Shown here one piece after another: positions 1 to 64,000 of a DNA stretch of 64,000 nucleotides; within the stretch, counting starts at the first letter, position 1; the number at the start of each line of letters is the position of its first letter. A model generated the notes under the pieces. That model was not told the DNA's origin. It saw nothing but the letters and a program-made list of their open reading frames with translations, and did not search any database. The translations under genes were made by a program, and so were the position numbers. Source of the stretch: Eledone cirrhosa (Eukaryota). The DNA lies in the NCBI GenBank assembly GCA_964016885.1, contig OZ024742.1, forward strand, positions 241,304,001-241,368,000, given 5' to 3'.

Positions 1-353
1 TGTGAAAGTGAGTGAGAGAGAGAGAGAGTGAGAGAGAGGGTGAGAGATTGGGAGAAAGAGTGTGTGTGTGTAGGAGAGTGAGAGAGAGAGTACGAGAGAG
101 AGAGTATGAGAGAGAGTGAGTGAGGGTGGGAGAGAGTGTGAGAGAGAGTGAGTGAGGGTGGGAGGAGTGGGAGATAGTGTGTGTGTGTGTCTGAAAAAGA
201 GAGAGAATGTATGAGAGAATTTGAGAGAGGGTGTGTGTGAAAGAGAGAGAGAGTGTGTGAGAGTGAGAGTGAGAGAGATGGTGAGAGAGTGTGTGAGAGA
301 ATGAGAGAGAGAGAGAGAAGTTGGGAGACATGGTGAGAGAGTGTGTGAGAGGT

Positions 354-411
<58 letters not shown>

Positions 412-808
412 TGAGAGAGTGCGTGAGAGGTTGAGAGAGAGAGAGAGAAGTTGGGAGACATGGTGAGAGAGTGTGTGAGAGGTTGAGAGAGAGAGATGGT
501 GAGAGAGTGTGTGAGAGAATGAGAGAGAGAGAGAGAAGTTGGGAGACATGGTGAGAGAGTGTGTGAGAGTTTGAGAGAGAGAGAGAGAGAGAGAGTGTGT
601 GAGAGGTTGAGAGAGAGAGAGAGATGGTGAGAGAGTGCGTGAGAGGTTGAGAGAGAGAGAGAGATGGTGAGAGAGTGCGTGAGAGGCTGAGAGAGAGAGA
701 GAGATGGTGAGAGAGTGTGTGAGAGGTTGAGAGAGAGAGAGAGAGTGCGTGAGAGAGTGTGTGAGAGGTTGAGAGAGAGAGAGAGAGATGGTGAGAGAGT
801 GTGTGAGA

Positions 809-849
<41 letters not shown>

Positions 850-890
850 TGAGAGAGAGAGATTGCGTGAGAGAATGAGAGAGAGAGAAA
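1..890. repeat. GA/GT-rich compound microsatellite with recurring unit GAGATGGTGAGAGAGTGTGTGAGAGGTT
   Basis: Unit recurs about 10 times between (GA)n runs. Confidence 0.9.
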
Positions 891-1295
891 CAGAAAAATC
901 AGTGTGAGTATGCGAGTGACTATTTATGAATGGTCTTCGAGTGTGAGAAAGAGTTGGAGTCAAATCGATAGACAAAGCTCAGTGTTAGAAGACAGAGTAA
1001 ATATGGAAGACAGATGCACTGATCCGTTGAACGGTCAGAGAGAGGGGCAGAAGTTGCAGACGATAGAACGTTAACTGTAATAACGAATGATAGATAGAGA
1101 GAAAGTAAGAGGTAAAGAGATAGATGAGATAAGAAAAAGCGCGGGAGATATCAAGTCAGAGAGAAGGGGTGGGTGGATGACAGAGAGAATGATAAAGAGT
1201 GAGAGAGAGAGAGAAAGAGGGGAGAGAGCGAATGATAGAGAGTGAGAGAGAGAAAGAAAGATAGAGAGTGAGAGAGAAAGATAGATAGATAGATA

Positions 1296-4200
1296 TGTTT
1301 CTTTATTAGCCACAGGAGCACAAAAGAAGGGGACAAATACAAAGGGGGAAGTTTACATACAACGTGTAAAATACTATCACAAATACAATTTAAAAGTTAA
1401 TCGATTTTCCCCAATAGGGGGAGACATTACATAATGGGTTACACATACCCCCGAAAAAAATGTGCAACCCTCATCTTCAGGAGTACGAAGAGTTTTTACC
1501 CCTTTCCTCTCCTCTTTTTCCTCAACCTACAAGCTGATATAGAGAGAAGGCCCATTCACTCGGGCCATTCTCGCCACTTTCACCCACCTTTCATAAAACT
1601 TGCTGGGGTACAGCACCTCTCTCTCCATCCTGATTCTTCTTCTAAAGTGGTATTTGAAAAAAAGAATCAGTTGTTGGACGGAGAGAAAGGTGTCTGACCT
1701 CTGCCCTTTCAACCTTGTCCACCATACAACCTCTTTCGCCATAGCTATCACACAAAGGAAGACCGCCCCTCCTTCGTTTTTGAAGGAGGGTGGCGGTTTG
1801 ATCATGATAATGGACTCGGTGGTCAACCGGATTGGAACCCCCCCCCCCCGCGACAATAGTCGTTCTACATAGCCCCACTGGTTGGTAACGCCCGGGCATT
1901 GTATGAATGCGTGCGCGACGGTTTCTTCGTCTCGCACACACCTCGGAGAGATCTTTTTTGCAGGGTCCCTGCCCGGGCGCCCATGTCTGTAGTGCTTGTC
2001 TCGAACTGGTAGAGCTCCTCGGTAGCACTGCCAGGCCAGGGACTTTTGGAAGTTGTCCATCGGTCCCGGGCGGAAGGTCCTACCGAACAGACTGGCCAGT
2101 TTGTCTTCTTCTACGCCTAGAATTTCACCGAGCGCATCGTCGCACTTGCTGCGGATCAACTCTCTATAGAATGACGAAGTGGAGTCTCCACTGATCGCCG
2201 GGTCCGCCTGCCAGAGGGCTGTGAGCGCCTGAGCACATTCGATGTGCCAGTCGCCCATTTTCCTTGGTCTTTTCTTGACCCAGGACTGCAGTTCTGTCAG
2301 CGAGACGAGTCGTGGGAAGGCTCGCCTCACGAACGGGGCCCACACCGGTTGTCCGGTGAGGAATACGTAGAGATGCCGCAGCCTGAGCGCGTGTTTGCGC
2401 ATCGTCAGCCACGGCATGCCCAGCCCCCCGTTGGAAGGGTGTTGGCAGCAGATGGATCTTCTCACCAAAGGAGCCCGCCTCTTCCAAGGGAATTTGAAGA
2501 GCGCGCGCTCCATTTTGGTGAGCGTTTTTGCTGGACACTATAAAAGTGTTCGCCACCTCCGCTCGACCTTTCAAGGATAGTTTTCACTCGGCCCACTTCT
2601 GGGTTAGTACAAACACCTTGGCCGTCACCTCGTTCCAGTTCTTCTCCACCTGGAGGTCCGCACCAAACCAGACCCCGAGCAGCTTTACCGGTCCTTCCGT
2701 CCAGCGTCCGACGACGCCATCGGAAGGCATCGGTTTGTCTCTCCACGATCCGAGTTGCAAACCAATGGACTTGTCCCGGTTCAGCTTCGCTCCTGTGAAC
2801 CTTTCGTATTCCTTCAGTAAGGTGCCGACTTTCTCGATTTACGAGGCGCTCGACACCATTACTGTCACGTCGTCGGCGTAGGCCGACGCGTTTTTCCGCA
2901 GTCCCGGTTCCAGAGGATGCCCTGCAATAGCTCCAACTTCCGCAGTAGTGGCTCGAGAGTCAGTACGTACAGAAGGGAGGAGAGAGGGCATCCCTGTCGA
3001 ATGGATCGCGTAATATGGAACGGCTCCGAGAGGTAGCCGTTCACCTTGACCCTTGAGCAGATGTTGCTGTTGTGCATTGTTGATCAGGCCTCCGAACCTA
3101 CCCTCTCTATGATGTATTGCATGAGATGGAGGCTGTCGTGTATGGACCTGGTCGGGATTGCGCATGTCTGCGCTTCTCCCACCAGGTTCTCGACGACAAG
3201 CGGCAGCCTCTTTGCCAACACCTTGGCCAAAATCTGTAACACTGTATTTAGCAGAGTTATGGGCCGGAAGTTGCCTATGTCATCCCCCTTATTCTCGTCC
3301 TTCCTGACTAGTGTGACTACGCCCTTGCCTGCAGAACTGGGAATTCTCCCGTTCTGATGCCAGTTGCAGTAGACCGCTTCCAGGAGACCGGAGAATAAGT
3401 GCGGCATTGCTACGTAAAATTCGTAGGGTAGACCGTCGAGACCTGGAGATTTGCGTATGCCGCATTGGCTCAGCGCGTCCCTCTATCTCAGCGGCTGAAA
3501 TCGGCTTTTCGCAGAACTTCGCCTCGCTGTCCGAGAGTCGCGGTAGGCCGTCGAGTTATGGACCGAAATCCATAGCCCCTCCCGGTGCGCCGCCCTGCCC
3601 GAACAGTTGAGCAAAGTGCTGCTGAAAGGCCGCACACATCTGCTTCGGCTCACGTGTCACGCGTCCGTCTTGGTCCTTCAAAACCGAATCGTGGACTTGT
3701 TGCCACATTTTGCCTCCGTCACTCGTGCCCAGCTAACAGCTTTGGCTCCCTCGTTTCCCACAGCACGTATTTTGCTTCTGACAACGCAGTCCTCGTACTT
3801 TGCGTCGAAGATCTGGTCCAAGGCTGTTCTCGTTGCTAGCACGCTGGCTACGTTGCCACTTCTAATTGCCTCTTCTACTTTAACTACCAGTTCCTTCTCG
3901 GTTCTATTTCTATCTAACGCTAATTTTTTACTAAAAACTATCGAGTCTAATCTAACTGCCCTCTTGAGAGAGTACCACCATCTGTTGTTGACAATGGCCT
4001 CTGTCAAGTGCGGTTTAACTAAAGTGCTAATCCGTCTACTGTAGGCTTTGCAAGTCGGTAACGACAAGTTCAGCTTCCAGTAGTCGGGTCCTTGTCTATG
4101 GGTTCTATCAAGGTTTACCATGCAGGTCACTAGTTTGTGATCTGAATAGGCAGCCATGAACATTTGTGGACAGCTTAACATGTCCCTATCCTTATTTTAA

Positions 4201-4304
4201 ATTAGAACCCTATCTAGGTACGATCTAGATGTTCCGCTGAGATTAGTCCACGTCCACAGTGGCACAGTCGGAAAATCTAGTCGATATCTATCGGCCAGGT
4301 CAAA
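1296..4304 (-). mobile_element. Tx1/L1-clade LINE copy A, 5'-truncated and decayed
   Basis: ORF fragments homologous to ORF2 of copy C (YSDHKLV, FRPITLLN, RQGCPLS, SAYADD, GGLG, WQCYRGALPV) with frameshifts and deletions; AATAAA at 1302-1307 (-); GATA tracts at 1280-1295 and 4306-4331. Confidence 0.93.
1527..4304 (-). pseudogene. Disrupted ORF2 (APE C-terminal part, RT) of copy A
   Basis: ORF pieces 3678-4181, 3084-3407, 2865-3077, 2839-3165 and 1527-2513 tile copy C ORF2 in different frames. Confidence 0.9.
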
Positions 4305-5008
4305 GTAGATAGATAGATAGATAGATAAATAGAGAAAGTGGGTGAGAGAGAAAGAAAGATAGAGAGTTAAAGAAAGAGAGAGAGTGAGAGAAAGAGAGAG
4401 AGTGAGAGGGAGAAAGAGAGAAAGTGGGTGAAAGAGAGAGAAAGATAGAGAGTGAGAGAGACAGAGAGAGAGAGAGGGGGGGGATGAATCAGCGCTTAAG
4501 AGTGAGAGAGATGAAGCGAAACGACTGGAGTGATGTGGCATGAATAGTAAATGAAAAGAGTTGGAGTACGGAGGAGGGGGAGTGGAGTAAGAACATGGCA
4601 GAAGACAGCGGAATAAGGTCTAGATTGAGACTAGGAAGACCAGACGGCAGAACGAAACGAAAGAGCGTGAAAGAGAGAGGGAGAGGGGGGGAGAGAGAAA
4701 GAGAGAAAGAGAGGCGAAAAAGAGAAAGAGGAAGAGAGGGCGAAAGGAAGAGAGATAGATGAAGGGGAAAGAGAGAGATAGAGAGAGAGAGAGAGAGGAA
4801 GAGAGTGAGAAAGAGGAAGAAAGAGAGAGAGAGAGAAAGAGAGAAATAGAGAGAGTATCTGTAGAGAGAAATATAAAACATACTATTGAAAGAAAGAAAA
4901 ACAAATATAAAATAGTTTTAGTAAGAAATTGGTGGTGTGGTTTAGAGAAATATTGACGGCGGTGGTGGCAGTGGAAATTGGAGTTTTCTTAACGTAAGAT
5001 TTGGTTAG

Positions 5009-5201
5009 GGCGGTGGATTGGCAGAATCGGTAGAGCGTCGGATACCCTGCTTCGCAGCATATAGTTACGTCGCTTTATTTTCTGAGTTCAAATCCCGCCG
5101 AGGTTAACTTTGCCTTTCATCCTTACGGGGTCGATAAAATAAAGTACCAGCAATGTACTGGGGTAATTGATGGCCTTGTGCCAAAAGTAGAAACAATTAT
5201 T
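5009..5201 (+). mobile_element. tRNA-derived SINE, family 1
   Basis: A-box-like TGGCAGAATCGG, B-box-like GAGTTCAAATCCC, body TTTGCCTTTCATCCTTACGGGGTCGATAAAATAAAGTACCAG, tail GCCTTGTGCCAAAAGTAGAAACAATTATT; at least 10 copies in the window. Confidence 0.88.
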
Positions 5202-5214
5202 TTAGGATAGATAA

Positions 5215-5408
5215 GGGTGGTTGATTGGCAGTATTGGTAGAGCGTCGGACACCATGCTTTGCAGCATGGAGTTTCGGCCCTTTACGATCTGAGTTCCAAT
5301 CCCGCCGAGTTTAACTTTGTCTTTCATCGTTATGGGGTCGATAAAATAAAGTACCAGTAATGCATTGAGATAATTGCTGGCCTTGTGCCAAAAGTAGAAA
5401 TAATTATT
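5215..5408 (+). mobile_element. tRNA-derived SINE, family 1 (second tandem copy)
   Basis: Same head, body and tail directly after the previous copy. Confidence 0.88.
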
Positions 5409-5680
5409 TTGCTTTTGAAGCCACCCTGTCATTCCTCATTGAATAGACCTTTGATCAAAGGACATTCAAGCCTTGATCAGATTCCGTCGTTTTAGTTGTG
5501 TCTACGAATACATTCCTTCGGTGATGTCCGTTTTCTTCTCTTTGGGGCACCATTTGAAGGGATTCTGATACGGTTTCCAGCTGATCGAGCGACTGTGTAG
5601 AGATTCCTTCACTGGCTGGAATGTAATGATTTAGAGAAGATAGACGTGCGGAAGGTTTTAGGAAAGACCTGAAAATCTGG

Positions 5681-5785
<105 letters not shown>

Positions 5786-5898
5786 TTTTAAATGTATGTT
5801 AGGATACGTTAGTTTGTATGGAAAAGCTCGTATGAGTGTGTGTGTATGTATATATATATATACACGTGTGTGTGTATGTATGTATCTATCTATCTATC

Positions 5899-6346
5899 GG
5901 TTTTCCTCTGTCTGGTGCCTATGGCGAAAGAGGTAATATGGTGGACGAGGTTAAAAGGACTGAGGGCAAACACCTTTCTCTCCGTCCAACAACTGATTCT
6001 TGTTTTTCAAACACCCCAGTAAATTCGCTGAAAGGTGGGTGAATGTGGCAAAAATGGCCCGAGTGAATGGGCCTTCTCTGTATATAAACCTGTAGATTGA
6101 GGAAGATAAACAAAGGGAAGACAGGAACACCTACAAAATGTGTTCCTGGTGCTGAGGGTGGTTCTATCCACGGGGTGTAAAACAACCCTGCAGTAACGTT
6201 CCCCCCTATTGGGGATTTCAATTGTTATTTTATTATATATAGTTTATTGTTATTTATTAATGTTAAAGTTATTTTTATGTAAAACCCCCGCCGTCACGTC
6301 TTGTAATGTCCCATTTTTGTACGCCCCAGTGGAAAATAAAGAAAGA
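5899..6346 (+). mobile_element. Tx1 3' stub S1 (ORF2 end and 3'UTR)
   Basis: VFLCLVPMAKEVIWWTRLKGL; AATAAA at 6335-6340; (TATC)n at 5883-5898 and 6347-6418. Confidence 0.9.
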
Positions 6347-6419
<73 letters not shown>

Positions 6420-6636
6420 CTCTTTCTGTCTGACGTGTGGAACATCGCCAGTAAGCTTTTTTGTTAATTTCTATGCAAAAAACCGAACTAATTGTTTGAA
6501 AAAACCTAACACTTTGTAGATTAACCCCATAGCTGAATTGTCAGCTGGGTGGTAATCCCATTTTTCGCCCCTGTAAGGGCGAACATTTTATTTTAAAAAT
6601 TTGTTTTAAAATATCAGATATTACAAACTAAATAAC

Positions 6637-8526
6637 TTGAACAACACAAGAACACTGGAGAACGTTAATAGAGAAAATAGAGAGAAAGAGGCAGATATTA
6701 ACGTTACATCCGCTTCTGCTACTATGGACGTCGCCATAGATACAAGTGTCAACAAAGAGAAAAATATATTAACACTTGAAAATTTTAAAATTTCTACCGT
6801 CGAAGCGGAGAAAAATAACAATAACACACAGGAAAACACAGGAATTAAACCCATTAACATACATACACATGAAAAAGACATCAACAACTCTACAGATACA
6901 TATACACATAATGTTTCACCTCGACAAGGAACTGAGATTTCCAACAACGATAACAACAACAACAACAGCAACACCACACAAAAAAACGAAAATGTCTTTC
7001 CCTGAAACAGTGAACAAAAAACAAGATTTTATAAATCTTGATATCTCCAACGCAAGAGATATGCTCCAGCAAGGGAGAAAATTTGTAACTTTCGAAGAAA
7101 GAGGTGGGTTTAGAATTAACTCACCCCTTGAAATAAAGGAAGACACAATCGGCAGATCAGTCACCTTTAGGACTGTGTCAAATTCCACAAGAAAGCCGAC
7201 ATTTGTTAACCAAGCAGATATAGAAGATACTTTCAAGGAAATTCTAGCAAATGTCGATTTTCTCCAGCGAGGAAAACAGTACGGAAGTGTTTCTGTACTT
7301 TTTAAAAGCGAGGCACTCGCCCCAAAAAACTCTGTGACACCAATAGTGTCAAAAGCATACACCTTTTTCCCTACGTACATGGGAAAAAGGGCACAAAAAA
7401 TAAAAATAAAAAACATACCTCCAAACATTAACATCTGGTGGATCTTGGCTGGCTTCGTAGAGCCAGAAACTGATATGATACTTTCGATACGAAAATCTAT
7501 TCGACAAAGATGGGCGGGCACATATTTGGAGATTCTGTTGCAAATGAAACCGGAGAGAATCTCCAAAATACCCGAAAGAGTCGTTATCGATAATAACAAC
7601 AAAATAAACATTTCGGAGAAGGACGAAAATTTCATTGCTTTCGCTGTGGTAGCACAGCACACCTAAAAGCCTCTTGTCCACAAACACACAACAACAACAT
7701 CATAACAAAAAAACGCTATTACCAACACCAACACCAAACAACCACCACCACCACAAGTACAACGACAGACGAAACGAGCAACCACACCAAAACAAACAGA
7801 CACTCAACCAACAACAACAGAAAAAACAGAGACAACACCCCTGAAGAACACAGCCCCACTCCATCAAACACTACCACAAACACACACACCGAAACACCAC
7901 CACCACACAACATATCCTTACCCCACACTCCTGACGATGATTATTCATCGACGGGTGAAGCTGCTTCTCCTTCTTTAAGTGAAGAAGAGGGAGAACCGCG
8001 GAAATCTAAAAGACAAAAAAAGAGACACCACAAAACCCCCAAAACTCCAATCACCAACACCAACACACAACCACAGACACAAACAACAACACAAACAACA
8101 CCACAGTCAAACATACCCCTACCAGCAAAACCAACACCAACACCATCCCAAACACAAGCACCCACCATAAAAAGAAAACTACCGGACGAACAACAAACTA
8201 AAACAACACAACAAAAACACAAACAACAATACCCATACATCAACACAAACAACAAGAGTTTGATGGCGGACATCTCCCCAAACCCCAAGGTGGAGACGGA
8301 GGATAAAACTTTCGTCAAGGCAGAATCGTCTCCACACCTTAAACTTATAAGGGTTTCTATGGAAACCTATAATGACCTAAAAAATAAATTTTCACAGGAC
8401 GTGGGCAACCCCTGCCACAAACCCATCAACAGCGTCCTGTTAAAATGTTTCCCCACCCCACCCAACACCCCATCCAGCACCCAAATGGAGATTGAACAAC
8501 CCGATCTCCAGGAAACGAAAAGGTAA
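6637..8526 (+). pseudogene. ORF1 of copy B, frameshifted
   Basis: Fragments 6637-7005, 6776-7666 and 8260-8526 match copy C ORF1 (PTYMG-R-QKIKI, DVG-PC--PIN-VLLK, MEI-QPD). Confidence 0.85.
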
Positions 8527-8567
8527 GTGCACCTTTCGTCCTTTTTCTCCAACTTTTCTTCACCAAC

Positions 8568-11500
8568 ATGGCTAGTTTACGAGTTGGAACCGTGAATGTG
8601 CGTGGCCTAGGGATGCCCTGGAAACAGGGCCAACTTTTAAACGACCTTAGGTTACACAGTATGGATGTGATAGCCATCACCGAGTCCAGGATCCACAACA
8701 GGCAGCAACTAACCCCCATCTTTGACGACTTTGAGATCTACGCATCTCTCTGTCAGCCAGGAGGTGGAGGTGGAGTGGCTGTCATGTTTCGGAAGAACCT
8801 GGACGTCGGAGTACAGCAAGTACACTTGGACCCGGAGGGTAGACTGGTAGTCCTAGACGTGAACAGTATCGGAGGTGGAGCCTTCAGTCTGGTGGCCGTT
8901 TATGCCCCGGCCGGGCAATCGCAATCACGGCCAGACTTCTTTAAGCGTCTAGAGTCTTTTCTGGGAACGTCTCGCTCCTTACTTTTAGTGGGGGACTGGA
9001 ATGGTATCCTAGATGCACGATGGGACTATGTGGCAGCAAGTCCCAGTAGAGCGGGGTGCAACAGCCTCAAAACTTTAATCGGCCAATTCCAACTGGCCGA
9101 TAGGTATCGACTGGAAATCCCGACTGCACCACAGTGGACGTGGGCAAACCGCAGTGGGACATCTAGATCGTATTTAGATAGGTTCTTCATTAGAGAAAGG
9201 GACAAGGAGATGTTAAGCTGTTCACGAATGCACATGGTTGCCTATTCAGATCACAAGTTAGTCGTCTGCTTAGTCAACCGTGATAGAATACATAGACAGG
9301 GTCCCGGATACTGGAAGCTGAACGTGTCGTTGCCGGCACGTAAAGCTTACAGTGAACGGATAAGTAGACTAGTCAAGCAACAGTTAACGGGAGCCATCGT
9401 CAACAATAGATGGTGGTACTCTCTCAAGAAAGCAATTAGAATAGAATCGATAGGGTATAACAGAGAGTTAGCCTTAGAAAAAAACAGAATAGAAAGAGAA
9501 CTAGTAGCCAAGGTAGAGGAGGCACTTAGAAGTGGCAACGCGGCTAGAGTGTTAGCGTAGAGAACGGCACTGGACCAGTTCTTCGATGTGAAACACGAAG
9601 GCTGCGTGGTCAGAAGCAGAACACGTGCTCTAGGAAACGAAGGAGCGAAAGCTGTCAGCTGGGCCTGAGTGGCAGAGGCAAAAAGTGGCAACAAGTCCAC
9701 GATTTGGTCTTTGAGAGACCAAAACGGACGCGTGCTACTTGACCCCAAGCAAATGTGCGTGACCTTTCAGCGGCACTTTGCGCGACTGTTTGAGCAGAAC
9801 GACGGTGAGCCGAACGGGGCAATGGCCTTTAGGTCATACCTCGACGGCCTGCCGCGTCTCTCGAACACGGACGCCGAGTTCTGCGAAAGACCGATCACGG
9901 ACACTGAAATACGGGACGCTCTGGGCCGCTGCGGGAAACGCAAGTCACCCGGTCTAGATGGTCTACCCTACGAATTTTACATAGGCATGCCGGACTTGTT
10001 CTCTGGCGTCCTCGAAGCCGTCTACTGCAATTGGCAGCAGAACGGGAGAATTCCCAGTTCTGCAGGCAAGGGCGTAGTAACGCTGATCAGGAAAGACGAG
10101 AACAAGGGGGACGAAATTAACAACTTCAGGCCCATAACTCTGCTCAAAATAGAGTTAAAGATTTTGGCCAAGGTGCTAGCGACGAGGTTGGCGCTTGTCG
10201 TCGAGAACCTGGTAGGGAAAGCGCAAACGTGTGCAATCCCGACCAGGTCCATACACGACAACCTCCACCTCATGCGATACATCATAGTGAGAGTGGGTAG
10301 TAAACCCGGCTTCGGTGGGGCTCTGATTAACTTGGATCAGTCTAATGCATTCGATAGGGTCGACCATCGATACTTGGAAGCGGTTCTCAAGGCGGCCGGT
10401 TTCGGTCCCGTGTTCAGAGGATGGATCGAGGCGATGCACACCAGCATCTGCTCGAGTGTCAAGGTGAACGGCTATCTATCGGAGCCGTTCGCAAAAACGC
10501 GTTCCATTCGACAGGGGTGCCCTCTCTCCTCCATTCTGTATGTATTGACTCTAGAGCCACTACTGCGGAAATTGGAGCTGTTGCGCGGCATCCCTCTAGA
10601 ACAGGGACTGCGGAAAGCGGCGTCGGCTTATGACAACGACGTGACGGTAATGGTGTCGAGCACCTCGGAAATCGGGGTGATCGGCAACTTACTCAAAGAA
10701 TACGAAACGCTGACGGGAGCAAAACTAAACCCGGACAAGTCTGTCGGTTTGCAACTCGGTACGTGAATAGGCAAACCGATGACGTCCGACAGCGTCGTTG
10801 GACGCTGGACGGACGGACCGGTGAAATTGCTCGGGGTCTGGTTCGGTCCAGACCTCCAGGTGGAGAAAAACTGGAACGAGGTCACGGCCAAGGTGTTTGC
10901 ACTCACCCAGAATTGGGCAGAGTGCAAACTGTTCTTGAAAGGTCGAGCGGAGGTGGCGAACACTTTCATAGCGTGCGCCATCTACTACCTCTTGACTGTC
11001 GTGCCTTGCCCCCGTGAACACCTCGCCAACATGGAACGCATGCTCTTCCATTTTCTGTGGAAGGAGCAGGCTACGCTGGTGAGGAGATCCGTCTGCTGTC
11101 AGCACCCTTCCAACGGAGGGCTGGGAATGCCGTGGCTGATGATGCGCAAACATGCGCTGAGGCTGCGGCATCTCCAGGTATTCCTCAGCGACCCCCAACC
11201 GGTGTGGGCACCGTTTGTGAGACATGCTTTCCCACAGCTCGTCTCGCTGACGGAGCTGCAGTCCTGGGTGAAGAAAAGACTGAAAACGATGGGCGCCTGG
11301 CACATTGAATGCGCTCAGGCGCTCACAGTCCTCTGGCAAGCGGACGCAGAAATCAGTGGAAACTCCACTTCGACATTCTATAGAGGGATTGTACCTTACA
11401 AGGGCGGCGACGTGCTCGGAGAGACTCTGGGCGTCGAAGACGATGAGCTCACCAGTCTGTTTGGTAGGACTTCTGGCTGGGACCTATGGACAACTTCCAG

Positions 11501-12002
11501 AGGTCCCTGGCTTGGCAGTGATACCGAGAAGCTCTACCGGTTCGTGACAAGATCTACAGGCACGGACACTCCGGCAGGGATCCTTCCAAGAGGACGTGTC
11601 CAAGATGCGCGCAGGACATTGAAACAGTCCTGCACGCAATTGTACACTGCCCGGGCGTGACCGACCTGTGGAACTATGCAGAACAACTGCTGTCGGGTAT
11701 GGGACAAATCCAGTTGACTGCCGAGTCCATAGTAAGGATCAGAGCGCCAGCCTCTTTCAAAACGAAAGAGAGGCTGTACAGTGGCTATGGTGAAAGAGGT
11801 TATATGGTGGACGAGATTGAGAGGACTGAGGACAGATGTCTTTCTCTCCGGACAACAATTGATTCCCTTCTTTAAGTATCACTTTAGAAGGAGAATCAGG
11901 GTGGAGAGAGAGGCACTGCACCTCAGTAAATTTACTGAAAGGTGGGTGAATGAAGCGAAAATGGCCCGAGTGATTGGGCCTTCTCTCTTTATAAGCCTGT
12001 AG
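8568..12002 (+). pseudogene. ORF2 (APE-RT-CCHC) of copy B, disrupted
   Basis: GDWN, YLDRF, SDH; in-frame stops at 9558, 9666 and about 10764; YADD changed to YDND; C-terminal frameshifts. Confidence 0.92.
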
Positions 12003-12561
12003 GTTGAGGAAGAGAGCAAAAGGAAGAAAGGAGCACTTGCACAACACGCTCCTGGAGTTGAGGGTTGTTCTATCGACGGGGTATTAAACAACCCATTTGT
12101 GGCGCCTCCCCCCTATTGGGGATTTCGATTGTTGTAATTGTCTGTTTTTATATTTTTACACGACTGTATGTAAAATCCCCGGCATGTCTTTGTATTGTCC
12201 CCTTTTCTTGTGCGCCCTTGTGTGTGTTTATGTACGTCTGCAAGGAAAGCAAACAGAAGAAATTGAAAGAATGAGAGTAAAAAGATAAAGAAAGAGAGAA
12301 AGAATTAATGAAAGAATAAAAATAAAACAAATGACTGAGTGAGGGAGAAAGACAGCAAATCATAAACAAAAACAAAACAAAACTAAAAGAAAGAAATGGC
12401 ACAACATTATGGAGTAAAACTTGTATTTCTTTATCGGTATGAATGGGAAAAGAAAGAGAAAAGGAGGGAACGAGAAAGAGAGATAAGTAATGGAATGATA
12501 TATGGATAGAGATAGACAGATACTGATAGATAAATTGATAGACAGATAGATAGATATCTTC

Positions 12562-12595
<34 letters not shown>

Positions 12596-12677
12596 CTGGG
12601 CCCGCGTGACAGAGGCCAACAGTGGAACTAAATCCACCATCCGGTCTTTGCGAGACCTGGATGGACGGGCGATTCTT

Positions 12678-12709
<32 letters not shown>

Positions 12710-13025
12710 TCTTTCTTTATTTGATAGATAGATAGATAGATAGATAGATAGACAGATAGATATATTTCTTTTATTTGCCACTAGGGCATCAAAAGTGGGA
12801 CAAGTACAAAGGGGGGAGTTTACACAAAAAGGCGTCCTCAATAAGGAGGAGGCAATAACAAAATATAAAAATAAAATAAGATATAACAAAAAATAAAATT
12901 TTTAACAAAATCCTCAATAGAGAGGAGGCGCCTTGGGGGGTCGCACACACCCCCGAAAAAGTGTGCAACCCTACTCCTCAGGAGCACAGAGAAGGGGTGC
13001 TCCCTTGGTCTTTCATCTTCCTCAC

Positions 13026-16000
13026 CTATAGTCTGATGTAGAGTGAAGGCCCATTCACACGGGCCATTCTCGCCACTTTCACCCATCTTTCATAGAAACG
13101 GCTGGGGTGCAGCACCTCTCTCTCCATCCTGATCCTTCTTCCGAAATGATATCGGAAGAAACGGACCAGTTGTTGGCCAGAGAGAAAGGTGCCCGACCTC
13201 AGTCCTTTCAGACGCGTCCACCATACAACCTCTTTCGCCATGGCTATTACGCACAGAAACACCGCCTCTGCTTCATCTTTGAAGGGGGGAGGCGGCTTGA
13301 TCATTACAATAGACTCGGTGGTCAACCGGATCGGTCCCACCCTTGACAGCAGTTGTTCGACATAGCCCCACAGATCGGCTACGCCCGAGCAGTGTACCAA
13401 TGCGTGTGCAACGGTTTCCTCGTCGCACACGCATCTGGGACAGATCTTTTTGGCGGGGTCCCTACCCGGGCGCCCGTGTCTGTAGAGCCTTTCTCGAACG
13501 GGTAAAGCCCCTCGGTAGCACTGCCAGGCCAGGGACTTCTGGAAGTTGTCCATAGGTCCCGGGCTGAATGTCCTACCGAACAGGCTGGCCAGTTCGTCCT
13601 CCTCCATGTCTAGGGCTTCTCCGAGGGCGTCGTCGCACCTGCTGCGTACCAGCCCTCTATAGAATGTTGCGGTGGAGTCTCCACTGATAACCGGATCCGC
13701 CTGCCAGAGGGCGGTGAGCGCCTGGGCACACTCAGTGTGCCAGGCGCCCAGTTTTCTCGGTCTTTGCTTGACCCAGGATTGCAGCTCGGTGAGTGAGACG
13801 AGTCTGGGAAAGGTTCGTCTCACAAACGAGGCCCACACCGGTTGTCCGGTGAGGAATACGTAGAGGTGCCGTAGCCTTAATGCGTGTTTACGCATCATTA
13901 GCCACGGCATCCCCAGCCCTCCTTTCGAAGGGTGTTGACAGCAGATGGATCTCCTCACCATAGGAGCCCGCCTCTTCCAAAGGAATTGGAAGAGCGCGCG
14001 CTCCATCTTGGTGAGGGTTTCCCTTGGGCAGGGCACTACGGTCAGGCGGTAGTAGATGACGGACGCTATGTAGGTGTTCGCCACCTCCGCCCGACCTTTC
14101 AGGGATAGTTTGCAACTGGCCCACTTCTGGGTCAGTGCAAACACCCTGTTCGTAACCTCCGCCCAGTTTTTCTCCACCTGGAGGTCCGGTCCGAACCAGA
14201 CCCCGAGCAACTTCACCGGGCCCTCCGTCCAGCGTCCGACGACGCCATCGGAGGGCATCGGTCTGCCCCTCCACGTGCCGAGTTGCAAACCGATCGACTT
14301 GTCCCGGTTCAGCTTAGCCCCTGTGAACTTTTCGTACTCCTCCAGTAAGGTGCCGACCGCCTCGATTTCGGAGGCCGTCGACACCATTACTGTCACGTCA
14401 TCGGCGTAGGCCGACACCGCTTTCCGCAATCCCGGTTCCAAAGGGATGCCCTGCAACAACTCCAACTTCCGCAGTAGTGGCTCGAGAGTCAACACATACA
14501 GAAGGGAGGAGAGAGGGCACCCTTGTCGGATGGACCGCGCGATTTTGAACGGCTCCGAGAGGTAGCCGTTCACCTTGACCCTAGAGCAGATGCGGCTGCT
14601 GTGCATAGCAGTGATCCAGCCCCTGAAAACGGGTCCGAAGCCTGCCGCCGCTAGCACCGCATCCAGGTAACCATGGTCGACCCTATCGAACGCCTTAGAT
14701 TGATCCAAGTTGATCAGAGCCCCACCAAAGCCGGGTTCGTTCCCAACCCTCTCTATGATGTATCGCATGAGGTGGAGGTTGTCATGGATGGACCTGGACG
14801 GGATAGCGCATGTCTGCGCATCTCCCACCAGGTTGCCCACGACAAGCGCCAACCTCTTTGCTAGCACCTTGGCCAAAATCTGTAACTCTGTATTTAGCAG
14901 TGTTATGGGCCTGAAGTTACTTATTTCGTCCCCCTTGTTCTCGTCCTTCCTCACTAGCGTGACTACGCCCTTGGTCACAGTACAGGGAATTCTCCCGTTC
15001 TGTTGCCAGTTGCAGTAGACCGCCTCGAGGAGATCGGGGAACAAGTCCGGCATAGCTAGATATAATTCGTAAGGAAGACCATCGAGACCCGGGGATTTGC
15101 GTTTGCCGCATTGGCTCAGCACGTCCTCTATCTCAGCGGCCGAAATCGGCTCCTCGCAGGACTTCGCCTCCCTGTCCGAGAGGCGCGGCAGGCCGTCGAG
15201 GTATGGACCGAAGTCCACGTTCCTAACCGGCTCCCCGCCCCTCCCGAACAGTCGGGCAAAGTGCCTTTGAAAGGCCTCACACATCTGCTTAGGCTCAAGA
15301 ATCGCCCGTCCATCCAGGTCTCGCAAAGACCGGATGGTGGATTTAGTTCCACTGTTGGCCTCTGTCACGCGGGCCCAGCTAACAGCTTTGGTCCCCTCGT
15401 TCCCTAGAGCACGTATTTTACTTCGGACAACGCAGCCTTCGTGCTTCGCGTCGAAAAACTGGCTCAAAGCCGTTCTCGACGCTAGCACTCTGGCCACGTC
15501 GCCGCTTCTAATTGCCTCTTCTACTCTATCTATTAGCTCCCTTTCCTTCCTATTCCTATCCGCAGCTAGAACCTTACTAAATTCTATCGAGACTACTCTA
15601 ATCTCTCTCTTTAGAGATACCCACCACCTGCTGTTGACGATCGCTCCAGTCAACCGTTCCTTAACTAACGTACTAATCCGATTCCTGTAGGCTCTACTTG
15701 CCGGCAAGGACAAGTTGAGCTTCCAGTAACCGGGGCCCTGTCTATGAGTTCTGTCAAGGTTGACCATGCAGGTCACTAATTTGTGGTCTGAATAGCCAAC
15801 AATGCGCATTTTTGGACAACTTAAAAAGTCCTTATCCTTAATTCTAACTAAGAACCTATCTAGGTACGACCTAGATGATCCGCTACGATTTGCCCAAGTC
15901 CAGGTTGGCGCAGTCGGAAAATCTAGTCGATATCTATCGGCCAGGTCAAATCGACCGATTAACCCTTTGAGGCTATTACACCCCTCTCTATCGGGGCAGG

Positions 16001-16463
16001 CCCCTACGTAGTCCCAGCGTGCATCTAGGATACCATTCCAGTCCCCCACTAATAGCAAGGAGCGGGACGTCCCTAGAAAAGTCTCCAGACGATGGAAGAA
16101 GTCCGGCCGCATTGACCCGAAAGGGCCGTAGGCGGCTACCAACCTAAACGCTCCGCCTTTACCACTGCCAAGGTCCAGAACCACTAGTCGACCCTCCGGG
16201 TCCAAATGTACCATCTGTGTTGCGAGACCCAGATGTTTTTGCAGCAGAACGACAACTCCACCCCCACCTCCGGGCTGACAGAGAGATGCGTGCATCTCAA
16301 AGTCATCAAAGGTGGGGGCCAGCTGTCGCACGTTGCTGATCCGGGCCTCGCAAATAACCATCACATCTATACGTTGTGACCTGAGGTCATTTAGAAGCAT
16401 TGCTTGCTTCCAAGTTGAGCCCAGGCCACGCGCATTTAAACAGCCTACTCTTAGCATAGCCAT
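13026..16463 (-). CDS. ORF2p: APE endonuclease, reverse transcriptase, C-terminal CCHC; 1145 aa from ATG at 16463
   Basis: LNARGL, GDWN, SYLDRF, SDH; KSPGLDG, FRPITLLN, LDQSKAFDRVDH, RQGCPLS, AYADD, GGLG; CPRC..ETVAHALVHC. CCAACATGG start context is shared by four copies. Confidence 0.96.
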   Translation of the reverse strand: MAMLRVGCLNARGLGSTWKQAMLLNDLRSQRIDVMVICEARISNVRQLAPTFDDFEMHASLCQPGGGGGVVVLLQKHLGLATQMVHLDPEGRLVVLDLGSGKGGAFRLVAAYGPFGSMRPDFFHRLETFLGTSRSLLLVGDWNGILDARWDYVGACPDREGCNSLKGLIGRFDLADRYRLDFPTAPTWTWANRSGSSRSYLDRFLVRIKDKDFLSCPKMRIVGYSDHKLVTCMVNLDRTHRQGPGYWKLNLSLPASRAYRNRISTLVKERLTGAIVNSRWWVSLKREIRVVSIEFSKVLAADRNRKERELIDRVEEAIRSGDVARVLASRTALSQFFDAKHEGCVVRSKIRALGNEGTKAVSWARVTEANSGTKSTIRSLRDLDGRAILEPKQMCEAFQRHFARLFGRGGEPVRNVDFGPYLDGLPRLSDREAKSCEEPISAAEIEDVLSQCGKRKSPGLDGLPYELYLAMPDLFPDLLEAVYCNWQQNGRIPCTVTKGVVTLVRKDENKGDEISNFRPITLLNTELQILAKVLAKRLALVVGNLVGDAQTCAIPSRSIHDNLHLMRYIIERVGNEPGFGGALINLDQSKAFDRVDHGYLDAVLAAAGFGPVFRGWITAMHSSRICSRVKVNGYLSEPFKIARSIRQGCPLSSLLYVLTLEPLLRKLELLQGIPLEPGLRKAVSAYADDVTVMVSTASEIEAVGTLLEEYEKFTGAKLNRDKSIGLQLGTWRGRPMPSDGVVGRWTEGPVKLLGVWFGPDLQVEKNWAEVTNRVFALTQKWASCKLSLKGRAEVANTYIASVIYYRLTVVPCPRETLTKMERALFQFLWKRRAPMVRRSICCQHPSKGGLGMPWLMMRKHALRLRHLYVFLTGQPVWASFVRRTFPRLVSLTELQSWVKQRPRKLGAWHTECAQALTALWQADPVISGDSTATFYRGLVRSRCDDALGEALDMEEDELASLFGRTFSPGPMDNFQKSLAWQCYRGALPVRERLYRHGRPGRDPAKKICPRCVCDEETVAHALVHCSGVADLWGYVEQLLSRVGPIRLTTESIVMIKPPPPFKDEAEAVFLCVIAMAKEVVWWTRLKGLRSGTFLSGQQLVRFFRYHFGRRIRMEREVLHPSRFYERWVKVARMARVNGPSLYIRL

Positions 16464-16487
16464 GTTGGTGGTGAAGAGAAAAGGCAC

Positions 16488-18269
16488 TTACCTCTCTGCG
16501 TCCCGGGTATCGGGCTGCACAATTTCCATTAGGGTGGGGGATGGGTTGTTGGGTGGGGTGGTGGTTTGTGAAAGTGTGGGGGCATCAGTGTGTTGTGTGG
16601 TTGGGGAGCTTGGAGTTGTGAGGGTGTTTGGGGAGGGGGTGGGATAGTTTTTTAGGAGGACGCGGTTAATGGGCCCGACGCAGGGGGGACCCACGTCCTC
16701 TTTAAAATTGTTTTTTAAAGTTTTATAGGTGTCCTGTGGGGCCTTAATCATTTTGAGGTGGGGGAAATCCCCTGCCTGGGTGAAGTTAGGCCCTTGTGTT
16801 TTTATTAGATTGTTGTTGTACACAATGTTTAACAGTTTTTTGTTTCTTGTATTTATGTATGTGTATGCATGTTTTTGTTTTTGTGTGGTGTTTTTTGTTT
16901 GCTGTTGTGAGCTCTTTTGTGTTGGTGTCAGTGTTATGTTTTGGGGAGGGGTTTTTTTCATTTGTGTGTCTGAGGTGTGTTTTCTTTTTTTTCTTTTGAT
17001 TGTGTGGAAGTGCTCCTCCTCGTCTGACGACGAACTAGGGTCATCTTCCGCGTTGGAGGGGAGGGGTATATTTTCGGGTTGTGTTTGCGGTACGGGTGTT
17101 TTGGAAATTGTTTTTGTTTTTTGAGTGGAGGGGATGGGTTGGACATTGTTTTGTTTTGGTTTAAGCTGTGGTGGTTGTTTTTGTAGTGGTAGTTGTGGTG
17201 ATTGTGTTGGTTGTGCAGCTGTTGGTGGTGTAAGCAGGATTGGGGTTTTCTTATTAAGTTGGGGACAGACAGCCCTCAGGTGACCTCTGGTTCCGCAGAG
17301 GTAACACGAGGGCCGTCTACCCTCAACGGTAATGTTGATGAAGGTTAGATCATCCAGTATGACGCGTTCAGGGATCTGGGCGATCCTTTCGGGCCTCATT
17401 TGAACTACAAGTTCGAGGCTCGTTCCACTGAACGCGTCACCCGATGCCTTTCCCATGGACACCAGCATGTCATCCTCCAGGTCCAGAAAACCTGTCAAAA
17501 CCCACCATATGTCCATAATCGGCAGGATGGTGTGGATTTTTATTTTTTGTGTTCTTCTACCCATGTACGTAGGGTAGAAGGTGTATGCGGTGGATGTGAT
17601 TGGTTTGATGGACAGTTTCACTGCTGTGTCCCTGTCCTTCATGAGAATGGATAGACTCCCGTAGAGTCTATCCTTCTGAATGAAGGTGATGTCCTTCATG
17701 ACGTCTTTTAAAACCAGCTCTATCTCGCTCTGTGATGGTTGAGCTGGTTTTTTACTTTTGTTCGAGATTGTCCTAAACATGACCGTGTTTAGGAGTCTCT
17801 GGCTTTTTAGTTCCGGGGAGGAATGGATTGTGAATGAACCATTTTCCCCGTACACTATATATTTTTTCGCATCCGCCAGTAGCTCCTTCGCTTTTGTTAT
17901 ATCTACTGGCAGATAGTCGAGGGTTTTCCTTGTCGTCTCGGCGAAGGAGAAATTTCGTTTGTTTGTGTTGTTGTTGTCGTTGGTGGTGTTGTTGTTATCA
18001 TTGTTGTTGTTGTCACCGTTATTGGTCTTGTTGTTGTTATTGTTATTGTTATTGGTGTTGTTTTCGTCCGTCGCATTGTTGTTGTTGTTGCTGTTGCTGC
18101 TTTGGGTTGTTGCCATGGCAACGTCAAGTTGTCGGTTAACAGGTGGAGAGAATTCTTCCTCTGGCTGACCTATCTTCTTGACCTCTGCTACTGTGACAGT
18201 GGCAGGGGGAAGCTGTAAGTTCATCTTCCCCTTTCCTCCTTCGAATTTTGGTGAAGAAGCTTCGGCCAT
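16488..18269 (-). CDS. ORF1p (gag-like nucleic-acid-binding protein), 593 aa
   Basis: CX2CX4HX4C knuckle CYLCGTRGHLRAVC; N-rich and P/T/Q-rich tracts; lies upstream of ORF2; homologues in copies B, D, F and G. Confidence 0.9.
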   Translation of the reverse strand: MAEASSPKFEGGKGKMNLQLPPATVTVAEVKKIGQPEEEFSPPVNRQLDVAMATTQSSNSNNNNNATDENNTNNNNNNNNKTNNGDNNNNDNNNTTNDNNNTNKRNFSFAETTRKTLDYLPVDITKAKELLADAKKYIVYGENGSFTIHSSPELKSQRLLNTVMFRTISNKSKKPAQPSQSEIELVLKDVMKDITFIQKDRLYGSLSILMKDRDTAVKLSIKPITSTAYTFYPTYMGRRTQKIKIHTILPIMDIWWVLTGFLDLEDDMLVSMGKASGDAFSGTSLELVVQMRPERIAQIPERVILDDLTFINITVEGRRPSCYLCGTRGHLRAVCPQLNKKTPILLTPPTAAQPTQSPQLPLQKQPPQLKPKQNNVQPIPSTQKTKTISKTPVPQTQPENIPLPSNAEDDPSSSSDEEEHFHTIKRKKRKHTSDTQMKKTPPQNITLTPTQKSSQQQTKNTTQKQKHAYTYINTRNKKLLNIVYNNNLIKTQGPNFTQAGDFPHLKMIKAPQDTYKTLKNNFKEDVGPPCVGPINRVLLKNYPTPSPNTLTTPSSPTTQHTDAPTLSQTTTPPNNPSPTLMEIVQPDTRDAER

Positions 18270-18517
18270 TTAAAAAATATTGACTTTTCAACAAGAAAAA
18301 ACTTTTTTTTTTTAACTATTTCGCCTAAAGGCGTAGAATATTTTGAGAGACTGACCAGATCAAAGTTTGACCTGGCAGTCCCTCTACAAAATGGTACAAA
18401 AATTAAAGTTATCAGACAAGAATTTCTATAGAAATTTAAACAGAACTTACTCAGCAAGTTATACGCGTGTGTCCATAGGTAAATAGATAGACAGATAGAT
18501 AGATAAATAGATAGATA

Positions 18518-18618
18518 TCTTTCTTTATTTGCCACAAGGGCGTATAAAAATGGGACATTACAAGACGTGACGGCGGGGGTTTAACATGTAAAATACATAA
18601 AAGCTTTAACATCAACAA
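18518..18618 (-). mobile_element. Tx1 3' stub S2 (same 3'UTR type as S1)
   Basis: Reverse complement CCCCGCCGTCACGTCTTGTAATGTCCCATTTT..GCCCTTGTGGCAAATAAAGAAAGA-(TATC)n matches 6286-6346. Confidence 0.88.
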
Positions 18619-18808
18619 ATAATAATTGTTTCTACTTTTGGCACAAGGCCAGCAATTATCCAGTGTATTACTGGTACTTTATTTTATTTTATCGACCCCG
18701 TAAGGATGAAAGGCAAAGTTATCCTCGGCGGGATTTGAACTCAGAATGGCAAGGGCCGTAACTCTATGCGTCAAAGCATGGCGTCCGACCCTCTACCGAT
18801 ACTGCCAA
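18619..18808 (-). mobile_element. tRNA-derived SINE, family 1
   Basis: Reverse complement of the family 1 sequence. Confidence 0.87.
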
Positions 18809-18820
18809 GGAGGATGAAGC

Positions 18821-19430
18821 AGTGAGATTGAATGAGAGAGAGAGAGAGGGGGCGAGAGAGAGGGGGCGAGAGAGAGGGGGGGGGGGGTGTTTGAGAGAAA
18901 GGAGTGGGGGAGAACAATCTTGAGTGTGAGTGTTGTGTGGAGAATGAAACAGTGAGATTGAATGAGAGAGAGAGAGAGAGGGCGAGCGAGAGAGAGAGAG
19001 TGTTTGAGAGAAAGGAGTGAGGGAGAACAATCTTGAGTGTGAGTGTTGTGTGGAGAATGAAACAGTGAGATTGAATGAGAGAGAGAGAGAGAGGGCGAGC
19101 GAGAGAGAGAGAGAGTGTTTGAGAGAAAGGAGTGAGGGAGAACAATCTTGAGTGTGAGTGTTGTGTGGAGAATGAAACAGTGAGATTGAATGAGAGAGAG
19201 AGAGAGGGCGAGCGAGAGAGAGAGAGAGTGTTTGAGAGAAAGGAGTGAGGGAGAACAATCTTGAGTGTGAGAGTTGTGTGGAGAATGAAACAGTGAGATT
19301 GAATGAGAGAGGGAGAGAGGGCGAGCGAGAGAGAGAGAGTGTTTGAGAGAAAGGAGTGAGGGAGAACAATCTTGAGTGCGAGTGTTGTGTGGAGAATGAA
19401 ACAGTGAGATTGAATGAGAGAGAGAGTGAG
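18821..19430. repeat. Minisatellite, about 118-bp unit x5
   Basis: Unit GTGTTTGAGAGAAAGGAGTGAGGGAGAACAATCTTGAGTGTGAGTGTTGTGTGGAGAATGAAACAGTGAGATTGAATG(AG)n. Confidence 0.92.
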
Positions 19431-20619
19431 AGGGGCGATAGAGAGGGGAGAGAGAGGCTGAAAGACAGAGAATTAGTAGATTTTTCTTTGAGTTTTGAGT
19501 GAAGAAGGTAAAAATGAGACAGTCGTAGAGATCTGAGTGAGTGAGAGACACAATGAGTGAGAGGGAAAGAGAAAGCGAGAGAGAGTGAGAGCGGGAAACA
19601 GTTGAAAGAGATAGAGAGGGTGCATGGCAAAGAACGAGAGAAAAGGAGAATGAGAATGCGTATAAGAAAGCTGGAGAGAAGAGGAAAGAGAAACGGAGAG
19701 AGAGAGAGTGTGTAAATTCTTTTTAGTATTGTTTGAGGGAGGAAAATATGAGACAGCCTTAGAGATGAGACGCTGAATGAGAGAGAGTGTGCGTGATATA
19801 GAACATAACATCGAGAGAGAGAGAGAGGGTGAGAGAGAGGGGCAGTGGAGTAAGAGAGACAAACAAAGTGAGATAATGATTGAGAGAGATGGTGAGAGAA
19901 ACCAAAACAGAAGGAGAGAGAGAGAGGGGGGGGGGGTTCTGCGTTTGCGTCTTGTTTCAAGAAGAGAAGAATTACAGACCTACAGAGTGAGTGAGAAGTA
20001 GGAAAGATACAAAGTAAGAGTGTGAGTGGAGAGAGCGAGTGACTGGGGGGAAGAGAGAGAGGAGAGAGAGAGGGGGGAGAGAGAGGGTGATATAGAGGGG
20101 AAGAGAGGAGGGAAGAGAGGGGGGAGAAAGGGGAAGAGATAGATAATGAGAAGCGGAAAATACATAAATAGGGGGAGAGAGAGAGGGGAAGGGGGAAATA
20201 GGGAGAAAGGGAGAGGGGGAAAAAGAGTGAGATAATGAATTAATGAGAAAATACAGAGAAAGGGAACAAAGAGCGAGAGAGAGAGAGAGAAAGAGCGAGA
20301 GAGAGAGACAGAGAGAGAGTGAGAGAGAGGGAGTGGGAGAGGGCGAGAGAGAGAGAGTGGTTAGAGCGAGAGAGAGAGAGCGAGAGAAAGCGAGAGAGAG
20401 AGACAGAGACAGAAAGAGAGATAGATATAGACAGAGAGAAAGAGGGCGCGCGAGAGAGAGAGAGAAAGGGAAGGAAGGTGTAAGCAATGAAGATAACATT
20501 AAATTGGAGGAAGCAGAACTATTAGAAACAAAGTTAAGCAAGACAGCATAGCTGTATAGTATAAAGGAGGGAATGAAGAAATAAGGAAATAGATGAAAAC
20601 AGATATGTAAGATGGATAG

Positions 20620-21260
20620 AAAGACACATAGCAGCTATCTTAATGAAGAAAGGAATAGCAGAATATTGGAATGAATAAACGAAGAAATAAGTGAGAATAA
20701 AATATGAGGAGAGAGTAAGAGAGTCAGTGAGAAAGAAAGAAAGAAAGAAAGAAAGACACATAGCAGCTATATTAATAAAGAAAGGAACAGCAGAATATTG
20801 GAATGAATAAACGAAAAAATAAATGAGAATGAAAATACAACGAGAGAGTGAGTGAGAGAAAGAAAGAAAGACACATAGCAGCTATCTTAATGAAGAAAGG
20901 AACAGCAGAATATTTGAATAAATAAACGAAGAAAAAAATGAGAATGAAAATACGATGAGAGAGTAAGAGAGTGAGTGAGAAAGAAAGAAAGAAAGAAAGA
21001 AGAGAAGAAAGACACATAGCAGCTATCTTAATGAAGAAAGGAGCAGCAGAATATTGGAATGAATAAACGAAGAAAAATGAGAATGAAAATACGATGAGAG
21101 AGTAAGAGAGTGAGTGAGAAAGAAAGAAAGAAAGAAAGAAGAGAAGAAAGAAAGACACATAGCAGCTATCTTAATGAAGAAAGGAGCAGCAGAATATTGG
21201 AATGAATAAACGAAGAAAAAATGAGATTGAAAATACGATGAGAGAGTAAGAGAGTGAGTG

Positions 21261-21291
<31 letters not shown>

Positions 21292-21420
21292 AGAGAAGAA
21301 AGAAAGACACATAGCAGCTATCTTAATGAAGAAAGGAGCAGCAGAATATTGGAATGAATAAACGAAGAAATAAATGAGAATGAAAATACGACGAGAGTAT
21401 TAAAGAGTGAGTGAGAAAGA
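20620..21420. repeat. Minisatellite, about 120-145-bp unit x6
   Basis: Unit GACACATAGCAGCTATCTTAATGAAGAAAGGARCAGCAGAATATTGGAATGAATAAACGAAG...(GAAA)n. Confidence 0.92.
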
Positions 21421-22254
21421 GAAAAAAAGAACGGGAACTGTAAGAAAACGATAACTAATAGAACGAGAAAAGAGCAAGATGGAAAGAGCTACAGAGAGAG
21501 AGAGAAAGACTAGAAAGAGAAAAGTACAATATAGTAAAATAAATGATGCGTTCTCTTGTACTCTCTCTTATTCTTTCTTTCCTCCAGGTTTTACTATTTC
21601 TTTCTCTCTCACTGAAGCTTACATGATATACTACACTCTCCCTCTCCTCCCACCCTCTCTCGCTTTCTCATACACACATCTGCTTTTAGTTCCTGTCTCT
21701 CTCTCTCTCTCTGTACCTGTCTAAAAGCCATCACCTCTCTCTCTCTCTCTCTCTCTCTGTACGTGTATACAAACGCTCATTTCTCTTTCGTTCTCTCCCT
21801 CTCTCTCTGTACGTGTATATAAACCATCAACTCGCTTTCTTTCTTTTTCTCTCTCTCTCTTCCTCACAGGCTGCATGTAGACCGCTGCGGAGACCCTCTA
21901 CAGCCAACGGTTTGCCAATCGACATACACACACACACACATGCACACACACACACACACATACATGGATTCTTCTACAGCGGCGGTGCTACTGCAGGCTC
22001 GGTACAGAGAGCTGCGCTGAAAATAGCTCCGTCTTATTGACCTACAGACCCAGTGACCCACATACGTCGAAGGTAAAACTACAATGCAATCTGTTAGGAC
22101 TGCTAGAAGTTGATGGAAGCGATGTGGTGCGCCACGGCAGTCAGGCAGCAGCAAAAGCAAGCCTAAACCATACGCAAGCAACGTATAACTACTGCGGCAC
22201 GGCAAATACAGTCGACGCATGCAAACGCAAAGCAGCGGGTTTCCATCATCTTTC

Positions 22255-22828
22255 TCTCTTTCTCTCTTCGTCTTTCACTCGCCTTTCGTCTCTCGCTTTT
22301 CGTCTCTATTCGTCTTTCACTCGCCTTTCGTCTCTCGCTCTTTCTTTCTCTTCATCTTTCACTCGCGTTTCGTCTCTCTCTCTTTCTTTCTCTTCGTCTC
22401 TCTCTCTTTCTTTCTCTTCGTCTCTCTCTCTTTCTTTCTCTTCGTCTTTCACTCGCCTTTCGTCTCTCGCTCTTTCTTTCTCTTCGTCTTTCACTCGCTT
22501 TTCGTCTCTCGCTCTTTCTTTCTCTTCGTCTTTCACTCGCTTTTCGTCTCTCTCTTTCTCTTCGTCTTTCACTCGCTTTTCGTCGCTCTCTCTCTCTTTC
22601 GCTCTTCGTCTTTCACTCGCTTTTCGTCTCTCTCTCTTTCTCTCTTCGTCTTTCACTCGCTTTTCGTCTCTCTCTCTCTCTTTCTCTCTTCGTCTTTCAC
22701 TCGCTTTTGGTCTCTCTCTCTTTCTCTCTTCGTCTTTCACTCGATTTTCGTCTCTCCCTCTCTCTGCCTCTCTCTCTCTGTATGTCTGTCTCTCTCTCTC
22801 TCTCTCTTCGTCTTTCACTCGCTTTTCG

Positions 22829-22874
<46 letters not shown>

Positions 22875-23015
22875 TCTCCCTCTCTCTCTCTCTCTCTCTC
22901 AGCGTCTCTTTTACCGTCTCTCTCCGCATGCCTGTATGATTGTCTGTCCGGCCGTCTCTCCCACCATTTCTCTTTCTCTTTCTCCGTCTCTCTCTTCGTC
23001 TTTCACTCATTTTTC

Positions 23016-23030
<15 letters not shown>
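22255..23030. repeat. Pyrimidine-rich minisatellite, core TCTTCGTCTTTCACTCGCTTTTCGTCTCTC
   Basis: More than 12 copies separated by variable (CT)n. Confidence 0.9.
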
Positions 23031-23079
<49 letters not shown>

Positions 23080-23169
23080 CTATCTCTACCTCTTTATTTA
23101 TGTATTTCGTATACTTCCACTGCATTCAATCATGTACTCTCCACCTGTCTTTCTATCTGTCTGTCTATC

Positions 23170-23365
23170 TCAGTCTCTCTGTCTCTCCATCTTCTCCCCT
23201 CTCTCTTATATATAGATATATGTGTCAGTCTCTCTGTCTCTCCATCTTCTCCCCTCTCTCTTATATATAGATATATGTGTCAGTCTCTCTGTCTCTCCAT
23301 CTTCTCCCCTCTCTCTTATATATATAAGAGAGAGAGAGGAGATGGAAAGACAGAAAGACTGAAAC
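23170..23365. repeat. About 55-bp unit x3 followed by a degenerate inverted copy
   Basis: TCAGTCTCTCTGTCTCTCCATCTTCTCCCCTCTCTCTTATATATA x3, then AGAGAGGAGATGGAAAGACAGAAAGACTGA. Confidence 0.8.
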
Positions 23366-23452
23366 ACACACACATATATTTATGTGTGTATGTGTGTGTG
23401 TGTGTGAGTGTGAGTGTGAGTGTATCTCTGCGAGTGTGAGTGTATCTCTATG

Positions 23453-23562
<110 letters not shown>

Positions 23563-23626
23563 TATCTAATATTCTATCGAAATGTATTCCGCATTCTTCC
23601 ACATCACCCAATCACGCCGTGTATTT

Positions 23627-23721
<95 letters not shown>

Positions 23722-23946
23722 ATTACTCTTTCTATCTCTCCACACTTCTTTCTCTATCCCTCCTCCCTCTCTTCCAGTCACTATCTCTATATCTTTCTCT
23801 TTCGCTATCTATTTCAATTACTACTGCTCACTTTGTCCGATTGTCTTTCTCTATATTGCTCAATTTTTTGGGGGGTGGGGGTGGCTAATCAAATCCTCTC
23901 ACTCATTATTTCCAATATTCGTTCTTGTTTCTAGATTATTTTGTTT

Positions 23947-24008
<62 letters not shown>

Positions 24009-24014
24009 CCCCCC

Positions 24015-24144
<130 letters not shown>

Positions 24145-24230
24145 AATCACTCTTGTTACTCTGGAGTTTCGCCGGTTTATAAACAGGCGGAGATCCAGAG
24201 TAAGAAGACTCTCTTTTTAGCCTTAATAAT

Positions 24231-24238
<8 letters not shown>
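24145..24238. repeat. (TA)n-flanked fold-back with a hammerhead 3' half
   Basis: TTACTCTGGAGTTTCGCCGGTTTATAAACAGGCGGAGATCCAGAGTAA; minus strand reads GAAAC-TCCAGA-GTA. Confidence 0.6.
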
Positions 24239-24272
<34 letters not shown>

Positions 24273-24310
24273 CACATATATATATATACATACATATATA
24301 TATTATTCAA

Positions 24311-24490
24311 AATATTAACAAATGAAAGATATTCACATAATCAAAATATATGCTTTATTATATATATTTCAAAGGTACTGTGTTGTTGTTTTTCAGTACG
24401 TCCTCATCAGAAAAACAACACAGTACCTTTGAAATATATATAATAAAGCATATATTTTGATTATGTGAATATCTTTCATTTGTTAATATT
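24311..24490. repeat. Fold-back (about 80-bp arms) with hammerhead core on the minus strand
   Basis: Near-perfect arms; minus strand CTGATGA (24404-24410), stem GTACTG/CAGTAC, GAAA-TATATAT-A. Confidence 0.8.
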
Positions 24491-24596
24491 CTGATTAATA
24501 TTAAAAACTCCAGGAAAACCTCTTATTGAGTGCTTTTAATCTATTGTAAAATTGTATTCATTGAGTAATCAACGAACCATATTAATCATTGGTTAT

Positions 24597-24668
<72 letters not shown>

Positions 24669-24670
<2 letters not shown>

Positions 24671-24851
24671 CGAAGGAATTGTGGTAAGAAACCAGATGGA
24701 CCATAACGCACCAAAGTACTCAATACTTAGGGTAGTAGAATGAGTAATAGGAACAAACATGACCCCGACGGCAGAGCTCAAGCCGTTTCGAGTCCAGAAA
24801 TAGCCGTCGAAACGGCTCGAGCTCTGCCGTCGGGGTCATACTTGTTCCTAT
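24669..24851. mobile_element. (TA)n-flanked fold-back family FB1 (also 25462-25660, 26168-26228, 42571-42767, 42830-42955)
   Basis: Shared ACCCCGACGGCAGAGCTCAAGCCGTTTCGA arm duplicated in inverted orientation with a different turn point per copy; shared one-sided extension. Confidence 0.75.
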
Positions 24852-24899
24852 ATATAGAGAGATAGATAGATAGATATACATATATCTAAAAAAAGTCTA

Positions 24900-25155
24900 A
24901 AGTCTGTCTTAAGCCAGAAGGCTCATTTGGTTGGTGCTTATCCCAGTTTCATGGCGTGAAGCGACAGAGAGTACAAGACTCCCTCCTGGACAGGACGCCA
25001 GTCCATCGCAGGGTTAAACCTCCAGCTATTGCTGAGTATAGTGGAGCAACGTGAAATGAAGTGTTTTGCTCAAGTACACAAGACGCAACCCAGAAATCGA
25101 ACCCACGACAGTATGTTCATAAGTCCAGCACTCTTACCACTAGGCCACGTGCCAC

Positions 25156-25160
<5 letters not shown>
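24900..25160 (-). mobile_element. tRNA-derived CORE-type SINE
   Basis: Minus strand: GTGGCCTAGTGGTAAG A box, GGTTCGATTTC B box, TGTGTACTTGAGCAAAACACTT CORE-like segment. Confidence 0.78.
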
Positions 25161-25241
<81 letters not shown>

Positions 25242-25432
25242 ATGCTTTCATCCTTCTATGCTGTTTACTTGTCTCACTCGCTTTACGCGATTTACTTGTC
25301 CCAATAGCTTTAACCGGAGATATATGATTTTTAATGCGATGAAATACGAATGTAGGCTGGAAAATCACTGACGAAGGCCTATTTTTATCATATGTAACCC
25401 ATGTGCAACCACGCAGTATTCTTTCTTCTCAT

Positions 25433-25463
<31 letters not shown>

Positions 25464-25653
25464 ACAAAGGAATTGTGATAAAGAACTAGATAGACCATAA
25501 CGCACCAGAGTACTCAATACTTAGTGTAGTAGAGTGGGAAATAGGAAAAAGTATAACCCCGACGGCAGAGCTGAAGCCGTTTCGACGGCTATTTCTGGAC
25601 AGTCCAGAAATATCCGTCGAAACGGCTTGAGCTCTGCCGTCGTGGTAATACTT

Positions 25654-25693
<40 letters not shown>

Positions 25694-25722
25694 ACAGGAG
25701 GCTGGACTGGTGTAAATCCTTT

Positions 25723-25780
25723 ATACTAGGATCATTTCAATGACCGGGTTCAGTATGAATCAGGTGATATCATCAGGTAT
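25723..25780 (-). ncRNA. Type I hammerhead motif (mirror copy, one stem III mismatch)
   Basis: ATAC-CTGATGA-stem II-GAAA-TGATCCT-A-GTAT. Confidence 0.65.
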
Positions 25781-25900
25781 TCGAAATATAACAAAGGTGC
25801 GACCGACTGAGGTAGAAGCTGCTAAATAGTCGGTCGTCCTCTTGTCTCTGATTTTCAGCCCCATGGATTTTATCTGTTATATTCCTTTGTTATATTTTGA

Positions 25901-25958
25901 ATGCCTGATGATGTTACCGGATTCATACTGAACCCGGTCAGTGAAATGATCATAGTAT
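25901..25958 (+). ncRNA. Type I hammerhead ribozyme motif
   Basis: ATGC-CTGATGA-stem II (ACCGG..TTCA/TGAA..CCGGT)-GAAA-TGATCAT-A-GTAT; palindromic stem III. Confidence 0.75.
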
Positions 25959-26224
25959 AATAAACCTTCCAAGGATTTACACCAGTCCAGCCTCCTGTTA
26001 TTTTATAATAATTAACTCCGTACTCGTACCACCAACAACACAAACGTAGACGGGTGTACTCGTTGAGTACTCGTTGAGTACTCTCCATAATATTACATCG
26101 AGATTGGCCATACGGAATGACCAGTTCTATCCAGTGGTGAACCAACTAATCTAAATATATATATATACAGGAAAATGTTAGACCCCGACGGCAGAGCTCA
26201 AGTCGTTTCGACGGCTATATCTGG

Positions 26225-26257
<33 letters not shown>

Positions 26258-26258
<1 letters not shown>

Positions 26259-26443
26259 ATTGCTTCTATTTTTTGGGACAAGGCCAGCAATTACCCAGTG
26301 CATTACTGGTACTTTATTTTATCGACTTCGTAAGGATGAAAGGCAAAGTTAAACTCGACGGGATTTGAACTCAGAATGGCAAGGGACGTAACTCTATGCG
26401 TCAAAGCATAGCGTCCGACCCTCTACCGATACTGCCAATCCAC
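26258..26443 (-). mobile_element. tRNA-derived SINE, family 1
   Basis: Reverse complement of the family 1 sequence. Confidence 0.87.
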
Positions 26444-26542
26444 CAATACACTCTGGTTAGCTCTACACCTCGACACTGAAGTGAACCTAAACATCGTGTA
26501 CCCACCCGGGTGAACCTACAGTAACTCCAAGTTACAATCCCT

Positions 26543-26585
<43 letters not shown>

Positions 26586-26907
26586 ATACATTAACAGAAA
26601 AAGCTTTAAGCAATACTCCGACCGGCTTCCATCTCACTCAACAAACATTAGGATATACCTTAGTATAATCCCAATTATACGTTTGGGGTGCTAACTATAC
26701 GTATTTTGCGGATGACCAGTTGTATTATTTTATATGAGACATAATTAAAATACATCCCTCTTTCCAAACGATCGTTTCATTATAAGTTTTCTACAAATTG
26801 GGAAAATAATTATGTAGAAGCCTACACATAGTCCGCATGAATATATGTAGGTGGGCACTTATAAATCATCAGTGGATGCCCGACAAATATCGATATAAAA
26901 AAACTTT

Positions 26908-26980
<73 letters not shown>

Positions 26981-26981
<1 letters not shown>

Positions 26982-27240
26982 TAATTAGAAATTGAACAAC
27001 ACAAAATATAACTACTCCATTACCAAAGGTTTCTCGATCACAGGCGGGAATAATATACGGCTGGATCGTATATAAGAAAAGAAGGGTAAGAAAAATAATA
27101 TATAAAAAATAAAAATATATAGCAATATAGAAAAAGACATAAACCTTTGGTAACGGAGTAGTTATATTTGATGTTGTTTAATTTCTAATTAAATAGCACT
27201 CTTTCTTTTCCTTTGCTTTTCCTTCGGAATTACCTAACAT
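26981..27240. repeat. (TA)n-flanked fold-back related to 28327-28612
   Basis: About 50-bp inverted arms containing AAACCTTTGGTAA; similar one-sided extension. Confidence 0.7.
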
Positions 27241-27260
27241 ATATACATATATATATATAT

Positions 27261-27592
27261 ACAGCTCTGAACATTAATCAGTATACACTGAGGATGAAAA
27301 ACTCAGAGCTGTATGGGAGCCAAAAGTCAGCTCAAAAGTGACACAGAGGAGACTGAGGTTAGCTGGACATGCTCACCGACACCCAGAGTTGACATTGCAC
27401 TCAGTGCTCCTGTGGGAGCCCCTACATGGACACACTGGAAGTGGAAGACCAAGGTTAACGTATGTTGATGCCCTAAGGACACACACTGGTCTGTTGGAGA
27501 CGCAGGACATGGCAGCAATAGAGGGACAGAGACCGCTGGAGAGAACTCGTCCATGGATCTCGGGAATTTTACCCGCCCTAGATAGATAGATA
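27261..27592 (+). mobile_element. RTE-type LINE 3' fragment with short (TAGA)n tail
   Basis: RRLRLAGHAHRHPELTLHSVLLWEP..GRPRLTYVDAL, typical of an RTE-like ORF C-terminus. Confidence 0.75.
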
Positions 27593-27660
27593 TATACAGT
27601 GAGTGTTTTCTGTAATTATTTCTGGCAATATTATAACAATATGACCCTCCCCAAGTATAA

Positions 27661-27717
<57 letters not shown>

Positions 27718-28116
27718 TATACAATTTACCCCCCGGCATTCGCAGTCCCGGTAATTCGCAGAAATTTCCTTAGAACCTTACTAATAATTGTTCGTAGAAA
27801 CTATCGCATATTCGCGGAATCGTAAATATCTTCAGCGATTTTCTTATAGAGTTTTTCGTGGCAATATATATATATTTAAACCCTAAATTATTGATAACAA
27901 TATACCGTATTTGCCGGCCTATTGGACGTCTCTTCGCATTAGACGCTCCCTCTTTTTTTATTATATTTCGCGTTATATTTTGACCACGTCCATTATTTGC
28001 GGGTTTTCACTCTTAGTGTTTGCTCTAGGAACGTAAATCCCGCGAATACCGGGGAACAACTGTCTCTCTCTCTATATATATTATACGCAGACTGCCCACA
28101 CGGAAATACGCGCGCG

Positions 28117-28155
<39 letters not shown>

Positions 28156-28289
28156 GTGTATATTGAACTTTTTCCGTGCAGTGGGTTTATATGCCCCATT
28201 ATTAGACTATACTTTAGTCAAAAATATTACGGGGTAGCCTCTATTTCTATTTCAATTCTAAACTTCGGTTGCGCGTTCCAAACATACTT

Positions 28290-28326
<37 letters not shown>

Positions 28327-28332
<6 letters not shown>

Positions 28333-28612
28333 TGTAATAAACAACACAAAACAATTCTTCCATTTACCAAAGGTTTCATGAAGACAGGCGAGCTCAACAG
28401 AGACGTCTGAAATCGATCATCAGAATAAAAAATTTAATATTAAATTTTTCATTCGGATGATCGATTTCAGACGTCTTTATTGAGTTCGCCTGTCTTCGTG
28501 AAACCTTTGGTAAATGGAATAATTGTTTTGTGTTGTTTATTATATAATTAAATAGCTCTGTAGCATACATAGAGCACTCTTCCTTCCTTTACTCTTTCTA
28601 CGGAAATACTTC
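28327..28612. repeat. Fold-back palindrome (about 110-bp arms) plus extension, containing a hammerhead motif
   Basis: Centre near 28438; minus strand ATT-CTGATGA (28417-28423)-about 40 nt-GAAAC-CTTTG-GTA-AAT; the plus arm has CGGATGA. Confidence 0.8.
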
Positions 28613-28639
28613 ATATATATATATATATATATATATTGC

Positions 28640-29081
<442 letters not shown>

Positions 29082-29585
29082 GTATGTGTGTGTGTTTGCA
29101 TATGTTTGTGCAAGTGCTTGTGTGTGTGTGTGAGTATGTGTGTGTTTGTGCATGTGTTTGTGTGTGTGTGTGTGTGCCGACACGCGGAAGAGAAGAGAAC
29201 TGTCACCTGAACACACGCACATTTCCTATATATGGTATCATATCTGAGATTTGTTCTTTCAATATTTTTGCCTTCAGACGTATGACGTAGCTTCGAGTAA
29301 CGTATGTATGTTAAAATTGTACGTTGAATATTGCTTTGTTTGAACGAGTTCAAATGTACTCAGTTCAGTACACTACAATCAACATTCTCTCACACACACA
29401 AACACACTCATGTCTTCCTTTTTCCTATGTACAATATACTCTGTGTATGGGCTCATCTTTAACCGGTTTCAGAGGCTATCTCTTTACCGGTTTCAGTCGT
29501 TAGTCTGCAGTCATGCTGGGGCAACGCCTTGATTCAATCGATCACGTTAACAGTACTAAATATTATTTCGTGTCTATTACATATT

Positions 29586-29781
29586 CAGACCTGTCAACTC
29601 TCCCCGTCCGCCGGGGAGACATCCCAACCACTTTGAGGTGGGTGAGAGATGTTTTTCTCTTGTGAAAGTGGGTCTTGCTTTTATTACGTGAAATCTCCCC
29701 ATTTTGCCTTATTTACCCCCGTTTTGGGACACTTTTTATCATGGTACTCCCCGTTTGGGATTTTAGACGTTGACAGGTCTG
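29586..29781. mobile_element. MITE with perfect 13-bp TIR and apparent 6-bp TSD
   Basis: CAGACCTGTCAAC/GTTGACAGGTCTG; CATATT abuts both ends. Confidence 0.8.
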
Positions 29782-29858
29782 CATATTTTATGTAGCTCTT
29801 CTTGTCGAACCCTAGGTTATGGAACATAAACACAGATGCAAACGTCAACGCAAATATA

Positions 29859-29992
<134 letters not shown>

Positions 29993-30397
29993 GAAGAGGA
30001 GAGAATGTAGGAGGAAGAGGGGGAGAAGAAAAAAGAGAAGTATATGAGGATGATGAAGAAGAAGAGTGTGTGTGTGTATGTATATGTATAAATGTCAGTC
30101 CAGATTTCTCACGAAGAGACCTGGTACTCGTAATCATATAAGGTACTAGACCCCGTACATGATAAATTCCTCGGCGTTCAAGCCAGGTTGAAATACAAAA
30201 GCTGGCAAGAGGCGGATGAACTCAGAAGTGGCACTTCCCGTACAATAATATGTATATGTACATATATACATTAATGTATACATTGCTATTTCAGAGCACC
30301 AATCCTAATACTTAATTTTTGCTGGACTGGCAATCGCTCTGTATAATCAGCTCCTGATTATTACTGGAATTCTATAAGAATCCAGCTTCTATAATTG

Positions 30398-30481
30398 TCG
30401 GCGGAAGAGGGCAGTACGTAGCTCTGATGATTGCCAAACAGCATGAAACGGACTGTTAGCTTCTCTGCCTTCTTTCGCCGA
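30398..30481 (+). ncRNA. Type I hammerhead ribozyme with extended stem I
   Basis: AGCT-CTGATGA (30424-30430)-TGC/GCA stem II-GAAAC (30445-30449)-GGACT-GTT-AGCT; distal 17-bp helix TCGGCGGAAGAGGGCAG/CTGCCTTCTTTCGCCGA. Confidence 0.78.
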
Positions 30482-30794
30482 AAAGAAGTAAGTGACATAG
30501 TCACTACTTTAAAATGATAGCGTAAGGTCTTCTAAATGTTTTTAATTAAACATACGGTATATTGCCATATATACTATGCATACATTCATATATAAATGTA
30601 TTTAAATGTAGAGGTAAAGTGCACAGGGACATATTAATACTGACGACAATGAACGAGCGCGCTGTAAAACCACTCTGAGAGTGACTGAAACCTAGTTCTT
30701 GTCAAAATATACGTGTAGGTCGGGGGAAAACGATGAATACAAACTCCTGCCGTTTTGAGAACTCCTGTGGTAGGGAAGAACAATGAGATGTACG

Positions 30795-30833
<39 letters not shown>

Positions 30834-31404
30834 TTCTCAGGTTTATATTAGTAATGAATTAGGAAAAATACCCCGCTCGTCTCCTAACGGTTTTAGCGTG
30901 GTCAGAAGATTCGTTTCGAATGTCGTTACCGATTTTACTTATTACACACATTTCTTAAGACACTTTACAATCCGGACAAGGTTCGATTTCTACATGGATT
31001 GATTGCTCGGTTTTGATAGAATACGGCTTCGGTTGGAGGAACCTTTTTTTTTTTTACCAAAACATTGTAGTAACGTGCTTAACAAATTCACTTAAATATA
31101 AACCTAAACAGTAACCACATGAGACAAGCGATAAATACATATCAATAAAGAAAGAATTACAATATCTTATCCAAAGTCACGTAAATGTGTAAATAAACAC
31201 TTTGACACAGGTAAACATACAACTATTTTTTCAATGTATATATTCGTGGACAGAAAAAGAATAAAGAATTTAAATCGCGATTCGATTTTACCCAGAGAAC
31301 ATCAGATTCCATCTTTAGTTCGTGATTAATCTATCAGAGGATTTATGATTTGATAAATTAGTACATCAGAAACTAGAGACAAAATATTTGTTTATATTTT
31401 TGGC

Positions 31405-31566
31405 CGGCAATTACCCCAGTGTATTACTGGTACTTTATTTTATCGACGCCGTAAGGATGAAAGGCAAAGTTAACCTCGGCAGGATTTGAACTGAGAACGA
31501 AAAGGGCCGTAACTCTATGCTACAAAGCATGTTGTCTGACACTCTACCGATACTGGTAATCCACCG
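31405..31566 (-). mobile_element. tRNA-derived SINE, family 1
   Basis: Reverse complement of the family 1 sequence; tail lost. Confidence 0.82.
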
Positions 31567-31683
31567 TCCTTAGCGAGGAAAATAATAATGCTAATCACAG
31601 AAGATTTTTCTGACATTTGAGAGGCTAAGTATGGTAGAGTACGCTTTAGAATGTTAAAACACACACACACACACACACACACG

Positions 31684-31802
<119 letters not shown>

Positions 31803-32289
31803 ATACACACACACACATCCACAAAAGGAAAAGAAGGAATATATGATTATGTCTTTCTTTTCAAGGAGTTTACTAGTGAAGGTGAAATAATATTAACTTC
31901 AGCTGTCATTCAAAACATCTTGTCATCTTCATCCACTGAAACGATATTTCTTACTCTACATCTGCAAAATATACCTATAATCACCACTTAGATCTTTCTT
32001 TAACATATAGTGCATTAAACACCTCTAGAGAAAAAATACAAAAAAAAAACTTTAATTAACGGAAAAATAAAACTGTATTTTATAACACAGTTGCTACTAT
32101 GATTTTATAACACAGTTGCTACGATGATTTCGGCAACAGTTAATTAAATAGCCCCTTTAGATTATTATCGAGAACGTTATCTGGTCGGGAAATAGTGTAC
32201 TTCTTTAGATGACCTAAAAACTGGGCCCTCCACTTTATCTATGAGTTGCTTTAATTGCATTCAACAGCTTTTGAGTTATTGGTAAAATA

Positions 32290-32728
32290 TCTCTAGGGCG
32301 GGCAAACATTCCCGAAATCCATGGACCAGTTCTTTCCAGTGGTTTCTGTCCCTCATCAACACCGCCATGTCTTGCGTCTCCCAGAGACCAGTTTCTATCC
32401 TTAGAGCATCAATATATGTCAACCTTGGTCTCTCGCTTCCAGTGTGTCCGTGTCGTGGCTCCCACAGGACCACTGAGTGCAGTGTTAACTCTGAATGTTG
32501 GTGAGCATGTCCAACTAACCTCAGTCTCCTCTGTGTTACTTTCGAGCTGACATTTGGGAGGCTCCCGTACAGCTCTGAGTTCTTCATCCTCAGTGCATAC
32601 TAATTAATGTTCAGAGCCATCCTCAGCATTCTCGCGTAGCACTCATTCACCATCTGAGTGAGTCTTTTGGTCAGTGTTCAAGTCTCAGACCCGTACAGCA
32701 ACACAGGCTTCACTGTAGCAACAAAAAT
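32290..32728 (-). mobile_element. RTE-type LINE 3' fragment (same family as 27261)
   Basis: VLLYGSET-like segment, then YARMLRMALN and VTQRRLRLVGHAHQH. Confidence 0.8.
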
Positions 32729-33208
32729 ATTATTCCTCTAAAACGAAGCAAACTCTTTATTTAACACACGGTTGAAATTAATATTGATTGACATGGAGTG
32801 TAAATGAAATGCCAGCTAAGCAGTTAACTGTATATAGATGGGACTGATCAAAGACTGATTAGAGACTGATTAGAGATTGATTAGAGATTGATCAAAGACT
32901 GGTGGATGTGTTTAGAGGACGTCGTTTTGTCTTCGGATACAACAGCACCGGCTCCTCAGTGGTTCTCAACTAAACTCAACTAAACATATTTTCTGCATCT
33001 CTCCATCATGACATTGTCTTATACCATTGTCCCCTAGTATCTTTACTATAGAGCAATCAAAAGGAAATCATCCACAAAATCGACTTATTTATTTCTAACT
33101 GTCTATGTCCATCCTCACACTACACGATCTACATTCACATTTATAAAGTACCACCCATCACATCAACAAAACATACATGCACACACTAAAAAATTCACAC
33201 TTATACAC

Positions 33209-33291
<83 letters not shown>

Positions 33292-35070
33292 TACTACACT
33301 TACTGCAATCTTACTGTAGCTACAACGAAACCCCCACTTCCACATATCTATACACAAAGTACCACCACCCACATATACATACGGCGCGATTTGTGGAATC
33401 GTTAGTGTGTAGATAAAATGCCTTTAAAATTTTGTTCTGGCTCTTAATACTCTGATTTCAAATTTCTGTGAATGTCAACTTTGCTCTTCCCTATTTCGGG
33501 GTCGATAAAATAAAGTGCCAGTCCAGAACGTTGGATTGTCGGTATTATTACTATCAGGCGAGAAGTTTTGTGGTATTTGTTTAACTTCTTTGTACTCTGG
33601 ATTCAAATCCCGCTGTAGTCTTCTTGAATGGAAGATTAATACGTTGCCCGATTCAACATTACGAAATTAGTTTTAGATGTATGTGTCCAACCGCGGTAAG
33701 TATTCGGCTCAGATCTCCGGTTTGAGTGTACGTCTCTTCCTCTCTTCCACCATAAAGTTATCCCACATTAACTAAAGAGTTGAACATGTAATCAGAACAT
33801 CATCATTCACTCACAGACAGGTGCTCCACATACACATACACATTTACACTTACATAGACACACAACTTTCGGGCATTTATACGTAGCAGGCACTCACTCC
33901 CATTCTTCACTCACATATATACACAGGCATAAAATAATTCCCGTTTGCTCATATCTCCGTTATCTCCTACCTATCAATATCGCCAGCCCCTCTTTCATAA
34001 CCTCCCTTTTTCTACTGCGTGAACCATTTAAGAGAGCTCACAATTCACTCCTTCCAAAATATTTTTTCTCTTTTTTTCTCTCTCATCTTTCCCGTGGAAA
34101 AACCACTGTTCAAAACGTCGAACGTATTCTCCATTTCTACTTTACAGCGGGAAAAATAAAACCTATATACCCTGTACGTTTTATTTATTTTGGTTTTTCT
34201 TTTGTTTTGTTCTAGAGAACTTCTCACTATCAGTATTATCTGTTGCCAATTATGTTAATCAGTTGATTGCATACATCTTGAATATCATAACAGGGACAGG
34301 TTTATAAATGGGATTCACCTGATATTAAAAATGAACTAAAGGAGCCTCTCCGTGATCAGCCAATCACCTAGTAACAGCAGTCAAGCCTCACTCAAATCAT
34401 ACCTCCCATCTTAAAATAAAGAATTATATTGGATAATAAATAGATGGAGTGGTCATAATTGAGTTACCTTTAATCATACATAGATCTATTCGGTCAGGGC
34501 TGAAAGGGGCTAAACATCAACAATATCAAAAACTAAACAATACTACATCATATTTCTCTTCATCAATTCATCTTAAACGTGGTGCGTTACATCCTTCAAT
34601 AAAGAAAACTGTTAATACCGGTGTTAAACATACCGTGCAAGCTCCTGATGAGTCGAATCAGCAAGGCAGTTTAGATTTCTGTTTGAAGTCGTTCCACTTC
34701 TCTTATGCTACTAATGTAGAAAATTATGAACGTCAAAATTTCTCCTTCCTTTCTCCTTTAAAGAACGAGGCTTTGTATCTAGAAAGAAAATCAATATTTA
34801 CATTAATATTTACATATACGCAATTGTAAACTCATTTGGTTTTACATTTTATCCAAAGAAATAAAGGCAAATATCTAAAGCCTTTCTGAGCGTTCCAAGG
34901 CTGGTGTGGTCGCTAGAATTGATGTTAATTTTGAATTTCTTTCATATTCTTACTGATGTTGAGCCCAAGGTTTTCCCTGATCCATTAGACCTATGATAGA
35001 AAGCATTCCATTTGTGCATATATCCTATTACACTCTCCAATGTGCTCTTTTTTTAAGATGGAAGGATATA

Positions 35071-36539
<1,469 letters not shown>

Positions 36540-36862
36540 TACTTTGTGAGAAACTGACTCCTGCTTGTAGTAGCTCGAACGAATGTGTGGCCGCTTGTGT
36601 ACTCCTATACAGAAAAGTTAGCCAGTGTAAGGGTCACTGTAAGGGTTTAACTAAAATAAAGCATTTTCCCTACTTGGTATGTTGGTATGTTGAGAACTGT
36701 ACTCCGCCTATCAGTTTTTAGGGGAAAACTTTCAACAATAATTTTAGAGTCAGTAAAATCATTATAAATATTAGATCCATTATTCAGTTAATATTTGTTG
36801 CTTTTAGTCATCAAAAGACAGAAACTATATATTTTTCTTAATTTTAAATAATTGAACCATCA

Positions 36863-36880
36863 CTCTCTCTCTCATATCTC

Positions 36881-36933
<53 letters not shown>

Positions 36934-36935
36934 TC

Positions 36936-36990
<55 letters not shown>

Positions 36991-37069
36991 ATGTATCTTC
37001 CTCCCTCACCCTCTTTCTCTCACGTATCTCCCTCCCTCATTCATCTCCCTCCCTCTCTCTCTCATGTAC

Positions 37070-37100
<31 letters not shown>

Positions 37101-37425
37101 ATGTCCCCCCCCTCTCCCCCATTTATCACTTTCCCTCTCTCTCATGTATCCCCCCCTCTCTCTCTCATGTTTCTCCCCCCTCTCTCTCCCATTTATCACT
37201 TTCCCTCTCTCTCTCACGTATCTCCCTTCTTCTCTCTCTCATGTATCTCTCTATCCTTCTCTCTCTCATGCATCTCCCTCCCCCTCTCTCTCTCATGCAT
37301 CTCCCTCCCTCTTTCTCTCATGTATTTCTCTCCCTCTCTCTCATGTATCTCCCTCCCTCTCATGTATCTTCCTCCCCCTCTCTCAAGTATCTCCCTCTCT
37401 CTCTTTTTCTCTCTCTTCTCTCGCT
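36863..37425. repeat. CT-rich minisatellite (CTCTCTCATGTATCTCCC core)
   Basis: Repeated core visible directly. Confidence 0.85.
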
Positions 37426-37497
37426 CTCTAATTTTTGCATTCATTAGAATAAATATGAGAAGAAGTATAAATAGACAGATATAGCTTGATAGATAGA

Positions 37498-37587
<90 letters not shown>

Positions 37588-38148
37588 AGTTAATATAAAT
37601 TAATATATATGATAAAACACAAATACCAACATATAAGTGTTTGTATTGTAAATGACTAAGTTAGCTAGATTGAAAAATACTAATTATAATAATACAGTTT
37701 GCCTGTCTCGATTTAAAATAATAAATCAATAAAACCAACAATATTGGCAAATGGCCGTGGTATTAGACAAATTTAAATTTCAAAATCAAACCTGTTCCGT
37801 AGATAAGTTTAAACTTCAAAATCCAAATAAGTTTTGAGATGAAAAAGTGAAAAAATACCCCGTTCAGCTCTCCTCAGTAAGTACCCTGAACAATTGGTAT
37901 GTTTCACTTCAAAATATTTAAAAAGACTGTTTAACGCACATGGTTTTCCAGTTTCTAGCTGCTGCATACTCGTTCTGCTGGAAATAACACACCGTTTATA
38001 TGGGGCTAAAGTTAGCTCTACATAAGGTATTTGTGTTTTATCATATATATTAATTTATATTAACTTGCATTACACGGCTCAGAAATACTTCTTTCTTTGA
38101 GCTATTTCATTGTAAAGGACTGCTTGAGTTTAGAACTCATTATTCTTA

Positions 38149-38195
<47 letters not shown>

Positions 38196-38321
38196 AAGTT
38201 TTATTTAAATTGTTGGGTTACAACGAGTAAATATTTATAACTGATATAAAAGCACTCAACAAGTATTTGGAGTATATTTACGATATTAAATAAATGGAAA
38301 CTATAATTATAAAACCATATT

Positions 38322-38387
38322 TATTTCATTATATATATTTCAGGGATATCATATTAAAAATATGGTATGCCTTCATCAGACAAAATA
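38322..38387 (-). ncRNA. Type I hammerhead motif (mirror copy)
   Basis: Reverse complement of 38547-38612. Confidence 0.7.
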
Positions 38388-38546
38388 CAATATAAACAGT
38401 CTTATAAATAGATAGATTTGACATACCTTACAACTTCAACTTCCATTTAAAAAGTTGATTTGGTAGTCTACCAAATCAACTTTTTAAATGGAAGTTGAAG
38501 TTGTAAGGTATGTCAAATCTATCTATTTATAAGACTGTTTATATTG

Positions 38547-38612
38547 TATTTTGTCTGATGAAGGCATACCATATTTTTAATATGATATCCCTGAAATATA
38601 TATAATGAAATA
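38547..38612 (+). ncRNA. Type I hammerhead ribozyme motif
   Basis: TATTTTGT-CTGATGA (38555-38561)-AGG..CATATT/AATATG..CCT-GAAA-TATATAT-A-ATGAAATA. Confidence 0.72.
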
Positions 38613-38789
38613 AATATGGTTTTATAAATATAGTTTCCATTTATTTAATATCGTATATATATATATATATTTCAAAATGGCGAGCTGTGTTGTTGCAATT
38701 AAGTATAATAAAAAAAAATACAAGTATTTCATGCCAATGATTCCTAGTAGACAACTGATGACGGATATTCCTCTCCCTCGCCCGTAACT

Positions 38790-38887
<98 letters not shown>

Positions 38888-39341
38888 GAGGGGGCAGCTC
38901 ATAAGATAAATATATGTAATAGCTGGTAAGCTCACACCACCCCTCACTTCCAGCTAATGCTTGCTTCGGAACTGAAATGTAAGCAAAGCGAACATTTTAC
39001 ACTTCAGTAAATAAAATAGTTCACCTATACTTGGTATAAATTGAAAAGACATTGTATTTTATAAAAATTGATTTTTTTTTTATTCTTCTTACAAAACAGA
39101 GAGAACAACTGGAGCTGATTATTATAATCTTAGTAATATTTCAATAATTATAAATTCAATTTATATAAAATACAATAAAGTATAGATGAACTATTATTTA
39201 CTGAATTTTCAAATATGAGCAAAGTGAACATTTCAATGCTGTTGTGGGTACTGGCTAAAAGTGAGCATATCAGTTAATAATTTACAGGTGGTTTTACGAA
39301 CAAGGTAGAGACTACTCAATATACTTATGCACAGTTTAGAC

Positions 39342-39631
39342 TAGGCATGGGCAACCTTTTTCGAGAAGCGAGCCGCATGGGATATGACTCATCATCAGGC
39401 GGGCCCAAGAGCTAATTTACATTCGTACCCACATTAAAAAAAGGGCGGTAACTCAGGTTGTTTTAATTTGTATTTTCAGAATTCGTACACATTGTTTTCC
39501 TCGATCGTAAAAATGATAGAAAGATAAATTACGACTGAAAAGTTTGGGTAAAAAAAATCAGAAAGATTTCACCTAGGTGACTTAGGCGAGCCATTCAGAA
39601 AGCTTCGCGGGCCGTCGGTTGACCACGACTG
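39342..39631. mobile_element. hAT (Charlie-like) MITE
   Basis: Imperfect TIRs TAGGCATGGGCAACC / GGTTGACCACGACTG; 8-bp TSD GTTTAGAC at 39334-39341 and 39632-39639. Confidence 0.82.
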
Positions 39632-39666
39632 GTTTAGACTCACAAAAGCAATCGTCTGACGGTTAA

Positions 39667-41407
39667 CACTGGGGAACATGATTTTTGCTGTCTGATGCTG
39701 GAGACATGCTTCCTAATAACTTTGGGCTGCTGATTTCAAAAATGAAATCCATTTCAATTTATTACGTCAAGAATTTTCCCAAACTCATATGTCCCCTTTT
39801 CAACATTTCCGGTATCGTCACCCTTTCTAAGGATAGATTTGATTTCATCAAATGCAGACTCATGCATAGAGCTTGATATAACCTTGAAAACATAGTCTTT
39901 CATTACCATTTAAAGTAGATGCAACTAAAGACGTGAAAACAAAAATCTTGATTTAAGTATCTTCAATAAATAAAAAGCATGAAGATTAAGTAACTTTCAC
40001 TATTTTCAATCTAATTAGTTTTAAATGTCATGATGACAAAAATTTCATTTATACAATTGTACGTTAATAAACAACTCAGTTTTGTGGTCCTTGACAACAG
40101 ACATGTCTCATATTTGTGGAATTTGCTGTATTTATCTACAGATATGCCCACGTTGTGTTTAATTTTGTGTGATTATCATTGCAAATCAGGTAAGACATGT
40201 TTTGTTGAACTTTTAAATATTTCGTATGAAAACAGGTATTTTGAATACACACTTAATGTTGTAATTGTGAGGTCACATGTGTCAAGGTCACTTTGGACAT
40301 TCTGTAACGGTAGAGGAAAACTGCGACAGTATGAAAATAGTGATTGAAAAGGTGCAATATGAGGAGCATAGCTAGACTACATATGGAAACTTGAAAATCA
40401 TTGGATTGCTTCTGGGTCTACAAGAATGTTATACTAATTATCCCTACTTTTTGTGTCTTTGGGATAGTCGAGCAAAAAATGACCGTTGGATAGGACAGAC
40501 ATGGCCAAACATAAGGGAGTTCAAACTTGGAGAGAAGAATGTTATAAACGGGCTGCTGGTTAATCCCAGGAAGGTTTGCTTCCCCTATTGCATATCAAGC
40601 TTTGGCTGATGAAGTAGTTTGTGAAAGCCTTGAACCAGGATGGTGACTATTTCAAACACTTAAGCAAAAAGATTCTTGTCGTCTTGGGAGAAACTTAATG
40701 CTGGTGTGTTTGACCAATCACAAATTAAGTGGATATTGCAGGACGAGTAGTTTTTGGAAACCATGACTGGCATTGAAAAAGAAGCATGGAATGAGTTTGT
40801 TGCGATTCTGTGTGATTTCCTCGGAAATAGGAAGTCGTCAAATTATGAACAACTTGTGCAGATCCTGTTAACCAGCTTTTGAGAACATGAGTGTAAAAGT
40901 GCATTTCCTGCACAAAAATCTGGACTACTTCCCTGAAAACCTTGGTGCAAGGAGAAAGATTCTACCAAGACATCAAGACCATGGAGTCTAGGTATCAAAG
41001 TAGGTGGAACACAAGCATGATGGCTGACTACTGCTGGTGTCTGCAAAGAGACTTTCGTGATGCAAGTTATTCACGTAAAGCAGCAAAGAGAACGTTCACT
41101 CCTTCAGTTGCTGAAACTCCAGTTTCATAGAATTATCTATCCTAAGATGTGTAATTAAACATTTCGTGTATATTTGTTAAACAATAAAATGTTAGTATTA
41201 GTCTTAGTTTCGTATTTCAGAATTGCATTCAACAATGAAGTTGACATTTTTTTTTTTATGTAAAAAAATAATTCTCGTTTAACAAAGAAATCTTGACATG
41301 ATAGAACAATGTTAAAGGTATTTCTGAACTCAGGATCACCGAATTAGACAGGGACAATTGTAAAAGGCAAGACATCTAAAAATACTTTCTAAAATGTTTT
41401 CCCAGTA
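39667..41407 (+). mobile_element. Chapaev3-like DNA transposon, internally deleted and decayed
   Basis: TAA flanks, termini CACTGGGGAACAT/ATGTTTTCCCAGTA; transposase remnants LKIIGLLLGLQ..YPYFLCLWDSRA, LHIKL, GERFYQDIKTMESRYQSRWNTSMMADYCW. Family name is from motif recall. Confidence 0.72.
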
Positions 41408-41627
41408 TAATGATTGGGTATCGATAGTGATATGTTGTAAACATCCGGTGAGATTGACGATTATATTTTCAGGTATATTTTAAACGAAATCGATTCACTC
41501 TTTAAATTCTATATTGACTGAGCAGAAGATGAGTTTGTTAATTCAAATGTTTATAGTATCTTTACTATTGGTTAGTTCCTTGTACAAATATTACAGTAAA
41601 TTAAATCAGCAGACTTAATTAATTTTT

Positions 41628-41740
41628 TCTACTTTTGGCACAAGGCCAGCAATTTCCCAGTGCATTACTGGTACTTTATTTTATCGATCCCGTAAGGATG
41701 AAAGGCAAAGTTAACCTCAGCGGGATTTGAACTCAGACCA
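41628..41740 (-). mobile_element. Family 1 SINE, 5'-truncated
   Basis: Body and tail match; flanked by a repeated AAATATTACAGTAAATTAAATCAG sequence. Confidence 0.8.
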
Positions 41741-42179
41741 TAAATATTACAGTAAATTAAATCAGGAGACTGAATTAATGCGATGCTATCATAGTGCTGT
41801 TTTGTACTTTTAAATAATGTTTCGTTAATCTGGTTTCATGTGGTAATGAAGTAAATGTTCTTTCATTAGCGTACTGTATCGTGTTATAACATCCTGTTAC
41901 AAGGACTGCTATTGCTTTCAGATGGATTTGAGAGAAAAATGACTATTCATCAAAGAAACATAATTCAAATTCCTTCAACATCTCTAGAGGCCGAGGAAAG
42001 AACGAAGAAATATGAATGAAATATGAAAGGAAATCTAGTAAATACATTCATACATCTATAGAGCTATATCTATCTGTAATTAACTATTACTCACACACAC
42101 ATACACACACAAATACACAAATGCCTATATACATAAAAATGACAACACACACATACACACATACATACATATATGTATG

Positions 42180-42216
<37 letters not shown>

Positions 42217-42366
42217 TTTGAGTATATGTTGGTTGTTTACCGACACCTCAGTATGCAGATTGGAGCACTCGACGAAGTACGCGGGTTGGTTTGGTTACCC
42301 CGTAGTAATGTAAAATAAAATAATTAAGTCAAATATTTAAAATTTGGCTTCGTTTATTAAAGATGT

Positions 42367-42421
42367 ACTGCTATATATATTTAGGTGACAGCCATTCTTG
42401 GCTGTGACCTCTTCAGGCAGT
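42367..42421 (-). ncRNA. Type I hammerhead motif in fold-back 42313-42555 (core G mutated)
   Basis: ACTGC-CTGAAGA-GGT.CACAGCCA/TGGCTGT.CACC-TAAA-TATATAT-A-GCAGT; the partial mirror arm at 42481 keeps GAAA. Confidence 0.7.
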
Positions 42422-43814
42422 CCGAATTGGTGTGGTAGAAACGGGTACACATGTTGTTGAAGTGTTTTACTCCGTCATTCTGTCACCGAAATTTATATAG
42501 CAGTTCATCTTTAATAACGAAGCCAAATTTAAAATATTTGATTAAATTATTTTATTGATATATATATATATAACAAAGAAGGTATGGTAAGATACCAGTT
42601 GGAAAATAACACACCAGAGTACTCGATACTTAGGATAGTAGAGTGGGTAATATGAAAAGAGTTAGGACCCCGACGTCAGAGCTCTGGCCGTTTCGACAGC
42701 TAGATCCGAACGGATCTAGCTGTCGAAACGACCGGAACTCAGCCGTCGGGGTCCTGACCTTTTTCATATATATACAGAGAGAAATAGAGAGAGAGAGAGA
42801 GAGGGGGGGGGGGAGATGGGAGCTACCAGTTTAGACTAGTAAGACCATGTTCAGTAAGTACTCAATAATTAGGAAAATAGAGTGTATAATAGCGAAAAGT
42901 TAGTGCGCGACGGCTGAGCTCATGCCGTTTCAACGTCAGCCGTCGGGCACTAATGTTTCACGACACATACACACACATATATATGTATATAACCTATTTT
43001 TAGAAGCGTTTAGCGAGCACGAAATTTGGATATTAAGTTAATTTGGAGTTAATAGCTTCGACGCCTGTTTTTTTTACTATATAAAAAAGTAGTCGAATAA
43101 GTTGTGCATATAAGCTCACATAGACGAAGAAAACTGGGCAGCATCACCCATGGGACTCGAACTTACACCTGCCGTAATGCTCAAGATATTAGAATAGTTT
43201 TCATAGTAAAAAAGCGTGCATATATATATATGTTAATCTCTCACGTCAATGTGTGAGCGTAAAGTTGCGTTATAAGTTGCACGAGCTTCTATATAAACGT
43301 AAACGTAATTGATATATAGTTTATGTATGGTTTCACTTGAATTTCCACAAACTAGTAGTTTCATAATCTGTGCTAACGAAGGCACACATTTTCCATTATC
43401 TCGAACTGCAAAAGCTAATTATCAGCCACGTTTAAACATCGTTTATGATTAGATTTTGTGCCTGGTCTAGCCAGCACAAACTATGGAACTACTAATTTTT
43501 TGAAATCCAATTAACACCATGTATTAATGCATACATACACATTTGATTCCGATCATGTGATCATAGTAGAGCACAAGTGAGAAATAACTGAATTTAAAAA
43601 AAAGGAAAAAAGCAACAAAACACAAAGAAAAGAGTCATTTGAATTGTGTAACAAGATGTATTTAGTCTTATAACATAGACAAATGTTTCAAGGCCGCGTA
43701 TATACTCGCTGTACCTCATAAAAGAAGTAACTAAGTTTTCTCTGATAAAACCTTGCGAATACATGGTTCACTGAAACATCGTGGCCACATTGCTAGTGTA
43801 TAAATAATTTATAA

Positions 43815-44013
43815 TTAGTAGAATCGATAGAGCATCGGACACTAAGCTTCGCGGAATAGTTACGTCCCTTTACGTTCTGAGTTCAAATCCCGTCGAGGTT
43901 AGCTTTACATTTCATTCTTACGGGCTAGATAAAATAAAGCACCAGTAACGCACTGGGGTCGATTTACTCAACTTTCTCGTCCCCCAAAATGCTGGCTTTG
44001 TGCCTATAATAGA
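43815..44013 (+). mobile_element. Family 1 SINE, longer variant
   Basis: Family 1 body plus GGGGTCGATTTACTCAACTTTCTCGTCCCCCAAAATGCTGGC before the tail. Confidence 0.82.
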
Positions 44014-44037
44014 AATAATAATAATAATAATAATAAT

Positions 44038-47000
44038 TGTTTCTTAATTGGCCACAAGGGCTGTCACGAAGAAAAACAGTAGAGACGGCACAGAACAGTA
44101 CAGGACGATACAAAGTGGGTTTTGGTCGTGTAAAAAGGTTATAACAAAATCGGGCTAGAAATCCAAAAAAACTCAAACAACAAAAATTCCCCAAGAAGGG
44201 GGAAACCTCCGAGGGTCACTCGTGGTGAAAACCACACAAAAGACCACGGCCACCCTGACCACCAGGGCAAGCGCCCTCTCTCACTTTTCCCACTCCTCAG
44301 TCTACAGGCTCATACTCAGAGTGGGTCCGTTCACTCGGACCAGACTCGCCACTTTCACCCACCTTTCAACAAACTTACTAGAAGACAGCACTTGCCTCTC
44401 CACCCTGATTTTCCTCTTCAAGTGAAACTTGAAAAAGTTAATCAGGGATTGGCCGGAGAGGAAAGTGTCCGTCTTCAACCCTTTCAACCTTGTACACCAC
44501 ACAATCCTTTTCGCCATGGTTACCAGGCAAATGAAAACTGCCTGCCCTTCCTCTTTTTTAAAGGAGGATGGCGGGGCTATCTGCACAATAGACTCAGTCG
44601 ATAACCGGATCCGTCCTACACGCAACAGCAGCTGTTCGACATAGCTCCACAAGTCAGCAATCCTCGGGCAGTGAACGAGAGCGTGCAGGATGGTTTCGTC
44701 GCCCTGCGCGCATCTCGGACAGGCTCGGCTGACAGCACCTCCGTGCCTGTAGAGCTTATCCCGAACTGGGAACGCTCCCCGGTAGCACTGCCAGGTGGGA
44801 TTTCTGGAAGCTGTCCATAGGCTCCAGTCTGAAAGTTCTCTTGAAGAGAGCGAACAGCTGATCGTCTTCGACGCCCAGGGTCTCAAGGAGACGAGCTGGG
44901 GAAAAGCGCGTCTGGCAAACGGCGACCACACCTGTTCACCGTCAAGGAAGCACCAGAGATGTCGCAGCCTCAGCGCATGTTTGCGCATCATCAGCCACGA
45001 CATGCCTAGTCCTCCACGCAACGGGTGTTGACAGCAAATGGCTCGTCTGACCATGGGAGCACGCCCCTTCCATAAAAAGCGGAAGAGAAGACGCTCTATT
45101 TTGGTCAGAGTTGGGCGGAGCAAGGTACGACGTTCAGGCGGTAGCACATGACGGACGCTATGTACGCATTCGCCACCTCCGCCCGACTTTTCAGAGACAG
45201 CCTCCTCTTGGCCCATTTCTGTGTGAGAGAGGCCACCCTGCTCGTCACCTCGTTCCAGTTTTTCTCCATCTGGAGGTCAGGACCGAACCAGACCCCGAGC
45301 AATTTAACCGCTCCTTCCGTCCAGCGCCCCACGACGCTGTCGGACGACATGGAATTGCCTCTCCAGGTGCCGAGTTGCAATCCCACCGACTTTTCCTGGT
45401 TTATCTTTGCTCCTGTCACTGCTTCGTATTCCTTGAGAGCGTTGCCGAGTATCTCAACGTATTTGGTGCTCGACACCACCACGGTGACGTTATCGGCGTA
45501 AGCTGACACGGATCTCCCGCATCTCAGTTCGCGTGGGACCCCCCTCATCGTCTCCAATTTGTGCAGTAACAGCTCTAGGGCCAGTACATACAAGAGGGAC
45601 GAGAGAGGGCAACCCTGGCGGACCGAGCGCATGATGCTGAAAGGCTGAGACAGGTGACCATTCACCTTCACAATCGAGCAGATATCGCTGTTCATCGCAG
45701 CTATCCAGTCACTAAAAACGGGCTCGAAGCCAGCCGCCTCAAGGGCCGCAGCCAGGTACTGATGGTCGACCCTATCAAATGCTTTAGATTGATCCAAGCT
45801 GATCAGGGCCCCACCCGTGACAGGTTCCTTAACCACCCTCTCTATGATGTATCGCATGAGATGGAGGTTGTCGTGCATGGATCTGTCCAGGATGGCGCAT
45901 GCCTGCGCCTCTCCCACCATATCACCGATGACAAGCGCCAATCTCTTTGCTAACACCTTGGCCAAAATCTTTAACTCTGCGTTTAGCAGAGTTATGGGCT
46001 TGAAGTTGTCTATAACGCCCCTTTGTTCGGGTCTTTTATCAGCAGAGCCACCGCACCCCGGCTCACAAAACTGGGAATGCTCCCGTTCTGTTGCCAGTTG
46101 CAGTAGACATCTGCCAAAAGGTCGCCGAACAAGTCTGGCATATACGCATAAAGCTTGTAGGGCAGACCATCCAAACGTGGCGATTTACCCCTCGTGCAGT
46201 CAGACATCGTTTCCCGTATTTCACCTGCTGTTATAGGCTTTTCGCAGCACTGCGCTGCGGTCGTCGAGAGCCGCGGCAGTCCGTCGAGATATGCAAAGAA
46301 GTCCATACTCCGATCCGGCCCTCCGCCGCTCTCGAACAATTGAGGAAAGTGCTGTTGAAAAGCCGCACACATCTGCTCGGGTTCGAGCAACATGCGCCCG
46401 TTTTGATCAGACAAAGACCGAATTGTGGACTTGTTGCCACGTCTCGCCTCCACCACCCGTGTCCATTGAACCGCTTTCGTCCCCGCGTGTCTTAGAGCAC
46501 GCGCTCTAGCTCTGACAACGCAGCCTTCATGCTTTGCGTTGAAGAATTGGTCGAATGCCAATCTCGCCGCAAGCACGTCGGTTGCGATGCCTGTCTTAAA
46601 CGCCTCTTCTAGCTTTCTAACTAACTCTCCCTCTACTCTATTTTCCTCTATCATTACTCCTTTGATAAACCTTATCGATTCTACTCTAATAGCCATTTTC
46701 AGGGTAAACGACCACCTGTTGTTGACGATCGCACCCGTCAACGCACGCTTAACTAATTCTCTAATCCGGTCTCTATAAGCTTTGCACGCCGGGAACGACG
46801 CGTTCAGCTTCCAGTAGCCGGCCTCTTGCCTATGGAGTCTATCTAAGTCAACTTCACAGATCACAAATTTGTGGTCCGTGAAGTCGACTACTTTAAATTG
46901 TGGACAACCTACACTAGCCTTATCTGTTTCCCTACAGAATACCCTATCTAAATACGATCTGGATGGCCCGATGCGGTTTGCCCAAATCCACATTGGCACA

Positions 47001-49227
47001 TTCGGATAATCCAGTCTTTACCTGTCAGACAGTTCAAAACGTCTGAGCAGGTTGTTGAGGCTTTTACACCCTCCTGCCCTGTCTACTAGCCCCACATAAT
47101 CCCAGCGTGCATCTAAGATACCGTTCCAGTCGTCCACTAACACTGAAGAGCGGGACGTTCCAAGAAAGGTCTCTAGACGTCTGAAGAAATCTGGCGGCCC
47201 TGCCCCTATTGGGGCGTAGACGGCTACTAGCCTGGAAGCATTGCCTTCGCTGCCTGTCACGTCCAGCACCACCGACTTACCTTCTGGGTCCAGGAAGATG
47301 GCGCGTATGGGGAGATCCAAGCCTCTCCGAAAAAGCACGGCAACCCCTCCCCCCGATCCTGGACGGCTGGGAGATGCGTATACATCGTTCGCCGAAGATC
47401 GGTGCTTCGGAGATTCTGGTCTTGCTGATGTCCACCACATCTATGTTTAGTGACCTGTGGTCGTTGAGCAAGTGACCCTGCTTCCAAGATGACCGCAGGC
47501 CACGTACATTTATACTGCGTATTCTAAGTACGGCCATGTTGGATGAGAAACGGGGTAAGTGAGAAAGGAATACTTACCTTGATCGTGTGGTGAAGGGACA
47601 GTAGAACCGTCCCTGTGCTGCTCTATGTGTTGTAGGAGTTCTTTATTTGGCATGTTTATGGCTGTGTACTTTTTGGGTGGAGGGCGATTTTGTTGCTGTT
47701 TTCTTGTTGTTGCTGTTGGGTGTGTGTGTTTTGTTGTGTTTGCGATGTTGGTGTTTTTCGTGATGCTGGTGGTGGTGTGGTTGTTGTTGGTGGTGATGCT
47801 TGTGGTAGTGATGGTGATGGTGGTGGTGTTGCTCCAAGGCGTCTTGCAGCCTTTACCCCTCTTTGCCTTCCTTCGCTTTTGGAGGGTGAAGCTAAGGGTT
47901 TTTTTGTTTTTTGTTTGTTTGTGGCAGACCGTTTGCCACTTCCCTCCCGCCTCACCCCCCCCATGTCGGACCCCGCGGTGTCCGGGAGGGACATGAACTC
48001 CACTGCTGTTGGTGGTGGTAGTGGAAACCACTTCGGCGATTTCACCGTCGCGGTAGATACTACGACTGTTGGTGTTGCCGCCACTGCTGCCGCTGCTTTA
48101 GTTGCCCGTGGCTTTGGTATGGGTGCCACGGACGTTACCATCCTACTCACCACGGAAGGGTCTTCTGCCTCTGTTTACTGCCCTGCTCTTGGTAGCAGCG
48201 GATCAGGCGTCGGAAGGAGGGGGGGGGGGCTCTTCTTGGATGTCTTCTGCGGGCAGAAGGCCCTGAGGTGACCCTTCTGCCCACAGAGATAGCACTTTGA
48301 GCGCCTTCCTTCCACGCTTATAGGGAGTTAGAGCCCTTCTTCGAGGTCTATGAGGTCTAGGATGGCTTCGATGCACTCCTGGTCAATTTGTATTAGCATT
48401 TGCATGCCTATTCCTGACCAGTTCTCTCTTCCCATTCTCTGTATTTGCAGTATGGTGGTCTTCTCCTCGATTCCAGCCAGTACAGACGTGGCTAGCCAAG
48501 GAATGGGCACGTCGGGCGGGACTTGGGTCACTTTGACCCTTGCAATTTTATGCCCGCAGTAGGAGGGCACCAAGACTTTCTCCTCACTCTTTTGGGTTTC
48601 CAAAGAGTGAGACTTCGCCTCTTGGGGGGTGGCGAAAAGTACGTCTACTGTCGCGTACTTTTTGCCTCGGGTGATGTGTGTTTTGCACGCCCTGACGTAC
48701 CCCATGGCCTTTTGGATTTGAGCCTCCGTGGCTCTCTCCACCCGATGTGACATTTTGCTTACGATGCGCTAAGTCACCGTGCGCAGTTGCTGGTCTTTGA
48801 AGAAATCGGGTGGAGGTTTCAGGGAAACTCTGTTGTCGTTTCTCGACACCATGGTTCTTGCGACTGCCATCTCCTCCTACGTGACTAGCACTGTTTCTAT
48901 ATTTCGAGCCACACCTGCGAAAGAAGTGGCCCCTTTTTCAGCGGCACCATTATTGCTGCCGCTACTTGTCTTGTTGTTGGTGCTTTTGCTGTTGCTATGG
49001 GGTCAGCCATGTTTTTTTTTAAAAACAATTTTTTTTAAAAACAATTTTTTTTAAAAACAATTTAAAAAAAAAGTAAAATGTTCAAATATTTTGGCCAAAA
49101 GGCTATCACATGGCAAAGTCTAAGGGCTTATATCCCTTACACAACAAGAAATATTTAACAAAAATTAATTTTAACAGGCAAATAAAGCGACTTACTGGGA
49201 GCGAGCAAAAAGCGTCCAAACAGACCG
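44038..49227 (-). mobile_element. Tx1/L1-clade LINE copy D, full length and decayed
   Basis: ORF1 remnants at about 47580-49010 with a CCHC knuckle near 48250-48300; ORF2 44302-47537 frameshifted (YADN); (ATT)n at both ends. Confidence 0.92.
44302..47537 (-). pseudogene. ORF2 of copy D, disrupted
   Basis: Fragments 47277-47537, 47018-47440, 46010-46999, 45105-45965 and 44302-45216. Confidence 0.9.
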
Positions 49228-49250
49228 ATAATAATAATAATAATGATGAT

Positions 49251-52200
49251 TTTATTTATTGGCCACAAGGGCCGACATGTAGGGGACAATACAAAGACAC
49301 GGACAGTGGGGGTTTCCAATAAGCTCGATTAAAAGTGCACAATGGCAAGACTTATTTAACAGTGAAGATAAAAAAAATATATAAAATAAATTATGCATAA
49401 ATATAACAAAATAAATTCCTCAATAGGGGGAGGGAGACAACCCAGGGGTGACTCAGGTACTCCACCAAACCTGAACCACCCTGCGTTTCTAGGGCACCCG
49501 GGGAGAGCACATCTCTCCTCATCAAATTATCCAGCCTATGGCCGCATGGTCAGAGTATACCCGCTCACACGGACCATACTCTCCACATTCATCCACATCT
49601 TAGCAAATGTTACGGGGGTTAGTACTACTCTCTCCACCCTCACCTTCCATTCCAGGAAGCCGGATCCGTTCTACACGCGACAACAGCTGTTCGACATAAC
49701 TCCACAAGTCAGTAATGATCGGACATTGGACAACTGCGTGCAGAACGGTTTCTTTGCTCTATGCGCATCTCGGGTAGGTCCGTCTGGCAGCATTTCCGTG
49801 CCTGTAGAGTTTATCTCGAACCAGCAGTGCCCCCCCCCCCCCCGGTAGCACTGCCGAGCGAGGGATTTGTGGAAGTTATCCATCGTCCCCGGCTCGAAAG
49901 TCCTCTGGAAAAGACTGGTCAGTTCGACTTCCTCGAAGCCCAAAGCCTATCCGAGTGCGTCATAGCACTTGCCCACCACTAATCCTCTATAGAACTCGAG
50001 AGTGGAAGTTCCACTGATCGCATTGCCCGCTTGGTAGTAGAGGGCAGTGAGTGCCTAGCAACATTCCAGGTGCCAGTCACCCAGTCTTGGTCTCTTCTTG
50101 ACCCAGGACTGCAGATGAACCGCCTCACCAACGGCACTTGTCCTCTCCATAAGAATTTGTAGAGGAGCCATTCCAGCTTGGCGAGGCGCGGACGGGGACA
50201 AGGCACGACGGACAGGCGGCATTCGCCACCTCCGCGCGACCTTTCAGTGATAGTTTCCTCGCAGCCCATTTTTGGGTGAGACTGGCTACCATGCTCGTTA
50301 CCTCGTCCCCGTTCTTTTCCACCTGGAGGTCTGGTCCAAACCAAACCTCAAACAATTTTACCGGTCCGTCCGTCCAGCGCCTCACGACGCTGTTGGACGG
50401 CATGGATTTGCCTTTACTGGTGCCAGGGTGCAAGCCCACCGACATTTCCGGATTAACTAACGCTCCTGTGAACCTTTCATATTCCTTCAATATTCCTCGA
50501 TTTCCGAGGGGTCCGACACCATCACGGTGATGTCGTCCGCGTAAGCGGACACAGCCTTTCCGCTTCCCGGTTCGAGTGGGATGCCCTGCAACAACTGCAG
50601 CTTCCACTCTAAAGGCTCGAGAGTCAATACGTACAGAAGGGAAGAGAGAGGGCACCCTTGACCGACCGATCGGGAGATCCGAGACGGTTTCGAGAGGTGG
50701 CCATTAACTTTTGACCACCGAGCAGATGTTGCTGTACATTGCAGCGATTCAACTTCTGAAGACAGGGCCGAAACCAACTGCTTTGAGGACAACCTCCAGA
50801 TACAGATGGTCTATCCCATCGAATGCTTTCGATTGATCTAAATTGATCAGTGCCTCACCGAAGCCAGGTTTACACCCTACCCTCTCTATAATGTATCACA
50901 TGAGGTGGAGGTTGTCATGTATAGACCTGGTTGGGATTGCGCAAGTTTGCGCCTCCCCAACCAAATCCGCGACGACAAACGCCAATCTCTTTGCTAACAC
51001 TTTGGCCAAAATCTTAAACTCTGTGTTGAGCAGAATTATGGGCCTGAAGCTGTCTAATGTATCCCTCTTGTTCTTGTCTTTCCTTATAAGCGTCACCAGT
51101 CCCCTGCTCACAGAACTGGGAATACTCTCATTCTGCTGCCAGTTGAAGTAGAGCGTTTCAAGGAGATCGGAGTACAAGTCTGGCATATTTACGTAAAGCT
51201 TGTAGGGCAGACCATCCAAACCGGGTGACTTGTGCCTCGTGCAGCCGACAAGGGCGTCCTCAATTTCGGATGTAGTAATCGGCCTTTCGCAGCGCTCAGC
51301 GTCGACCGTCGAGATGCGCGGCAAGCCGTCAAGGTAGGGACTGAAATCCGCTACTCTCTCTGACTCGCCACTCTCCCCAAACAACCGAGCAAAGTGCTGG
51401 AGAAAGGCCTCACACATCCCTTGGAACCGCTTATCTCGTGTCTGTCTCGTTCTGCCAAAGACCGAATTGTGGTTTTATTATCACGCTGCGCCTCCGCCAC
51501 GCGGGCCTATCGAACAGCTTTAGTTCCCTCGTTTCTCAGAGCACGCGCATTGGCTCTGAAAATATAACCTTCGTGTTTCGCATTAAAGAAATGGTCTAAT
51601 GCCATTCTCGACGCTAGCACGTCAGTTGCAATGCCACTACACATAGCCTCGTCTAACTTATTTACCAGCTCCCCTTCCTTTCTATTTTTCTCTAACGCTA
51701 CTTCTTTGCTAAACCCTATCGAAGTTACTCTAATGTCTCTTTTGAGAGCCCCCCACCATCTGTTGTTGACGATCCCCCTGTCAACTTTTGCTTAACTAAA
51801 TTGTTGACCCGGTCCCTATAAGCCTTATATGCCGGAAATGACATGTTCAGCTTCCAGAAACCAGATCCTAACCTACACGTTTTATCTAGGTCGACTATAC
51901 AGATCACAAATTTGTGATCTGAATAGGTGACCGTTTTAAAATGTGGGCAGCCTACACTATTTCTATCTATTTTCCTAATGAATATCTTGTATATATACGA
52001 TCTAGATAACCCCGTGCGGTTGGTCCACGTCCACACTGGTGCATTGGGGAAATTTAGTCGGTACCTGTGAAGCAGTTGGAACTGACTAATTCGTAGCTTG
52101 AAGCTTTTGCACCCCCGCTCCTATCAGCTACACCCACACAATCTCAGCGTGTGTCTAAGATGCCGTTTCAGTCCTCCGCTAACAGTAAAGGGCGAGACGC

Positions 52201-52449
52201 AGCCAGAAAAACTTCCAGACGCCTAAAGAAGTCCGGTCGTCTGGCCCCGGTAGAGGCGTAGACGGCTAGCAGTCTAAAGACACCACCTTCGCTATTGTTC
52301 ACATCCAGGACCACCAACTTACCGTCCGGGTCTCGGAAGATCGACCTTACCTCGAGATCCAGGCCTTTCCTAAACAGTACTGCTACCCCACTTCTCATTC
52401 CCGGCCTGCTAACAGATGCGAAGATCTGATAGTCGTCGAAAATGGGGGC

Positions 52450-52450
<1 letters not shown>
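49251..52450 (-). mobile_element. Tx1 copy E, 5'-truncated and decayed; same subfamily as G
   Basis: ORF2 fragments incl. SAYADD; 3'UTR closely matches 60200-60481; (ATT)n at both ends. Confidence 0.92.
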
Positions 52451-52498
<48 letters not shown>

Positions 52499-52500
<2 letters not shown>

Positions 52501-52600
52501 TTTCTTTATTGGCCACAAGGGCTGACATCAAGAAAAACATTACAGACGGCACAGGACGGCACAGGACGGTACGATGTGGGTTTTGTGCGTGTAAATATTT

Positions 52601-52602
<2 letters not shown>
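52499..52602 (-). mobile_element. Tx1 3' stub S3 (D-type 3' end)
   Basis: Matches 44040-44135; AATAAA present; (ATT)n on both sides. Confidence 0.85.
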
Positions 52603-52656
<54 letters not shown>

Positions 52657-52671
52657 TATTATTATTATTAT

Positions 52672-55409
52672 GGTTCAGTCCTTCAAGTCATGGTTCACTT
52701 CGATCCTGTAAGTTTGTTCTATTTTCTCTGTTATTCAACCTTTTCGATTGAAATTTCGAAATCATTTTGAAGCTAAGTAAGCCAGTATTCTTGTTAGCTG
52801 GTTCATTAAGCTCCACTTGAAGCCCTTAGGGGACAAATCTGTGTTTGTCTTTGAAACACGCCTCAATTTTCTACGAAAATTAAGCTGGCGTACAAAAATA
52901 TTGTGTCCGCTAAACGGAACGGCGGGCTGTTCATAGAGTGAAACAGTAAAAATTCTGAAAACAATAACAGCAGCAACAGTAACAGCAAGAACAGCAGTAG
53001 CAGCAGCAGCAGCAGCGACCAAAATTCATGTGGTGAAAACAAAGCGGACTTTCCAGCTCTGCCAATGTTTACCACGCTGAATGGCGCCATCCCCACTACA
53101 ACGACGGTAGGCGCGACCACCACTGCTGAAACAACAGAAACTAAAAACAGCAGCAGCAACATAAATGATAACAACAAGACCACCACCACCACCACCACAG
53201 CAACAACTGAAGCAAAAAATAATAATAACAAAAATAACAATAACAACAACAACAGCAATAATAAGAATAACAACAACACCAACACCAGCGCAAATCCAAA
53301 TGTGTCATTTGCGAAAGCGTCGAACAAGAACGAAACTATTGAGGTTAGCCAGGAACAACTGAAGGAGGCCAGGTGAATGTTGAAAATAAAATGTTTACAG
53401 AGTCAGCCTCACTCCATCAAATACCATGCAACATCGGCAGCTATGTAAGGTATAATACCGTACAATTAGCAAAAAAACACGTCAAGTGGAACGGGCATTG
53501 AGTCCCAGATCCAAACGGCTTTGGGACATGTGTGGGCTCAGAAAACTCACATCATACGTGAACAAAGATGTGGGACCGTGGATGTGTTCTTTGGAACCCC
53601 AGAGGAAGCCAGAGAGCACTCCATGGCTCCACTAAAGGACGACGAGTTCACACTAGTCCCAAGTTACTGTGGACAAAGGCTCGTGAGAGTGAAGGAAATC
53701 CAGGTTCAACCGGCCATAGGAATTCCAGGGCTGATGGCTGCAGTCCTCGCCGACATCTAGGACTACACAAAGGTCATTGAGGTGATAAGAATAAAACAGG
53801 AGAACTTGTCCCGATCTGGAATGGAGCTCCCGATCCAGGCAGACCAGTAAAACATCCAGGATCTTCCAAAGGTGATAGACCTCGATGACGGCAGCCACCT
53901 CACCGTAATCGTTGTAGGTAGAAGACCAAGGTGCGTCGTTTGTGGCGATGGAATCCACCTAAAGGCTTTCTGCCCTCAGGGGATAGCTAAATAATTAAGG
54001 CCACCTCTCCTGCCTACCTCGCTTGCTCAACCAGAAAAAAACAGCAGCAGCAAATGTAGCAGCAACGATAGCAAGATCAACACCACCACCGCCCACCGCG
54101 CCAGAAGTAACACTAGCGCCACCACCATCCACCACGCCACAACCAAAACCAACGTATGTGGAGGACATTCCACTCCCCGATCTCTCACAACTGGAGACGG
54201 ATTGTGACAAGGAAGAGGGGTGGAAAACTGTATCTGTAAAAAAAGAGAAACCAGAAAAGAAAGAACCCTCTTCCATTCGCCCCCCCCCCCCCCCCCCCAA
54301 AAAAAAATAGAGTGCGAAACAAACAAACAAAAAATAAGAAAGTTGAGACAGCTACGCCACCATCACCCCGACGCACAACAGCATCATCAGCCCCATCGCC
54401 ACAAACACCAACACCATCACCATCACCAACCCCAACACCACCAATACCACAAAAGGCACCAACAAGCGAAACAGAAACAAACCCACACACGCCACCACAA
54501 CAAACGCAAACACAAAACGACCAAACCAAACACACTGAACAATTATTACACTACATCCAACACAACACTAGCATCACAGAGAAACACTACACAACGCTAG
54601 GTGGAGGGCTGGGCATGCCGTGGCTGATAAGGCGCAGACATGCGCTCAGGCTGCGGCATCACCACCCCTTCCTCGACGGTGGTCAGGTGTGGTCGCCGTT
54701 TGCTAGACGCGTTTTCACCCAGCTATCTTCTTGACGGAGCTGCAGTCCTGAGTCCGCGAAGACCGAGAGGGAGCGCTTGGATATTGGAATGTTTTCAGGC
54801 ACTCACAGTCCTCGACCAATCGGTTGATGCGGTCGGTGGAAAATCTACGCTTTCGTTCAGAGCCCAAGGGTTACTGACTTGTGGAGCTATGTCGAACAGC
54901 TGCTGTCGCGTGTAGGACGGATTCGGTTATCGACTGAGTCCATTGTGCAGATAACCCCGCCTTCTTCCTTTAAAGAAGTGGAAGGGCAGGCAGTTTTCAT
55001 CTGCCTGGTGGCCATGGCGAAAGAGATTGTGTGGTGGACAAAGTTGAAAGAGTTGAAGACGTACACTTTCCTCTTCGGCCAATCCCTGATGAACTTTTTC
55101 ATGTTTCACTTGAAGAGGAAAATCAGAGTGGCGAGGCAAGTGCTGTCTTCTAGTAAGTTTGTTGAAAGGTGGGTGAAAGTGGCGAGTCTGGTCTGAGTGA
55201 ACGGGCCCGCTCTGAGTATGCGCCTGTAGACTAAGGAGTGGGAAAAGTGAGAGAGGGCGCATTCCCTGGTGGTCAGGGTGGCCGTGGTCTTTTGTGTGGT
55301 TTTTACCACGAGTGACCCTCGGAGGTTTCCCCCTTCTTGGGGAATTTTTGTTGTTTGAATTTTTTTGGATTTCTAGCCCGATTTTGTTATAACCTGTTTA
55401 CACGACCAA
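52672..55409 (+). mobile_element. Tx1 copy F (D-type), most of ORF2 missing
   Basis: ORF1 remnants 53065-54598 resemble D ORF1 (TVDV-F-TP-EA--HS..LVPSYCG); jumps at about 54599 to GGLGMPWL; 54870-55409 is nearly identical to the D 3' region. Confidence 0.85.
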
Positions 55410-58400
55410 GTAACATAGAGTATAAAGCAAGAGGCAAACAGTTCGGTACCATCTCGGTACTATTCAAAACCGAGGCCCTCGCTATTAAGCACTCGGTGAC
55501 CCTCTGCAGAACGGAACGCATTATCATGCATCCGTCCTACATGGGTAAAAGGACAGTAAAGGTCCACATTCCCAGCATCCCTCCAGGAATGAACATATGG
55601 TGGCTGCTGGGATGCGTTATCAGGGAGGGGACAGACACTATTCTCCTGGATATCAAAAGGACAGAGAGAGAGGACTGGTCCGGAATAGATTTGGAGATTC
55701 TTCTCCAAATGAAACCGGAGGACATGAACAACATCCCGGATTTTGCCCGCCTGCAGGACGGGACAACAATCCAACTAATCATTGACGGAAGAAGGCCACG
55801 CTGCTTCGTCTGCGGGGAAGCAACGCATCTACAAGTCTTCTGCCCTCAGCGCAAAAATGCAGGGGGTCGCAAACCTCCTTTGTTGCCAACACCAGTGTCA
55901 GCACGGAAAGCTGCACCACCACCACCACCAAAAACAACACCAACATAGACACGGACACCAACATCAAAAACAGCCGGATCACCACCAACACCAAAACCAA
56001 TCCAAGGGGAAAACGAGGAAAGCTCCCCCCTCCCCAATTATACACATAGACAAAACAATAAACGCACACACAAACACAGAGACACTCACAGCCACATACC
56101 CTTTGTCTTCCAGCAGCGAAGATGAAGGAAAACCAAAAAGTGCAAAAATAACAGAGAAAACTCACAAAAAAAAAGCACCAACAAAACACAAAAACATGCA
56201 CAACAAAAAATACAGACACCACTAACGCAAACACTTCCCCAATAACATCACCACCAACAGCAACATCGACCCCCCCCCCCCCAATCCCCGAAACGCAAAC
56301 AACCTAAACAAACACAAATACAAATAAACACACAAATACCTGAAATTGCAGACACCACACATACAACAAACACAGACATACCCGAAACAACACCACCGAA
56401 ACCATCACCACCACAGTCACCAAAACGAAAAATAAAACCACACCTACAAAATGTTAAAAACTTCGTGCTTGTCAGAAGGGCCAACGATAAACTGATGGCC
56501 CTCTTAGCACGAAGCGAGGACATTCAAACAGAGGGGGAGATTTTTGAAATGAACACATTTTGCGTGCCAGAAGATTTGCTTCTGGTCCGAATGTCACTCG
56601 ATTCCTTCAAAGAAATTCGAGAGAGCTTTCCTCAAGACGTGGGAACCCCGAATGTGAAACCCACATCGAGACTGTTAAAGGGGTTCCCAAAAGAAACCCC
56701 ATCAACCATGGAGGTCGAACCACCCGACCTTCACAAGACCCCAGGAGGTAAGTAAACCTTCCCTCTCTCTCTTAGCTTACCAACATGGCCATATTAAGAG
56801 TAGGAAGTTTAAATATTCGCGGCCTGGGGTGTCCCTCGAAGCAGGGTCGCCTGCTCAACGACCTCAGGTCGCTGGAAATGGATGTGATTGCCGTCAGCCA
56901 GACCAGAATTTCCGACACGCGCGCACTAGCCCCCATTTTTGACGGACGACTATCAGATCTTCGCATCTGTTAGCAGGCCGGGAATGGGGGGTGGGGTGTC
57001 AGTGCTGTTTGGGAAAGGACTGAATCTCGAGGTAAGGTCGATCTTCCGGGACCCGGACGGTAAGTTGGTGGTCTTGGATGTGAGCAGTAGCGAAGGTGGT
57101 CCTTTAGACTGCTGGCCGTCTACGCCCCTACAGGGGCCGGGCGACCGGACTTCTTTAGGCGCCTGGAGACCTTTCTGGGTACGCCTCGCCCTTTACTGTT
57201 AGCGGGGGACTGGAATGGCATCTTACACGCACGCTGGGATTGTGTGGGAGTAGCCGATAGGAGCGGGGGGTGCAAAAGCCTCAAGCACCTACTCAGCCAG
57301 TTCCAACTGTCTGACAGGTATCGACTAGATTTCCCCAATGTGCCAGTTTGGACATGGACCAACCGAATGGGGTCATCTAGATCGTATATAGAGAGGATCT
57401 TCATTAGGAAAATAGATAGAAATAGTGTAGGCTGCCCACATTTTAAAACGGTCACCTATTCAGATCACAAATTTGTGATCTGTATAGTCGACCTAGATAA
57501 AACGTGTAGGTTAGGATCTGGTTTCTGGAAGCTGAACATGTCATTTCCGGCATATAAGGCTTACAGGGACCGGGTCAACAATTTAGTTAAGCAAAAGTTG
57601 ACAGCGGGATCGTCAACAACAGATGGTGGGGGGCTCTCAAAAGAGAGATTAGAGTAACTTCGATAGAGTTCAGCAAAGAACTAGCCTTAGAGAAAAATAG
57701 AAAGGATGGGGAGCTGGTAGATAAGTTAGACGAGGCTATTTGTAGTGGCATTGCAACTGACGTGCTAGCGGCGAGAATGGCATTAGACCATTTCTTCAAT
57801 GCGAAACACGAAGGTTGCATTGTCAGAGCTAAGGCGCGTGCGCTGAGAAACGAGGGAACCAAAGCTGTTCGATGGGCCCGCGTGACGGAGGCGCAGCGTG
57901 GTAATGAAACCACAATTCGGACTTTGGCGAACCGAGACGGACACGAGATAAGCGATTCCAAGTGGATGTGTGAGGCCTTTCGCCAGCACTTTGCTCGGTT
58001 GTTCGGGGAGAGTGGCGAGTCAGAGAGAGTAGCGGATTTCAGTCCCTACCTTGACGGCTTGCCGCGCATGTCGACGGTCGACGCTGAGCGCTGCGAAATG
58101 CCGATTACTTCAGCCGAAATTCAGGACACCCTTGTCGGCTGCATGAGGTGCAAGTCACCCGGTTTGAATGGCCTGCCCTACGAGCTTTACGTAAATATGC
58201 CAGACTTGTTCTCCGATCTCCTCGAAGCACTCTACTGCAACTGGCAGCAGAATGGGAGTATTCCCAGTTCTGTGAGCAGGGGAGTGGTGACGCTGATAAG
58301 GAAAGATGAGAACAAGAGGGATACATTAGACAACTTCAGACCCATAACTCTGCTCAACACAGAGTTTAAAATTTTGGCCAAGGTGTTAGCAAAGAGATTG

Positions 58401-60481
58401 GCGCTTGTCGTCAAGGATTTGATTGAGGAGGCGCAAACTTGCGCAATCCCAGCTAGGTCCATACAAAACAATCTCCACCTCATGCGATACATCATAGGGA
58501 GGGTAGGGTGTAAACCTGGCTTCGGTGGGGCACTGATCAATTTAGATCAATCGAAAGCATTCAATAGGGTCGACCATCGGTATCTGGAGTTTGTCCTCAA
58601 AGCAGCTGGCTTCGGCCCTGTCTTCAGAAGCTGGATCGCTGCAATGCACAGCGGCACACGTTCGGTGGTCAAGGTTAATGGCCACCTCTCGGAACCATTT
58701 CGGCTCTCCCGATCGGTCGGTCAAGGGTGCCTTGTCTCTTCCCTTCTGTACGTATTGACTCTCGAGCCTTTACTGCGGAAGCTGCAGCTGTTGCAGGGCA
58801 TCCCGATCGAACCAGGAAGTGGAAAGGCGGTGTCGGCTTATGCGGACGATATCACCGTGATGGTGTCGAACACCTCAGAAATCGAGGTGGTCGGCACTTT
58901 ATTGATAGAATATGAAAGGTTGACAGGAGCCAAACTTAACCCGGAAAAGTCGGTGGGCTTGCAGCTCGGAACCTGGAGAGGCAAGCCCATATCGTCCAAC
59001 AGCCTCGTGGGGCGCTGGACGGACGGACCGGTAAAGTTGCTCGGGGTTTGGTTCGGACCAGACCTCCAGGTGGAAAAGAATTGGGAAGGGGTAACGAACA
59101 GAGTAGCCAGTCTCACCCAAAAATGGGCTGGGAGGAAGCTATCGCGCAGGTGGCGAATGCGTACACCGCGTCCGTCATCTACTACAGCCTGACCCTCGTA
59201 CCTTGCCCTCGTCCGCGCCTCGTCAAGTTGGAACAGCTCCTCTTCAAATTCTTGTGGAGGGGACAAGTTCCGTTGGTGAGGCGGTCCATCTGCTTCCAGC
59301 ACCCTCTACGTGGAGGGCTGGGCATGCCGTGGCTAATGATGCGCAGACATGCGTTGAGCCTGCAACATCTCCAGATATTCTGCCTCAACGGTGAACAGGT
59401 GTGGTCGCCGTTTATCAAACAGGCCTTTCCGCAGCTCATTTCTTTGACTGAGCTGCAGTCCTGGGTCAAGAAGAGACCGAGACTGGGTGACTGGCACCTG
59501 GAATGTTGCCAGGCACTCACTGCCCTCTACCAAGCGGGCAATGCAATCAGTGGAACTTCCACTCTCGAGTTCTATAGAGGATTAGTGGTGGGCAAGTGCG
59601 ATGACGCACTCGGAGAAGCTTTGGGCCTCAACGAAGTCGAACTGACCAGTCTGTACCGGAGGACTTTCGAGCCGGGGACGATGGACAATTTCCAGAAATC
59701 CCTCGCTTGGCAGTGCTACCGGGGGGGGGGGGGGACTGGCGGTTTGGGATAAACTCTACAGGCACGGAAATGCTGTCAGATGGACCTGCCCAAGATACGC
59801 ACAGAACGACGAAACCGTTCTGCACGCACTTGTCCAATATCCGTGCATTACTGACTTGTGGAGTTATGTCGAACAGCTACTGTCGCGTGTGGAACGAATC
59901 CGGCTATCGGCCGAGTCCATAGTGAAGATCGACCCGCCGCCTTCCTTAGGTCAGGAAGAGCAGGAATTGTTCCTCTGTCTAGTGGCAGTTGCGAAAGAGA
60001 TTATATGGTGGACCAGGTTAAAAGGACTGAAGGCAGACACTTTTCTCTTCGGCCAATCCCACATCAACTTTTTCAAGTTTCACCTGGAAAGGAAGGTGAG
60101 GGTAGAGAGAGAAGTGCTGCCCCCAGTACATTTGCTAAAAGGTGGATGAATGTGGCGAGAATGGCTCGTGTGAATGGGCCTACTCTGACCATGCGCCTCT
60201 AGGCTACCTAACTTGAGGAGATGGGGTGCTCTCCCTGGGTGCCCTAGAAGCGCAGGGTGGTTCAGGATTGGTGGGGTACTTGAATCACCCCAGGGTCGTC
60301 CACCCCTATCGAGGAATTTATTTTGTTATATTTTTGTATATTTTATTTTATATTTTTATATCTTAATTGTCAAATTAGTCTTGCCATTGTGCACTTTTAC
60401 TCGACCTTATTGTAAACCTCCACTGTCCCTGTCTTTGTATTGTCCCCTACATGTCGGCCCTTGTGGCTAATAAATGAAATC
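55410..60481 (+). mobile_element. Tx1 copy G, 5' end lost, frameshifted
   Basis: ORF1 part with CFVCGEATHLQVFC; ORF2 56785-60202 with SAYADD; AATAAA at 60469-60474, then (ATT)n. Confidence 0.92.
56785..60202 (+). pseudogene. ORF2 of copy G, frameshifted
   Basis: Fragments 56785, 56939, 57244, 57762-59192, 59048-59752 and 59856-60149. Confidence 0.9.
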
Positions 60482-60503
60482 ATTATTATTATTATTATTA
60501 TTA

Positions 60504-60579
60504 GGGATCGATAGAATAAAGTACCAGTGGTACACTGGATAATTGCTGGCCTTGTGTCAAAAGCAGAAACAATTATTAT
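60504..60579 (+). mobile_element. Family 1 SINE 3' fragment directly after the (ATT)n tail of G
   Basis: GATAGAATAAAGTACCAG..GCTGGCCTTGTGTCAAAAGCAGAAACAATTATT. Confidence 0.8.
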
Positions 60580-62699
60580 GATATAGTTTTGTGGTACACC
60601 CGGAGTTTCGCACTGCAGCTTATTCAAAATAATATTTCGTCATTATTGAAAGAAGAAAAGAAAATCTTACAGGTTGAGTCAGTTATAAATATTTGAGGAG
60701 AAGGAAACTTATAAAAATCAATATCCTAATATATAAATAAAATAATTAATAAGGTATCGTAGGTAAGAGAAGATACAGTAAAACGCGAAAGACAACAACT
60801 GAAATTGAGAGGAAGGAAGAGAAGGAATGAAAGGGACAATGAAGAAATATGACACTGCTGGTATATAGGAGAGAAAAGAAACATTAAATAAATGTATAAC
60901 ATAAAAGGAAGGAACGAAAGAAAGATAATAAGAAAGAGAGAAAAAAGAAGGAAAAGGGGAGAAACTGAAATCATTGTGGCAGCTGGTTTTCTGTATTTGT
61001 ATCTTAATTTTTTATAATGTTAAGAGCGTATATGTTTATGAAGGGAGTTGAGAAGAAATCTGGCTTGAAAGAGAAAATAGAGGAAAATGAGAAAGTAAAT
61101 TAGAAACAGAATTGAGAATTTGTAAATGAAGAGTGTTAGATACTAGAAAGATGCTATATGTGTAATTAATTCGGAAAGAGTACCTTGTTTAATATTGGAT
61201 ACATAAAATCTTAGTGTATTTGATGGGTATTGGGAAAAGTGAGTGGAAGAAACACGTCGTAGGTTAACGGTGTTAGCTAAGATTAAACGATTTGATAAAA
61301 AAAAGAATGAAGGTGAAAATGAGAAAGATCGCTATAAAGCAAAATAAAGAAGAAAAAAACCCATTAAAGTATGATGCAGTAGAATGAACCGAAGCGGAGT
61401 AGAATTATTTGCAATATGCAGTTGAGAAATATAAAGAGTGCTGCCGATATTGAGACAAGTATGGACATGGCACGACAGTTCTTCAAAGCCTTATATTTGT
61501 AATGAAATACTTTGGAACATCATATATTTATTAGAGCGTATTTGACATCAAATTCGAGAGATTTTTTTAAGGATCAAAGGATTTCGGAGAATTAAAAAAC
61601 AACACCAAAGAAATCAAAGAATTTCAAAGAAATTCTACTCATACATATATGATGTTTTCGGCGTTTAGATAAGAAGATGTTTTACAAATACATTTATTTT
61701 GGTGGTAACAAGGCATGCCAAGTTGGTTCCTCGATATCAACGAAGTAACAGCAAATTCTACTACTGACCACAATATAAACTATTCTAGACACTAAATATA
61801 TTGCTCTCGAGAACTGGGGCTGGCTGAATGAAATATTAACAGTACCATATAGAAAACATTCTGGCATGCATGTTGATACTAAGGATGAAATTGTTGCCAA
61901 ACTATAAAGCATTAAACTTCTATTATAATATCGGAAATATCTTGTACTTCAGCGGTAATATGAAACTCCGTTCTTTTTTTGTTGTAATTGTTAAATAATA
62001 AACTCTACTTTATGTATTGAATGATGGCTGCCTCCTCGTTATTGAGTATGGCCGTTGCACGATATACCATTATTAATTAATTATTAATTAATTCTATCGT
62101 GCAATGTATGTGCGTGAAGATATTTTTTAAAGTGAGGAAAGACTGTGCACTGAGCCAATCCCACTCTCTGAGCGACAGTAGCTATAACCCGAAAAGATCC
62201 ACAGCATCGGTAACTGCTGAGCCGCAGATTTTATATCGGAGTTATCCCAGTTTCCTGAGTTCCTGACAAATGCTAGAGGTCCTTCACTCCCGGTGGTTTA
62301 CCGCGTGATCTGGTGTCCAGCCCGACTATTTCTATGTCCCCGCGCATATACATACCCATGCACCTATGTATATACACATATACATACATATGTACATGTG
62401 TATATACATATTTACACAATTTTGGATAGCCATTGATTTTTATGAGTTCTTCCGCCCTTTGTCAGGTTGGTTTTGTTCTTTGTCCTGTAGGGTGTCCAAA
62501 ATCCCCCTCCTCACCAAGTAAACTTGGTGGGGCTGTTGGTCTAGTCGCCGACGACCCGACCATGCGACAGGTTGTATTGAATACCCTCTTACTATGTATG
62601 ATTGTAAATATATATATATATATATATTAGTAAAACACTTGTGGGTTATATCCGTAATATTAGAGCACTCAGTCCATGGGACGAGTTTGGTAGAAGTAG

Positions 62700-63970
62700 T
62701 TCCACAACAGTTAATTCACCATTTGCTAGAACAATTGCACATTGCCGGAAAACCCTTCTCTTCAACAATGGTGTAGCCTGGACAAAGAAATCAACTACTT
62801 CAGAACTCTTCGACATATCAATGGGATCATTCGATAGTGCTGATATATGCGACACGGTTGGCTTATTTATATTAGATACTTTGCGAACTAGATTCCCGGA
62901 CTTCCACTCGGGCTTATACTGCGACGATGGTCTGACCCCATCGAGTCATAAAAGTGATCACGATCTGGACCTTTTTAAAAAAAGATTTAATTGCAACATT
63001 TAATGAGTTAGCGCTTAGGATCACAGTAGCTACTAATCTTACTAGCGTAGATAACTTAGACATAAATTTAGGTCTTCGCACACATATCTTTAGACTCTTC
63101 CATAAACTAAATGAAAGCCTAAATTACATACACTCATGCCACCCAACTACAGTTTTTAGAAACTTTATGAAAAATATCGGCACTAGAATCTCTAACCTCT
63201 GTTCTAATCAAACAATCTTTGACAGAGCGGCACCCTATTACAAGGCGGCGTTAGCTAACAGCGGCTTCTCACAACCAGTTGCTTACTCCCCTCCTAGCGC
63301 CAACAACAATAGAAAAGGAAATCGTACTAACAGAAAAATAATTTGGTTCTTCTCCCTTCTCACTCAACGTTAAACGAATGTAGGTAAAAGACTTTTAGCT
63401 CTCTTAGATAGGCACTTACCCATAGGTCATAAATGCCGCTCCATCTTTAACAGACACATGGTGAAACTAGGATATTCCTGTGCTAAGAATATGAAGGCCC
63501 ACATCACCAAAAACCCTAAGAGCAGAACCCCACCAGGTTGCTTGTCCCCTTCAACAACAGTGCAACACATCCGCTGCAATTTACGAAGCTGTAGTCACTT
63601 CTAACCGACCAAATCAACAAGAAGCGGTCAAGTTCTACATAGGTATGGCGGAAGACCGGTTTAAAGAATGCTTCCTGAATCATCTGTCGACATTCAGAGA
63701 TCCGGACAAACGATCGTCCACGAAGCTCGCAAGCCACATATGATCCTTCAAGGATGCAGCCGTGGATTATTTCATTCAATGGAAAGTTATTATAAAGTCT
63801 AAGCCATACTAAAATGGGAACCCGTCTTGTAGGTTTTGCATTGAAGAAAGTATCAATATCATGAGGAGATTGCGTAATAGCGCTTGTCTAAATACAAGGA
63901 ATGAAATTTTCTCGCGTTGTCCACACGTTTCGAAACACCTATTACGTAATTTCAAAGCACCAGACTGACT
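62700..63970 (+). mobile_element. Penelope-like retroelement (RT + GIY-YIG), 5'-truncated and decayed; Naiad-like motifs
   Basis: LFDISMGSFDSADICDTVGL, GLYCDDGL, RKIIWF, IYEAVVT..YIGMAEDRFK, CRFCIEE, NEIFSRCPH across frameshifts. Clade label is from motif recall. Confidence 0.82.
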
Positions 63971-64000
63971 ACACGACGTAATAACTGGACTGAATAACAT

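Follow-up and report, generated by a model that had tools for sequence, protein, structure and literature searches.

A young L1-group retrotransposon family of Eledone cirrhosa that inserts at TATCT motifs and GATA repeats

Several Tx1 families of non-LTR retrotransposons have been described as targeting microsatellites, including Kibi, (TC)n, and Koshi, (TTC)n, of teleosts and the crocodilian Tx1-1_Crp group, (TTCC)n/(TTTC)n (PMC4494074, PMC3812793), and the relevant section of PMC4494074 calls a LINE microsatellite-specific when more than 20% of its flanks share a sequence type. Sequence-specific nicking has been reported for the Tx1L endonuclease, Tx1L-EN (PMC1950540). How an APE endonuclease gains or switches microsatellite targeting is poorly understood, according to the discussion of it in PMC3812793. 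L1-Tx1 elements are listed for cephalopods in PMC13282606 and PMC8967140, whose passages on them do not describe a target.

Analyses of the window (the whole 64,000-nucleotide stretch of Eledone cirrhosa DNA under study) identified five LINE pieces, a 3'-end stub and an inverted fragment between positions 1280 and 18618. A preliminary description had portrayed these as a single head-to-tail stack. One continuous stack was rejected, as the elements fall into three separate landing sites: A (minus strand), S1 with B (plus strand), and the fragment, stub, C and S2 (minus strand). Element A (1297-4304, minus strand) is a 5'-truncated, frameshifted LINE retaining ORF2 residues about 180-1153, and belongs to an older TATC subfamily about 82% identical to C. 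It is bounded on the same strand by (TATC)4 at its 3' junction (1280-1296) and by (TATC)5-6 at its truncated 5' junction (4305-4333), the latter within a GA-rich low-complexity tract. On the plus strand, (TATC)4 (5883-5898) forms the 5' junction of S1 (5899-6346), a short 5'-truncated copy with the ORF2 C-terminus and 3' UTR, and (TATC)18 (6347-6418) is both the 3' flank of S1 and the 5' flank of the near full-length element B (6419-12222), in which ORF1 and ORF2 are broken by stops and frameshifts. The 3' end of B has neither AATAAA nor TATC, its last bases having been lost, and stops at a short TG run near 12222.

The third landing site, on the minus strand, has at its distal end a degenerate and perfect (TATC)n tract (12510-12594), followed by an inverted 83-bp internal piece of a C-family ORF2 (12595-12677, plus strand) that is 100% identical to C and lies between two TATC tracts with 2-4 nt microhomologies. 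Next come (TATC)8, the 13-14 bp stub of a 3' end (12710-12722), (TATC)7 and the 3' copy of a 19-bp duplication (12744-12762), together spanning 12678-12762, and then the full-length, intact element C (12763-18476). C encodes a 593-residue ORF1 (16488-18269) and an ORF2 (13026-16463) with APE endonuclease, reverse transcriptase (RT) and zf-RVT regions. Beyond it lie the TATC tail of S2, with the 5' copy of the duplication (18483-18501) and 6 filler bases (18477-18517), and S2 itself (18518-18610), an about 95-bp 3' end of the S1 subfamily that is 86% identical to S1. The 5' end of S2 adjoins the ATT tail of a SINE (18611-18808, minus strand), not TATC. The two copies of the 19-bp duplication indicated that C had inserted into the tail of S2.

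All of the features listed in the preliminary description were recovered. In the orientation of each element, the 3' ends of A, S1, C, S2 and the stub have the form AATAAA-(A)GAAA-NN-(TATC)n and lack poly(A). On the 5' side, A, whose truncation point lies in the endonuclease, as well as S1, B and C, adjoin (TATC)n on the same strand; B begins in the tail of S1, and C in that of S2. The TATC flanks are not due to chance, as TATCTATC occurs in only 0.11% of 79,714 background windows of 30 nt taken from 400 kb spread evenly across the genome. Since A, B and C are different subfamilies with only 77-82% DNA identity, the stack is not a duplication. No joint for an empty site of window 1-20000 was among the joints listed from other runs (there were 664 more), and Rfam gave no match in the same interval.

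A few other features of the window were recorded. A 1,619-base piece from a run with another species label (X4) matches 16401-18016 with 7 differences and 3 gaps, and could represent a close relative, a mislabel or a transfer. A 113-bp tandem repeat of 5.3 copies (93% matches) occupies 18854-19456. A decayed coding-like stretch at 62600-64000 resembles by eye a Penelope RT with a GIY-YIG nuclease; a Pfam search of two frames gave no support for such a remnant.

The family to which C belongs is very young. C is 98.8-99.9% identical to its best genome-wide copies, the best 40 genome matches to its 3' end are 99-100% identical, and exact pattern counts across the genome gave 1,974 C-type 3' ends and 385 heads. 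Similar exact counts for the sister subfamilies gave 7,443 TATC-followed 3' ends, and 0 for the reversed control. Pfam identified Exo_endo_phos, RVT_1 and, below its cut-off, zf-RVT in ORF2 of C. The nearest solved protein is human L1 ORF2p (PDB 8sxt; E 1e-48 over the endonuclease and RT), with R2 at 3.5e-19, and the endonuclease domain alone gave no PDB match at E 0.001. The 3' ends folded no better than shuffled sequences (z -0.3 to -0.8).

By its APE endonuclease, RT and C-terminal zinc motif, the C lineage belongs to the L1 group of non-LTR retrotransposons, which comprises the L1 and Tx1 clades. It has further L1-group traits in a separate ORF1, 5' truncation, with truncation points spread along the element, and variable target duplications of 8-25 bp. 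A gag-like ORF1 with a CCHC knuckle is a feature of the Tx1 clade. ORF1 of C gave a weak zf-CCHC match (E 0.051, below the Pfam cut-off), with the motif visible at residues 321-337. Membership of the C lineage in the Tx1 clade is plausible; the 15 homologues compared included no named Tx1 reference (Tx1L, Kibi, Koshi or Keno).

The 3' junctions revealed which sequence the family lands on. After the 1,974 C-type 3' ends, NN-TATCT followed in 1,672 (85%), NN-TATAT in 246 (12%) and other sequences in 56; in the position-ordered sample TATAT was found at 8 of 30 C ends. In 400 kb sampled from 40 evenly spaced places in the genome, TATAT was 18 times commoner than TATCT and yet it is used less, which corresponds to a per-site preference for TATCT of about 120-fold. 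The older A subfamily had TATCT at 24 of 29 3' ends. In the control lineage D it was found at 0 of 29, with ATTAT at 26 of 29. No poly(A) was found in any of the 52 C copies with both ends in view. The unit that is recognised is a short motif, TATCT and more weakly TATAT, and not the microsatellite as such, as judged from the empty sites described below. C copies ending GAAA-CT (often about 98.3% identical) seemed to lie in TATAT more often than GAAA-TA copies among L261-L290, possibly through a drift in specificity between subfamilies.

For the 5' ends we studied the 100 best-scoring copies (L001-L100) and the first 30 by position on contig 1 (L261-L290), from which we removed two internal-deletion junctions, the inverted fragment and a junction bordering an N gap; this left 75 distinct junctions, all from copies with at least 98% identity to C. 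The preliminary description held that TATC would be enriched at such junctions, and so it proved: TATCT lay within 30 nt of the junction in 29 of 34 truncated copies, against 3.7% of the 79,714 background windows, although independence is incomplete in these samples, which are ranked by query likeness or position and include copies from a shared locus. TATCTATC was found within the same distance in 23 of the 34. The five truncated junctions without TATCT comprised three in (TA)n, one that joins the 3' end of another element and one with an inverted copy of its flank. Full-length heads had TATCT in 40 of 41 cases, and the opposite-strand GATAGATA occurred at 1 of the 75 junctions. TATCT was present at 13 and absent from 6 of 19 5' junctions of the A subfamily (nine alignment breaks having been dropped). 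Lineage D had TATCT at 0 of 11 and ATTAT at 8 of 11.

Some individual junctions were unusual. At L055:250-445 the TATC flank upstream of the 5' junction is repeated in inverted orientation together with its interruptions, a fold-back event. Twice, at 12595-12677 of the window and near the 5' junction of L034/L091, a short internal piece of C lies inverted between TATC tracts and shows microhomology; such pieces look like products of twin priming, in which priming started at the second nick and the forward product is almost absent. The C copies L021, L072, L078 and L012 lie within short satellites whose unit contains TCTAT, one of which holds two insertions 11 kb apart.

Target duplications could be fixed where the flank soon leaves the repeat, which was the case for 16 of 52 copies, judged by eye from 28 script matches; the other 36 lie in repeats too pure for the duplication to be resolved. 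The 16 resolvable duplications measured 8-25 bp, microhomology included, and in 14 of them the duplication starts at the T of TATCT, two bases past the GAAA of the element. They reach into unique sequence on both flanks, and in none of the 16 copies were added 3' repeat units needed to account for the junction.

An empty allele was found for L066 as a 601-nt contig (run X2) that runs from one flank directly into the other and matches their 223 + 378 bases perfectly; this single contig has a depth of 5 in one run, possibly comes from the assembled sample, and represents either an allele or an identical paralogue. Before insertion the site had a single TATCT and no repeat; in the occupied site an 8-bp duplication is present without a tail, and the head carries 15 additional bases of (CTAT)n-TGGG. 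L074 lies in a dispersed repeat, and in 28 of 29 empty paralogues of that repeat TATCT is present at the same place, with at least three units in 3 of 29. A pre-existing TATC target, which the preliminary description had expected at empty sites, was thereby found in the form of TATCT at the one empty allele and 28 of the 29 empty paralogues. Its proposal of a GATA-repeat-specific lineage stood as regards TATC targeting and was refined as regards the repeat itself, since three or more units preceded insertion at 0 of 1 allele and 3 of 29 paralogues. The empty allele and the L074 paralogues together indicate that the motif is the target, and that GATA arrays are where this motif is densest. The repeat at the 3' end is target and not tail.

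The dispersed repeat hosting L074 is young (L074:3700-4210, L231-L260), 40 of 40 listed matches being identical over 156 bases. Repeats of this type end in TATCT + (TA)n and host the C insertions L074, L094 and L096.

Full-length and truncated copies differed at the 5' junction. In the five full-length resolvable copies, 15-27 bases lie between the duplication and the body of the element, consisting of 2-5 TATC-like units followed by TGGG; the 11 truncated resolvable copies have at most 4 extra bases. These sequences would most simply be explained by transcription beginning within the upstream repeat, with the head imported as part of the RNA; slippage during 5' joining would be an alternative.

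Based on the landing at TATCT and the 8-25 bp duplications, we consider it quite probable that C inserts by target-primed reverse transcription, started by endonuclease cleavage of the GATA strand opposite the motif. The APE domain would nick the GATA strand first, opposite TATCT, and the freed ...ATAGATA-3' end would pair with the AUAUCU end of the RNA just past AAUAAA; with priming at this position, poly(A), if made, would not be copied. A second nick would fall 8-25 bp away, and 5' joining would be helped by repeat homology. Transcription would start inside the upstream repeat, with the 5' end of the RNA carrying 2-5 units to the new site, and the duplication and head import would leave fresh target on both sides, which we propose feeds stacking and can seed a repeat from a single motif. 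The lineage would have switched from an ATT target, with an Ile/Met-to-Ser change at the tip of the endonuclease hairpin as candidate determinant. The specificity is loose: TATAT takes 12% of ends, TATCT is missing from 5 of 34 truncated junctions and from 6 of 19 A-subfamily junctions, and S2 abuts an ATT tail.

Other explanations of these junctions were weighed. Were the repeat a templated tail, as in CR1, L2 and I, the 5' TATC would have to come from template jumps or from survival in low-complexity DNA. Repeat tails after the poly(A) signal are indeed known in other clades from the element descriptions in PMC4758252 and PMC3747384, and full-length heads do carry element-borne TATC. However, TATCT was there before insertion in the empty allele of L066 and no further copy is gained at the 3' junction on filling, the duplications reach beyond the repeat into unique sequence on either side, (TA)n is used far less despite being far commoner, and copies of the D lineage have no TATC; a mere tail was rejected, and we regard it as highly improbable. 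Segmental duplication, recombination or assembly error at repeats might be invoked for the stacks, as the region is low-complexity and one junction, that of L016, resembles a product of recombination at a shared 3' motif. Against this origin, for which we see very little chance, stacked neighbours are different subfamilies with 77-86% identity, and other neighbours, such as the three in a row at L283-L285, differ in truncation point and have their own duplications.

A different division of labour between enzyme and RNA would be one in which nicking is loose and AT-rich, only nicks that pair with the UAUC end of the RNA are extended, and the RNA tail changed first in the switch from ATT to TATC. 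Consistent with this, the 3' end of each lineage matches its own target, TATAT is tolerated at 246 of the 1,974 ends, pairing between the RNA 3' end and the target is raised as an added filter in a passage of PMC1950540, and I and UnaL2 are described as ending in repeats in the portion of PMC3747384 that covers them. Yet the duplication is preceded by only about 2 bases of the element, units were added in none of the 16 resolvable copies, the lineages have different residues at the hairpin tip, and Tx1L-EN alone nicks its own target specifically in the experiments reported in PMC1950540, so we think selection by pairing alone unlikely. Because nicking choice by the enzyme and RNA-primer pairing both predict a match to the RNA end, the junctions do not separate them, and both may act. 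Sequence-specific nicking on the GATA strand is the reading that we carry forward.

Stacking was common genome-wide, with 26 of the 75 C junctions lying directly in the TATC tail of another element. The genome contains 53,610 starts of (TATC)3+ arrays, of which 8,515 (at least 16%) are 3' ends of elements, so stacking exceeds the tail share of arrays about twofold (binomial P 5e-5), a rough figure because the two patterns differ in strictness and arrays were not weighted by length. At L283-L285, three consecutive copies have one and the same two-unit site as their duplication; target can therefore be regenerated by duplication alone. The earlier suggestion that clusters grow on themselves is upheld by S1-B, S2-C-stub and the 26 copies; it does not extend to the nearness of A or of the ATT cluster 25 kb away.

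That cluster (44030-60502) served as a comparison set and consists of the sister LINEs E, F and D with fragments, stacked with (ATT)n flanks and the same 3' layout; these relatives are about 70% identical to the TATC elements in DNA. In an RT tree of 21 rows, with unnamed outgroups only and broken-copy rows pieced together, the five TATC rows formed a clade (100/100) that grouped with the ATT elements D, F and L190 (99/99), apart from the ATT elements E and L172. This nesting among ATT elements suggests that the TATC target was derived from an ATT target.

A SINE is abundant here (5007-5410, 18611-18808, 43830-44020 and 60503-60580), and at 5007-5410 (plus strand) is present as two tandem copies with a Tx1-like 3' end and an ATT tail, not TATC. 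Its last ~30 bases resemble the LINE 3' end, reading GGCC-TTGTG-CC...GAAA and then ATT repeats. The SINE occurs in ATT tails of D-lineage copies and vice versa, which makes the ATT lineage its likely partner.

The hairpin loop of C reads T-W-A-N-R-S-G-S-S-R-S and has the length of the L1 loop. N-R-S-G was found in C, B and two A-type copies and N-L-S-G in A, with N-R-I-G or N-R-M-G in four ATT copies and, by eye, N-R-T-G in F. The variable residue aligns with P197 of L1-EN, which the structural account in PMC1950540 places at the hairpin tip; loop grafts are reported there to change nicking preference, and point changes not to have altered the specificity of L1-EN. The Ile/Met-to-Ser change is, from this one evolutionary contrast, a candidate determinant of the switch from ATT to TATC.

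Young intact TATC elements and their ATT relatives coexist in this genome, where thousands of insertions record target choice and one named residue is open to testing. Through this family LINE activity is linked to where GATA microsatellites arise and lie in the genome, a point of importance for marker design and repeat annotation. We speculate further that the LINE makes its own habitat, recognising a 5-bp motif, being transcribed inside a GATA repeat and seeding or extending GATA arrays, with the switch made by one hairpin-tip change; this wider idea is tentative and, taken as a whole, rather unlikely.

Among the known systems, human L1 has target duplications similar in size to those of C, and its ORF2p is the best solved relative of C over the endonuclease and RT. 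L1 copies a poly(A) tail and primes on T-tracts, whereas C had poly(A) in 0 of 52 copies and has an ORF1 with a weak CCHC knuckle. Waldo, Mino, Dong and Togen are of the R1 clade, or of R4 and NeSL-like clades with a restriction-like nuclease. They likewise target microsatellites, (ACAY)n, (AC)n, (TAA)n and (TG)n respectively (PMC3812793, PMC4640811), that of Waldo being a tetranucleotide. Both clade and repeat differ from those of C. Tx1L of Xenopus resembles C in its two ORFs, APE endonuclease and sequence-specific insertion, and differs, in the descriptions of it in PMC4494074 and PMC1950540, in targeting a site in the Tx1D transposon and in an 11-residue hairpin loop, the loop of C having L1 length.

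Kibi, Koshi and the Tx1-1_Crp group are, as portrayed in their published descriptions, APE-type L1-group non-LTR elements that each use one microsatellite class, with sister families on different repeats, as in the C lineage. The C family well exceeds the 20% of flanks cited above (85% of 3' ends and 23 of 34 truncated 5' junctions, with the opposite strand at 1 of 75). With its flank enrichment, fixed orientation and a motif present before insertion, and with nicking predicted, the C lineage appears to work like Kibi and Koshi. C was rejected as Kibi or Koshi proper, its junctions starting at TATCT or TATAT in 1,918 of 1,974 cases and not in (TC)n or (TTC)n. A LINE targeting GATA/TATC was not found in the literature searched, whose scope was article text, and figure labels, supplements, Repbase or Dfam may list such a target. 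The targets given for Kibi, Koshi and Tx1-1_Crp in those descriptions are pure pyrimidine runs, whereas the C lineage uses TATCT/(GATA)n, has an (ATT)n sister and has a single motif as its minimum.
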